Assembly: GCA_047967505.1 (NCBI GenBank)
Contig: CM106538.1
Source of the DNA: Dipteris shenzhenensis
Taxonomy: Eukaryota
DNA length: 64,000 bases
Direction: 5' to 3' (one strand)
The notes below the pieces were generated by a model. The model saw only the letters and a list, made by a program, of their open reading frames with translations. It was not told where the DNA came from and did no database searches. Positions 1 through 64,000 of this stretch are shown here, piece by piece. Numbering within the stretch: position 1 is the stretch's first letter; each line of letters starts with the position of its first letter. The translations under genes and the position numbers were made by a program.

Positions 1-331
1 GCAGTGGAGTCATCCCTTTCATAGCCTTTGTAGAGCTACAATTGAGGATGTAAACTATCGTGTTACATACTTTAGCCTAGAAAGCCTTTGGCAATTCTTT
101 CCCTTTCATCATACTCCGGCCCATTTCGCAGATGATGCGCATCTTGCATTCTGCTACTCCATTTTGCTGTGATGTATGTGGCGGAGGTTTCTGCCTCTTG
201 ATTCCATGACTTTTGCAGTAACTTTCAAATTCAATTGATGTGAACTCTCCACCTCTGTCTGATCTGAGCTTCTTCACCTTCCTCCCCGATTCTTTTTCGA
301 CAATTACATGCCATTCCTTGAACCTACTGAG

Positions 332-1050
332 TGTGGACCAAAAAACAATGCCATTATTAAAATGTGAGGGTTTGTATGCCTAAATGGTACCATAATTGGT
401 AGAATTCTTGTTTGAAATATATTCTAAAATTCTTACCTCATTTGTTACATTTGGATCAATTGCCCTTGATGCACCCCAATTTTGGTTCTAGGTGGGGTAT
501 TGATTAAAAAATGATAAAATCTATTTAAATGTGAGGCTTTGGAAGTATAAATGGTATAGGATTGTTGGTTTCATTGTCTCCTAAACCCTTACCAGGTTTT
601 GTTCCATTTGGGTCAATGTTGCCCAATTTAGTGTCTCGGTGACGTATGGATTAAAACACAATGCCATCTATTTAAAAAAATTTTAGTTTCCTTAACTGGC
701 CTTCTCATAAATCCCTCATTGGCATTATGCTTGGTTTCCATTTCCACATCAACTTGTCCAACTATAATCACACTATTAGGTGACCCAGGCAGCTCCATGG
801 TCAAATACCTCCCTTCTCTTTCCATTAAGCCCTTCAAATGATAATCATATTGAGGCTATGTCAAGGCATGTTCCATGCAGAAGAAAATTGAGGAAACATC
901 ACTGGCCATAGCGAAAAAAGGTGCCACCATTAGCTTCCACAGCGCTTGTGCACAAACCACAACCATGCGACACCCTTGGAATGAAATTATCCAGGAAGCA
1001 AAGGGATAGTACTACCAACTTTGAAGCATCTTGAGCAAGCAACCGTTTAA
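332..1050. other. ~720-bp unrelated insertion splitting the copia A integrase; contains degenerate ~160-bp internal repeats
   Basis: Integrase reads ...KMKDEA(L) at ~1051 and resumes (L)SRFKEWHVIVEKE at ~331. Motifs aaaacaatgccat and aaatgtgagg recur near 340, 525 and 655. No TSD seen. Confidence 0.6.
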
Positions 1051-2705
1051 AGCTTCATCTTTCATCTTCAGGAAGTATATCCATATCCTTTTAGTGTAGT
1101 CGTCGATTAGCTTCATGAAGTAGAAGGAACCACCCAAAGCTTCCATCTCCATCTTTCCACAGAGGTCCGTGTGAACGAGCTCTAGAGGAGCCTTTGCTCT
1201 GCTGGCCTCTTTAGGAAAGGGCTGCCGATACTACTTGCCCATCATGCAAGCTTCACATACATCAGGCAAATCTGAATTTTTTGGTAGGTCTGCAATCATT
1301 CCACTTTTATGCATCTCCTTCAAAGAACTAAGGTTTAGATGACCAAACCTCTCATGCCACAACTTAGTGTTCTTCACATCCACTCGAGCACTAAAAGCTG
1401 AGAGTTCGTAAATGTTGTTGCACCGTGTACCTTTACCAACAACCTTTCCTTGAAGATCCAGGATTTGTACACCATTCTTATCGAATTGAACTTTGAGGTC
1501 CCGATCCGTGATCCCAGAAACAGACAACAAGTTCCTCTTGATATCTGGTACATAAAGAACATCGGACAACTATTTTACAACTCCATCTGACTTGAGAGCA
1601 ATCATACCTTTTCCTTTTGCTAGACATTTTGCATCATTGCCAACTGCTACCATGATGTCATCCCCTACCGGCTATAGAGAGGTATACCAATCCTATCGAC
1701 TGGTCATGTGGCATGATGCACCACTGTCAATGATCCAAGGTTCATCCACAGGTACATGAACTACCTCCGTGCAAATCTCCTCAATTGTGACGAACAGCTC
1801 TATTGGTATTGTCTGCGTGCTATTGCTGAACTCTTTCTTCACTCCGTTCTTCTCATCTGCAATCTTCTTGTAGCACTCATTTCGCTTGTGCTCTGCCTTG
1901 TTGCAATAGAAGCACTTGATCTTCACCTTTCTCTTTTTATCATCAGAAGAAGATGGGTTACTAGAGTCCTTACCCTTACCTTTCTTTGATCCGGTCTAGA
2001 AAGCCAAATCTTCTCCAGTCCTCATCTTTTGATGCATCTCCTCCTCCAGAAGCATCGCACTGAAATCCTCAAAGTTGAGGGGCGGATTTTTGTTCTACGT
2101 ATTCAGTGCCGTAACAAGACCGTTGTACTTTGGTGGGAGAATCCATATGCACCTTCTTGCTAGATTCTCCCTGGTGATGGTGATGCCAATCGCAGTCATC
2201 TGATCGTGCAGATTCTTCACCCTGGTGATGAACTTCTCTACTGCTTCAGACTCAGACAACTTCTCATTCGCGACTTGAGTCTCCAGATTCCGAATCCGCG
2301 TCTGATTCGTGGTCTCGTACTGGTTTTTCAAGACCATCCATGCCTCCTCCACTGTGGTGACATGTTGAATTAATGCCATGATGGAATCAGTGACATTGCA
2401 GACAATAGAACACAATGCATTTGCATTTCTTCTTGTCCACGCGAGAATCTCATCCGCAGTTGGTACTATTTGTTGTCCTGCATTGGCTGGATCCCCGGCC
2501 TCACATCCACCCCAGTAGTAGTGTCCCAAAGCTCATATGTGCTTAGGATGTGGTCTTAATCTTGAACTTCCAGATAGGATAATTACAGTCATCCAACTTT
2601 TCGCTTTTGCCGAACGGTGGGATTCGCAGTCTTGTGGGCTGGGCCATCTCTCACAATCTGCTTGCAAACAGAAACACACTACCGAATCTTCTTGCTAGAG
2701 TCCAG

Positions 2706-2717
2706 GCTTTGATACCA
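2706..2717 (-). promoter_or_regulatory. Primer-binding site complementary to initiator tRNA-Met (TGGTATCAAAGC)
   Basis: Abuts the LTR end; one mismatch to the canonical TGGTATCAGAGC. Confidence 0.88.
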
Positions 2718-3446
2718 TGTAAGAAAATAATACGTCTGTGCTCAACAGATAACAAGACCTCGTACGCAAGAGAGAAAACAAGATAGTATGGAGAATCAAA
2801 AATTTGATTACTATAGAACTGATACAATAGATGGCGTTGCCTCGCACCCGTGTGCTCTTGTGAAAGAAGCTTTGATGGCATGCTGGAAACAGTAGAAGAC
2901 GGAGGCTGAATGCTAAGGAATCAAGGTTGCTATAGCCAATGATGAAATGGGCTTCACGGGCTTGCTCTTATATAGCTATCAGTCGTAGTCGGTTAGGCTC
3001 AATCGGGTGACCGACCCAGTCCACCCAAAACGGTCGATTGGGGGTCGGTCCCAAAATAGGCCACCGACCATATGATAGATTCGGTGTCCAAAATAGAGGA
3101 ACTGACCTACGATTACCGTTTGGCCCACAGCCATCTAGAATCATCTGAGGCTCCAAATGGGCCCCACAACCCGAGAGTGGGCTACCCCGAGAAATGCTCC
3201 GTCTACCCTCAGTGTGGTCAGTTAAGGGATGCCTTCCCACACTTGCATGTAGCCTAGTTGGCAGTGTGCCAAATCTATCTGAAGCCGTCCAGCCATCAGG
3301 CCACACATGGCCCCCATCTGGTGTCCAAACCAGGACCTATCGGATAACCGAGCTACTCAAATGCCTTCTCCTCATTTGGGGGGCTTAGAAGTAGAGTTAG
3401 CTGGTTCCCGCATAGTTACATGAGAGTGGAGCATTGATATCTAACA
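2718..3446 (-). repeat. 5' LTR of copia family A (729 bp, TG...CA)
   Basis: Ends TGTTAG...TTACA on the minus strand, directly followed by the PBS; homologous to 6321-7028, 18953-19646 and 63954-64000. Confidence 0.92.
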
Positions 3447-4761
3447 CGGACTCCATGGCAAAGATAAGTGGAGTTGGGTGACGAGGGAATCGATGGATGA
3501 GGAAGAACAGGAGGACATCAAATTGTTGGTGGGGAATGGAGAAGAAATGGGTAGGAAACTGTCAAATTTTAGGATAAAATTTGAAAGAGTTTTGCTACAA
3601 TAGCTATGGCGAGACGACCCGATGGGGTAGGCCTACCTTTATAGATTTCTATTCCCCTGACTGATGGGATATTGGTATGGCGATGGTCGGTGCTAAATTT
3701 GAAGTTGACAATTGGTGGTGAACTTTGATGGCGACGGTCGGTGTGGAGTGTCTTAGGAAACGGCTGACGTGGTACTCAAATGGTGATGGGGTGATGCCAT
3801 GTTGGATTGCAACGACCCGATGGGGTATCACGACCGTGATGATCGGCATAGAACCTTTCGGAGAGGATCGGTGGTGTAAGTGCTTGGCGACGGTCGGCGA
3901 TGAACATTATGTCAATAGTCAGTGGGGAACGTTTTCGGTGACAGTCGGTGGGGTAGTGATTGTGTAAAAAATGGGGGAAAGAGAAGGAAGGAGGATTGGG
4001 GTGGGGAAAAATGTAGATAGAGCAAAGTGCACTTGTGTTATGCCACGTGATAATGAGGTCAGCATGCGAGAACATGAGCAATTATAAAAATTCAAGAATG
4101 GATTCTAGTCACCTAGTGCTAACTGTGTGTGCACGTGCGATGTGTTCGGTAGAGACTAGTGTGCTACTGGTGCATCACGTGATATGCCTACCGTACTGAC
4201 TCACCTAGACCTAGACGTGATGATTATGATGAATGCGGTGGAGGCGGATGCCATACTACAGCATAGCGAGAGTAAGGGGCCATGTAGAGTATGTGTCCAG
4301 CTTGTTCTTTACCTTGGATGCCAGAGGTACCTTTGTGCTAGACTTTGTTGTTGTTGCAGGCTCTGACATCGAGTGTCTGTTCCCAAGGCGAGGTTCTTGT
4401 GTAACTCTTTGTGGGGTGAAATTCGGTCCCTGTGGAGTTTCTTGACTAGTGGTTGCGAGGCTTGTGTTGAGTCGAACCACCCGTGGCACCATTGCATATT
4501 TGGTACCTTGAGGCTGGCCTATTGTGTCCAGATCATTGGCAGGTTCTTGTGGTGCTGTATCTTAGGAGGACACAGGTTCTTGTGGTGCTACTTTATCACC
4601 TTCGAGGTTTGTAATGTCTTCTTCTAGATCCAGGTGACCTTGTTGCCTCAGCCACCCAAACGAGCGGTGTTGCACGAATTGTTGGTGATGTGTGGCAGTG
4701 GATGAGGCATGAACATTGGGCACGGCTTTCTCCATGTAGTGAATGCATGTGGGGGAAGCAA

Positions 4762-5420
4762 TCATGAGGTGACTAGAGCTGTTGTTGTTGCATTACCATT
4801 TTCTGAGCACCGGTTCCGATCGAAGTGATGTTCGGTGCGGAGGATAGCATCTTGTCCTTGCAGCTCATGGATTTCTTGGGTGGAGAATGGTAGCATTGGT
4901 TGAGTGTGCAATGGCATTGGTTTACCATTGCGGTGAGCTTTGTGCTCCTTTCGAGTTATGCCTTTGGGCGGTGTGATGGTGGAAGCTGGGGCTTCCGGTT
5001 GGCTTTGCTGCATCGCTTCATTGTCATGAATCGACGAGGTCAGCGGGGCCGAAGAGGGGGGGCTTGGTCTGCACAGTGGAACTACCGTCGTCTGACCACC
5101 ATTGGTAAGCGAAGCAGTTCGGGTGTGCCAGTTGACTTGGAAGTTGATGGTGGAGCACCAAGTTCTTCCAAGAATAATCTGCTCTTCGGTGGCTTCTGTA
5201 GGGAGAACATAAAAGCGCATATCCACAACTTGGTAAATAGCCATTAGACTTAGATTTACATAACCCAAGGTTTGCAAAAGTTGGCTGCTTATAGCTCTTA
5301 TTGAGGCAATAATGAGGGTTAGGGGTACTTGTAGCTTTTCCCATACCTCTCAGGAGATGAAATTGACTCGCTCCTCGGTCCACAAGTGCTTTGATGCACA
5401 TGCACGGTACCTATAGCTGA
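4762..5420 (-). pseudogene. Degenerate Ty3/gypsy aspartic protease region
   Basis: KALVDRGAS (retropepsin D-x-G-like motif) followed by IILGRTW; frameshifted, with no RT downstream. Confidence 0.6.
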
Positions 5421-6320
5421 TCAAGCAACTTGTTTGGCTCTATTGTTAGCTTATCCATTAGTTGCATCTGTTCAGTTGTTGCCTTAAAAGGGGTCATTTG
5501 TCTACGCTATCGGATCTTAGCATTATGGATTCTAGCTTTCTCGATGGCTTGGCAGTTCTTTTTTTCTATGCACAGCGTGAAGGGTAGGGATAGTGAGTGG
5601 TCCGTAGTATCTTTTCAGTTTACTTTCGTTCAGGTAGCCATCCATTTCTATCCCATCAAGGGTGGCTATTCGACACGCCCTTGGGGGGTGATCTCAACTA
5701 CATGGTATATCCTGATGTGAAAACTCGAGGTGGATGGACCCTAAATATTTGGAACAAATATCTTGATGTGAAAAATCGAGGTGGATCGACCCTAAAAAAC
5801 TTCCCTAACAACCTTTGTCAGCACCTATTTATTGAATCTTGGATCTACAAGTTGGATCCCCAACCTGATTGGCACCACCCTAAGCTCTTTGATGTAATTT
5901 TCTTGGAAGAATACCTCCATGCACCTCCATGCATAAGAACCCATCCCAAGTTCTTTGCAATTCCATGACAGCACAAAAGGGAGGCCAACATACACACTTT
6001 AGGTGAGGATTGCACCATTAATTGTCCAATGATCGAGCCATACTCTGGTGTATAATGGAACATCCAAGGCACACTGATAGGAGCACTTCAACATCATGAG
6101 ACAAAAAAGGGAGGCAATTCTTGGAGTTTCTTACAACTCTATAACTAGTCATTGTCATAAATACTTGGATGCTAGAGGGATATCTAGGCCCTTATTTTCC
6201 ATTGATACATTAGAAGTGACTTGCTTAGTTATTTGTTGCTTTTTCTTAAATCCATGAACTATATTTCTCTTTTATGGTTGGAATTTCCCAAAATTTGAGA
6301 TAAGCTTGAAGGCATACAAA

Positions 6321-7028
6321 TGTTAGATATCAATGCTCCACTCTCATGTAACTACGTGGGAACTAGCTAACTCTACTTGTAAGCCCCCCATATGAGGAGA
6401 AGGCATTTGAGTAGCTAGGTTATTCAATAGGTCCTAGTTTGGACATCGGATGGGGGCCATGTGTGGCCTGATGGCTGGATGACTTTAGATAGAGTTGGCA
6501 CACAGCCAACTAGGCTACATGCAAGTGCGGGAAGGCATCCCATGATTGACTGCACTGAGGGTAGATGGAGCATTTCCCAAGGCAGTCCACTCTCGGGCTA
6601 CGGAGCCCGTTTGGAGCCCCAGATGATGCCGGATGGCTCTAGGCCGAATGGACTCCATAGGTCAGTTGCTCTATTCTCTGCCACGGTTTTAACGTGTGGT
6701 CGGTGGCCTATTTCGAGACCAACCTCCAGTCAGTCGTTTTGGGCCGACTAGGTCGGTCTCCCAATTGAGTCTAACCGACTACGACTGGTGGCTATATAAG
6801 AGCAAGCCCGTGAAGCCCATAATCATCACTAGCTACAGCAACCCTGATTCCTTAGCATCCAGCCTCCGTCCTCTACTATTTCCAGCACGCCATCAATGCT
6901 TCTCACACAGGAGTGCATGGCTGGGAGGCAGCACCATCTATTGTATCAATTTATAGACTTTACCTTCTGAACCGGGGATCACAAGACCTGGTGGTTGTTC
7001 CACGTATAACAAATATGTGCTCGTTACA
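6321..7028 (+). repeat. Solo-like LTR of copia family A with a divergent 3' end
   Basis: Starts TGTTAGATATCAATGCTCC and is colinear with the reverse complement of 2718-3446 up to ~6955. The last ~70 bp differ, so the right end is uncertain. No PBS, PPT or TSD found. Confidence 0.8.
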
Positions 7029-7391
7029 TTTTAAAGAGGGGGCTAATCAATGTATACATACAAGAGGGGGCTAATCAATTACATGCAAAAATGTAAAAAA
7101 TGAAAGAGTAGGGATATTTTTTATATATGCTTGCCACGTGCTATATGGGATTTATGAAGAGTGACCCCCCAGGTTATATTACTTTGTGAGAACTAATTTT
7201 TTAGGCTACTAGAAGTTGGGAGGCTATTAGGTATGCCTCTGATATGCTCATAAGGCTTGGGTCTACTACGAAGATCTAATAGTTTCCCTACTTAGAAACA
7301 CTAGCTAACTAATCTAATAGTGTTTTGAGCTACTGCTAATGACAATAAGTTACTAAGTTTCAAAGAACATGCCCACATGCCATGGTTATTG

Positions 7392-7468
7392 TGCAACATG
7401 GATTTGCTATACTATGGTTTTGAGGCTATGCGACATGGATTTGCTCTAGTATGGTTTTGAGTTATGCA
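7392..7468. repeat. Tandem duplication of a ~37-bp unit
   Basis: gcaacatggatttgctatactatggttttgaggctat followed by gcgacatggatttgctctagtatggttttgagttat. Confidence 0.75.
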
Positions 7469-7471
7469 AGA

Positions 7472-7707
7472 CTCGGGGGGTCACTCAATAATGTAGTGAC
7501 TACGTGAGTTCAATAGAAGGATGCATTTAATTTCTTTTTTACTCACATTTTCATTAATAGAAGGGTGTTGTAAAAAAAATTTTGGGAAAAGTTTACAAAT
7601 TGAATAGAAAAATGATGTATTTTACTAATGAAAATTTGACATATCAAATTGATCGTGAACGCACAGATCTACAAGGTTTATACCTAGTGAGTCCCCCCCC
7701 CCCTCGG
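7472..7707. mobile_element. MITE, same family as 28888-29134
   Basis: Starts CTCGGGGGGTCACTCA, shares the internal cgtgagttcaa(t/c)agaagga and AT-rich core, and has a degenerate right TIR agtgagtccccccc. Confidence 0.75.
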
Positions 7708-8361
7708 CCCATGATGCACGTGTAATTGTTGGTTTGGAGCAAGGTGGGTTCCTTTCATTCTTCTTGTTTGAGATGCACCAAAGGGTGAGTTCCTCTTATG
7801 CTTTTCATCTTTTAGGTTATCACAAATTCTCAAGGTGTCTAATGACAATGTACATAGAAGCTGAAGGGGTGCATAACATTAAATTTGAGTACATCCTTGG
7901 GATTCTACCTTAATTCAAGAATACTTACCAATAACTAGCTTCCAAGTCTGAAGAGGTGAAATAAACAAAATAGCCCAATTGATCTAGTAGATCTTTTACT
8001 AAGGGGATGATAGATGTCATTATCAATTAAGATGTTTAGTTAGACCTCACACTTATACAAAATCTAAGGCCAACAAATTCATGGGATTTGTGCCACATAT
8101 GAAACTCAATGACATTGCAATATTGGTTGAGCCACGCGATTACATGCTTCATGTGATGCCTACAAAGGCTTGGGAAGTAGGCGACCATTAGAAGCGGTTG
8201 TTTATTGTGTGTGATTTTGGTTGGCTAATAAAGGCATGAGATTCTAATTGTTCTAGCAAGGCTTCACCAACATATTAGTGATTGTGTATCCAAGAGTTGG
8301 TTTGTAAGAAGATGATCAATGTGCATTAATTGTTTGTTTGCAGCATGTACGAGACATGTTG

Positions 8362-8453
8362 AAGGCAAAATCAAGTGTTGTATTTTGTGTTGCAACCCTC
8401 CTAAAGGCAAAATCAAGTGTTGTATTTTGTGTTGCAACCACCTCCTAGGCAAA
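8362..8453. repeat. 42-bp tandem duplication
   Basis: aaggcaaaatcaagtgttgtattttgtgttgcaacc at 8362 and 8404. Confidence 0.85.
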
Positions 8454-8980
8454 TTTATATGTGATTCTCACTCTCCTTCACATCCATACATAACTTTGGT
8501 TGAATGGGACTCATTCTTTGGAAACATGATGAGGAGGACGAGCACGATGGAAGGGAAGATATGAGAAAGATGAGGCAAGACTAGGTGCCATGTAGACACA
8601 AAGTCAACGTGGCTATCAAGGTGAGAAAGAACGAACGGAAGGACTTGTGAACATCAAGTCCGGCTCCCACATGCATTGAGAGTCTAAATCATTGTCCTAC
8701 GAAGTCACATTACGCGAGTTGAAAGGGCCAATCCCGAATTTTCAGCTGAACGGTCGTTGAAACGTCGACAGTTGATGTCTGTTGATTTTACGCATTTGAT
8801 GCATCGAGTGTTTGATGTTTTCGATCAAGTAATCGCAATCATGGCGCATTTGATGGACTCCACGCACCAACATCTTAAGCAATGGGCCGAGACACCGCTC
8901 TCAAGTTGAAAAATATGACGAATGATTCATATTAGACCATCATCCGGAATATCAAGATTGACAAACGCAGCAGGAAAAGA

Positions 8981-10431
8981 ATGCACGCTATCTCGGCCAT
9001 GGCGATGGGGTCGATTGGGGCCAAGAGCATGAGTAGCAACAGCAACTGCATCTCCTACTGGGTGTATCGTTGCCCGATCTCGTACTCGCAATGTCGCAAT
9101 GTCTCTTACCATAGTGTTCCTCTCCGTCGCCTACGTCGCTCGATTGGCGCACCATCATCCATCTTTGCCACCGCAGGTGTCAGCCTTTCTGTACTTGTGA
9201 AATCAGCCACAAATCTCACGCCAGCCACTTTTCACGCTTGTAAATTTGCAATTATGTTCATAGTCGCAAATGTCACGCTGGGATGCTTAAATTCTGTGTA
9301 GAGGAGAGGTCCGAGAATGTTGAGGTTGAGCCAAAAACCAATGTCGAGTTTCCTCTGACCATTCTGTCCTCCGGGGGCTCCCAACCAATGTCCCTTGTCG
9401 GCACAGGTATGCGTTTCTCTTACAAGCAGCAATTTTTGCACTTGCACAAAGTATTGCAGCTTCGTAACTAATGATTATTTCCCGGGACTGTGCGTGTATT
9501 CAACCGTAATTCGTTACGCGATCTCGGCAGTTGCCGTAGATGTGCAAGTGTCTAGAAGCCTTGTGTCTTCCACTGTATCCCGAAGGCAACTTACTAGGCA
9601 GTCGTTGAAGAAGGTGCAGGACGTATCTTAACTTTTGTAGAAATCTCAGGTTTCAAGGAGGAAAACATTTCATTCATCCGTGTCAAAGTGTATGCTATTG
9701 GTGTTTATTTTGACACCAGCATTTCAACATATCTTGCCGCTTGGAGAGGCAAAGGAGCGGATGAACTCTCCAAAGATTTACTGTTCTTCAAGGCAGTTTC
9801 GGAAGGTAGAGCAGAACACATATGGCACCTGCTGTTGAGCTCATATGCTAATTACTATAGAGCATGGGTCTGTCGTCCTCTAATTTAGATTTCATTTATG
9901 CGCCGAATATGGACAGACGTTATGCCTAGATTGTGTTTTCTGTGTAGCCCCCATGGAGAAAGGGATCATGATAGTTCTTCTGAGGGATATGGAAGGTGGC
10001 ACGTTCTGGGGAGGTCTATATGAATCGCTAGCGCCAAGGTTGAAGGATTGCGATGCAGGTGTTTCTGGGCAAGAGGCACTGGATGCTTTTGGGGAGGTAT
10101 TCTGGGGCAGATCACTGAAGCAAGGCACATCCATCTACTTGACTTGGATCCAGCCCTTCTATCTTCAGGTAAGACACGACGCCACGAGCTCCTGTTGATG
10201 CAGCCGAAAATTTATGTCGTGAATCATCATTGAAAGGTAAAACTCAGGATTTTTTGGGTGGTATTGAAGGTTGAAATGTCTGGCGATGATCTATTTCCTG
10301 CAATTGTGGAAGCCTCCATCGTCTCTGGGCCGCTGGCCTCTGCACTATATGATGTATATCTAGGAGAAAACCCTGTGTTTTCTACAACGAAGGCGTCCAT
10401 AGCCAAAGGCCTTGCGGTACTTTTGCAGTAG
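8981..10431 (+). CDS. FAP3: Chalcone-isomerase-fold fatty-acid-binding protein, FAP3-like, probably plastid-targeted; exons 8981-9176, 9302-9406, 9650-9805, 9948-10168, 10270-10431 (279 aa)
   Basis: Four GT-AG introns with compatible phases give an open 840-nt CDS. Motifs EPKTNVEFP, SLVGTG..RVKVYAIGVY, APMEK..IVLLRDMEGGTFW..L..RL and ALYDVYLGENPV..K.SIAKGL match the CHI-fold FAP3 pattern. Ser/Arg-rich N-terminus. The start codon could be a nearby downstream ATG. Confidence 0.88.
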
Positions 10432-11534
10432 CCATCTTTCTAGCAGTGCCAGCTTGGGGATCCAACAATGCCGCTATTTCAGCTCGTAATTACCCAAGGC
10501 GATTTACAGATCTTATTTCCATAGCGACCATGTGCATGTGAAGAACAAGAGTTTTTTTAAGGAAGAGTGTACCGTGTATTAGGGTTTCTTTTGTTGGGCA
10601 AATTGAAGGTTTTTTCCCACGTGCCGTGCTCGCTCTAAGTGTCTCTCAAGGTGTTGTATAGCTCTAAAGTTCCTCGCTTTTCTCCTTGGTGTTCCTTTGC
10701 TAACAAGCAATGTTTAGATGCCCATAAAGGGACACACTTGTAATGAAATGACTTTAAATCATATCCTAGATGTATGGAATTCTTTTATTTTATATGTACT
10801 ATTACGACATTTGGACTACTATCAATGCATATAAATTTAGGGTGTATGAAGATATTGTTGCATGACCTACCTAGACCTATAAATATTAGCATAGTCACAA
10901 GGTCATGCAAAATAACAAATTGGGTCCTATAGGATGTTGACAAAGAGCATGAAGCATTTTATCTTATATTCCTTATTTTGGAATGAGGTGTCGATCAAGG
11001 GGCTAGCCATGTGTCCTTCATATAGCTCTTCTCCTATCTAGGACAATTGAAGAACTATGTCATTGGATTACATCTAGGAATTTTGGACCATTGGATTTGT
11101 TTTTGCACGCTGAGAGTCCCTTCCAACCATTTCACGATTTCTTTAAACTATCGCGAGTTTCTTGGTAATCGTTCATCTCCCATTGTGTGCACAATAACAG
11201 TAAAGAACTTGGCGAGTGGAGCGAGGACCTGATGATCCCAGATGGATTCTTGAACCATGTCGAAGAAAGCATTAGTTCGAAAGAATGACACCTATGGCAC
11301 TTCGATGAACGAAATCCCAGATGTGATTAGGAAGCATGGAAACATATGATCAGGAATCAAAACACGAGCTTGCATGATAGTCCTCGGCTGAGTGTTGCAC
11401 TGATTTGTGGTTGAAGATTTGAGGACGATGGCAAGGTAGAGGCAATCCCGCACCCCCTTCCGCAAACCATAGACGAAGTAGAGCACCTTCATCTTGAGCC
11501 AAAAATTCATGTATAGAATCGTTACAAACCCACT

Positions 11535-11965
11535 TCCAGGTGCATTATTCGCACATGCACGTGTTCAATGAGCACCCTGCTTTGCACGCACATCAATACC
11601 ACCTATGTCGAGACATGTACAAAGTGTCGTCCCCATCAGATATGGTTCGCACGGTCGATCACCCATCCAACAATGTTTTTTACCTTAGAGTGTCTTGCAC
11701 AATCATCAAAAAACACGCTCCAAGCTATGTTATTTGAAGGCATATGTATCTGATGGGCATTCTGATTTGCATGCATGTTAATACTGTCTATTTAGAGGCA
11801 CATGGAAAGTATTGTGCCCATCTGATAATGTGGTTCTCATGGTCGATCACACATCAAGCCATGTTTTTCAAGTAGAGTCATGCATGATCATCAAAAAACC
11901 CATTTCCAGGTGTGTTATTCACACATGAACTTATCTGATGGACATTACCCTTTGCACGCATGTCA
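11535..11965. repeat. Degenerate tandem repeat, ~185-bp unit, ~2.3 copies
   Basis: Related unit starts at ~11535, ~11720 and ~11906; ggtcgatcac.catc.a..atgtttt recurs at 11653 and 11841. Confidence 0.7.
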
Positions 11966-12101
11966 ATCCTAAAGATAATCAGATTTGCAAACACTAGAGA
12001 AACCGATTGATTGGTTATATAGTTGGTGATGTTGGAGGTATAGGTGGTGGAGCAATGGCTTGTAGATCAGGATCAATGGGAGCCTACAAAGTGATAGATG
12101 T

Positions 12102-12300
12102 TTTTGGGTGAACAAGGTCTAATTTCATTGTTTCACTTCTGTCTGTGCCAGTCATAGTGATTGTGATGTTGATGCATGGTCTGTTGGTTATGCTATTTTT
12201 GGGTGAACAGGTTCTAATTTCATTGTTTCACTTTTGTTTGCACCAGTCATAGCCGAAGCAGTCGATTGCAATGTTGATGCATGGTCTACTGGTTATGCTG
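12102..12300. repeat. Tandem duplication of a ~95-105-bp unit
   Basis: ttttgggtgaaca..ctaatttcattgtttcac...gttgatgcatggtct..tggttatgct occurs twice. Confidence 0.85.
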
Positions 12301-14339
12301 TAGGAATGGAGAGCAGCGGTTCTTTAGCAAAGATAAGGGTTCATGCAAAGAGACAGTAGTGTTGGTTTGGGTCATATATTGAATACCCTTTGACTCCATA
12401 AGGTTCATCAATTTCATTGCATACACCTTCACGAGGGCAATGTGCAAGGACTAGATGAAGATCTTCAACGATCACCTTGTGCACAAGTCAAAACGTCAAG
12501 AAATGCCATTAAGATCACCGTGTTTTGAAAGAATCATTATGTGCATGATCCACTTTGTTACCCAAAATAGGTTTCCATGGAGCTTAAAGTACCACTTCCT
12601 TTTTACAATCTCTGTTGGATTGGAGATGGCAAGGCTATCGGAGCGGGTTCTAAAGAAGAGTAGCTAGCGACCATTCTAGATGTGTGTTTTGCCAGCAGTA
12701 GCATGCATTGCTTTGAAGCCAGAAGACATCGGCATGACATGAATACTTTGAGGTTTACATAGATTTGCAGTCTGTCTTTCATAGAGATGGCATGTTGAAG
12801 ATGTAGTCACTTTTAGAGGGATCTGTGCCTTCAAGTGCAACCAAAGTGTCATTGCTACAACCGATGAGTTTAAAATTAGGATGATACAGTTTGCAAACAA
12901 ATTGGTCAAATCAACTAGCAAAAATGTAGTTGGACAAATGCAAGCATGTTCCAGATGGTATATGCAAAATCAAATCCCCATGCAGCTGGGTGATGCGAGT
13001 GCATTCATCAAGACAAAGGATGATCCATTACAATGAACTTCTTTATCAAATTTACATGTACAAATTGCCATCCATGTCTAGAGTTAGCCGTCGTGGGATG
13101 AGCAAGATTGTTGTGCTGGACCATTGATGTTGAAGAAGATAGTACGTAGTTATCAATCTCAATGTAGCTCGATTGAATGGCTGCCCCCATTGTTGCTTTC
13201 AGAGATCCCATACTCCAGTAAACCGAAGAAGAGGGTTGGTTGTAGTAATTAAGCTGAAGGACTCTTGAATCTTTGAAGTGGAGAGAGAACCTGCTAGAGA
13301 CGATTGGGAAACTCAAGCTTTGGTCAAGAAGGATGGTATCCGTGGGGATTCAGAAGCTCTCCTAGATGACATTAGTTGGGCTTGACATTGGTTGGGCTCA
13401 TGGGCTGATGAAGAGCAAGAGATTTCCGGTGTCAAGGGGATGGGATTACGGTGGGAGGTGTTGGAGGACCAAATGTGGGTGGTGGAATTAAAGAGCTGGA
13501 CATCGTCAAAGTAGAAGACTATGAAGGAGGAGGAAGCCAATGTGGAGAGAGTGAAGAAAGAGGAAGGGCAGACAGGGAGGTCACAGTTAGCAACCAAAAC
13601 AGTGGCCTTGGGAGTCCAGGGGCGAGGAGATGGGCAGAGGGGGAGGCAGAAGACACGGCACACAAGGGGAGCTTGAAGGTGGTGGAAGGGCTGAACAAGG
13701 GTGGCCCAGGTGTAGCACGCTGCTTGTAGTGTTGTGCTCATAGCAGCAGTGCATAGATGTGCCATTTAAATGCTAAAGAGGGAGCTTTCCTTTATTCATT
13801 TGGTAGAAAGGAGTTGACACTTGATCAACAATACTCAAATTGGTGAAAGTTAGACTTTTGAGTCTTTTCAATGACCAACAATAATACTAAAGGACTTTTA
13901 AATAAGAAAAATTTCAAATTGTCTTCTTTGATCAAGTAAGAACATTACAAAAGGAGACAATGGGCTTATACATGAGTATTCAATGCATTAATGCTTGAGC
14001 CCCTTTGAATACCGATCACTATTCACAAGTGGGGCGCCAAATGTTGGGCCTCTTCTACAATGTACTAAAATGAGCTACCATCAAGGTGTTTTTCTTGAAC
14101 AAAACTTTCATTTGGATGTAAGCCCATTTTGGTGCTATGCTAATTTTGGCAACAATTAATTTGATTTTCTAGCAAGAAGGCAAGTACTTCTTTGCCACAA
14201 GCTTTGGTGGTTGAGATCTTAGTAAGATAGCAACAATTCAAGAATGATTAAGCTCAATTTGAGAGAGATTAGTCTTTGTTGGACATCAAGTGATCCATCT
14301 CTAGAACATGGAATCAAAAGAAAATTAAACAAGCTTTTA

Positions 14340-14960
14340 AAGCTCACTCAACTTGTCAGGAACCAATGCCTATGTTCCTTCATTTCCTATATCATTTCAT
14401 AGCTTCCATACCTTAATGTGCAAGGCCACCATAAGTGGGTGAACAACCCGATTATAGGCCTCTAGTTGGGAACTAGAAGAAGAATTGAAAAATCCAAGAG
14501 GAGTTGTGCATAACAATTGCGAGTCCACAACATCGCTTGCCAATATTGGTGCTCCATGATTTGAGAGATGTGGAAGGCTTAGCCACATAGCTTGCAAAAA
14601 TCCGATAGAATCCCACCTCCATTTCTAAAACCTTGCTGTATTTGGTTGTCTTCAATCCAAGCAAGGCTACTCATTCCTCTTTGATTCTTTGTAGAATGTC
14701 AAGTGCCATCTCAAACTTTCAATGTGCATCCATACTCCCACTCTTCAAACTACTCTTCTTCAAGAGAATCATCTCATGAATTTTATCCTTTGTTCTATGC
14801 ACTTCTTCAACTCCATCATAGCCAAAGACGGCTTTGCAGTACTATCCAAATCAATACAAAGCCCTGGTTCCATGTTATGCGGATTCTTTTTTGATTATAT
14901 TCCAAACAATACTTTGGATATTCAACTTTTGGTTGCATCTCTCTAGACTCTAAATGTCAC
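14340..14960 (+). pseudogene. Highly decayed LINE reverse transcriptase remnant
   Basis: Only weak, frameshifted echoes of the (R)QG and LFxDD motifs near 14655 and 14885. Confidence 0.3.
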
Positions 14961-14975
14961 CTTCAAGAGCTTTGC

Positions 14976-15145
14976 TTGGCACAAAGCATCAAGAATGATG
15001 AAAAATAGAGATATTGACACAAGCATTGTAGCCACTGAATGATTGCAAGTTTAGGTGCTTTTTGATTGGCACACAATATCAAGAATGATGAAATAAAGAT
15101 ATTGACTCAACCATTGTAGGCACCAAACAATTGTAAGTTTAGGTG
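14976..15145. repeat. Tandem duplication of a ~90-bp unit
   Basis: ttggcac..aa..atcaagaatgatgaaa...gatattgac.caa.cattgtag...aagtttaggtg occurs twice. Confidence 0.8.
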
Positions 15146-15863
15146 GCTTGTGTCTAAGAATCGATTTTGTGAGCATGTACACTTTATCTCTAGGATGTTG
15201 TGAAATATTGCATTATGAGCCTAATGAAATGTGTCTTCTATTCTATTTCTTAAGGAAGAGTTGTCATGTGGCAATCCGAGAGAAGTGCCATGTGGAGAGC
15301 TTCCTAAAGAGAGCTAGGTGGAGAGCCTTCAGATGAAAGAGACGAGGTAAGCCACACGTCAAAGAGTTGTTGCCTCCCAAAGAGTGAGCTATGTGTGTGG
15401 GTGTGTGTGAGTGTGTGTGTGTGAATGAAGTATCAATCTGACACAACATGGCCAATAATGGTGGTGGGAAAAGTGTTTCAAGATTCTAAGACTATCACAT
15501 GCAAATGGCATAGCCAATGTCTAGAGAACCGCACCGGAGTTGAGGTCACATACAAGACCCTAATTGGACAAGCCACAGGCAAAAAAAATGTCAATAGATA
15601 GGAATTGTAGTAGAAGTTAGCAGGACATCCATTGATGTGCAACAGGGTTCACTTTGCACTAACATTATGAGTTGATAGCAAAACAAGGTTTGTAACATGC
15701 GGCTAATAAATGGTGCAGATGATACTAATAGCTGGCACCTGGGAAACACAAGGCAAATAGTTGATGGAAGCACACGGGTAGAGCACAGAGTCTACAAAGG
15801 AGTCGATATTTAGTTTCTTGACTCAATCCGAGCCTTAGGTGGGCTTTTGCACAATGCATTACC

Positions 15864-18540
15864 TATTGAGATATCGAGCTCCACTCGCGATATGCCAGGG
15901 TGACCGTTGTGCATTTATGTCACCGACTTGTTAGCTACAGATGCGGTTGGTACACCGCCCACGAATAATAGCTGGATGACAGCTATCCTTATCTACACTA
16001 GTTCGTGGCTCAGTTAGTATGCCACCTTAGTTAGTTGAGTTTGGTTTGAGACCCACATATAGGGTTCTTCTATTTCTTTGTACTAGAGTTCTTTTGGCTT
16101 ACACAACTAAGAAGAGGAAAACTGTTTTCAGCCTCTACCTTTGTGTGTATTCCCCCATTGTGCTTGTGAGAAAGCCTCAAGTGAGACTTCTTCCCTCTCT
16201 CCCACTATCTTCACATGGTATCAGAGCCTTGTTCGTGGAAAGGAGCTCAAGAAAGCAAACCAAGTTCGCAGTGTCCTGGTAAGAGGACCAGTGTTGCTTT
16301 CCTTTTTTCGAGTTTGGGAGCAAATCTCTACAGGTAGCACAGCCGGAAGTGCAAGAGTGCACTGTCTTAGATTGAGACGCCCTTCGCGGTGTGGCGAGAG
16401 GGCATTATATGCTGTGGGAGAGGGCGAACCCGTATGTGACTTGATTTTTCTGATTTGAGGTCATTTCGGGGCCCGTTTTGGAGGCAGAAGTTCTCCGCAG
16501 GCACTCAGAAAAAGGCCCTGTTTGGGCTGTGCGACCACTGTTTTGCAGGTCGGTGAAAAGTTACCGCAGAAATTGCATCGTATGCCTATGCGCAGAGATA
16601 TTGGGAGTTGCAAAATAATCATCCTTATTGCCTGTTGATGCAAAATCGTCACTAGGAAGTGACTGTGTGGTCAAAAACCACTTTCGTCAGGTTTGCAGAT
16701 TTGCCCTTGTGAGGCAGAAGCTGTGTTTTTTGTAGTGACAGAATATTTTGCAGTGTTCTGTAATGGCGTCTGATTCTCTTTCACAGATTGTCACTGAAAA
16801 GCTTGACAAGAACAACTTCCAAGCATGGAAGTTTAGAATGACGAATTTCCTTATGGGAAAAGGCTACTGGGAGTTCATTACAGGAAATGAAGAAGAACCA
16901 GTTCTTCCTAATGTTCCCAATCAATAGGAAATGCAGGCATTTAAAGGATGGCATGAGAGAGCCAGAAAAGTTATGTACTGGCTGTCTATCAGTATTTCAG
17001 ATTTAATGATTGTGCATATTCAGGATGCAAGTACGCCAAAGGTGGCATGGGATACTTTGGCTAAAATGTACAGCACAAATACGCAGGCCAGGAAAATGCA
17101 GCTCAAGCAAGAGCTGCACAATGTGCAAAGAGAAAATATGAGCATCAATGACTACCACATGAAGGTGAAGAAAATTGCGGATGCACTTGCTTCCATTGGG
17201 TCGCCAGTGGATGATGACGATTTAGTTTCTGTGACCTTGAATGGTCTATGAAAGGATTATGCACAGTTCCGGACATCCATTGCCGTCCGTGAAAAATTTC
17301 GTGATTTTGAGGAGTTGATTGCTCTTCTAATTTCTGAAGAGCAGAGAAATGGTGGTGCATCTTCTTCAGGAGGAACTTCAAAAGAAACTGTCTTCTACTC
17401 AAATGCTGGAAGGGGTAGAGGCAGAGGTAGATGAGGCCGATCTGGAGGCCGTGGTAGAAATCAGAATATGCAGCAAACTCAAGAAAACCAGTCCTATGCA
17501 GGAGGATGTGGTAACTCTAGAGGCAGGGGGAGCCAAAGAGGTCGTGGTGGATGGCAAAGAGGCCAAAATGCAAACAGCAATGTTGAATGCTACTACTGTG
17601 GTAAAATGGGGCATATGGCTAAAGATTGCTACAAAAAGCAGAATGACATTATGAATGGAAAATTGTAGCAAGGCAATTATGCATCCTCTAGTAGACAGGG
17701 TGATGACAAAAATGAGCATTTGTTTATGATACAGCATATGACAAATTCTGTGACAAGTGCAGAAGAAAGCAATGATGTGTGGTATGTTGACTCAGGTGCG
17801 TCAAACCACATGACAGGCTGAATGGATGCAGGATGCAAGGAAAATGGAAAAACCAGGATTTGTGGAGACTGGTGATGATACTGCACATCCTATTGTGAAG
17901 ATTGGCAAAATTCCTTTGTCTATGCAGGATGGGAAAAAGAAATACTTGTCTGCTGTATTTCATGTCCCGAACATCACCAAGAACCTGGTTTCTGTTAGTC
18001 AAATGGTTGAGCAGGGCTTGCAGGTCAGATTCAATCCTCATGGATGCTTTGTTGACGATATGAAAAATAATGGTCGCTTGATAGCAAAAGGAAAGAAGAA
18101 GGACAGGATGTTTACGCTGGATGCGGACATGCCTGAATTGAGTGCAGCAATGTTTGCACATGGGACCAGTGTAGTTGCAGATATTGATATCTGGCATAAA
18201 TGCATTGGTCATGTTAATGTACAACGACTTAAATCAATGCAGGCCCAAAATATTGTTGCAGGATTGCCTAAATTCAAGGTTGCAGAAATGCATAAGTGTG
18301 TGAAGCCTGTCAATTTGGAAAACAAGCAAGGAAACCATTTCCTAAGCATGTTCAAGAGAGTAAGAAGCCATTGGAATTAATCCACTCTGATGTGTGGACT
18401 ACTAAAGCTGCATCTATTGGAGGCTGTCATTACTTTGTCACCTTTATTGATGACTACAGCAGAAAAGTTTGGGTGTATTTTATGAAAAAGAAAAGTGAAG
18501 TGTTTGGGCACTTCAAAGTTTTTAAAGCTATGGTTGAAAA
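15864..18540 (+). mobile_element. Copia family B 5' portion: LTR 15864-16215, PBS 16216-16227, gag, protease, N-terminal integrase
   Basis: 352-bp LTR followed by a perfect TGGTATCAGAGC; gag, CYYCGKMGHMAKDC, WYVDSGASNHM and LELIHSDVW; close to the reverse complement of 39660-42274; contains stops and frameshifts. Confidence 0.93.
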
Positions 18541-19646
18541 AGTGTCATCGGTGAGCAAGAAGCAACCCACAGTTGCTCTTTCTTCTACCGAGGCCGAGTA
18601 CAAATTTGCATGCTTTGCTTCTTGCGAGGTAGTGTGGTTGAGGAGGATTTTGGGTGACATGGGTGCAGTGCAGAACAAGCCTACGCAGTTATCATGTGGC
18701 AATCAGAGTTGCATGGCGATTGCAAAGAACCCAGTGTTCCATGCTCGCACAAAGCACATTGAGATTCAATATCACTTTGTACGCGAGCTCATCATGGATG
18801 GAGAGGTCAACTTGGTGTATTGTCCAACTACAGAGAATGCTGTAGACATCTTCACGAATGCTCTTGGAAGAGAATTGCTGGAGAGGCATCTTCATCAACT
18901 TGGCATTGCACCAAAAAAGTAAGTTCACTTGCGAGTGGACATTGAGGGGGGGTGTCAGATATCAATGCTTCACTCTCGTGTAACTACACAAGAACTAGCT
19001 AACTCTACTTATAAGCCCCCCATATGAAGAGAAGGCATTTGAGTAGCTCGGTTATCCGGTAGGTCCTAGTTTGGACACGAGATGGGGGCCATGTGTGGCC
19101 TGACGGCTGGACGGCTTCAGATAGAGTTGGCACACTGCCAACTAGGCTACATGCAAGTGCGGGAAGGCATCCCTTGACTGACCGCACTGAGGGTAGATAG
19201 AGCATTTTTGGGGCAGCCCACTCTCAAGTTGCGGGGCCCATTTGGAGCCTCAGATGATCCCGGATGGCTTTGGGCCGAGCGGAGATGATCCCGATTCTAT
19301 CATATGGTTGGTGGCCTGACCCTCAGTCGATTGTTTTGGTCGGACTGGGTCGGTCACCCAATTGAGCCTAACCGACTATGATTGGTGGCTATATAAGAGC
19401 AAGCCCATGAAGCCCATTTCATCACTGACTACAGCAACCCTGATTCCTTAGCATCTAGCCTTCCTGTTCTACTGTTTCTAGCACACCATCGAAGCTTCTT
19501 TCACAAGAGCGCACGATTGGGAGGCAGTGCCATCTATTGTACTAGTTCTACAGTAATCAAATTTTTGATTCTCCATACTATCTTGTTTTCTCCCTTGCGT
19601 ACGAGATCCTATTATCTGTTGAGCACAGACGTATTATTTTCTTACA
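18541..19646 (+). mobile_element. Copia family A 3' portion: RNase H, PPT 18944-18952, 3' LTR 18953-19646
   Basis: SKKQPTVALSSTEAEY...HARTKHIEIQYHFVRE; PPT gagggggggg; LTR TGTCAG...TTACA homologous to 2718-3446. Confidence 0.9.
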
Positions 19647-22600
19647 TCTCACTCTATTGGTAATGAAGGTCACTTCAAGTTCTCTCTCTTGATGTCTCTT
19701 TCCTTTCTCCATCGTTTTCTCTTCCAAAGTGCTCAAAAGTGTTGTCTATTCGGCCACTCATTGTGCATACATGGTTTATCTATTTCCCAAGCCACAAAGG
19801 GAGCTCTTCCTTCCTTCTTAGGCAACCTCTATGGGACTTGGATTGTTGATGAAGTTTAAGCATGAAGGTAGTATTCTCCCAAGTCCGCACCAGTAGAAGG
19901 AGTAGGTGTTTTTCATGATAGTTTGGACCCCTGTCAGTATTTTGCTCATAACTTTTCGCTCGATGGTCCGATTTGGACAAAACTTATATCATGCAAAACT
20001 CTCTTCAAGGAGCATCATCTTATTATTTATTATATTATATGTCAAACTAAAAATCTATGACTCTCTATGTGTGACTGTTTTTTTCAGATAGTTTTTACCC
20101 CCGTGCAGTAAACTACCCATATCTTTTCGACCGCTTCTCTGTTTCTTATAAAATTATATCAGAGCAAAGCCCATTTCAAGGCGCATCTCAATATGTGTTT
20201 GAATATTTGATATTATGTCTTTGTTGAAAGTTATGGGTCTCTGTGTCTAATGACAGTTTGCATAGTATTTTGAGCTAATTGTAACGGTATCTATGGGGAA
20301 ATGTTTCCTCGAAACCTACCCATCTGACCCAATCAACCCCTTCAAACTCCTTGATATATATTAGTTCATGTCATTTGAGCTGCAAGATCTTCTTTCAATA
20401 ATGTATCGCTCTTCTCTTTGGCACAGACTAGCTTGTTGAGATTATGGCCTCCGCTGATACTTTCCTTCTCCCTATGCTTGAGTACAACATTACTTGGGAT
20501 GTTACCATCTTCATTCTCACCTAAGGGAGGATAGTATGGTGTGGTCTCTTGGTATAAAAGCTTCTTTTAATGTCCCTTTCTTAGTGATGAATATCTCTAT
20601 CACTTAGTTCGAAAGCAGTAGGAAGTGAAGAGGTGTGTGAAGTTTATTACCCCCAACTTCATGTCACATGTTTTGGTGGAGACACTAGGTATGTTTGGTA
20701 TTGGATTCATCCCACCTTCCTAAACAATCTTGCATGTACTTGATTGCATGTTATGCCTAGTAGAGGCATGTGTTTTCTGATGTGATAAAGAAGATGCCTG
20801 GAAGAACTCTGTTAGAAGAGATTGCAGCCCGTTTAAGAGAACTAGAAGATTGTGAAGGTGATGCTCAAGCTATTCGCACAGTTATCATGATCATATCCTT
20901 TATGTTTGCACTCTTGAATATGTTGGTGAATTGACAATGTCGACAATAGGCACAATGATAGATTGTGGATTGTTTCATGCACTGGGAGTTTGGTGTGAAG
21001 AATAGTTGAGTCTTTGGGTAGTTTTTGACTACAACAGTGGAGTGGTGATTCTCAATTCTTTCAACTTCTTTTGCTATGCAAATGATGAAGCGTACAATAT
21101 CTTGAAGCTGTTATGTGCACTTCCAATTGTGACAAGGGTGATTCTTGAATGCATGTATACACAATGTTTTCATGGTGCTAGTTGGTCACTTATTTTTAAA
21201 GATTTTGTTGAGGATCATATTGTGGAGGGTTTCAACAAGTGGTTATGCATAATAAGTTGGTCTTGGTATACTGACTCTGTGGGATCTTGTTTGGATCTTG
21301 TTTGGGATATTATTTGGATCTTGGTGTTTCCTTTTTGTGTTTTATCATGGTGAACATTCCATTGTTTCAAGGGTCCCAAGGGGAAGAACTGAAGTCTTAT
21401 CTTCGGGATTTTGTTTGAGGATGCTGGCTTTTTGGATGGTCCATGAAGGATCAGGCAAATACTTTGCCTCATTTTCTTGAAGGTGTAGCCTTGAGTTTGC
21501 ATGAGGCCTTGCTGGATTGTACCAAGGAGGACTGGGACCAAGTGGTGGCTGCAACAATCAAGCAGAGATTTGGGTCAATGGAGTCACCAAATGCTTTGAT
21601 GTTGCAATTGGACTAGTTCTATTAAGGGGAGGGTGAGATGGTCTCTGCATTGGCAATCCCATATGAAACTTTATGGACAAAGTATGAAAGGGTAGCTTTG
21701 CGAGCTATGGCATCTGCATAATCAGCCCCTTAAAGTTTCCTAGGGATGGAGCACTTGAAGATGAGCAAATTTGTTATGTCTTTGGAGCCTCGTCTTCGCT
21801 CAAAAGTAATGAGTAAAGATCCAACAACATACGTGGAGGCACTTCGCATTGTGACAAAGAAAGAAGCTTCTCTAATGATCGAATCCTCAGGTGGAGGTAA
21901 TGGGCACTCCTCAGGTACCAAAGTCCTCTGAGTTAGATCATAATATCTCCCAATTGATGGCAGAGTTTGCTGATTTGAAATTGCATTTGGTTAATGCACG
22001 ACAACCTAGAGCACCAAAGAGTGAAGATAGGCCTCGAGATAAGAGTGGGGTCACTTGTTATGAATGTAATGAAAAAGGTCACTATCACCTTGAGTGTCCT
22101 AGATTGAGAAAGAAAGAAGAAAAACAAGTATCTTTGTTAGAAGCTTCTTCAGGGGATGAGCAAAGAGAGGTAATGATGGCTAAATAGGGGCATGGTAAAG
22201 AAAAAGAAGAAGAAGAAAGCAAGGAAGAAGTAGATGAGGAACATTAGGAAGAGGAACACCGTAGTAAGAAAAAGAAGGAATCTAGAAGGAGAATTAGCTA
22301 GTCAGACTTTCCTTTAGGACAAGGCATTGGAAGCTATGACTTGTTGTCCGACCTTAAAGAAAAAGAAGCTCATATCACCTTTGGTCAATTACTTGCTTTG
22401 TCTCCAAAACTATAGAAGGAATGGGGAAAGCTAGCAAGCACAAGAGAGTCAAAGAAGAAAAAGAAGCAAAGTGCCATTCCTATTGTTCAAAAGGTAGATA
22501 TAGATGTTGGTGAGATGATGTACCTGTGGTTGGTGTGATCATTGATGGTCAAGTGATTTCTAATGTGTACATTGATGGAGGTGCATCGATTAATGTCATG

Positions 22601-25600
22601 AGTGAGAAGACCATTATAAATGCTGATTTAAAATACTCTAGTTGGAAGTTGTGAAGAATCTACAAGTGGATGTGTGTGGAATTTCTATGCCGACTACTTT
22701 TCAGGTGATCCCTACCAAGCCAGATGCACGTGCCTATTCGTTGATTTTGGGAAGGCCCTGGCTATGCAAGGTGAAGGCTGTTTAAAAGTGGGATACTAGA
22801 GAATTGCTTTTGCAGGGAAATGATAAGAACATGCGGTACAACATTAGAAGCCACAAAAAGAAAGTTGTCAAGGAGGAGTCTTGAACATCAGAGAGTTCAA
22901 GCTCTGACTTAACCGATGAAGAAGAAGAGATAGGGTGTAGCTCCGAGGAGTCTAGCTTAGAGGGTGAGGTGGAAGGAGTGGCCTTTGGTCTTTGTCTTGG
23001 TGCTTATCAGGATGAGTTAAAAGGGAACAAGGTGGTGGTACAAGAAGATCTTGTAGAGACACTTCATGTGGAGGATGTGGAGCACACTAAATGATGCCAA
23101 CGTAATGAAGAGCTTCTTGGTGATTCTCTAGCAGAGGTAGTGAGAAGCTCTAGTACTTGGATATGTTAGATGACTTTTCATGTCTCTTTGCAACAAGCTA
23201 TTCACAGGTTCAACCAGTCTCTCTTATGGAGCACAAGATTGAGTTGAAGCCACAAAGCAAGCCAGTTGTGCAACACTTAAGGTGATTGGGGATGATCCAA
23301 ACTGAGGCACTAAAGAAAGAGGTAACACAACTACTTGAGGCAAGATTCATCTTTCCTCTTGATGATTCCAAATGGATATATCCTATAGTTATCACACCAA
23401 AGAAAGGAATTAAATGGCGGATTTGTGTGGACTTTTGTCCTTTGAATGCATGCACTAAGAGGGATCATTTTCCTTTGCCATTCCAATATGAAATACTAGA
23501 CCAAGTAGCAAGGCATGAGATGTATTCTGTATGTGATGGGTATTCTAGCTACTTTCAAATTCGTATTCGGGAGGAAGATCACAAGAAAACATCATTTGTC
23601 ACACCTTGGGGAGTTTTTGCTTATAAAGTGATGCCTCTCGGGTTGACCAATGCGCACTAGCTACATTTCAAAGGTTCATGAGTCAAGTGCTTGAGCCTTA
23701 CTTGGGAAAGTTCATAAGAGTGTTTTTGGATGATTTCTGCATTTATTCTCAGCACATGGATCACATGGAGACATTAAAGATAGCCTTAGCTAGGATTGAT
23801 GAAGAAAAAGGGTGTCTAAATCCTAGCAAGTGTCATTTGGCTCAAACAAAAGTAGTCTTGTTGGGGCATATTGTGTTTGAAGAAGGCCTGCAAATGGATT
23901 CTAGCAATGTCCAAGCAATCATGGCATTGCCAAGTCTTGAGAGTGTCACTGGTGTCCACAGAATTCTAGGAAAAAGCAAGTATTATCAATGCTTTTGTGA
24001 TGATTTCACAGAGATAGTGCATCCCATGAACTTGTTGACAAGAAAAGGAGTATCTTTCCAATGGGGTGTGGAGCAACAAGAGTCTTTTCAGCAACTTAAG
24101 GAGGCCATGAGTAAGGGCCCGATATTGAAGCCCCTTGATTGGTCTCAAGACTTTTATGTAAATCCAAGTGTATCTGTGCATTCAGTTGATGTTGTATTAC
24201 TACAAAAAGGAGAGGCAGTTAGAATGTAACACATCTATTATGCCAATCGACTGCTTATAGAGGTGGAAATAAGGTATGAAGAAATGGAGCAGCAAGCCCT
24301 CTCTTTGGTGTTTTTTGTCAGAAAGTTTCGCTCCTATTTATTACCTTGGCCATTTTTCTTCCTTACCTCTCAGTTTGTATTAGCATATCTAGTTTGCAAG
24401 CCTAATCTTGAGGGGAGATTTGCAAAATGGTTGTCAGAGCTTCAAGAGTTCTCTTTCTCTTTTCACTGAAAATACCACTAGGTCGACTATGGCAGATTTG
24501 CTCACAGAACGGCAGGATCTAAGAGAAGAAAAAAAATATAAGGACATTAATGATGAAAGGGAGACACCACCAACAGCTTTTGTCTTGTATTTTGATGGGG
24601 CTTTTAGACCTTCATGCCAACAAGGAGCCGAGGGGATAGTCTTGATGAATTTTGAAGGTCAAGAGGTGTGGGCAAGAGGACAAGAGCTTCTAGGTATCAC
24701 AACTGACAATGCAGCTGAGTATAATGCTTTGATTGTTGGTTTGGAGGGTTGTCTTCAAAGTTAATTTAAATAATTGGAAGTAAGAGGAGATTCTCAACTT
24801 ATTATAAAGCAAATGCAAGGGCATTACAAGACAAGAAGTCCTCATTTGAAGGAACTTAATCAAAAGGCTATGGCACTACATAGTCAATTTGATTTTTGCA
24901 AGTTTGTTCATATAAACAGAAAAGAAAATCAAATGTCAGATGAGTTAGCTACTCAAGCCATTGTAGTACAAGACCGGGAGGTGGTTTCTTTGGTAGACAC
25001 TAGATGGCTAGAACTGCAAGATGTTTAGCAATATGTGAAAGAAGGCATGTTTCTTTGAGGGTTAACTCCACAATAGAAGCAAAGATTGGTTACTTTTGGC
25101 CACACCTCCATAAGCATGTATATGAATGTCACCAATGGAACCTATTATCTTGAGGATGTTGATGGCATGGTGATATCCGGACGCACCAATGAGTATCGCC
25201 TTAAATTCTTCTATGCTCGACCATCTTGAGGGCCAACAAACCCTCTCTGTCACGAGAGAGGATCTGCTAGAGGGGGAAGATGTGATGCCAAAAATTGATA
25301 TTTTTTATTTGGCATTGGTATTGTTTGTCTCTATGTTTGATAAGAGTTTGAGTATTAGGCAATAGCCTAGTGGCTCTCACTTATTTTGATTTTCTAAGAT
25401 ATTGTATGGGATTGAGAGGAGTGGAATGGATCATTGTAAATACCATGTGTATGAATGATAAATACCTTAGTATGAGGTGAGAGTTATCTGTGTATGGGAT
25501 ATTATGGGGTTTCTAGAAAATAGGAAGAGTGAGTCATATAAATAGGTGGGCTCATGTCCATGTGTTCCAATAATATAAGAGAGGCCACATGCTAAGCATG

Positions 25601-26028
25601 TGGAAGGCATGTGGAGGAGTGTGGAGTCAAGAGGAATCCTTCTAGAACTCCTATGTGGAATAAGGAGGATGTGGACATATGGAAAAGAGAGGGTCCCTAT
25701 GGGCTCCATGTGGGGAGACTCTTGACTTTCTCAAGATTTAAAAGTCTTGAGCATCTTTTGATGGGACACATGGCAAGAGTAGCTAGAAAGGACATGGACG
25801 GTGACATACGGCCTTATGTGATTGATGGGGAAAGGAATCTATAGGCAGCAATTGTAAATGGGTGAAGGAGGGTGACAAAATCTCTATAAAAGGAGCCCTC
25901 CTCTCCCTTGTTCATTATCTCTTTCACCATTAGGCCTCATGTTGCTATACCTCTAGTCTCCTCAAGCCTCTTCCATGAGCCTTCTGTCCCTCTTGTAGAT
26001 ATTCTCTTATGTAGACTCGTGAGTCTAG
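19647..26028 (+). mobile_element. Degenerate Ty3/gypsy Tat-type element: partial LTR (19647-~20560), gag (~21345-22190), protease, RT, RNase H, additional RNase H, deleted integrase, PPT, partial 3' LTR from 25281
   Basis: CYECNEKGHYHLEC, IDGGASIN, WRICVDF..LN..TKRDHFPLP, VFLDDFCIYS, aRH LYFDGA..NAAEY..GDSQL; PPT agagggggaaga then TGTGATG. 19647-20562 is the reverse complement of ~26624-27546. Confidence 0.88.
24580..24965 (+). pseudogene. Archaeal-type additional RNase H (aRH) domain between RNase H and integrase
   Basis: LYFDGAFRP..EGIVL, TDNAAEYNALIVGLE, EVRGDSQLIIKQMQG, HINRKENQMSDELA; in-frame stops at ~24762-24773. Confidence 0.85.
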
Positions 26029-26620
26029 CACCTTTTTTTAGAAGCTTCCAAGTTTTGTAAGGCCTGTAATCTACATTCATACAAGGATTCTAGCTGTACC
26101 AAGCATTGAGCATAGGCATCCTCCTATCATTCCTTTCTTGCAAGAGTAGTGCAAACACTATGTATCTCCAACTCAATGGGCAAAATGGCTTCTATTCCAT
26201 ACACTAGTTGGAATGGTGTAAACCCAATAGCTAGCTTGTGTGTGGTTCTATAAGCCCATAAAACCTGTACCAAGTACCTATCCCAATGCCTTTTCTTGGT
26301 GTCTACAAACTTTCCCATTGAATTGCACAACAATCCATTTGTTTTCTTAGCCAAGCCATTACATTGGGGATAGTATCGCATGGACATGCTATGATTTATC
26401 TTTAGCTTATGCACCACATCTTCAATTAGTTCATTTCTAAAAGAGGTTCCTCCATCAGTGAGAATTTCCAAAGGACAACCAAAGTAGGACAACCAAAGTG
26501 TGAACAAATTTGATCAAAGAGAAATTTTGCAACTGTGCTTGCCTTGCTATTGGCTATGGCCTTGGCCTCTGCCTACCAAGTCACATAATCTATGGCCACC
26601 AGTAAATAATGCTTGCCTGA
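26029..26620 (-). pseudogene. Gypsy integrase core fragment, inverted relative to the flanking element
   Basis: FGCPLEILTDGG..YYPQCNGLA..LWAYRTT..TPFQLVYG; duplicate of 28721-29550. Confidence 0.85.
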
Positions 26621-26623
26621 GTT

Positions 26624-29600
26624 GAAGCTTTTATACCAAGAGACCACACTATATTATCCTCCCTTATATGAGAATGAAGATGGTAACATCCCAAGTGATG
26701 CAGTACTTCAAGAATAGGGAGAAGGAAAGGATCAGTGGAGGCCATAATCTCAGCAAGCCGGTCCGTGCCAAAGAGAAGAGCAATACATTGTTAAAAGAAG
26801 ATCTTGCGGCTCAACATGACATGAACTAATATATATGGAGCAGTTTGAAGGGGCTGATTGGGTTGGATGGGTAGGTTCCGGGGAAACATGCACCTCCTTC
26901 ATAGATACCTTTACAATTAGCTCAAAACACTCTGCAAACTATCATTAGATACAGAGGCCTACAACTTTTAGTAGAGACATGATATCAAATATTCAAGCAC
27001 ATATCAAGATGCTCCTTGAAATGGGATTTACTCTTATATAAGAAACAGAGAAGCGATCAGAAAGATATGGGCAGTTTACTAGGCAGGGGTAAAAACTGTT
27101 TGAAAAGAAACAGTCACACACAGAGAGTCATAGATTTTTGGTTTAACATCTAATATAATAATTGAAGACCTAGGATGATGCTCCTCGAAGAGATCTTTAC
27201 ATTGATATAAGTTTCGTCCAAATCGGACCACCAAGCAAAACATTATGAGCAAAATACTAACAGGGGGTCAAACTATCATGAAAAACACCTACTCCTTCTA
27301 CTGGTGCCGACTTGGGAGAATACTACCTCCATGCTTAGACTTCATCAACGATCCAAGTCCCATAGAGGTCACCTAGGAGAGAAGGAAGAGCTCCTTTTGT
27401 GGCTTGGGAAATGGATAAGCCATGTATGTGCAATGAGCGACCGAATAGACAACACTTTTGAGCACTTTGGAAGAGAAAACAATTGAAAAAGGGAAGAGAC
27501 ACTCGAGAGAGAACCGGAAGTGACCTTCAGTACCAATAGAGTGAGACTCCACTCCAATGCAACTCAAAATACCACAAACACAAGGGAGAAGAAGAGGTTT
27601 CATATGTACAAGAGGGAGAGGAAGCTCCAAGACTACTCATAGAGAGAGAATAAACTAGAGAGAGATGGACTCAAGAGTCTACATGAGAGAATATCTATAA
27701 GAGGGAGAGAAGGCTCATGGAAGAGGCTTGAGGAGACTAGAGCTACAGCAACATGAGGCTTAATGGTGGAAGAGATGTTGAACAAGGGAGAGGAGGGCTC
27801 CTTTTATAGAGATTTTATCACCCTCCTTCACCCATTTACAATTGCTGCCTGTAGATTCCTTTCCCCATCAATCACATAAGCCCATATGTCACCATCCATC
27901 CTTTTTGGCTACTCTTTCCATGTGTCCCATCCTCGTCCCATCAAAAGGTGCTCAAGACTCTTAAAATATTGAGAAAGTCAAGAGTCTCCCCACATGGAGC
28001 CCATAGGGACCCTCTCCTTTCCATATGTCCACATCCTCCTTATTCCACATAGGAATTTTAGAAGGATTCCTCTTGACTCCACACTCCTCCACATGCCTTC
28101 CACATGCTTGGCATGTGGCCTCTCTTATATTATTGAAACACATGGACATGAGCCCACCTCTTTATATGACTCACTCTTGCTATTTTCTAAGAACCCCATA
28201 ATATCCCATACACAACTCTCACTCCATACCAAGGTATTTATCATTGATACACATGGTATTTACAATGATCCATTCCACTCATCCTCTCAATCCCATAAAA
28301 TATCTTAGAAAATAGAAATAAGTGAGAGCCACTAGGCTATCACTTGATACTCAAACTCGTATCAAACGTAGAAGAAAACAATACCAATGCCAAATAAGAA
28401 ATATTAATTTTTAACGTCACATATTTCCCCCCCAGCAGATCGTCTCTAGTGACAGAGAGGGTCTGCTGGCCCTCAAGGTGTTCGAGCATAGAAGAATTTA
28501 AGGCGATACTCATTGGTGCATCCGAGTCTCACCATGCCATCAACATCCTCAAGCTGATAGGTTCCATTCGTCAACTTCTTTTTGACTCGATATGGTCCCT
28601 CCCATTGGCCGATAAGCTTTTTGTCTAGCTGCTTGTCCAAATGGCTAGCAAATTTCATGACCAAATCTCCTTCTACAATATCTTTCTTCTTGTAGAATTT
28701 GGTGTCAAAATGGGCCTTGCGCCTTTTTTTAGAAGCTTCCAAGTTTCATAAGGCTTGTAATCTACATTCATACAAGGTTTCTAGCTGTACCAAGTGTTCA
28801 GCATAGGCATCCTCCTATCATTCCTTTCCTGCAAGAGTAGTGCGAAGACTATGTATCTCCAATTCAATGGGCAAAATGGCTTCTATTCTCAGGGGGGTCA
28901 CTCATCATATGTAACCCTATCACGTGAGTTCAACAGAAGGATATTTTTTATTTGTAAAATTTACATAAATAAATATACATAAGGGACTATTTAAAATAGT
29001 TTTGGAAAAAATTTACAGATTTGTATAGAAAAGGGGTACATTTTATTAATGAAAAAATTTACAAATAAGGGATTTTAAATATAGGCCTTGAACGCACGTG
29101 ATATAGAGGGTTTATACATAGTGACCCCCCCGAGCTTCTATTCCATACATTAGTTGGAATGGTGTAAACCCAATAGCTAGCTTGTGTGTGGTTCTATAAG
29201 CCCATAAAACCTGTACCAGGTGCCTATCCCAATGCCTTTTCTTGATGTCTACAAACTTTCCCATTGAATTGCACAACAATCCATTTGTTTTCTTAGCCAA
29301 GCCATTACATTGGGGATAGTATGGCATGGACATGCTATGATTTATCTTTAGCTTATGCACCACATCTTCAATTAGTTCATTTCTAAAAGAGGTTCCTCCA
29401 TCAGTGAGAATTTCCAAAGGACAACCAAAGTGTGAACAAATTTGATCAAAGAGAAATTTTGCAACTGTGCTTGCCTTGCTATTGGCTGTGGCCTTGGCCT
29501 CTGCCTACCAAGTCGCATAATCTATGGCCACCAATAAATAATGCTTGCCCTGAGATGAGCGAGGGAATGGTCCCACAAAGTCCAACCCCGCGATCTCAAA

Positions 29601-29660
29601 TGGTCCATATGCTGGAATCGGCTTCAAGGGTTGGTGAATCGAAAACATCATCAGTAGGCA
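26624..29660 (-). mobile_element. Minus-strand 3' part of the same gypsy family: integrase (28473-29660), PPT 28422-28436, long LTR from 28421 leftwards (up to ~1.8 kb)
   Basis: PFEIAGLDFVGPF, WEGPYRV; LTR starts TGTGACG at 28421 and is the inverted copy of 25281-26028. Confidence 0.85.
28888..29134. mobile_element. 247-bp MITE with 15-bp TIRs and an 8-bp TSD (hAT-like)
   Basis: TIRs CTCAGGGGGGTCACT / AGTGACCCCCCCGAG; TSD CTTCTATT at 28880-28887 and 29135-29142; the empty site is visible in the paralogous integrase at ~26189. Confidence 0.92.
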
Positions 29661-29661
29661 C

Positions 29662-32600
29662 AAGGATAGATTGGGGATTGTTTCATGTGTTGGTGGCATC
29701 TTGGTGTGAAGAAGAGTTGAGTCTTTGGGTAGTTTTTCACTATAACAATGGAGTGGTGATTCTCAATGCTTTCAACTTCTTTTGCTATGTAAATGATGAA
29801 GAGTACGATATGTTGAAGCTATTATGTGCACTTCCAATTATGACAAGGGTGATTCTTGAATGCATATATACACAATGTTTTCATGGTGCTGGTTGGTCAC
29901 TTATTTTTGAAGATTTTCTTGAGGATCACATTGTGGAGGGTTTTCAAGAAGTGATTATGCATAATAAGTTGGTCTTGGTATACTAAGGCTCTGTGGGATC
30001 TTGTTTGGGATATTATTTGGATCTTGGTGTTTCCTTTTTGTGTTTCATCATGGTGAAGATTCTAGTGTTTCGAGGGACCTAAGGGGAAGAACTGGAGTCT
30101 TATCTTCAGGATTTTAATTGAGAATGCCAGATTTTTGGATGGTCCATGAAGGATCAGGTAGAGATTTTGCCTAATTTTCTTGAAGGTGTAGCCTTGAGTT
30201 GGCATGAGGCCTTGCCGGACTCGACCAAGGAGGACTAGGACCAAGTGGTGGCTGTAATAAAGTAGAGATTTGAGACAGTGGAGTTGCCAAACGCTTTGAT
30301 GTTGTAGTTGGAACGGTTCTATCAACGAGAGGGTGAGATGGTCTCTACATTGGCAATCTGATATGAAACTTTATGGACAAAGTATGAAAGGGTAGCTTTG
30401 CAAGCGGCATTTGCATCATCGGCCCCTCAAAGTCTCGTAGGAATGGAGCACATAAAGATGAGCAAATTTTTTATCTCTTTGGAGCCTCGTCTTTGCTCAA
30501 AAGTAATGAGTAAATATCCAACAACATACGTGGAGGCACTTTGCATTGCGACCAAGAAAGAAGCTTCTCTAATGATCGAATCCTCTTTTGTGTCTTCGAC
30601 AACTTCAACTTCTAAGTTGGAGGTAATGGGCACTCCTCAAGTACCAAAGTCCTATGAGTTAGATCATAATATCTCCCAATTGATGGTAGAGTTTCCTGAT
30701 TTGAAATTGCATTTGATTAATGCACGACAACCTATAGCACTAAAGAGTGAAGATAGGCCTCGAGATAAGAGTGGGGTCACTTGCTATAAATGTAATGAAA
30801 AAGGTCACTATCACCCAAGTGTCCTAGATTGGAAAGAAAGAAGAAAAACAAGTATCCTTGTTAGAAGCTTCTTCAAGGGATGAGGAAAGAGAGGTAATGA
30901 TGCCTAAACGGGGGCGTGGTAAATCAAAAGAAGAAGAAGAAAGCAAGGAAGAAGTAGATGAGGAACATCGAAAAGAGAAACACCGTAGTAAGAAAAAGAA
31001 GGCATTTAGAAGGAGAATTATCTAGTCAGACTTTCCTTTAGGACAAGGCATTGGAAGCTATGAGGTTTTGTCCGACCTTAAAGAAAAGGAAGCTCATATC
31101 ACCTTTGGTTAATTACTTGCTTTGTCTCCAAAACTACGGAAGGAATGGGGAAATCTAGCAAGCACAAGAGAGTCAAAGAAGAAAAAGAAGAAAAGTGCCA
31201 TTTCTGTTGTTCAAAGGATAGATATAGATGTCGGTGATGATGTACCTATGGTTGATGTGATCATTGATGGTTAAGTGATTTCCAATGTGTACATTGATGG
31301 AGGTGCATCAATTAATGTCATGAGTGAGAAGACCATGATAGATGCTCATTTAAAATACTCTAGTACTACCTCTCCTTATCGCATCCAATTGGCTGACAAC
31401 ACTAGGGTAAAGACCTTGGGATTTGTGAAGAATCTAGAAGTGGATGTATGTGGAATTTTTGTGCTGACTACTTTTCAAGTGATCCCTACCAAGCCAGATG
31501 CATGTGCCTATTCATTGATTTTGGGAAGGCCTTGGCTACGCAAGGTGAAGGCTGTTCAAAAGTGGGACCCTAGAGAATTGATTTTGCAAGGAAATGATAA
31601 GAAGGTGCACTACAACATTAGAAGTTGCAAAAAGGAAGTTGTCAAGGAGTCGTCTTCAACATTAGAGAGTTTGAGCTCTGACTTAATCGATGAAGAAGAA
31701 GAGACAGGGTGTAGCTTTGACGAGTCTAGCTTAGAGGGTGAGGTGGAAGTCTTAGTGCTGATCGGGATGAGTCAAGAGGGAACAAGGTGGTGGTACAAGA
31801 AGATCCTATAGAGACACTTCATGTGGAGGATGTGGAGTGCACTAAACGACGCCAATGTAATGAAGAGCTTCTTGGTGATTCTCTATCAGGTAGTGAGAAG
31901 CTCTAGTACTTGGATATAATAGATGATTTCCCATATCTCTTTGCAACAAGCTATTCATAGGCTCGACCAGTCTCTCTTATGGAGCACAAGATTGAGTTGA
32001 AGCCAGAAAGCAAGCTAGTTGTGCAATGCTTAAGGCGATTGGGAGTGATCAAAGCTGAGGCACTAAAGAAAGAGGTAACACAACTACTTGAGGTGGGATT
32101 CATCTCTCCTCTTGATGATTCAAAATGGATATCTCCTATAGTTGTCACACCAAAGAAGGAAATAAGTGGTGGGTTTGTGTGGAATTTCATCCTTTGAATG
32201 CATGCATTAAGAGGGATCATTTTCCTTTGCCATTCCAAGAAAAAAATACTAGAACAGGTGGCAGGGCATGAGATGTATTCTGTATGTGATGGGTATTTTG
32301 GATACTTTCAAATTCGTATTCGGGAGGAAGATAAAAAGAAAACATCATTTGTCACACCTTAGGGAGTTTTTGCTTACAGAGTGATGCCTTTTGGGTTGAC
32401 CAATGCACCACCTACATTTCAAAGGTTTATGAGTTAAGTGCTCGAACCTTACTTGGGAAAGTTCATAAGGGTTTTTTTGAAAGATTTTTGCATTTATTCT
32501 CGATGCATAGATCACATGGAGAAGTTAAATATGGCCTTAGCTAGGATTGATGAAGCAAAAGGGTGTCTAAATCCTAGCACGTGTCATTTGGCTCAAACAA

Positions 32601-32716
32601 AAGTAGTTGACTGGGGCATATTGTGTCTGCAGAAGGCCTGCAAGTGGATCCTGACAAGGTTCAAGCAATCATGGCATTGCCAAGTCCTGAGAGTGTCACT
32701 AGTGTTCACAGAATTC
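29662..32716 (+). mobile_element. Second copy of the gypsy internal region (gag, protease, RT), truncated
   Basis: Colinear direct paralog of ~20950-23966; IDGGASIN at 31275, RT at 31979-32716. Confidence 0.88.
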
Positions 32717-33307
32717 GACAACATGAGCAGTATACACTTGGCAAATAACCCAGTCTATCATGCTAGAACAAAGCACATTGAGGTGCATTATTAATATGTA
32801 TGGGAGAAGGTTTTACTAGGTCTTATTGATCTAGTTTATGTCAACACAGAGGATCAGGTAGCTGACATATTCACGAAGGCATTGGGTGCAAGGAAGTTGC
32901 ACAAGTTCAGAGACTTGCCTGGAGTGTAGGAATTGTGATTGAGCTCGAGGGGGAGTGTTGAGATATCGAGCTCCACTCATGATATGCCAAGGTGACCATT
33001 GTGCATTTATGTCACCGACTTGTTAGCTCCAGATGCAGTTGGTACACCGCCCATGAATAATAGCTGGATGACAGCTATCCTTATATACTCTAGTTCGTGG
33101 CTTAGTTAATTTGCCACCTTAGTTAGTTGAGTTTGGTTTGAGACCCACATATAGGGTTCTTCTATTTCTTTGTACTAGAGTTCTTTTGGCTTACACAACT
33201 AAGAAGAGGAAAATTGTTTTCAGCCTCCACCTTTGTGTGAATTCCCCCATTGTGTATGTGAGAAAGCCACAAGTGAGACTCCTTCCTTCTCTCCCACTAT
33301 CTTCACA
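32717..33307 (+). mobile_element. Copia family B 3' end: RNase H C-terminus, PPT, 3' LTR 32956-33307
   Basis: DNMSSIHLANNPVYHARTKHIEVHY; PPT gagggggag; LTR TGTTGAG...TCACA. Confidence 0.92.
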
Positions 33308-34900
33308 CTCCTTAAGTTGCTGAAAAGATTCTTGTTGCTCCACACCCCACTAGAAAGAACACAAGAATCTTGAGCATATAATAGCTCATAAACAATCTTA
33401 AAAGGACCAACCCTCATGCTATCGCATCCATCTTTACAAGTGAGGGTTAGAGACACGGCACTGCATGAGGTTGTTCATCAAGGCAAACAAGAATGCCATG
33501 ACAAATGTCAATAGTTGGAGAGCTTGCACATCACCTTCAGCTTCTTCTAGTTCTTGTAATCACCATGCTATTTCTTCAAGGGGTGTGTAGTTTGGCATCC
33601 TTCTTTTGAGCAATGTCCTTGAGGACCTTTCTGATGATCTTTTGAATTTGGTAAACTCGTATCAAATATGCCCAACACTTAGTTTCATGATGACCACAAC
33701 CTTTGCATTCCTTACAAATGATCACTCTATCTTCGTGGCTTGCGGCTTTGTTGGGGCGGTGCTTCCACTCACTTCATGCGTGATTGAAGTACAAGCTTCA
33801 TGTAACAAGGAATCAGCAACTATATTTTGAGCTCAAGGGATATGCTGAATTTTTACCTCTTCAAATTTTGGCAAAGTTCCAATGCTTGTTGATGTCGTGG
33901 AACCAAGCCTTCCCTCCACATCTTCCACCTTCCACTAACTTGTTCACACACAAGTTGAGAATCTCCTTGCACCTCAAGTTGCTTGATGTGATGTCCTTGT
34001 GCCTTTTGTAGCCCAAAAATGAGTGCCAAGTATGCAGCTTGGTTGCAAGTTCTTGCTGGGGCAAACTTACTATAACAATACACCGCACCCCCTGGTGAAG
34101 TGAGCTTCACACCTACACCAACAGCCTTGGTTGAAGGTTTGTATGTGCCGTCAAATTGGAAGAGCCAAGATGTCATCACACCAAGACTAAAATCCAGACA
34201 TCCTAAGTTTCTCGATAGTCCAAGATAGGTAGAAGGAGAGGGTGGGGAGAATTCAATACTTGAGCAAGACGTTCGGCACCAAATAAACTTGCAATCCTTT
34301 GTTGATAGTCTATCTTTAGACCAAAAAGAATTACAACTTGAAGCTCAAAATGAGGCACAAAAGGTTGATTGGGTATAAAGGGATTCCTTGGTCGAAACAT
34401 TACCAACCATAGCCAAGCCCTAGAAACCTTGTAGTGAGATTGAGAAGAAATCATTCAAGTCGAGCTTATCCATAGGAAATAATAAGCAGATGCACCAAAT
34501 CTCCCCCAAAGCTTGGGGAGCATCCCACCCTTCAAAGAATGTCACCCTTTTAATTACCTCCGATGCAGCAAGTAGTTGATCACCGCACAATGAGTAGAAT
34601 TGAAAACCCAGTATATCACTAGTTCTTCACCTTAAATCATCCATGGTGTATCATCCCACCCATCGTCTCCTTGAACAATGCATTGTACAATCAGTTGTTG
34701 AAGATCGACATGAAGATCAAGAAAGAGATCTCGCCAATTGGTAGCCATAATGAACGGAGGACCAAGCACCAAATCCTTGAACTCATCGAGAAGTGACATA
34801 AATATCCAGCCTTCTCGTGTGGCGTGCATCCAAGGAGTGAACTTAAAAAAGTTCAGAATCTACAATCTAGTATCAGATATGAATAGAGCACATGAACTGA
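33308..34900 (-). pseudogene. Divergent gypsy remnant with an aRH domain (33853-34179) and a GPF integrase tail (~33400)
   Basis: WLFQFDGTYK..GVGVKL..TCNQAAYLALIFGL..LEVQGDSQLVCEQVSGRWK; RT-linker-like text at 34632-34829; VGPFKIV. Confidence 0.7.
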
Positions 34901-36691
34901 AGTACTCACTACGGTTAGAGAGTTACACCATGAGATTTCACCATATAAGCAATATCTTTACACTTTCATCACTTCCTATTTGCTGGCCCATTGGTAAGTC
35001 TTCCTTTTGTGAATGGGGAGATCTTGGGTTCAATTCCCACTCCTTAATAAAAAAAGAGGAGAGGAGAGGAGAGGAGAAGAGAAGAGAAGAGAAAGAGAAG
35101 AAGAGGATAGGGGCAAGAGATCTTTTGCAAGAGCCCAAAAAGTCAGTCCTCGATGCGCAAGTGTGCTAGAAGATGCAGGAACCTAAGAAAACAATCGCGA
35201 TCTGTTCGTGATGTGCAGATGTGCCAGAAGACACAAGAATTTAGAAAACAATCACGATTCGTGATCTATCCACGATGAGTAGATGCGCTAGCAGCGACCG
35301 GGGGCATGCGGGTGTTGCAGATGCATAGGAGTGATTTTGCAAGTGCGGTCAACCAAAAGATGCGTGGCACTACACAAAAGACATGCAGGAACCCAAAAAA
35401 TGTACAAGGGGCCGCAAGCTGAAGGGGTAGAAACTGAGAAGTTCTGCAGCCATAGAGACGGAGAATTGCGAGTAGAAGATATGCGGATTGTAGGCGTGGA
35501 AGCAAAGAACCACACATGGAAGGTACTGCAGAACTACACCTAGCCATAGGAGTAACAAATTTTACACCACTAGCTATTGAGATCTTGATCCCAACAGCCA
35601 CACCAATTCTATTAACTAGAAAAGAATTCGAGGCATGATGCTAGATGCAAGGCATGGCGACACTCGAGGGCCATAGAGGAAAAGGGAACGTGAGGGATGG
35701 GAATGAAGAGAGGGACTATGCCATAAGGGGAAAGGGAGAGGGGGAAGAGGAGCATGTACATGATGGGAGGTGGAATGTAGAGATGGAGACATCAAGGAAA
35801 GAGAGTCATGCTTTATTTGAAAGGAAGGATGGGGGGGGGGAATCAAAGTACTAGCTAGGTGGCTTTACAAGAATGGGCGTGTTCCATCAAGGAATAGCCC
35901 CCTCCTTTTGTAGCCAAAAGAGGGGGTCTCTCCCAATAAATGCATCCTCCCACATGCATGGTGTGTGTGGAAGAGTGTCCCATGTGGGCTAGGCGGTTAT
36001 GCACTCTCAATTGTGTGCGACAACCCTTTGCCTCATTTTTCCACATACATCAACCCCCATATCCCAAGTCTAAGATACTCCCTTGGTCTCTTTCCAATTT
36101 TATAATACGTTCAAACATCTAAGAGAACAAGTGGAGGGTTGGCACAAGGAATCTTGCCACCTCATCCTACTTTTCCATTATTTAACTTGCATTCTTGGAC
36201 TTCCTACACCCCCCCACATGGGCCTATCCTACATGGAGGGAATAATCCAATATACTATTCATCTCCACCTATTTTATATTACTTCTCCCATGGTCCTTGG
36301 GCCATATCTCACTAAATGTAGGCATAGGACTGCCTAGGTGGAGGGGTGGTGCATGGAGAACCCATGCCACCTTATCATTTTATATTATTACTACCATGGA
36401 TTATGTACAACACACCTTATGGATCCTCTTACATGGAAGGGTGGCACATGGTCATGCCCTACCACCTCATCCCTGGGCCTTATGCACACCATATTTTATT
36501 ATAATATTGCCACACATACAAGCACACACACATATTTATGCCTTTTACTTTGGTCAAATTTATCCATAACAATGTATGGGCAGTATGGTTGCATAGTGGA
36601 ATGACGAGCTATTGTATGCACTGTACGAACTACATGGAGCCCTTGGTTGGATCATAGGTAGCACGACCATATGAAATTCATAGGCTGGTTA

Positions 36692-36699
36692 TGTGTGTG

Positions 36700-36732
<33 letters not shown>
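36692..36732. repeat. (TG)n microsatellite
   Basis: About 20 TG units with one interruption. Confidence 0.95.
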
Positions 36733-36846
36733 ACAGACCATCACACAAAGTAGTTCCATTTGGTGCTCTACAGGCTAAAAGCATACGGACTATACAGATA
36801 GTCTGTATGCTAATATTAACTGCTGGCCAAATGGCTGGGTTGTATT

Positions 36847-39800
36847 TCTGAAAAACAGTTTTCCTCTTCTTAGTTGTGTAAGCCAAAAGAACTCAAGTAC
36901 AAAGAAATAGAAGAACCCTATATGTGGGTCTCAAACCAAACTCAACTAACTAAGGTGGCATACTAACTGAGCCATGAACTAGTGTAGATAAGGATAGCTC
37001 TCATCCAGCTATTATTCGTGGGCGGTGTACCAACCGCATCTCCAGCTAACAAGTCAGTGACATAAATGCACACAACAGTCACCCTGGCATATTGCGAGTG
37101 GAGCTCAATATCTCAACACTCCCCCTCGAGCTCAATCCCAAATCCTGCACACCAAGCAGGTCTCTGAACTTGCGCAGCTTCTCTGCACCCAATGCTTTCG
37201 TGAATATGTCAGCTACCTGATCCTCTGTGCTGACATAAACTAGATCAATAAGACCTAGTAAAACCTTCTCCCGCACATAGTGATAATGCACCTCAATGTG
37301 CTTTGTTCTAGCATGAAAGACTGGGTTCTTTGCCAAATGTATACTGCTCATGTTGTCACAATAAATGACAACCGGCCCATTTGTAGACTGATGCATATCA
37401 TAAAGTAGCTTATGCAACCAAGCTACCTCACATGCAGCCATTGCTGCACCCCTGTACTCAGCCTCTGTGCTCGACAAGGCAACTGTAGGCTGTTTCTTGC
37501 TGCTCCAAGTGACTGCAGCACTCCTAAAAGAGAACACATATCCACTCGTAGATCGTCTATCTAAAATGCTACCAGCCCAATCAGCATCAGTGTATCCATG
37601 CAACTGTATCTGAACCCCAGCCTCATAAAATATTCCATACTGCAATGTGGACTTCACATACCTGAGTATGCATCTAGCCGCATCCAAATGCGGTTTCCTT
37701 GGAGCCTGCATAAACTGACTTACCAACCCAACAGCATAGCTCAAATCTGGCTTGGTAATAGTCATGTAAATCAAACTTCCTACTATGCGTTTGTACATAG
37801 TAGGGTCCTCCAGAAGCTCACCTGCATCTGCGCTCAGCTTCACATTCTACTCCAAAGGAACTAAAATAGGCTTACAGCGTGTCATCCCATATTTGGACAG
37901 CATGTCCAATCCATACTGCCTCTGTAAGAGCTGTATCCCACTTGGTGATCTAATCACCTCAATGCTCAAGAAATAACGCAGCTCTCCCAAATCCTTCATC
38001 TCAAACTTCTGCCTCAATAGCATTTTCACATGAAGGATATCTTCATCACTATCACCTGTGATGATCAAATCATCAACATAAATGACCAGCAGCATAATCC
38101 CTTTCTCTGTTTCTCTCACATAGAGTGAGAAATCTGCCTTGGAAATCTAAAAGCCAATAGTGACAAGATACTGTCCTATCTTGTCAGACCATGCTCTAGG
38201 TGCTTGCTTCAAGCCATACAAGGCTTTCTTCAACCTGCAAACAAACTCGGGATGAATAGCATGAACATAACCTGCTGGCTGCTCCATAAAGACCTCTTCT
38301 TGCAAATCACCATGCAAGAAGGCATTCTTTACATCCATCTGATGTAAAGACCATCCCTTTGATGCAGCCATAGCAATGGCTACTCTTAGAGTTGCCATCC
38401 TTGCAACCGGGCTGAAAGTTTCTTCATAATCAATGCCATATGTCTGTGCATACCCCTTGACAACTAATCTTGCCTTGTATCTATTCACAGAACCATCTGC
38501 ATTGTGCTTGATCTTATAAACCCACTTACAACCAATTGCATTCTTGCCTTTAGGCAAAGGCACCAATTCCCATGTAGCATTAGCATCCAAGGCATCCATT
38601 TCTTCATCCATGGCTTTCTCCCATTTTTCATTTCCCATGGCTTGCTCAAAAGAAGTGGGTTCTGGTTCCTGTATCACTTTGACCATATAGGCATAGTGAA
38701 TGGCTGTAAATCCATCATATTTCAGCCTATCCATAGGATACCTAACCCTGGTAGACCTGTGCAAAATAGGCTCACTTCCAGGTGCTCTCAAAACATCCCT
38801 GGTCTTCCTTACTCCAGGTGTAACAACGGAAGGAATACCCAACTCATCATCAATGCTCTGTTTTGAGCCACTGGATTCACCATCCACACAAGAGTGACCT
38901 GCATTCACATCATACATGGGCTGATCTACCTTCTCTTTTCCTTTTCGTGATACCTGTGTACCACTCTCTGCATTGCTTTGAGGGGATTCTCCTGATCTCA
39001 ATCTCCCTGTCCATGGCGAAGTATGTGAACCACTGGTAGAGGACACTCCAGGTCCACTGATATTTTGTGATTGCTGCTGTGCATTCTGTGCAACATTACC
39101 ATTTTGTGCATCTACATCAATCATCACATTTACTGGTTTATACCAGCTGCTCATCTCATCAAAAACAACATCTCTGCTCACTGTGAACTTACGTGTAGAA
39201 GGGTTATAGCATCTATACCCTTTCTGCTGCAGTGAATAACCAATAAAGATGCACTTCTCACCTTTTGGAACCAACTTGGATCTCAACTCATCTGGCACAT
39301 GGACATAGGCAATGCAACCAAAAATCTTCAAATGAGAAATATCTGGTTTCCTACCAGTATACATCTCCTCTGGCGTCATGCCATGTATTGCTGTAGTGGG
39401 AGTCTTGTTTATTATATAGACTGCTGTAGCAACTGCTTCAGCCCAATAATAATCTGGTAGATCTTTTTCATTTAGCATAGCCCGAGATACCTCTCCAATA
39501 TGCTTGTTTTTTCTTTCTGCAATTCCATTTTGCTGTGGGGTATGACTGCATGAATATTGCTGCTTTATACCATGCTCCTGCAAGAACCTTGCAAACTCAT
39601 TTGAGAGGTACTCTCCCCCTCCATCTGACCTTAGGCATTTTATTTGCAGGCCTGTTTCTTTTTCCACCATAGCTTTGAAAGCTTTGAAGTGCCCAAACAC
39701 TTCACTTTTCTTTTTCATAAAATACACCCACAGTTTTCTGCTGAAGTCATCAATAAATGTGACAAAATAGTGATAGCCTCCAATAGATGCAGCTTTTGTA

Positions 39801-42274
39801 GTCCACACATCAGAGTGGATTAATTCCAATGGCTTTTTACTCTCTTGAACATGCCTAGGAAAAGGTTTCTTTGCCTGTTTCCCAAATTGACAGGCTTCAC
39901 AAACCTTGTGCATTTCTCCAACCTTGAATTTAGGCAATCCTGCAACAATATTTTGGGCTTGCATTGATTTAAGTCGCTGTATATTAACATGACCAATGTG
40001 TTTGTGCCAGATATCAATATTTGCAACTACATCGGTCCCATGTGCAAACATTGCTGCACTCAATTCAGGCATGTCCACATCCAACGTAAACATCCTGCCC
40101 TTCTTCTTTCCTTTTGCTATCAAGCGACCATTATTTTTCATATCCTCAACAAAGCATCCATGAGGATTAAATCTGACCTGCAAGCCCTGCTCAACCATCT
40201 GACCAATAGAAACCAGGTTCTTGGTGATGTTCGGGACATGAAATACATCAGTATTTTTGTTTCCCATCCTGCATAGACAAAGGAATTTTGTCAATCTGCA
40301 CAATAGGATGTGCAGTATCATCACCAGTCTCCACAAATCCTGGTTTTTCCATTTTCCTTGCATCTTGCATCCATTCTGCATGACCTATCATGTGGTTTGA
40401 TGCACCTGAGTCAACATACCACACATCATTTCATTCTTCTGCACTTGTCACAGAATTGGTCATATGCTGCACCATAAATAGATGCTCATTTCTGTCATCA
40501 CCCTGCCTACTAGAAGATGCATAATTGCCTTGCTGCAATTTTCCACTCATAATGTCATTCTGCTTTTTATAGCAGTCCTTAGCCATATGACCCATTTTGC
40601 CACAATAGTAGCATTCAACATTGCTGTTTGCATTTTGGCCTCTCTGCCATCCACCACGGCCTCTTTGGCTCCCCCTGCCTCTAGAGTTACCACGTCCTCC
40701 TGCATAGGACTGGTTTTCTTGCGTTTGCTGCATATTCTGATTTCGACCATGGCCTGCAGATCGGCCTCCTCTACCTCTGCCTCTACCTCTGCCAGCATTT
40801 GAGTAGAAGACAGTTTCTTTTGAAGTTCCTGCTGAAGAAGATGCACCCCCATTTCTCTGCTCTTCAGAAATTAGAAGAGCAATCAACTCCTCAAAATCTG
40901 GAAATTTTTCACGGACGGCAATGGATGTCCGGAATTGTGCATAATCCTTTCCTAGACCATTCAAGGTCACAGAAAGCAAATCGTCATCATCCACTGGCGA
41001 CCCAATGGAAGCAAGTGCATCTGCAATTTTCTTCACTTTCATGTGGTAGTCATTTATGCTCAAATTTTCTCTCTGCACATTGTGCAACTCCTGTTTTAGT
41101 TGCATTTTCTTGGCTTGCGTATTTGTGCTATACATTTTTGCCAAAGTATCCCATGCCTCCTTTGGCGTATTTGCATCCTGAATATGCACAATCATGGAGT
41201 CCGAAATACTGATAGACAGCCAGTACATAACTTTCCTGGCTCTCTCATGCCATCCTTTGAATGCCTGCATTTCCCGTTGACTGGGAACATTAGGAAGAAC
41301 AGGTTCTTCTTCATTTCCTGTAATGAACTCCCAATAGCCTTTTCCCATCAAGAAATTCGTCATTCTAAACTTCCATGCCTGGAAGTTGTTCTTGTCAAGC
41401 TTTTCAGTGACAATCTGTGAAAGAGAATCAGATGCCATTACAGAACACTGCAAAATATTCTGTCACTACAAAAAACACAGCTTTTTGCCTCACATGGGCA
41501 GATCTACAAAACTCACGAAAGTGGTATTTCACCACACAGTCACTTCCTAGTGACGATTTTGCATCAACAGGCAACAAGCATGAATCTGCAACTCCCAATA
41601 TCTCTGCACAAAGGCATACGATGCAATTTCTGCGGCAACTTTTCACCGACCCGCAGAATAGTGGTCATACAGCAAAAACAGGGCCTTTTTCTGAGTGCCT
41701 GCGGAGAACTTCCGTCTCCAAAACGGGCCCCGAAATGACCTCGCCACACCGCGAAGGGCATCTCAATCTGAGACAGTGCACTCTTGCACTTCTGGCTGTG
41801 CTACCTGCAGAGATTTGCTCCCAAACTCGAAATAGGAAAGCAACACTGGTCCTCTTACCAGGACACCATGAACTTGGCTTGCTTTCTTGAGCTCCTTACC
41901 ACGAACAAGGCTCTCATACCATGTGAAGATAGTGGGAGAGAGGGAAGGAGTCTCACTTGAGGCTTTCTCACAATCACAATGGGGGAATACACACAAAGGT
42001 GGAGGCTGAAAAACAGTTTTCCTCTTCTTAGTTGTGTAAGCCAAAAGAACTCAAGTACAAAGAAATAGAAGAACCCTATATGTGGGTCTCAAACCAAACT
42101 CAACTAACTAAGGTGGCATACTAACTGAGCCACGAACTAGTGTAGATAAGGATAGCTGTCATCCAGCTATTATTCGTGGGCGGTGTACCAACCGCATCTC
42201 CAGCTAACAAGTCGGTGACATAAATGCACAACAGTCACCCTGGCATATCGCGAGTGGAGCTCGATATCTCAACA
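36847..42274 (-). mobile_element. Near full-length copia family B element with TSD GTATT; 5' LTR 41922-42274, shortened 3' LTR 36847-37118
   Basis: GTATT at 36842-36846 and 42275-42279; PBS 41910-41921; PPT from 37119; gag-PR-INT-RT-RH order. Confidence 0.96.
37079..41453 (-). pseudogene. Copia B gag-pol polyprotein broken by a few stops and frameshifts (ORFs 40431-41453, 38147-40381, 37847-38119, 37079-37843)
   Basis: Gag with RGG tract and CCHC knuckle; integrase [32 protein letters not shown]; RNase H YTDADWAG..TEAEY. Confidence 0.95.
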
Positions 42275-45200
42275 GTATTGAATTGTAGGCAGATGGTATA
42301 CCAAGTTGAGTACCACTTGTGGCTGTACGTTTTGTATGTATAATCCTTTATAATGCAAGACTTATAGCTTACACAATCCTTGTACGAGAGCTGTCCGTGG
42401 CTAGCTATACGAATATGCACTGATGTGGCAGCATAGGAGTACCTTCTCCTTTGGTTGTGACTGGTTTGGATGGGCCTAGTTGGCTGGTAGCTCCCATGCT
42501 CATAGGGGTTCATGATTGCCTTTATAGACAGCTCATTGGTTTGGATGCAATCCATTACCTTCCGGTTTACTGTCCTTCATTTCTTGATGCTTGGCATCCC
42601 ATTTTTTGTCCTCTTTTTTGCTATCCTCTTTCTTGCTATCCTTGAAACCCAAATTTCTCTTGCATTCAAGCATCAGCTCTCTTTGCATTTTCAATCAACT
42701 GAGTCATGGAACCAACCTTGGTTTTGATGCAATAGTCACACAACTCACTTGGTAATCCACAATAGTACCTCTATATTTGCTCTTTCAAAGATACATGCCT
42801 GTAAGAGATCAATGGTAGCAACACATACCAAAACCTTTGAGTATAATCCTCGAGATTCTTGCTGTTTTTATATGACAAGTCATGTCAATGTGAGAGTGCT
42901 TCCACCTTAAAAGTTGGAGTAAGCTAGGTAAAGGAAAACACTTGTTTAAATTCTAGCCAAGTGGAAGGAGCATCTCCTTGAAGCATTAGGTTGGTATATC
43001 ATTTGAGTGCATTGCCTTTCAAGAAAGTGGCAACCTTCTTGATCTTAGATGCTTACATAAACAAACCACCCATCAAACTGTTGAAGAAATGTGATGTCTT
43101 TGTACCTATCTTGTACTCCATTATATGACTCAAACTTGACATGAGAGCCACCATCCTTGAATTACTTATAAACACTGGATGTTGGTTGTCCAAATGGTGG
43201 ATGTACATTTAGGCATGGAAGCAAGTACTGTGGGTTGCATACATGGCTCCAATGTCCTTTGTATTCCTTCCATTGCATCTATGTCCCATGTCAGACCCAA
43301 AATCTATGGATTCTGTCTGGTTTGAGCCTAGCAATGCCTCCATGGAGGCATGTCCTGCACAGATGTCAAGTCCTTTTTGTGATGAGCTGAGCTCGATGCT
43401 TGACACATGATAAAGCTATGGACCCTTAGTGTTGGATGCCCTCTACATGGCTGATGCAGTCATTATATTCTTGGAAGCTTGCATTGAGGGTAGATAAACC
43501 ACTTGAGTGAAGGTAGCACTTGCTAGATAGTGGTCCACATCATGAAGACTATAGAGTAGGAGGATAAACCTAGACAAGTCAAGCAACACTAGCATCGTAT
43601 CATTGATTTTCTTCCTTGATGCTAGCTCTCACCCAATTTTGAGCCATTGTCAGATGAGCTTTCCTCTCCCCTTAGCCGCCTAGTGGAGTTGGTCCCCTAG
43701 ATATCATACATAGGTCCATCTACTTAGATGGATAGTCAATAGATTGATAGCTAGCTAGGGGACTCTTCTTGGTGTTTGCTTCATTTTTTGGGTGCTATTG
43801 TAGCGATATCGTAAGCATCAGTCTTGGCAAGGGCTAGTAGAGTGGAGAGATCAATGTGCTTAAGCCCATGTGAACCAACTTCCCAAGGAAGAGCCTATGG
43901 ATGTGGGCGACCAACACTACTTGCTACTGTGTGCAAAAGTACTACTCATGAGAAGGAAAAACTACACTTTAATAAGCGAGAGGGCTAAGAATCTACTTGA
44001 TTAGTATGTTGGGGGGCCAATTGGCCTCATTTGGAGGGCTTACTTTCCTATATAAAGGGCCCTAGGTAGGGGGTCAAATGTACTTTAGAGATCTTACACT
44101 GGGCAACATTGAGAGCCCCAGTTGATGTAGAGTGCAATGATCAAGCATGTGCCCCTCTTGATCACAAACTTCTAGATGCCAAATCAAAGGCTGGCACTAA
44201 AACTTCTCTCTACACTATGGACTAGTTTGGAAGGGGAGGGGTACCATCCCAAGCAACAAAGGATTAACTTATGTGGAGGACTTGGTGATAAGCTAAGCTT
44301 CATCTCTACAGGCCTCTGGCTGCATGCTATGTATGCCTTACATTTAATATCCACTGCTGCTCCGGATCTTAGTTTTTATTGCTACTAGCTAAGGAGGATT
44401 TCAAAAAGTCGAGTCAAGTACCGGGCCTGAAATGACATGTTGTAAGTTGGGGTAACAATTATAAGAAAATTTTTGAAAGTAGGGTTGTCAGAAACTTGGC
44501 CACTTGTTGTTGCATTTTGCAATGTTGAAACTAATATTTTCATGTGTGAATGATTGGTGATGATAGTGTGCACCTTTACTGCCTCAACCCCTCTTTCTCT
44601 ACCTTTAAAAATGTTCACCTAACGTTGCACATGGTTGGAAATCCTTTAATTTCTAAAGCCAATTCACGCTGACCACAATGTGTATAACCTATTGACCTTG
44701 GTAAGGACAAGGACGTCAAAACTGTGAGCTCTAAATAGCAACAATTATCGCTAGATGTGCCCTTCTTTCTTGTGGTAGTTTCGATATGCGATTCTACAGT
44801 GAAAATTTGAGTGTATAGAGAGACAATTACTAGATGTCTATTGTAACAAAGATTATCTATCAATACAATAGCTTACAGCAGAACTTACTGTTAAGAGGAC
44901 TTAGAAAGTGTCTTGTCTTTGTAATGCATTCGTTCAAGGATCCGATGTGAAATGGCTAGGGTGATCTTCTGAAGGGTCAATGAATCAAAGTTGCTATCAT
45001 GAAGGTTGATTCCATGTTCTACACCTCCAAGCTTCCTTGACAAGCAATGACTCTAGAGAAGGCAACTTTGATTCCAAATTTAATGGTTGCACACTTTTCT
45101 CATGCTCTGAGGATCCTCCAATGCTGCATCATCGAAAAGGAGGAGATCGGCCACTCATAGCAGGAAGGAAACGAAACAAAGAGGGGAGCTTTGAATTGGG

Positions 45201-45906
45201 AAAGGCAATCACGGAGATGCAAAAACAGATTAAAATTGCAATTCCTTACATTACAAAAATCTTCCAATCAAATATGGGGAAAGAAGGGGAGAGAAATTGG
45301 GGAGGAAGGCAAGAATTGAAGGCACGGTAAGAGAATTCTTGCATTATGCCCTACCTACAATCTCTACCACCATCGCGAGTTGCTGCAACTGCAAATGATG
45401 ATGATGATGATTCTTCTTCTTCTTCTTCTTTTTTAGCAAAAAAGAAACATAGATACATCAAGCAACAGAGAGAGATGAAGCACGTGGCCATGGCATTGTA
45501 GATGATGCGAATTCAAATTGAAGGTGTAGGAGAAAGAGATCGAGGAGGCCATGAAAGCTTCAAAAGAGGAATAGATGGAGATCATTAGAAGATCGAAAGA
45601 TTTGAAAGCTAGAAGGGTATGAAGATAATAAGACAACGACTAAAGAAGAAGGATCAAGACGGTTTGACCGCTCCAAAATCAATTAAAATTTTTTGAATTG
45701 AAAAATGACGTTTTTATAAGCATTTTTTAATAATAGTTCATACATGAATTATTTTGTGTATTGAAAAAAGGTAGTAATGCTTTGAAAATGAAAAAAATTG
45801 AGTAATATATGTTATGAATTAAGAGTCCTTCAAGAGTATGATTTAACTATAGTTTGAAATAGGAAGTCCTTTACATGTATTGAAAATGGGCTTCTACTTA
45901 AATATA

Positions 45907-47189
45907 CTAGATTATGTCTCTATTTTTGAGAAAGTAAAATTTTTTTGTAGATGTTGGATTTCCACTAAGGTTATTGTAGCCATATTTTGAGCCAATTGTG
46001 TTGAGTTCTCTTATGTATTTCTCTTCAAGTGTATCTGCTTTGCTTTTAAAGTTTGTGGTGGCTAGGATTTCTATTTTGAAGTTCGAGTGGAACGCTTTAT
46101 ACCTATTAACATCATGTTTCAATTTTAATAGAGGATTGGTTTGGTGATGTGCTATCCATTTTTCAAGATTTCTAGTTTTTCCAATATATCTTTTTTTTGT
46201 AGCAATACATAGAATAGAATATATGTAATATGGGCCTTTTGTGCCTTTTTCTTTGTCTTCTTTGTGATTTCCTATTTGAAATAGCAAAATGAAGTACGAT
46301 GAGACTTTCTTGTGTTTTAGAAGATGAAGTTTGTATGTATTTTAAGATATGGAGTCAAGAATGTACCTGTAGGGGGCTTAAATATATTGTTCTTTGGTGG
46401 AGTCGAGAAAAACTCAAAATGTTCGCCATATGCTTCTTTTGCAAAATTTAAATCAGTAATGGAAGTTATACCTTCTATGATAAATGGCAACTCTTTTGCT
46501 TTTTTTTTATCATTTGTTTGCAACATGTTGTTGAACTCCGCTAGTATGACATTTCCAGTCTTATGATCTATTTTGAGGAGTTCGACTAAGCTTACATTGT
46601 AGCCAAAGTGTAGAAGTTCAAGGAAATAAGTTGAAGTTTCTTCTGAGTGCTTATCTATTATAGCTTGTGCTTCTATTCTCAACATCATTGGAGTAATGAT
46701 ATCATCCTCTTTTGTGATTTTTTGAATTATGTACTTAGACCTACATTATGTTTGAATTGATATTATGTATATGTTATTTATTGTATTTTTAAGATTTAAA
46801 ATTTAATCATTTTTTATAAATAAAATTGGGTTACTAACCATTTGCTCTCATTTCTTTGTCCCCATGTTCTGCCTTCCATTGTTGTACTTCATGTTGATTG
46901 TTATCCATGAAATTCCTGAGGTCTTGCAATGTGCTCCATCCATAAATGTATTCATTTGGTTCCTTTCCAGCCATGTTTGCGAAATGCATTTGAGCTGTAT
47001 ACAAGAAATAATTTTTTCCTTTGATCTTTTTGTTGATTTCTCTTGATCTTGTTGAGGCAATCGGGCTTTACTTTTGAATTGATTAAAGATCTGCAAAAAT
47101 AGTAATCCATTATAAATTATAATATAAACTAATGTGAAGAAATACTACAATGCTTAATATTGAAAACATACCTCATCTGATGTTGCCAT
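45907..47189 (-). pseudogene. Predicted 4-exon gene (47189-47172, 47090-46839, 46740-46367, 46271-45907) ending in a GIY-YIG endonuclease domain; exon 2 frame disrupted
   Basis: YIYSILC..KRYIGKTRNLEKW..H..LEEKYIRELNT..YGYN. Three GT-AG introns of 81, 98 and 95 nt; the exon 3/4 junction is in phase (PPT-G-NHK). Confidence 0.75.
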
Positions 47190-47327
47190 ATTTTATTATT
47201 GGTTGTTCTTCAAATAATTTTTTTTGATAGATTCTGCATATTAGTTTGTATATCAAAAGTTTCTTTTCTCTTATATTGATGAATATTTAATAAAAGGATT
47301 TTTTATTGATTACTATTTTTTTAAATT

Positions 47328-48671
47328 TCATGTAAGCATTGGAATGAAGTCAGATGGATTGATTTTATTTAAGATTCTTAAGTTGTTTCGAGTGGTGACT
47401 CGTGAAAGCATGACATATGTTAGTCCTGGTGTAAATGATTTTTGTATTACTACAAGAGCCTTTCCTTTGCAAGTGCATCCTTGTGACTTGTGTCCCGTAA
47501 TTGCATATGCTAGTGTGATTAGAAATGTTGTTTTGTGATACCATATTGAGTTTAATAACTTCTGTTTATGTTTTGATTGTCTTAGTGTGATTTTTTCATT
47601 TGTTGATAAGATCTTGGCATGAATTTTTAAAATGTTGTTTGTGTTATTATCTATTTCTAGTGATATGACACTTGCAATAGCACCATTTGTAGCTCCGATT
47701 GTGAGATCTATATTTTCAGTGAAAGTGATCATCATTTTCACTCCTATTGCTATTTGTTGTATGGAGTGGAAATCTGGATCCATTATCCATTCTTTTAATT
47801 CTAAGATTTGATCTGCATTGGATGTCACAGTGACACTTTTAATTTGATGCTCTTTGAATTTCTTAGGTAGTATGAGCTGATTATAGTATCATGTGTCTTT
47901 TTTATGGGTGCACAATATAGTTGTGTCCTTGTCAATGAAATCGTTTGCTTCACTATCACTTATTATTAAATTACCTAGGTAATACTGAATCTCTTCTACT
48001 GTTGGTTGTCTTATTCTGATTATGTTTAAGAATTCTATGTATATTGGATCTTCTAGGTGATGTATTGATGTGTGTAGGAATGAAAAGGTTGCAGTTGTCC
48101 AGAAACCTGAGTTTCCAATATAGCATTTTCTACAAAATTCATTTTCTTGCACCTTGCATTTACATACAAGAGGCAACTGGGACATATCTCTAAATAAGAG
48201 CATCTTTTTATTTTCAAAAGGCTGCAAGATTGTTTGGTTGCAAGTTTCACACAGTTGTCTGATTACTGTGTTTAATGTTTGGCATGTCATCATTGAGATC
48301 TCATCAATTATGATGATTTCTGCATTTTCCAATTCTATGTATTGTTCTTCTAGCACTGGTAAGGAGGCACAAAACATATCGTGTCTCTTTGGTAGAGCAA
48401 ATTGATGATGTACAATAGTTGCTAATCGACTTAGTCTCATTGCAACTGCTCCTATTGTTGCTACTAGAACAATTAATTTTCCTTGTTTTACATAATTATA
48501 AGTAATGTACTTGATCATAAATGTCTTTCCTAAACCAGGAGTACCACAAATGACATGAAGTCCTATGGGTGATCCATTAATCTTTTCGTAAATTTCTTGT
48601 TGTTCAGAAGAAAGAGTTGCATTTTCGAAATCCTTGCATTGCCGTTCATCATTTGAAGTAATTTTGTGCAT
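47328..48671 (-). pseudogene. PIF1-family SF1B helicase domain of RepHel
   Basis: GTPGLGKT, VATIGAVA, IIIDEISMM, LFRDMSQLPLV, LAYAITGHKSQG, GLTYVMLSRV; one break at ~47889. Confidence 0.92.
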
Positions 48672-49396
48672 GTTGTGTTATGTATATTGGTATCTTCATG
48701 AAGGTCAGTTGAAGCCATGAAGGAGCTCTAAATAACATGTAATGGGCTTTTTTGGAGTATCATGTTTGTTAGTTGGTGGCGATTTTGATCTATTAGCAAG
48801 TGCACTTTGCAATATTGATTGATAACAGATTCGATGTCTTCTTCTGTTTTTATGAGGTCTCGGATATGGCATTCTAAAAAGTAAGATTTCGTATGATTGT
48901 TTTTAGAAATGAGCTCATTCTCATTTCTAAAATTTATGTTCTTTAGTAGAAGGTTATAAAAAAAGATGAGTAGGGTGGTAATCTGTGAAACGTACAATCT
49001 GTGTTGATGGATATACATAATTTCCGAAAGAATCTACGATAGTAATGTTATCTTTGTTTTTTTTCTTTGACTTTTAGACATTGTATTTTCTCTAGAATTC
49101 ATAGAAAGTCAAGTTCTCCATGACACTTGGATGACCGCAATACGTATCTATAGGATGCAGTACAGAAACACAATGTTCATGAAGGTATTTTTGGTGCATA
49201 GATGGGGGAGAGGAGTCAATGAAATGCACAGATTCGCTTCTTTGAATGGTAGATATTTGTAAGCATGACAATGCTGCCTCTGTTGGAGATGTTGTCTTTG
49301 AAAGAATGTATGCAAATATCATTTTTAATTCAATTGGATCTAGATTATCTAGTCCTACAAGTTTTACATCACCAGGATTCAAGTTCATGTGTCTCA
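48672..49396 (-). pseudogene. RepHel linker region downstream of the Rep tyrosine motif
   Basis: ORF 49092-49397 continues the Rep frame across the copia TSD (..KIEPMRHMNLNP..SPTEAA..). Confidence 0.75.
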
Positions 49397-52300
49397 TGTG
49401 AAGATAGTGGGAGAGAAGGAAGGAGTATCACTTGTGGCTTTCTCACATACACAATGGGGGAATACACACAAAGGTGGAGGCTGAAAATAGTTTTCCTCTT
49501 CTTAGTTGTGAAAGCCAAAAGAACTCTAGTACAAAGAAATATAAGAACCCTATATGTGGGTCTCAAACCAAACTCAGCTAACTAAGATGGCATACTAACT
49601 GAGCCACGAACTAGAGTGCATAAGCATAGCTGTCATCCAGCTATTATTCATGGGCGGTGTACCAACCGCATATGCAGCTAACAAGTCGGTGACATAAATG
49701 CACAACGGTCACCCTGGCATATCACGACTAGAGCTCGATATCTCAGCACTCCCCCTCGAGCTCAATCCCAATTCTTGCACACCAACAAGTAGGTCTCTAA
49801 ACTTGCGCAGCTTCTCTGCGCCCAATGCCTTCATGAATATGTCAGCTACCTGATCCTCTATGATGACATAAACTAGATTAATAAGACCTAGTAAAACCTT
49901 CTCCCACACATAGTGATAATGCACCTCAATGTGCTTTGTTCTAGCATGATAGACTGGGTTATTTGCCAAGTGTATACTGCTCATGTTGTCACAATAAATG
50001 ACAACTGGCCTATCTGTAGACTGATGCATATCATAAAGTAGCTTATGCAACCAAGCTACCCCACATGCAGCCATTGCTGCACCCCTGTACTCAGCCTCTG
50101 TCTCGACAAGGCAACTGTAGGCTATTTCTTGCTGCTCCAAGTGACTGCAGCACTCCCAAAAGAGAACACATATCCACTAGTAGATCGTCTATCAGAAATA
50201 CTACCAGCCCAATCAGCATCAATGTATCCATGCAACTATATCTGAACCCCAGTCTCATTAAATAGTCCGTAGTGCAATGTGGACTTCACATATCTAAGTA
50301 TGCGTCTAGCCGCATCCAAATGCGGTTTCCTTGGAGCCTGCATAAACTGACTTACCAATCCAACAGCATAGCTTAAATCTCACCTGGTAATATTCATATA
50401 AATCAAACTTCCTACTATGCGTTTGTACATAGTAGGGTCTTCCAGAAGCTCACTGCATCTGCGCTCAGCTTCACATTCTGCTCCAAAGGAACTGAAATAG
50501 GCTTACAGCCTCTCATCCCATATTTGGATAGCATATCCAATCCATACTGCCTCTGCAAGAGCCGTATCCCACTTGGTGATCTAATCACCTCAATGCCCAA
50601 GAAATAACGTAGCTCTCCCAAATCCTTATTCTCAAACTTCTGCTTCAATAGCATTTTCACATGAAGGATATCTTCATCACTATCACCTGTGATGATCAAA
50701 TCATCAACATCAATGATAAGCAGCATAATACCTTTCTCTGTTTTTCTCATGTAAAGTGAGAAATCTGCCTTTTGAAATGTGAAAGCCAATAGTGACAAGA
50801 TACTATCCTATCTTGTCAGACTATGCTCTAGGTGCTTGCTTCAAGCCATACAAGGCTTTCTTCAACCTGCAAACAAACTCAGGATGAACAGCGTGAACAT
50901 AACCTGGTGGCTGCTCCATAAAGACCTCTTCTTGCAAATCACCATGCAAGAAGGCATTCTTTACATCCATCTAATGTAAAGACCATCCCCTTGATGTAGC
51001 CATAGCAATTACTGCTCTTACGGTTTCCATCCTTGCAGCTGAATTGAATGTTTCTTTATAATCAATGCCAAATGTCTACGCATACGCCTTGACAACTAAT
51101 CTTGCCTTGTATCTGTTCATAGAACCATCTGCATTGTGCTTCACCTTAGAAACCCACTTACAGCCAATTTCATTCTTGTCTTTAGGCAAAGGCACCAATT
51201 CCCATGTAGCATTGGCTTCCAAGGCTTCCATTTCTTCATCCATGTCTTTCTCCCATTTTTCTTTTCCCATGGCTTGCTAAAAAAAGAAGTGGGTTCTGGT
51301 TCATGTATCACTTTGACCATATAGGCATAGTGAATAGCTATAAATCCATCATATTTCAGCTTATCCACAAGATACCTAGCTCTGGTAGACCTATGCAAAA
51401 TAGGCTCACTTCTATGTGTTCTCAAAACATCCCTGGTCTTCCTTACTCCAGGTGTAACAACAGAAGGAATACCCAACTCATGATCAATGCTCTGTTCTGA
51501 GCCACTGGATTCACCATCCACATAAGAGTGACCTACATTCACATCAAACATGGGCTGATCTACCTTCTCTTTTCCTTTTCATGATACCTGCATACCACTA
51601 TCTGCATTGCTTTGAGGAGATTCTCCTGATCTCAATCTACCTATCCATGGTGAAGTATGTGAACCACTGCTAGAGGACACTGCAGGTCCACTAATATTTT
51701 GTGATTGCTGCTGTGAATTCTATGCAGTATTACCATTTTGTGCATCTACATCATCAATCACATTTACATATTTATACCAGCTGCTCATCTCATCAACAAC
51801 AACATCTCTACTCATTGTAAACTTATGAGTAGAAGGGTTATAGCATCTATACCCTTTCTGCTGTAGAGAATAACCAATAAAGATGCACTTCTCAGCTTTC
51901 TAATCCAACTTGGACCTCAACTCATCTAGCACATGAACATAGGCAATGCGACCAAAAATCTGGTTTTCTACCAGTATACATCTCCTTTGGTGTCATGCCA
52001 TGTATTGCTACAGTGGGAGTTCTATTCATTGTGTAAACTGCTATAGCAACTGCTTCAGCCCAATAATAATCTGGTAGGTCTTTTTCATTTAGCATGGCCC
52101 GAGATACCTCTCTAATATGCTCGTTTTTCCTTTCTGCAAGTCCATTTTGCTGTAGGATATGACTGCATGAATATTGCTGCTTTATGCCATGCTCCTACAA
52201 GAACCTTGCAAACTCATTTGAGAGGTACTCTTCCCCTCCATCTGACCTTAGGCATTTTCTTTGCAGGCTTGTTTCTTTTTCAACCATAGCTTTAAAAGCT

Positions 52301-54763
52301 TTGAAATGCCCAAACACTTCAATTTTCCTTTTCATAAAGACACCCAAACTTTTCTGCTGTAATCATTAATAAAAGTGACAAACTAATGACAGCCTCCAAT
52401 AGATGCAGCTTTAGTAGTCCACAATTCAGAGTGGATTAATTCCAATGGCTTCTTACTCTCTTGAACATGTTTAGGAAATGGTTTCCTTGCCTGTTTTCCA
52501 AATTGACAGGCTTCACATACCTTATGCATTTCCGCAACCTTGAATTTAGGCAATCTTGCAATAATATTTTGGGCCTACATTCATTTAAGTTGTTGTACAT
52601 TAACTTAACCAATATGTTTATGCCAGATATCAATATCTGTAACTACACCGGTCCCATGTGCAAACATTGCTGCACTCAATTCAGGCATGTCCGCATCCAA
52701 TGTAAACATCTTGCCCTTCTTCTTTCCTTTTGCTATCAAGCGACCGTTATTTTTCATATCCTCAACAAAGCATCCATGAGGATTAAATCCTCGATTAAAT
52801 CTGACCTGCAAGCCCTGCTCAACCATTTGACCAACAAAAACCAGGTTCTTGGTGATATTTGGGACATGAAATACATCAGACAGGTATTTCTTTTTCCCAT
52901 CCTGCATAGACAAAGGAATTTTACCAATCTGCACAATAGGATGTGTAGTCTCATCACCAATCTCCACAAATCCTGGTCTTTCCATTTTCCTTGCATCTTG
53001 CATCCATTCTAGATGGCCTGTCATGTGGTTTGACACACCTGAGTCAGCATACCACACATCATTGCTTTCTTCTACACTTGTCACAGAATTGGTCATGTGC
53101 TGCATCATAAATAGATGCTCATTTCTGTCATCACCCTGTCTACTAGAAGATGCATAATTCCCTTGCTGCAATTTTCCATTCATGATGTCATTCTGCTTTT
53201 TATAGCAGTCTTTAGCCATATTACCCATTTTACCATAGTAGTAATATTCAACATTATTGTTTGCATTTTGGCCTCTCTGCCATCCACCATGACCTCTTTA
53301 GCTCCCCCTGCCTCTAGAGTTATCAGGTCCTCCTCCACCATAGGACTGGTTTTCTTGAGTTTGCTGCATATTCTAATTTCTAACACGGCCTCCAGATCGG
53401 CCTGCTCTACCTCTTCTAGCATTTGAATAGAAGACAGTTTCTTTTGAAGTTCCTCCAGAAGAAGCTGCACCACCATTTCTCTACTGTTCAGAAATTAGAA
53501 GAGCAAACAACTTCTATAAATCAAGAAATTTTTCATGGACGGCAATGGATGTATGGAACTGTGCATAATCCTTTCCTAGACCATTCAAAGTCACAAAAAC
53601 TAAATCATCATCTTCCACTGGTGACCCAATGGAAGCAAGTACATCTTCACCTTCATGTGGTAGTCATTGATGCTCATATTTTCTCTCTGCACATTGTGCA
53701 ACTCCTGCTTGAGCTGCATTTTCCTAGCTTGCATATTTGTGCTATACATTTTTGCCAAAGTATCCCATGCCTCCTTTGGCGTACTTGCATCCTGAATATG
53801 CACAATCGTAGAATCTGAAATACTGATAGACAGCCAGTACATAACTTTCCTGGCTCTCTTATGCCATCCTTTAAATGCTTGCATTTCCTCTTGATTGGGA
53901 ACATTAGGAAGAACTGGTTCTTCTTCATTTCCTGTAATGAACTCCCAATAGCCTTTTCCCATAAGGAAATTTGTCATTCTAAACTTCCATGCTTGGAAGT
54001 TGTTCTTGTCAAGCTTTTCAATGACAATCTGTGAAAGAGAATCAGACGCCATTACAGAACACTACAAAATATTTTGTCACTACAAAAAACATAGCTTCTG
54101 CCTCACAAGGGCAAATCTACAAAACTGACAAAAGTGGTATTTGACCACACAGTCACTTCCTAGTGATGATTTTGCATGAACGGGCAATAAGGATGATTCT
54201 GTAACTCCCAATATCTCTATGCATAGGCATATGATGCAATTTCTGTGGCAACTTTTCACCGACCTGCAAAGTAGTGGTTGTACAGCAAAAAAAAGGCCTT
54301 TTTCTCATTACTTGGGGAGAACTTTTGCCTCTAAAACGGGCCCCAAAATGGCCTCAAACTAGAAAAATGAAGTCACCCTTGCCACACCGCGAAGGGCATC
54401 TCAATCTGAGACAATGCACTCTTACACTTTTCAGCTGTGCTACCTGCAGAGATTTGCTCCCAAACTCGAAAAAGGAAAGCAACACTGGTCCTCTTACCAG
54501 GACACCGCAAACTTGGTTTGCTTTCTTGAGCTCCTTACCATGAACGAGGCTCCAATACCATGTGAAGAGAGTGGGAGATAAGGAAGGAGTCTGACTTGTG
54601 GCTTTCTCACATACACAATGGGGGAATACACACAAAGGTGGAGGCTGAAAATAGTTTTCCTCTTCTTAGCTGTGAAAGCTAAAAGAACTCTACTAACAAG
54701 TCGATGACATAAATGCACAACGGTCACTTTGGCATATCACAAGTGGAGCTCGATATCTCAACA
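49397..54763 (-). mobile_element. Full-length decayed copia family B element with TSD TCTCA; 3' LTR 49397-49748, 5' LTR 54561-54763 (~150-bp internal deletion)
   Basis: TCTCA at 49392-49396 and 54764-54768; degenerate PBS 54549-54560; PPT from 49749; colinear with 36847-42274 but with many more disabling mutations. Confidence 0.96.
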
Positions 54764-56600
54764 TCTCATGGGTTCTATTTTCATAGCATATTCTAGAAGG
54801 TAATATGATAGGCCTGTGTTTGTTATTTATACATGCTTGCCACAAGAGTAATATTCCTGCATGGTATGGAATGACATTGCGATGTTCTAGTGATGGACGG
54901 AAGTAGATCCATCTTTGTGTGAGAGGATCTATAGTAGGTTTAGTATCTAAATGTATTGGATATGGAAATCTATATTTGCATTTGTGGTTTGTGCTTGAAT
55001 CAAATAGACTGCATGTTGGCCTACATGTGTGGATTTGTTTTCTCTTTCCCATATAGTTAAGCTTTCTTTGAATTGAATTCTCTGGCGAGTCGTTAAAATC
55101 ATTCATGTAAGGGATATGTGCATCTATCTGGTTTGATACAATATCTATGTCTTGTTCATCTATCCATAGCATCATGTGTGCATGCATAAATCCTCGATTT
55201 TGTACCTCATATCTTATGATGTGATGGTTGACTCTACCTAGTAGTCCTTTATCGCATAGAATATATGTTGCTAAGAATTGTTGTAGTCTAACATGGAAGA
55301 GCACTGCACATGCAACTGGACAATCTCTCCATGTGAAGTTTTTATTGAATTGTTTAGCAATGGTTTCTATTTGATCGATTTCACACCATCTCGTGGTTGA
55401 TACCTCATCTGCAGTAAGTGTAAGGAATATGTTGGGAAGGTGCCATGTGTCAACCATTGCCATTAGATCTTTAAGTTTCTACGGTGCCATGAAGGAGATC
55501 CAGGAATAGGACTTGGTATCTAAAACTTAAGAATACATCTAATTATCTCTTGTTCAGATATTCTTGGATCTTGTCGTCTTTGTTGGTCAATATCTCTTTG
55601 TAATACTGTAGTTTGAGTAGAGTTTGCTATTAAAATAGATTGACATTTGTACCAATAACAAGTATGGTTTGTAAAGAGTGAACACGGAGAACAATGTTGA
55701 TATTCTCATTTTTAAATATACATTGAAGAACATCTTGCCATCATGAGCACCATATCCAAAAGGATAGAGGAATGGGAATAATGCATACTCTAGTGTTAAT
55801 TCGTCACATTGTGACAGACCTTCCATAGATGTTATGAGCTGATGCTCAATAATTCTTGTTGAACCACGAAGTACAATTGTCCCGACTTCATGTGATGTAT
55901 TTTTTTTGAATTGATGAGTTGTAGGTAGCATGTTGATTTGTTCTAGTAATGACAAGTAGTTGTCCTCATGTGCAATTTTCATAAGATCGAATGGTGAGTC
56001 AGTAGAGTGTCTTTCAAGAATATCATAAATAACTTCTGAAGAAAGAACACTTACTCCTAGTTTTGGATGCAATCGTTCATACATTGTCAATTATTTTTTA
56101 AATATGGGGTTTGTTCTAGAGTTGAACGCTAGAACGTGTTTTGTTGTTGATAGTAAGTTTGTTGAGTTACTACAGAATCTTTGTTGGCAATTCCAACATA
56201 TTAGTGGATTATCCAACATTGATCTCCTTTGTAGTATACCTATTGCTAAAGATGTAATACCTTTAAAAACGTTTAGGGATATATCGAATATAGAAAGCAT
56301 TTGCATTTGAAATATGTTTGCACCTAATACATTTTGTAAATAGTTTGGATTATAGTAAACCGAGTACAACTTTTTGAATGGACTATCTATGGATGCTTTA
56401 CAAGCCATTTTTTATCTATGTACCAGGCCATTTTCTACATGCAAACTTATGAACGTATTGGATAAGTCATATGGTGTTATACTTGATTCTAGTAGTGATA
56501 TTACTGATTTTAACTTTGTAAAAGAACCTGTGTTAAATTCTATTCTACCACAATATACACAATATTGCATTTTTGAAATATATTGAGAAGTGGTTCCATT
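54764..56600 (-). pseudogene. Helitron Rep (HUH/Y2) domain and N-terminal region
   Basis: GSPSWH..DLMAMV..PNIFLTLTADE (motif 1), RYEVQNRGFMHAHMMLW (HUH motif 2), CKYRFP, GLSYYLLEYAMK (motif 3); upstream EYALFPFLYPFGYG; frameshifted. Confidence 0.9.
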
Positions 56601-56889
56601 CTTTTAGAAATTTATTGATGAATAGCCATGAGGAGAAACTCGGTTGTGATCGTCTTTTCTTGTTTTCTATGCTAATGTAGGAAGCACGTTCTCTCCTTTC
56701 AATAAGAGACCTTTTTATATTTGTAAAATAAATTATATGTTGAAGTAGAAGCACCTACTTTATTTTCCCATTGTGGATGAGAGCATTAAAATGACTTGAA
56801 ATTCACCAATTCGAATAATCTGCAAACAAAATATCAAGGTTGTTAACACTTTATATTTTTCACTCAAAATTTATAACGTCTCTAGTTTA

Positions 56890-57510
56890 TGTTGATACCA
56901 ATTTGAATATAGCATTTGAATATAGCATATAGGAATTGGAATGTAGCATATACCGACACTCTAATAGCATTTCGAATATAGAACATGGTAAATAGCTCTT
57001 TCTTTTTGCACATAGGAGTTTGTGTTTAGCATATATTTTGTAGCTATTTGAATTTGGGATATAGCAGTTTTCATTTATCACTTTGTGTATATTTGGTGGC
57101 AATTTGAATTTGAGATAGAGGACTCTGAATTTTTTACATAGCGTTTTTCATTTAGAATTAGCACATACCATTGAGCAACTAGCATTTTTGCATTTAGCAC
57201 ATAGCACTTTTTATCCAACACATAAACAAATAAACTTAACCACACATTCATGTGTGGGGAGAGTTGGCACATTTCCTCTCCAAAAATTATAAGACCAAGG
57301 AACGTGCCTTTCCTTGGGTTCATATCATTTTGTATTTTGCACTTAGTGTTTTGCATATAGCAAGAATTATTTGAGTTTGGGATATAGAACATAGCACTTT
57401 GCATTTTGCACATGGTACTCTACTTTTAGGAATGTATGATTTTGTATTTTGCACACAGTATTTTGTATATAGCATGTAGCAATTTGAGTTTGGGATATAG
57501 AACTTTGCAT
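56890..57510. repeat. AT-rich degenerate repeats upstream of RepHel
   Basis: tttga(a/g)tttg(g/a)gatatag recurs at ~57047, ~57102, ~57370 and ~57483, with many atagca motifs. Confidence 0.6.
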
Positions 57511-57989
57511 TTAGTATATAGTAATTTTCATTGAGGTATTACTTTTAAATTTGCTAACACACCATATCAACATCTTGGGTGGTTCTTGTTCTAGGTATAT
57601 GTGTAGCGAGCTATATGGTGTGTTGACTTTGTATGGTTTCAAGCTTGTAGAAGAGGGGCTAGGAATGAGGGGGGGCTTTCCCACACCTAGGTTAGATGCA
57701 CACCATAAGAGTGAGCTTGTGAGGAATGATGGCTTCTGTCTTCTTGAAAGCTTGTATGATGAGATCCATTGGGTGAGGGATACGAAATCAGATTTGGGCA
57801 AGTATGGAGGAATTGTGAGTGGGGTCCAAGGTTGCAAAGAAGGTGCTTAAGGAGCTACAGACTAGAAAACCTTGTCATATACATATATTGGATGGGTACC
57901 ATCAGATTGGCTTTGCAAGGAATTATGATTGGTATCCTGAAAGCTTGAATGAGGAAATCCTTGTTTAGTTCTTAGAGTGAGCATGTGCA

Positions 57990-58642
57990 TCAGGAGCATG
58001 GATACTGGATAACAGATTTCTGAGTAACCTTCTTGTTGAAAGGTATGGAAAATGTGAAAAGCTAGAGTATGCACAAGCTGTTTTTAACAAAATACTCGTG
58101 GAGTATTTTGATGTGGTGGTGGTGACAACTCTTGTCAATATGTATGTTAAGTGCAGCAGCATGGATGATTCAAGGGATGTGTTTGCATAGATGCCACTTT
58201 GGAATGCAACCTCTTGGAATGCCATGATTACAATGTGTCTACACGATTCAATGGTTTTTTTTGCAAAGGTTGCACTATAGGATGCGATCTTGTGGAATGC
58301 TGCCCTAATCACAACTTGTCTCTAGGAAGTGCACAACGAGGAGGCTTTACAACTATTTGGTCAAATGCAAGGTGAAAGCATTGACCATAACAAGGTCATT
58401 TTCATTTGCATTTTGGATGTGTGCACCAAAGAAAAAGCCTTGGAAGATTGGGGCGCTTACATGCTAATTTTGTTGGCTCTGAATTGGAATCTGATGTTGT
58501 TGTGGGGATAGCCCTTGTCAATATGTATGGCAAATGTGGGAGTCTAGATGATTCTAGATCTGTGTTTGCAGTGATGCCTGTGTGAAATGTGGTCTCATGG
58601 AATACCATAATTTCAACATTTGCTCAAAACGGGTTCAACAAG
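57990..58642 (+). pseudogene. PLS-class pentatricopeptide-repeat pseudogene fragment
   Basis: DVVVVTTLVNMYVKCSSMDDSRDVF*MP..SWNAMI; EEALQLFGQMQ..VIFICILDVC; DVVVGIALVNMYGKCGSLDDSRSVF..*NVVSWNTII..AQNG..KEALQLF; stops and frameshifts. Confidence 0.88.
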
Positions 58643-58677
58643 GAAGCCCTACAACTGTTTGGTAAGCAGCCAAACTG

Positions 58678-58819
58678 GCACACACTTCAAGAGCATAGAC
58701 AAAGGTGATTTCATTCAGCTTGAGGCCCTCAAGCTTCCTCTGATGGACTAGCACACACTTTAAGAGCATAGACAAAGGTGATTTCATCAACTTGAAGCCC
58801 TCAAGCTTCCTCTAATGGA
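58678..58819. repeat. Tandem duplication of a ~73-bp unit
   Basis: gcacacactt.aagagcatagacaaaggtgatttcat...gccctcaagcttcctct.atgga occurs twice. Confidence 0.88.
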
Positions 58820-61068
58820 AAACATGCAAAGCACCTTTGTCATGTGAATTATGAGCAAAAGCTATAATCATAGGTCCCATCTTGACAAGTGCAATTATGA
58901 AAGCCATGTGTAGGATACATCCATGTGACTCCTATCTATTGCTATTCATAGTTGCATGAATCTCTCAACCCTGTTGTAGAGTTTCCATATTGGCATATGA
59001 ATTAAATGTGATAATTTTTGGCTCAATGATTCTTGCCTACACTTGTGCAACCTTGAATCTGCTGCTCTATTTCAATACAGCCATCCATACCATAGGCACC
59101 TCATGATGATGTGTAATCACTAAACCAACACGTGCCAATTTTTAGAGATGGCTCAGCATCGTTAGGCCTGGGAGAGGAGCTTGAGAAGAACCATATGGAT
59201 TCAGTCTGTTGACATAGTAGGTCTAGATGAGACAATAGCATGGAGTTGCTGGCGGGATAGGACATGCCTATGGTATGGATCAACACAAATGGCTGTACGT
59301 AAACTAAATTCTTCAACCTATTTCAGCACTACCTACCAGTTAACACAACACACCTTAATGTGGAATATCCTTCCTACTTGGCTAGGTCACCACAATTTAG
59401 TTTAAAGAAGGCCCTTTGTTGTTGATCTTTAAGGCACCAAAGCTTGTTTATAGCTTAGCTTTGATACCATGCTATGGAAATGAGTTGCTTGCTACAACCA
59501 ACTCCTACACAACATAATAAACATCACAAGGTCAAGGTGAATATGCTTGTGTATCAGCTAAAGCATCACTTAGGCCAGCATATATGTGGCAATGCCCTAC
59601 TTGTGAGCCTCCAAATGAGGAATGTAAAGGAGAATGAATAGAGATTTCCTTGTTACGATTTAGCTGGGGACAGGCTTTTGCATGCAGCCCATGTAAAGGA
59701 TTTTGGAGTCCACATTGGGCTGTCACATGCATGCCCATCATTGGGCTCCAATACGACTACTATATGGGCTAGATGATGGACTACTATATGGGGAGAGTCG
59801 GCCCAACCATAGGGTTGGAAGACCTAGTAGAGGGAGGTATTTATTGCAAAAAAATGGAAAAATATGTGCCCCAAGATAGAGAGTTCACATCGCAAGCACT
59901 TCACACATTCAACTTCTGCAAGAACACATAGTAAACAGAACTGCAATTTATTACAGCAAAAAAAATATTGAATAATGTTTAAAATTTTGCCGTAGGTTTC
60001 CACTGTGATGAGGAATCTCTACTCCGTCAAAGCTCCAGTTGGACATGCATCAGAGGGAGGCTTAGGTAGACTAGGCTGGGTAGGAGATAATCTGGAGAGG
60101 CACCGGAGTGAGGAGGAAAACTGTAGGAAATGAGTGAAGAGGATGGCTATGTGTAGGGGTAGGCCTCTGCTACTTACAAGTTTTAAAAGGCTAGGAGCAG
60201 GGTCTTTTCCCAAACTATGGAGATTACTTCTGCGCAGCCCCTATAGCTTCTGTTGTTGCTACAATCTTGTGCAAGACTGTAAGAAGAAGAAGGCAGATCA
60301 GCCCAAGAATGTAAAATCTGAGTCACAGAAAACCTATTTGGAAAGAGATTAGTTCTTCGTGGTTACACCCCATAGCCCTAAGATTTGTGCCATTGATCTA
60401 GACATGACTGTATGCATGTTTGACATAGAGCAATAGTCAGAGGATCGATAGCCTTTTGAGAAGGTGATGGATATGATAAGCTGCTCAGATCATGCTGAGA
60501 ACAACAAAGATATAATCTCGACCAGGGGGAGACCAAAGGTGGAGTAGTGGAACATGTTAGTGAATGCAAGAATTTCATAAGGAGGCTTTTTTGATTGGCT
60601 TTGGGGAGATACCTGACTTGCTCCAAATGGAAGAAAGACAAAGGACTGGGGTATGTTTTCTCTTTGTGCATTAATGTGGACTTCTAATGCATGCTTTGGT
60701 TGCCGGGTGGAGGGTGAAAGCCTTTTAGACATACAGAGAGGGAAGTCTCAGGGCAGATGCATTTGGTGAAATAAGAGTTCTACTAAAGGCTACTAGCAGT
60801 AACTAGTTTAGGAAAAATTGCGAGACATCCAAATAAATGGCATGCTAAACTTCCCCTTTTAGGGGGAAGACCAGGTGGGGCTTCTTGGAAAATATCGCGA
60901 TACTACTATAGCAACCCTAGCATGTCAGCATTCTCCACCTTGAAACCTTTTCTTGGTTTCTAGTTATCTCTAGCCTTAAGCTTTTAAAGCAAACAAACTA
61001 TCATCTTTCTTGAGGAGCTTTTTAAATTGTTTGGCTTTGCTACCTGCAATTTTTGATGATGAATACCA

Positions 61069-62860
61069 TGTAAACAAACCTCCTTACCTTTTGTCATGGA
61101 AGGTCTGACAAAATATGAAGAGGGGAGAGGAGAAGAGTGGAGATGAGGAGAGAGGGCACATCTAGAGAGCACACCACAAATGACTAACTGTACACTAGAT
61201 TTAGTTAAAAAAATAGAACTTTTAGGGTTAGGGTTAGGGGATCTAACCCTTTCCTTTATAGCACTCTATAAGGTTAGTGCTATGGACATATGATCACATG
61301 ATGGTGCTATGCACATATGATCACATGATGTTGAGCATGAACTCTCAACACCTTCCCTTAAGATCAACATCATGAAGTAGGCCTTCCCTCAAGATGATGA
61401 TTCTAGGGAATCGAAGAAGGACTGAGAATTACATTCCATCACACCCCTTTAATGGAAATGTCCTTCCTCTGCATCAAACCAAGAGCTAGTTGGTGTTTCT
61501 CGAATAGCTCTTTACCGAGTGGTTTGGTAAAGATGTCTGCAACATTTTCTTTGCTATCACAATGCTGCAGTGTGATGTCACCAAGTAACAGTCTTTCTCT
61601 GATGAAGTGCTCTCTGACATCAATGTGCTTTGTCCTCGAGTGATATACTAGATTCTTGGCCAATGCTTGCGCCGATTGATTATCACAGTATATTGTTGTT
61701 GGCTTTGACTCATTAAAGTAATATGTTTCTGACAATAGTCTTCTAAGCCATATAGCCTCACATGCACCTGGAGTGAGTGCTCTATATTCTGCTTCAGTTG
61801 AAGATAAAGAAACAGTTGGTTGTTTATTTGACAACCATGATATAGCACCTTGACCAAGGAAAAATGCATATCCCTATGTCGATCTCCTGGTGTCATGATC
61901 TCCAGCATAGTCACTGTCACAGTATCCATGCAACCATGGATGTCAGGACTATGATGAGACTTATGCTTCAGTAGCAAATATGGATTCCATATGGTTCTTG
62001 ATATCACTAGCAACACTCAGCAAATGGAATGTGTATCAGCTTGATGTCAAGAATGTATTTCTCAATGGTTATCTAGATGAGGAAGTCTACATGAGGTCTA
62101 CATGCAACAACCAGTAGGTTATGTTGAACCAGGAAAGGAGAATAAGGTTTTCCACCTCAAGAAAAGTCTCTATGGCTTAAAACAAGCCCCCAAAAGTTGG
62201 TACAGTAGAATTGACAAATATTTTGCTGATCTGGGATACATGAAGTCCAATGCAGATCATACTCTCTACTACAAAGTTCAAGGGGAAGACATTACTATTG
62301 CACTTTTGTACATAGATGACCTGATTGTGACAGGAAGCAAGGATAGCTTCATCAAAAAATGGAAACAAGACTTATCTACAAAGTTCAACATGAAAGATCT
62401 TGGACTTATGCACTATTGTCTTAGAATTGAGTTCTGGAGAGATTCAGATAGCACATTGATGAGTCAGCTTGTATGCTTTTCTTTCTTCACTTAAGCCAAC
62501 CATGATGCATTTTCGTGACTTTGCATCCAATTTTCTTCGATGATCATCATGTACGTGGGCATATGCTATGCAACCAAATATGTGGAGATGCCCAATGTGT
62601 GGCTTGTGTCTAGTGAATGCTTCATAGGGATTCATACCCTGTATTAGTTCGATAGGAAGCCGATTAATCAAGTAGTTAGCTATAGCTATTGCTTCTACCC
62701 AATACTGATTTGAAAGATGATTTTCACTAAGCATTGCTCCAGCACTGTCTACTAAAGTCTCATTCTTCCTTTTAGCTCGTGCATTCTACTGAGGAGTATC
62801 TGCACATGTGAATTGTCTTCGAATGCCGTGATTTTTGCAAAAGTTCATGAATGCTGAAGA
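61069..62860 (-). mobile_element. Rearranged copia family C remnant: integrase (62468-62860, -), inverted RT piece (61947-62462, +), RNase H (61439-61941, -), possible LTR 61069-61350
   Basis: YWVEAI..YLINRLP..HLHIFGC; plus-strand [47 protein letters not shown]. The LTR call is weak. Confidence 0.8.
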
Positions 62861-62937
62861 CTTGACGTGGCAGTCGGTGATGATGTGGCAGATAGGATTG
62901 ACACGTGGCAATTTTGAGACGCTTATCTACCACATGG

Positions 62938-63691
62938 CACTATGCAGGGCATGTGCATAGTAGGAGATCCACTTCTGGTTATGTGTTCACCTTTGCAAGT
63001 GGTGCAGTGTCGTGGATGTCTTGCACACAGAAGTGTGTTGCTTTGTCTACCACAGAGGCTGAGTATGTTGCAGCCACAGAGGGTTGCAAGGAGGCTATAT
63101 GGCTTGATTGGCTAGTGGGGGATTTGGGAATTCATATAGGTGTAGCAGCATTGCATAGTGATTCCATGAGTGCTATTCAGCTAGCACGGAATCCAGTCTT
63201 TCATGCAAAGACCAAACACATTGAGGTCAGGTACCATTTCATCAGGGAGGTACTTGAGGACAAGCGCATAGAGCTTGTCAAGGTTTATACAGATGATAAC
63301 CCTACAGATATGCTGACGAAGAGTCTACCTAGTCAACGGTTTGAGTATTGTCATGCATTGATGGGCATTGGATAGTATGCTCACTGGTTGTTCCCCCTTA
63401 AAGGCACATTGTCCTTTAAGTGGGAGGTTGTGGGGGTTAAAGGTCACTGTGCCTTTACCCCGGTTATGTACAATACTCAAAAACATATATAAATGAATGA
63501 AAAAGAAGATTAGGGTGTTCTGCACCCACCAAAACTTGTGTGGCTCTCTGCTTCTCTCTCTCCCTCTTCTGTTCTTGCTTCCGTTGAGAGCACTCTCAGG
63601 TGCTGTGAAAACACATGGAGTAGAGCTACTGGTGGCTGGATTGTCCAATGGTCTAGGTGTAGACCCATCGACATACTCCCATTTTTCCTAA
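62938..63691 (+). mobile_element. Copia family D 3' end: RNase H (to 63375), PPT ~63418-63428, LTR from 63429 (right end approximate)
   Basis: RRSTSGYVF..VALSTTEAEY..HAKTKHIEVRYHFIRE; aagtgggaggt followed by TGTGGG. Confidence 0.8.
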
Positions 63692-63953
63692 AGCACAAGA
63701 ATGGTCTCGATTTGGTATTTCCATGTACCGTAATTGGAGTTGTCTAACTTAGCAGATGTCTCCACATTGAGGTTGCTAGTCGACATGGTGCAAGAAATGT
63801 ACTCAAAAGTATTGTGAAGATCTCTGTATGAATCAACTGCAAATACATTGAATATGCCAAGTGAAATCTCTGTACCGTCGGTGAAGATAGAACTATGGTA
63901 TACAAAATCTGATCTGTATTACAAGGCTTGTGGCAATGATGCTAGGAATAGCC

Positions 63954-64000
63954 TGTAAGAAAATAATACGACGTCTATGCTCAACAGATAATAGGATCTC
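63954..64000 (-). repeat. End of another copia family A LTR, truncated by the window edge
   Basis: tgtaagaaaataatacg..gtct.tgctcaacagataa matches 2718 onwards. Confidence 0.85.

Follow-up and report, generated by a model that had tools for sequence, protein, structure and literature searches.

In the window (the whole stretch of 64,000 nt of DNA that was analysed), an AT-rich block holds a broken RepHel gene and, downstream of it, a separate gene with a GIY-YIG domain. The reading that we favour, and to which we would give about half of our confidence, is that both belong to a single copy, old and inactivated, of an autonomous Helitron-like transposon encoding RepHel and a GIY-YIG accessory nuclease, most likely of the Helitron2/HLE2 type. 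The initial annotation had proposed such a separate gene downstream of a Helitron-like RepHel, and this is borne out by the strand, base composition and AT-rich block that the two genes share. It had also feared that the architecture was already described, and rightly so: the pairing is interesting but not new, because it is in print, once and briefly, for the moss family HelenSM92 (PMC11417382).

The RepHel gene and its setting

All the features of the element were found on the minus strand and within the AT-rich block (about 45680-57540), whose GC content is 0.25-0.36 as compared with roughly 0.40-0.46 in the flanks. By its motifs and domain matches, the larger gene is a RepHel, that is, a Helitron-type HUH two-tyrosine Rep fused to a PIF1-type helicase. 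The Rep part (54769-56399), which lies 5' of a nested retrotransposon, is identified by a Helitron_like_N match (54693-55478, E 3.1e-19, Pfam), and in tblastn it aligned with residues 182-676 of P0151, the RepHel of the green alga Edaphochlamys debaryana, at 29% identity (E 1e-49). Its HUH motif, HAHMM (55170-55184), aligns to LHAHILLW of P0151 and to HAHILL of Helraiser (7lcc), and its two-tyrosine (Y2) motif, YYLLEYAMK (54779-54805), to SYYVLKYAMKTEP (YYVLKYAMK) of P0151. The rest of Rep and the PIF1-like helicase (47328-49396) matched residues 683-1478 of the same algal protein in three pieces in different frames (tblastn), and the PIF1 domain (47889-48677, E 2.2e-16, Pfam) places the helicase 3' of Rep in the same gene, with a Walker A motif, GTPGLGKT, at 48545-48522, and IIDEISMM at 48311-48288. 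Homology to P0151 is near full-length (residues 182-1478 of 1532), and the HUH, Y2, Walker A and Walker B motifs are all aligned. Much of this had been read correctly before: the Rep with HUH and Y2 motifs and the PIF1 helicase are indeed on one strand of one AT-rich block, the helicase frame ends at 47328 as stated (TGA at 47330-47328), and the proposed search with the GIY-YIG, Helitron_like_N and PIF1 models, run with Pfam, matched all three.

Rep, however, is not intact, RepHel being broken by in-frame stops and frame changes. The Y2 and HUH motifs lie in different reading frames, Rep contains an in-frame TAA at 56093-56091 and several stops close together around 55590-55480, and the helicase part has an in-frame TGA at 47891-47889.

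Rep is split by a nested Copia-type LTR retrotransposon (49397-54763, also on the minus strand) that is not part of the Helitron. Its LTRs (54763-54561 and 49748-49397) are identical in 190 of 203 aligned columns, with a 149-bp indel, a 5-bp target duplication (TCTCA on the plus strand) is found at 49392-49396 and 54764-54768, and the element has a PBS-like sequence, TGGTATTGGAGCC, as well as Gag, integrase and RT frames. The segment singled out earlier for removal, 49397-54768, corresponds to this retrotransposon plus one copy of the duplication, and once it was removed in silico, in-frame homology to the algal RepHel ran on unbroken through the junction. The host is unlikely to be a moss: among named Copia sequences, those most similar to this one come from a fern (55-59% identity). 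More generally, transposons are densely packed and intermingled in the window.

The block extends beyond the genes on both sides. An AT-rich leader (56604-57540, GC 0.28-0.35) precedes Rep and bears degenerate satellite-like repeats at 56900-57540 (repeat families D1-D3; TRF rows); no element terminus was identified in it. Past the GIY-YIG gene, an AT-rich tail (45680-45906) keeps a GC content of 0.245-0.28 down to about 45680 and folds no better than its shuffles. Likewise, the terminal folds of the putative element ends gave z-scores of -0.95 to +0.07, with no hairpin beating the shuffles, and the best inverted match between both ends was 10 bp, well within chance, since a length of at least 10 bp was reached in 395 of 500 simulations. 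Helitron-like elements characteristically end in a 3' hairpin, together with 5'-TC/CTRR-3' or with short, asymmetric inverted repeats, and make no target duplication; in HLE2, short terminal inverted repeats go with insertion between T and T. The initial annotation spoke of a two-gene family, but the window contains only one copy of the element.

Concerning the lineage, P0151 was the closest RepHel relative found (40% identity, 118 bits) and the sole one in a word-index search, which returned no plant RepHel, and the Atlas clusters nearest to the window RepHel were animal, not plant. Helraiser, an HLE1 transposase, matched the window Rep only weakly (20.5 bits), which makes a Helitron2/HLE2 affinity of the element probable though unproven. 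Chlamydomonas Helitrons have been described as Helitron2 (PMC3627910; PMC9977147). DUF6570, which the HELIANO paper proposes as an HLE2 marker (PMC11417382), gave no match at E<=10 in eight window frames or at E<=0.01 in P0151, but this absence is weak evidence because the N-terminal region is degraded.

The GIY-YIG gene

On the same strand, at most about 640 bp separate the helicase stop from the start of the GIY-YIG gene. It had been described as a gene of four exons, and its 3' half stood up to analysis. The last exon (45907-46271, stop TAG at 45909-45907), with the nuclease domain, and the penultimate one (46367-46745, frame open from 46745, first ATG at 46688) are separated by a 95-nt phase 1 intron (46272-46366; GT at 46366-46365, AG at 46273-46272), whose donor (ACAG / GTACAT) and acceptor (AAATAG / GA) connect two long frames without a shift of frame. 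Since two stop-free frames of at least 142 codons, the length of that in the penultimate exon, did not occur in any of 2000 simulations (1.6 kb, 28.6% GC), one splice junction of the gene, at a nuclear-type GT-AG intron, is well supported. The first two exons fared otherwise. The ATG proposed about 140 bp after the helicase does exist (47189-47187), but the coding status of the spacer that contains both exons (46746-47327) is unsupported: with 98 and 77 codons, its frames are no longer than chance allows (the mean longest simulated frame was 76 codons), it had no Pfam match, and it showed no similarity to the N-termini of relatives. Moreover, the reading frame runs into a stop when exon 1 is joined to exon 2, and exon 2 cannot be joined in frame to exon 3 (donor phase 1, acceptor phase 2). 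The N-terminal part of the protein is about 120 residues long and has no recognized fold; the penultimate exon gave no Pfam match, and its single-sequence AF2 model was unusable (pLDDT 39.9).

The C-terminal part, on the other hand, represents a real nuclease family and not a chance reading frame, as judged from its homologies. Pfam recognized GIY-YIG (PF01541) in 45907-46341 with an E-value of 1.7e-9, above the curated cut-off, and the motifs quoted earlier for the last exon are in place (IYSI at 46224-46213, YIGKT at 46188-46174), as is the alpha/beta fold of the superfamily. There were 216 relatives at E<=1e-3 and 16 at E<=1e-10, the best with 48% identity; they are mostly short stand-alone proteins, none among the best 150 of the 216 exceeding 680 residues, and no Rep or helicase domain stood beside GIY-YIG in the 17 scanned with Pfam. 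A search of 185,579 prokaryotic species genomes yielded no close relative. The AF2 model of the last exon (pLDDT 92.1) had the catalytic domain of I-TevI as its best fold match (TM 0.75, rmsd 2.7 A), further matches including UvrC and SLX1. I-TevI was also the best sequence-profile match of the family (E 1.6e-9), whereas plant host-type GIY-YIG proteins matched the family profile much more weakly (SLX1, E 0.045-0.47).

In an alignment of 30 GIY-YIG sequences, the Tyr, Tyr, Arg, His, Glu and Asn columns were kept in at least 90%, and this in relatives only 24-47% identical to the window protein. The latter has the catalytic Glu (EEKYI) and Asn (GYNN), but a TGG codon (46156-46158) puts Trp in place of the catalytic Arg, a position that is Arg in 29 of 29 aligned relatives, so that the Arg, Glu and Asn set of the superfamily is incomplete; in I-TevI, the residue matching this column is Ala in entry 1ln0. 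The window protein is thus a superfamily member by fold but probably an inactive copy.

Role and origin of the GIY-YIG gene

In the transposition that we propose, RepHel would nick one DNA strand, unwind it and rejoin it, and the separate spliced gene would provide an element-encoded accessory nuclease with a C-terminal, I-TevI-like GIY-YIG domain. By analogy with the APE of Helentrons, this nuclease might cut or nick DNA at the target; alternatively, it might do so at empty sites and thereby promote copying. On this reading, the termini of the element would enclose the GIY-YIG gene as well. With its RepHel broken and Trp in place of the catalytic Arg of the nuclease, the present copy cannot act.

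The gene might instead lie inside the element as mere cargo, taken up by Helitron gene capture and with no part in transposition, a reading that we consider somewhat unlikely. Gene capture is frequent in Helitron-like elements, and the HELIANO paper treats the moss GIY-YIG in these terms, as "captured and transposed" (PMC11417382). Consistent with cargo are also the lack of a GIY-YIG domain (Pfam) in the polypeptide of P0151, the nearest RepHel relative, and the fact that GIY-YIG forms a separate downstream unit, unlike the APE fused in Helentrons. Nevertheless, the domain has little likeness to plant host GIY-YIG proteins of solved structure (SLX1) and resembles the nuclease of a selfish element, I-TevI, and the catalytic columns are still kept across diverse relatives. 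In addition, should the moss domain prove homologous, the same pairing would occur in two widely separated plant lineages.

It is improbable, in our view, that the gene is a neighbour outside the Helitron, be it a free-standing selfish nuclease, a fragment of another transposon or a host gene. Adjacency alone is weak evidence because the window is so dense in transposons; no termini enclosing both genes were found, and the stand-alone character of most nuclease relatives would fit a neighbour. However, the gene matches RepHel not only in strand but also in its low GC and in the A-richness of its coding strand, the block runs on for about 230 bp past its stop, the spacing between both genes is short, and no other transposon protein domain was found on either strand in 45680-47328. 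HelenSM92 furnishes, moreover, a published precedent for the same pairing (PMC11417382). It is very improbable that the GIY-YIG frame is what remains of a Penelope-like retroelement, or of an organellar intron's homing endonuclease that moved to the nucleus. Penelope-like elements, whose endonuclease is GIY-YIG, are present in some plants (PMC9033089), the closest fold is that of an intron homing endonuclease, and the DNA is AT-rich. Yet the gene adjoins no reverse transcriptase (the upstream frame had no Pfam match, and the next gene beyond it is the helicase), Pfam detected neither NUMOD nor another DNA-binding module of homing endonucleases in the window protein, the gene has a nuclear-type GT-AG intron, and close relatives were absent among the prokaryotic genomes searched.

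Comparison with known systems

The closest parallel is HelenSM92, an HLE2 family of Sphagnum magellanicum with RepHel and a GIY-YIG domain (PMC11417382; HELIANO, NAR 2024). Like the window element, it is a land-plant Helitron-like element with GIY-YIG besides RepHel, a likeness that concerns descriptions and not sequences. HelenSM92 inserts at TT sites and is bounded by short terminal inverted repeats, whereas the ends of the window element were not located. The same paper lists 20 recurrent captured domains, mostly without known use, among which its main text does not name GIY-YIG (PMC11417382).

In the green lineage, an extra nuclease gene is also found in Chlamydomonas Helitron2 with Fanzor1 (PMC3627910), in an alga related to the source of P0151. 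The Fanzor1 carriers are, according to that paper, non-autonomous (Bao and Jurka 2013, PMC3627910), and Fanzor is an RNA-guided RuvC-type (TnpB-like) nuclease, unrelated to the window GIY-YIG. Canonical plant Helitrons (HLE1), like the window element, combine a RepHel core with an accessory gene of its own further downstream, but theirs are RPA-like genes, and an RPA domain was not found in the window element.

With I-TevI, the intron homing endonuclease of phage T4 (PDB 1ln0, 1mk0), the likeness is in the catalytic domain, in which the Tyr, Tyr, Arg, Glu and Asn columns correspond. The window protein differs in bearing this domain at its C-terminus, not at the N-terminus, in being without a linker, zinc finger or helix-turn-helix DNA-binding module of the I-TevI type, and in being encoded by a nuclear, intron-bearing gene, and its family has an insert (consensus PPxRMxxDVxxYxPF) and a tail (GYNxLxGxP) of its own. 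Two identifications were tried and rejected. One was an I-TevI-like homing endonuclease, intron-encoded or free-standing in phage or organelle genomes, in view of the missing sequence-specific DNA-binding module (NUMOD, zinc finger or HTH) in the window frames, the nuclear context and the spliceosomal-type intron; the other was a Penelope-like element, which would have GIY-YIG C-terminal to its RT, in view of an upstream exon with neither Pfam match nor RT and of the helicase as the next gene upstream.

Finally, the window element can be compared with the Helentrons of animals. No Exo_endo_phos match was obtained with Pfam in the 12 frames scanned, and it is thus not a Helentron in the strict sense; in Helentrons the APE (Exo_endo_phos) is fused to RepHel, whereas here the nuclease has a GIY-YIG fold and its own spliced gene. 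The APE of Helentrons is thought to cut or nick the target DNA. Both are rolling-circle elements with a second nuclease 3' of the helicase, and the window element would, like Helentrons, probably be of the non-canonical lineage.

Results

RepHel gene and its decay

Pfam recognized a Helitron_like_N domain (54693-55478, E 3.1e-19) and a PIF1 helicase (47889-48677, E 2.2e-16), both on the minus strand. A word-index search restricted to longer proteins, with the 261-residue Rep frame as query, returned one protein from 217 candidates: P0151, a RepHel of 1532 residues from the green alga Edaphochlamys debaryana (E 1.2e-28 and 40% identity to the Rep frame of the window). The HUH motif HAHMM (55184-55170), the two-tyrosine (Y2) motif YYLLEYAMK (54805-54779), the Walker A motif GTPGLGKT (48545-48522) and IIDEISMM (48311-48288), all on the minus strand, align with P0151. 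The helicase frame stops with a TGA at 47330-47328, exactly where the initial annotation had ended it.

That annotation had also suggested removing 49397-54768 in silico. This stretch proved to be exactly a Copia-type LTR retrotransposon (49397-54763, minus strand) plus one copy of its target duplication. Once the Copia element had been excised by script, tblastn aligned residues 182-1478 of P0151 collinearly in four pieces (56399-55008, 54826-49095, 48964-48740 and 48632-47334), the second of which spans the excision junction uninterrupted, so that RepHel homology does continue across it. Within ungapped homology we found in-frame stops at 56093-56091 (TAA) and 47891-47889 (TGA), and a stretch with multiple stops lies at about 55590-55480, all on the minus strand. 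The reading frame also shifts between homology pieces, although part of these shifts could be introns. Taken together, the stops, the frame changes and the Copia insertion mean that the RepHel gene is broken; to judge from its sequence the copy in the window is dead, and it matters only as a record of architecture.

The Copia element was inserted just past the Y2 motif. Its LTRs (54763-54561 and 49748-49397) are identical in 190 of 203 aligned columns; they differ by a 149-bp indel, a segment found in the 3' LTR only, the rest being 93.6% identical. A PBS-like sequence follows the 5' LTR, and the 5-bp target duplication, TCTCA on the plus strand, is at 54764-54768 and 49392-49396. Given this LTR divergence, the nested insertion is old and the Helitron older still. 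The same Copia family has at least three copies in the window (16111-19000, plus; 37082-41462, minus; and the Helitron-nested one at 49397-54763, minus), with near-identical gag N-termini and LTR-derived frames. Among named proteins matched by the neighbouring Copia polyprotein, those of the fern Adiantum nelumboides were closest (55-59% identity); the angiosperm matches listed had 38-47%. This tentatively makes the host a land plant, perhaps a fern or a member of some other non-flowering group. Another match, to 38150-40384 (minus), was P0174 (WP_139158356.1), a protein whose record calls it an integrase of Enterobacter cloacae complex sp. GF14B and which is 70% identical to the window polyprotein across half of the query length. 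P0174 has the gag and integrase domains of a Copia element and so probably represents plant DNA within a bacterial assembly.

GIY-YIG gene structure

The GIY-YIG domain (PF01541) was found at 45907-46341 on the minus strand (Pfam E 1.7e-9, 38.2 bits against a cut-off of 22.6). A four-exon gene had been proposed here, of which the last two exons and the intron between them stood. On the minus strand, the last exon runs from 46271 to a TAG at 45909-45907, and a 95-nt GT..AG intron of phase 1 (46366-46272) joins it to the penultimate exon, a 142-codon open frame (46745-46367, first ATG at 46688). In 2000 simulations, 1.6 kb at 28.6% GC never gave two stop-free frames of 142 codons or more. The proposed exons 1 and 2 fared differently: their frames of 98 and 77 codons were in the chance range by simulation, exon 1 joined to exon 2 reads into a stop codon, and the donor of exon 2 is out of phase with the acceptor of exon 3. 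No match to Pfam, or to the N-terminal parts of longer relatives, was obtained for these two exons or for the 142-codon frame. We therefore do not support exons 1 and 2, which leaves a gene of at least two exons. Compared with 151 proteins by phmmer and blastp, the N-terminal exons gave nothing significant (best E 0.18), and a resemblance seen by eye to P0105, a GIY-YIG relative, was rejected on this result. A single-sequence AF2 model of the N-terminal part was unusable (pLDDT 39.9).

GIY-YIG domain family

When 1.84 billion cluster representatives were searched exhaustively with HMMER, the GIY-YIG domain had 216 relatives at E<=1e-3, of which 16 reached E<=1e-10 (best 3.4e-22, 48% identity); nearly all were short unnamed proteins. 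In an alignment of 30 sequences the Tyr, Tyr, Gly, Arg, His, Glu and Gly-Tyr-Asn columns were almost invariant, and the family was marked by an insert of its own (consensus PPxRMxxDVxxYxPF) and by its own tail; a loose regular expression for the insert hit 72 of the 150 matches listed, which is a rough count. Among solved structures, the family profile matched the I-TevI catalytic domain best (1mk0, E 1.6e-9; 1ln0, E 4.7e-9), with UPF0213, SLX1 and endonuclease II far weaker. An AlphaFold2 model built with the alignment reached a pLDDT of 92.1, and Foldseek placed I-TevI first (TM 0.75, rmsd 2.7 A), before UvrC and SLX1. Two conserved columns of the family, Arg and Glu, fall on the two I-TevI residues that are Ala in 1ln0 and 1mk0 and that we take to be the catalytic R27 and E75 (the Foldseek entry names E75A). 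Whereas the other 29 aligned sequences all have Arg in that column, the window has a TGG codon for Trp (46158-46156, minus), and for this reason its nuclease is probably dead too.

No close relative of the domain was found by a single-protein scan of prokaryotic genomes from 185,579 species, and Atlas searches returned generic GIY-YIG clusters only, mostly from phages. When fused forms were sought with a word-index search for longer relatives of the GIY-YIG exon, none of 89 candidates scored. Some relatives do carry long N-terminal extensions, namely P0103 (680 aa), P0038 (408 aa), P0105, P0109 and P0052, in which we detected no Pfam domain, no mutual similarity and no match to the upstream exon of the window; from these sequences, the nuclease domain seems to have been combined with varied N-termini. 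An OTU-like region suspected by eye in P0103 was unsupported by Pfam.

Extent and surroundings of the element

Both genes lie in an AT-rich block of minus-strand features (about 45680-57540), whose GC content is 0.25-0.36 against about 0.40-0.46 in the flanks and whose low-GC sequence extends about 230 bp beyond the GIY-YIG stop codon. Directly upstream of Rep, and still within the block, are degenerate satellite-like repeats (56900-57540; families D1-D3, units of about 13-56 nt), which may be part of the element or of its insertion site; some Helentrons have internal repeats. All perfect inverted matches of at least 9 bp between the two ends were listed. The best, of 10 bp (56752-56743 and 45899-45890), was rejected as a pair of termini, since 395 of 500 simulations produced one as long. 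Shuffled sequences folded as well as four terminal windows did, and no GC-rich hairpin lies ahead of the CTAG that overlaps the GIY-YIG stop codon.

The flanks contain Copia and Ty3-type elements and PPR-like repeats. Ty3/gypsy-type fragments (26130-26513 and 29115-29504, minus; 23286-24761 and 31275-32791, plus) include two near-identical integrase frames separated by about 3 kb, and pieces of RT/RNase H and protease occur close by; this suggests nested or duplicated retroelements. On the other side, PPR-like units (VNMYVKCSS..., VNMYGKCGS...) occur at 57980-58620 on the plus strand, with one weak Pfam PPR match under the cut-off (E 2.2e-4) and a 125-bp direct repeat of 74% identity (58109-58233 and 58492-58616, spaced 383 bp); this is probably a decayed PLS-type PPR gene adjoining the Helitron.

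Discussion

The RepHel and GIY-YIG combination is already in print for a moss. According to the HELIANO paper, the HelenSM92 family of Sphagnum magellanicum has a GIY-YIG domain "captured and transposed" with RepHel, and HLE2 elements, the Helitron2/Helentron group, were recorded in 13 species that represent six of the eight classes of land plants sampled (PMC11417382). Among the passages retrieved on GIY-YIG in Helitrons or Helentrons, ferns included and from 2019 onward, the HELIANO work alone links the two; elsewhere in them GIY-YIG is a feature not of Helitrons but of Penelope-like elements, Terminons or a Mariner element.

The element of the window is rather probably an HLE2, an assignment drawn from sequence comparisons. 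We counted for it that the only RepHel relative retrieved among longer proteins, P0151, is from a chlorophyte, that the HLE1 transposase Helraiser scored 20.5 bits against the window Rep, and that the nearest Atlas clusters to this Rep were Helitron_like_N proteins of animals, not plants. Chlamydomonas Helitrons are described as Helitron2 in two reports (PMC3627910; PMC9977147). Against it we counted that DUF6570, a proposed HLE2 marker, was not detected in the window frames or in P0151.

Does the GIY-YIG gene belong to the Helitron? The initial annotation saw a real arrangement, its 5' exons apart, and to read it as a two-gene Helitron is reasonable, although a single dead copy is its basis. 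The two genes could be mere neighbours, and the window offered neither a second copy or empty site of the Helitron nor locatable termini. We nevertheless regard this as improbable: the genes share a strand, GC content and an A-rich coding strand, they are separated by a short spacing in which no other transposon domain was found, the AT-rich block runs past the GIY-YIG stop codon, and there is the published precedent. The gene could instead be passive cargo, which we think somewhat unlikely; a second land-plant lineage with GIY-YIG beside RepHel would suggest that the moss case was not an accident of gene capture. We think it most likely that the GIY-YIG protein works for the element as an accessory nuclease, a reading in which our confidence is middling. 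In transposition, the HUH/Y2 centre of RepHel would nick the element strand and the helicase would unwind it, as established for Helitrons. The GIY-YIG nuclease, in an accessory role, would open the target, as proposed for APE in Helentrons, or else cleave empty sites and so promote copying, in the way that TnpB acts for IS605.

To our knowledge, it is still unclear how Helitron-like elements choose and open their targets, and the main clue comes from the accessory nucleases found in the non-canonical lineage, namely APE and, in algae, Fanzor. As a lead, we suggest that green-lineage Helitron2 elements may recurrently be partnered by a distinct I-TevI-like family of GIY-YIG nucleases. The family is small and foldable (about 110 residues, a high-confidence model, clear catalytic columns). 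When plant genomes are annotated, an AT-rich GIY-YIG frame that stands alone can thus indicate a Helitron-like element and not a Penelope element or an organelle insert. A bolder proposal, which we consider unlikely, is that the gene is no isolated capture, and that a green-lineage Helitron2/HLE2 clade, comprising HelenSM92, the element of this fern-like plant and possibly those of algae, has this conserved and diversified family as its dedicated second gene, the product of which nicks targets or cuts empty sites in the manner of APE or of IS605 TnpB. If this were true, an HUH transposase accompanied by a separate small nuclease would be a recurrent design, from bacteria to plants.
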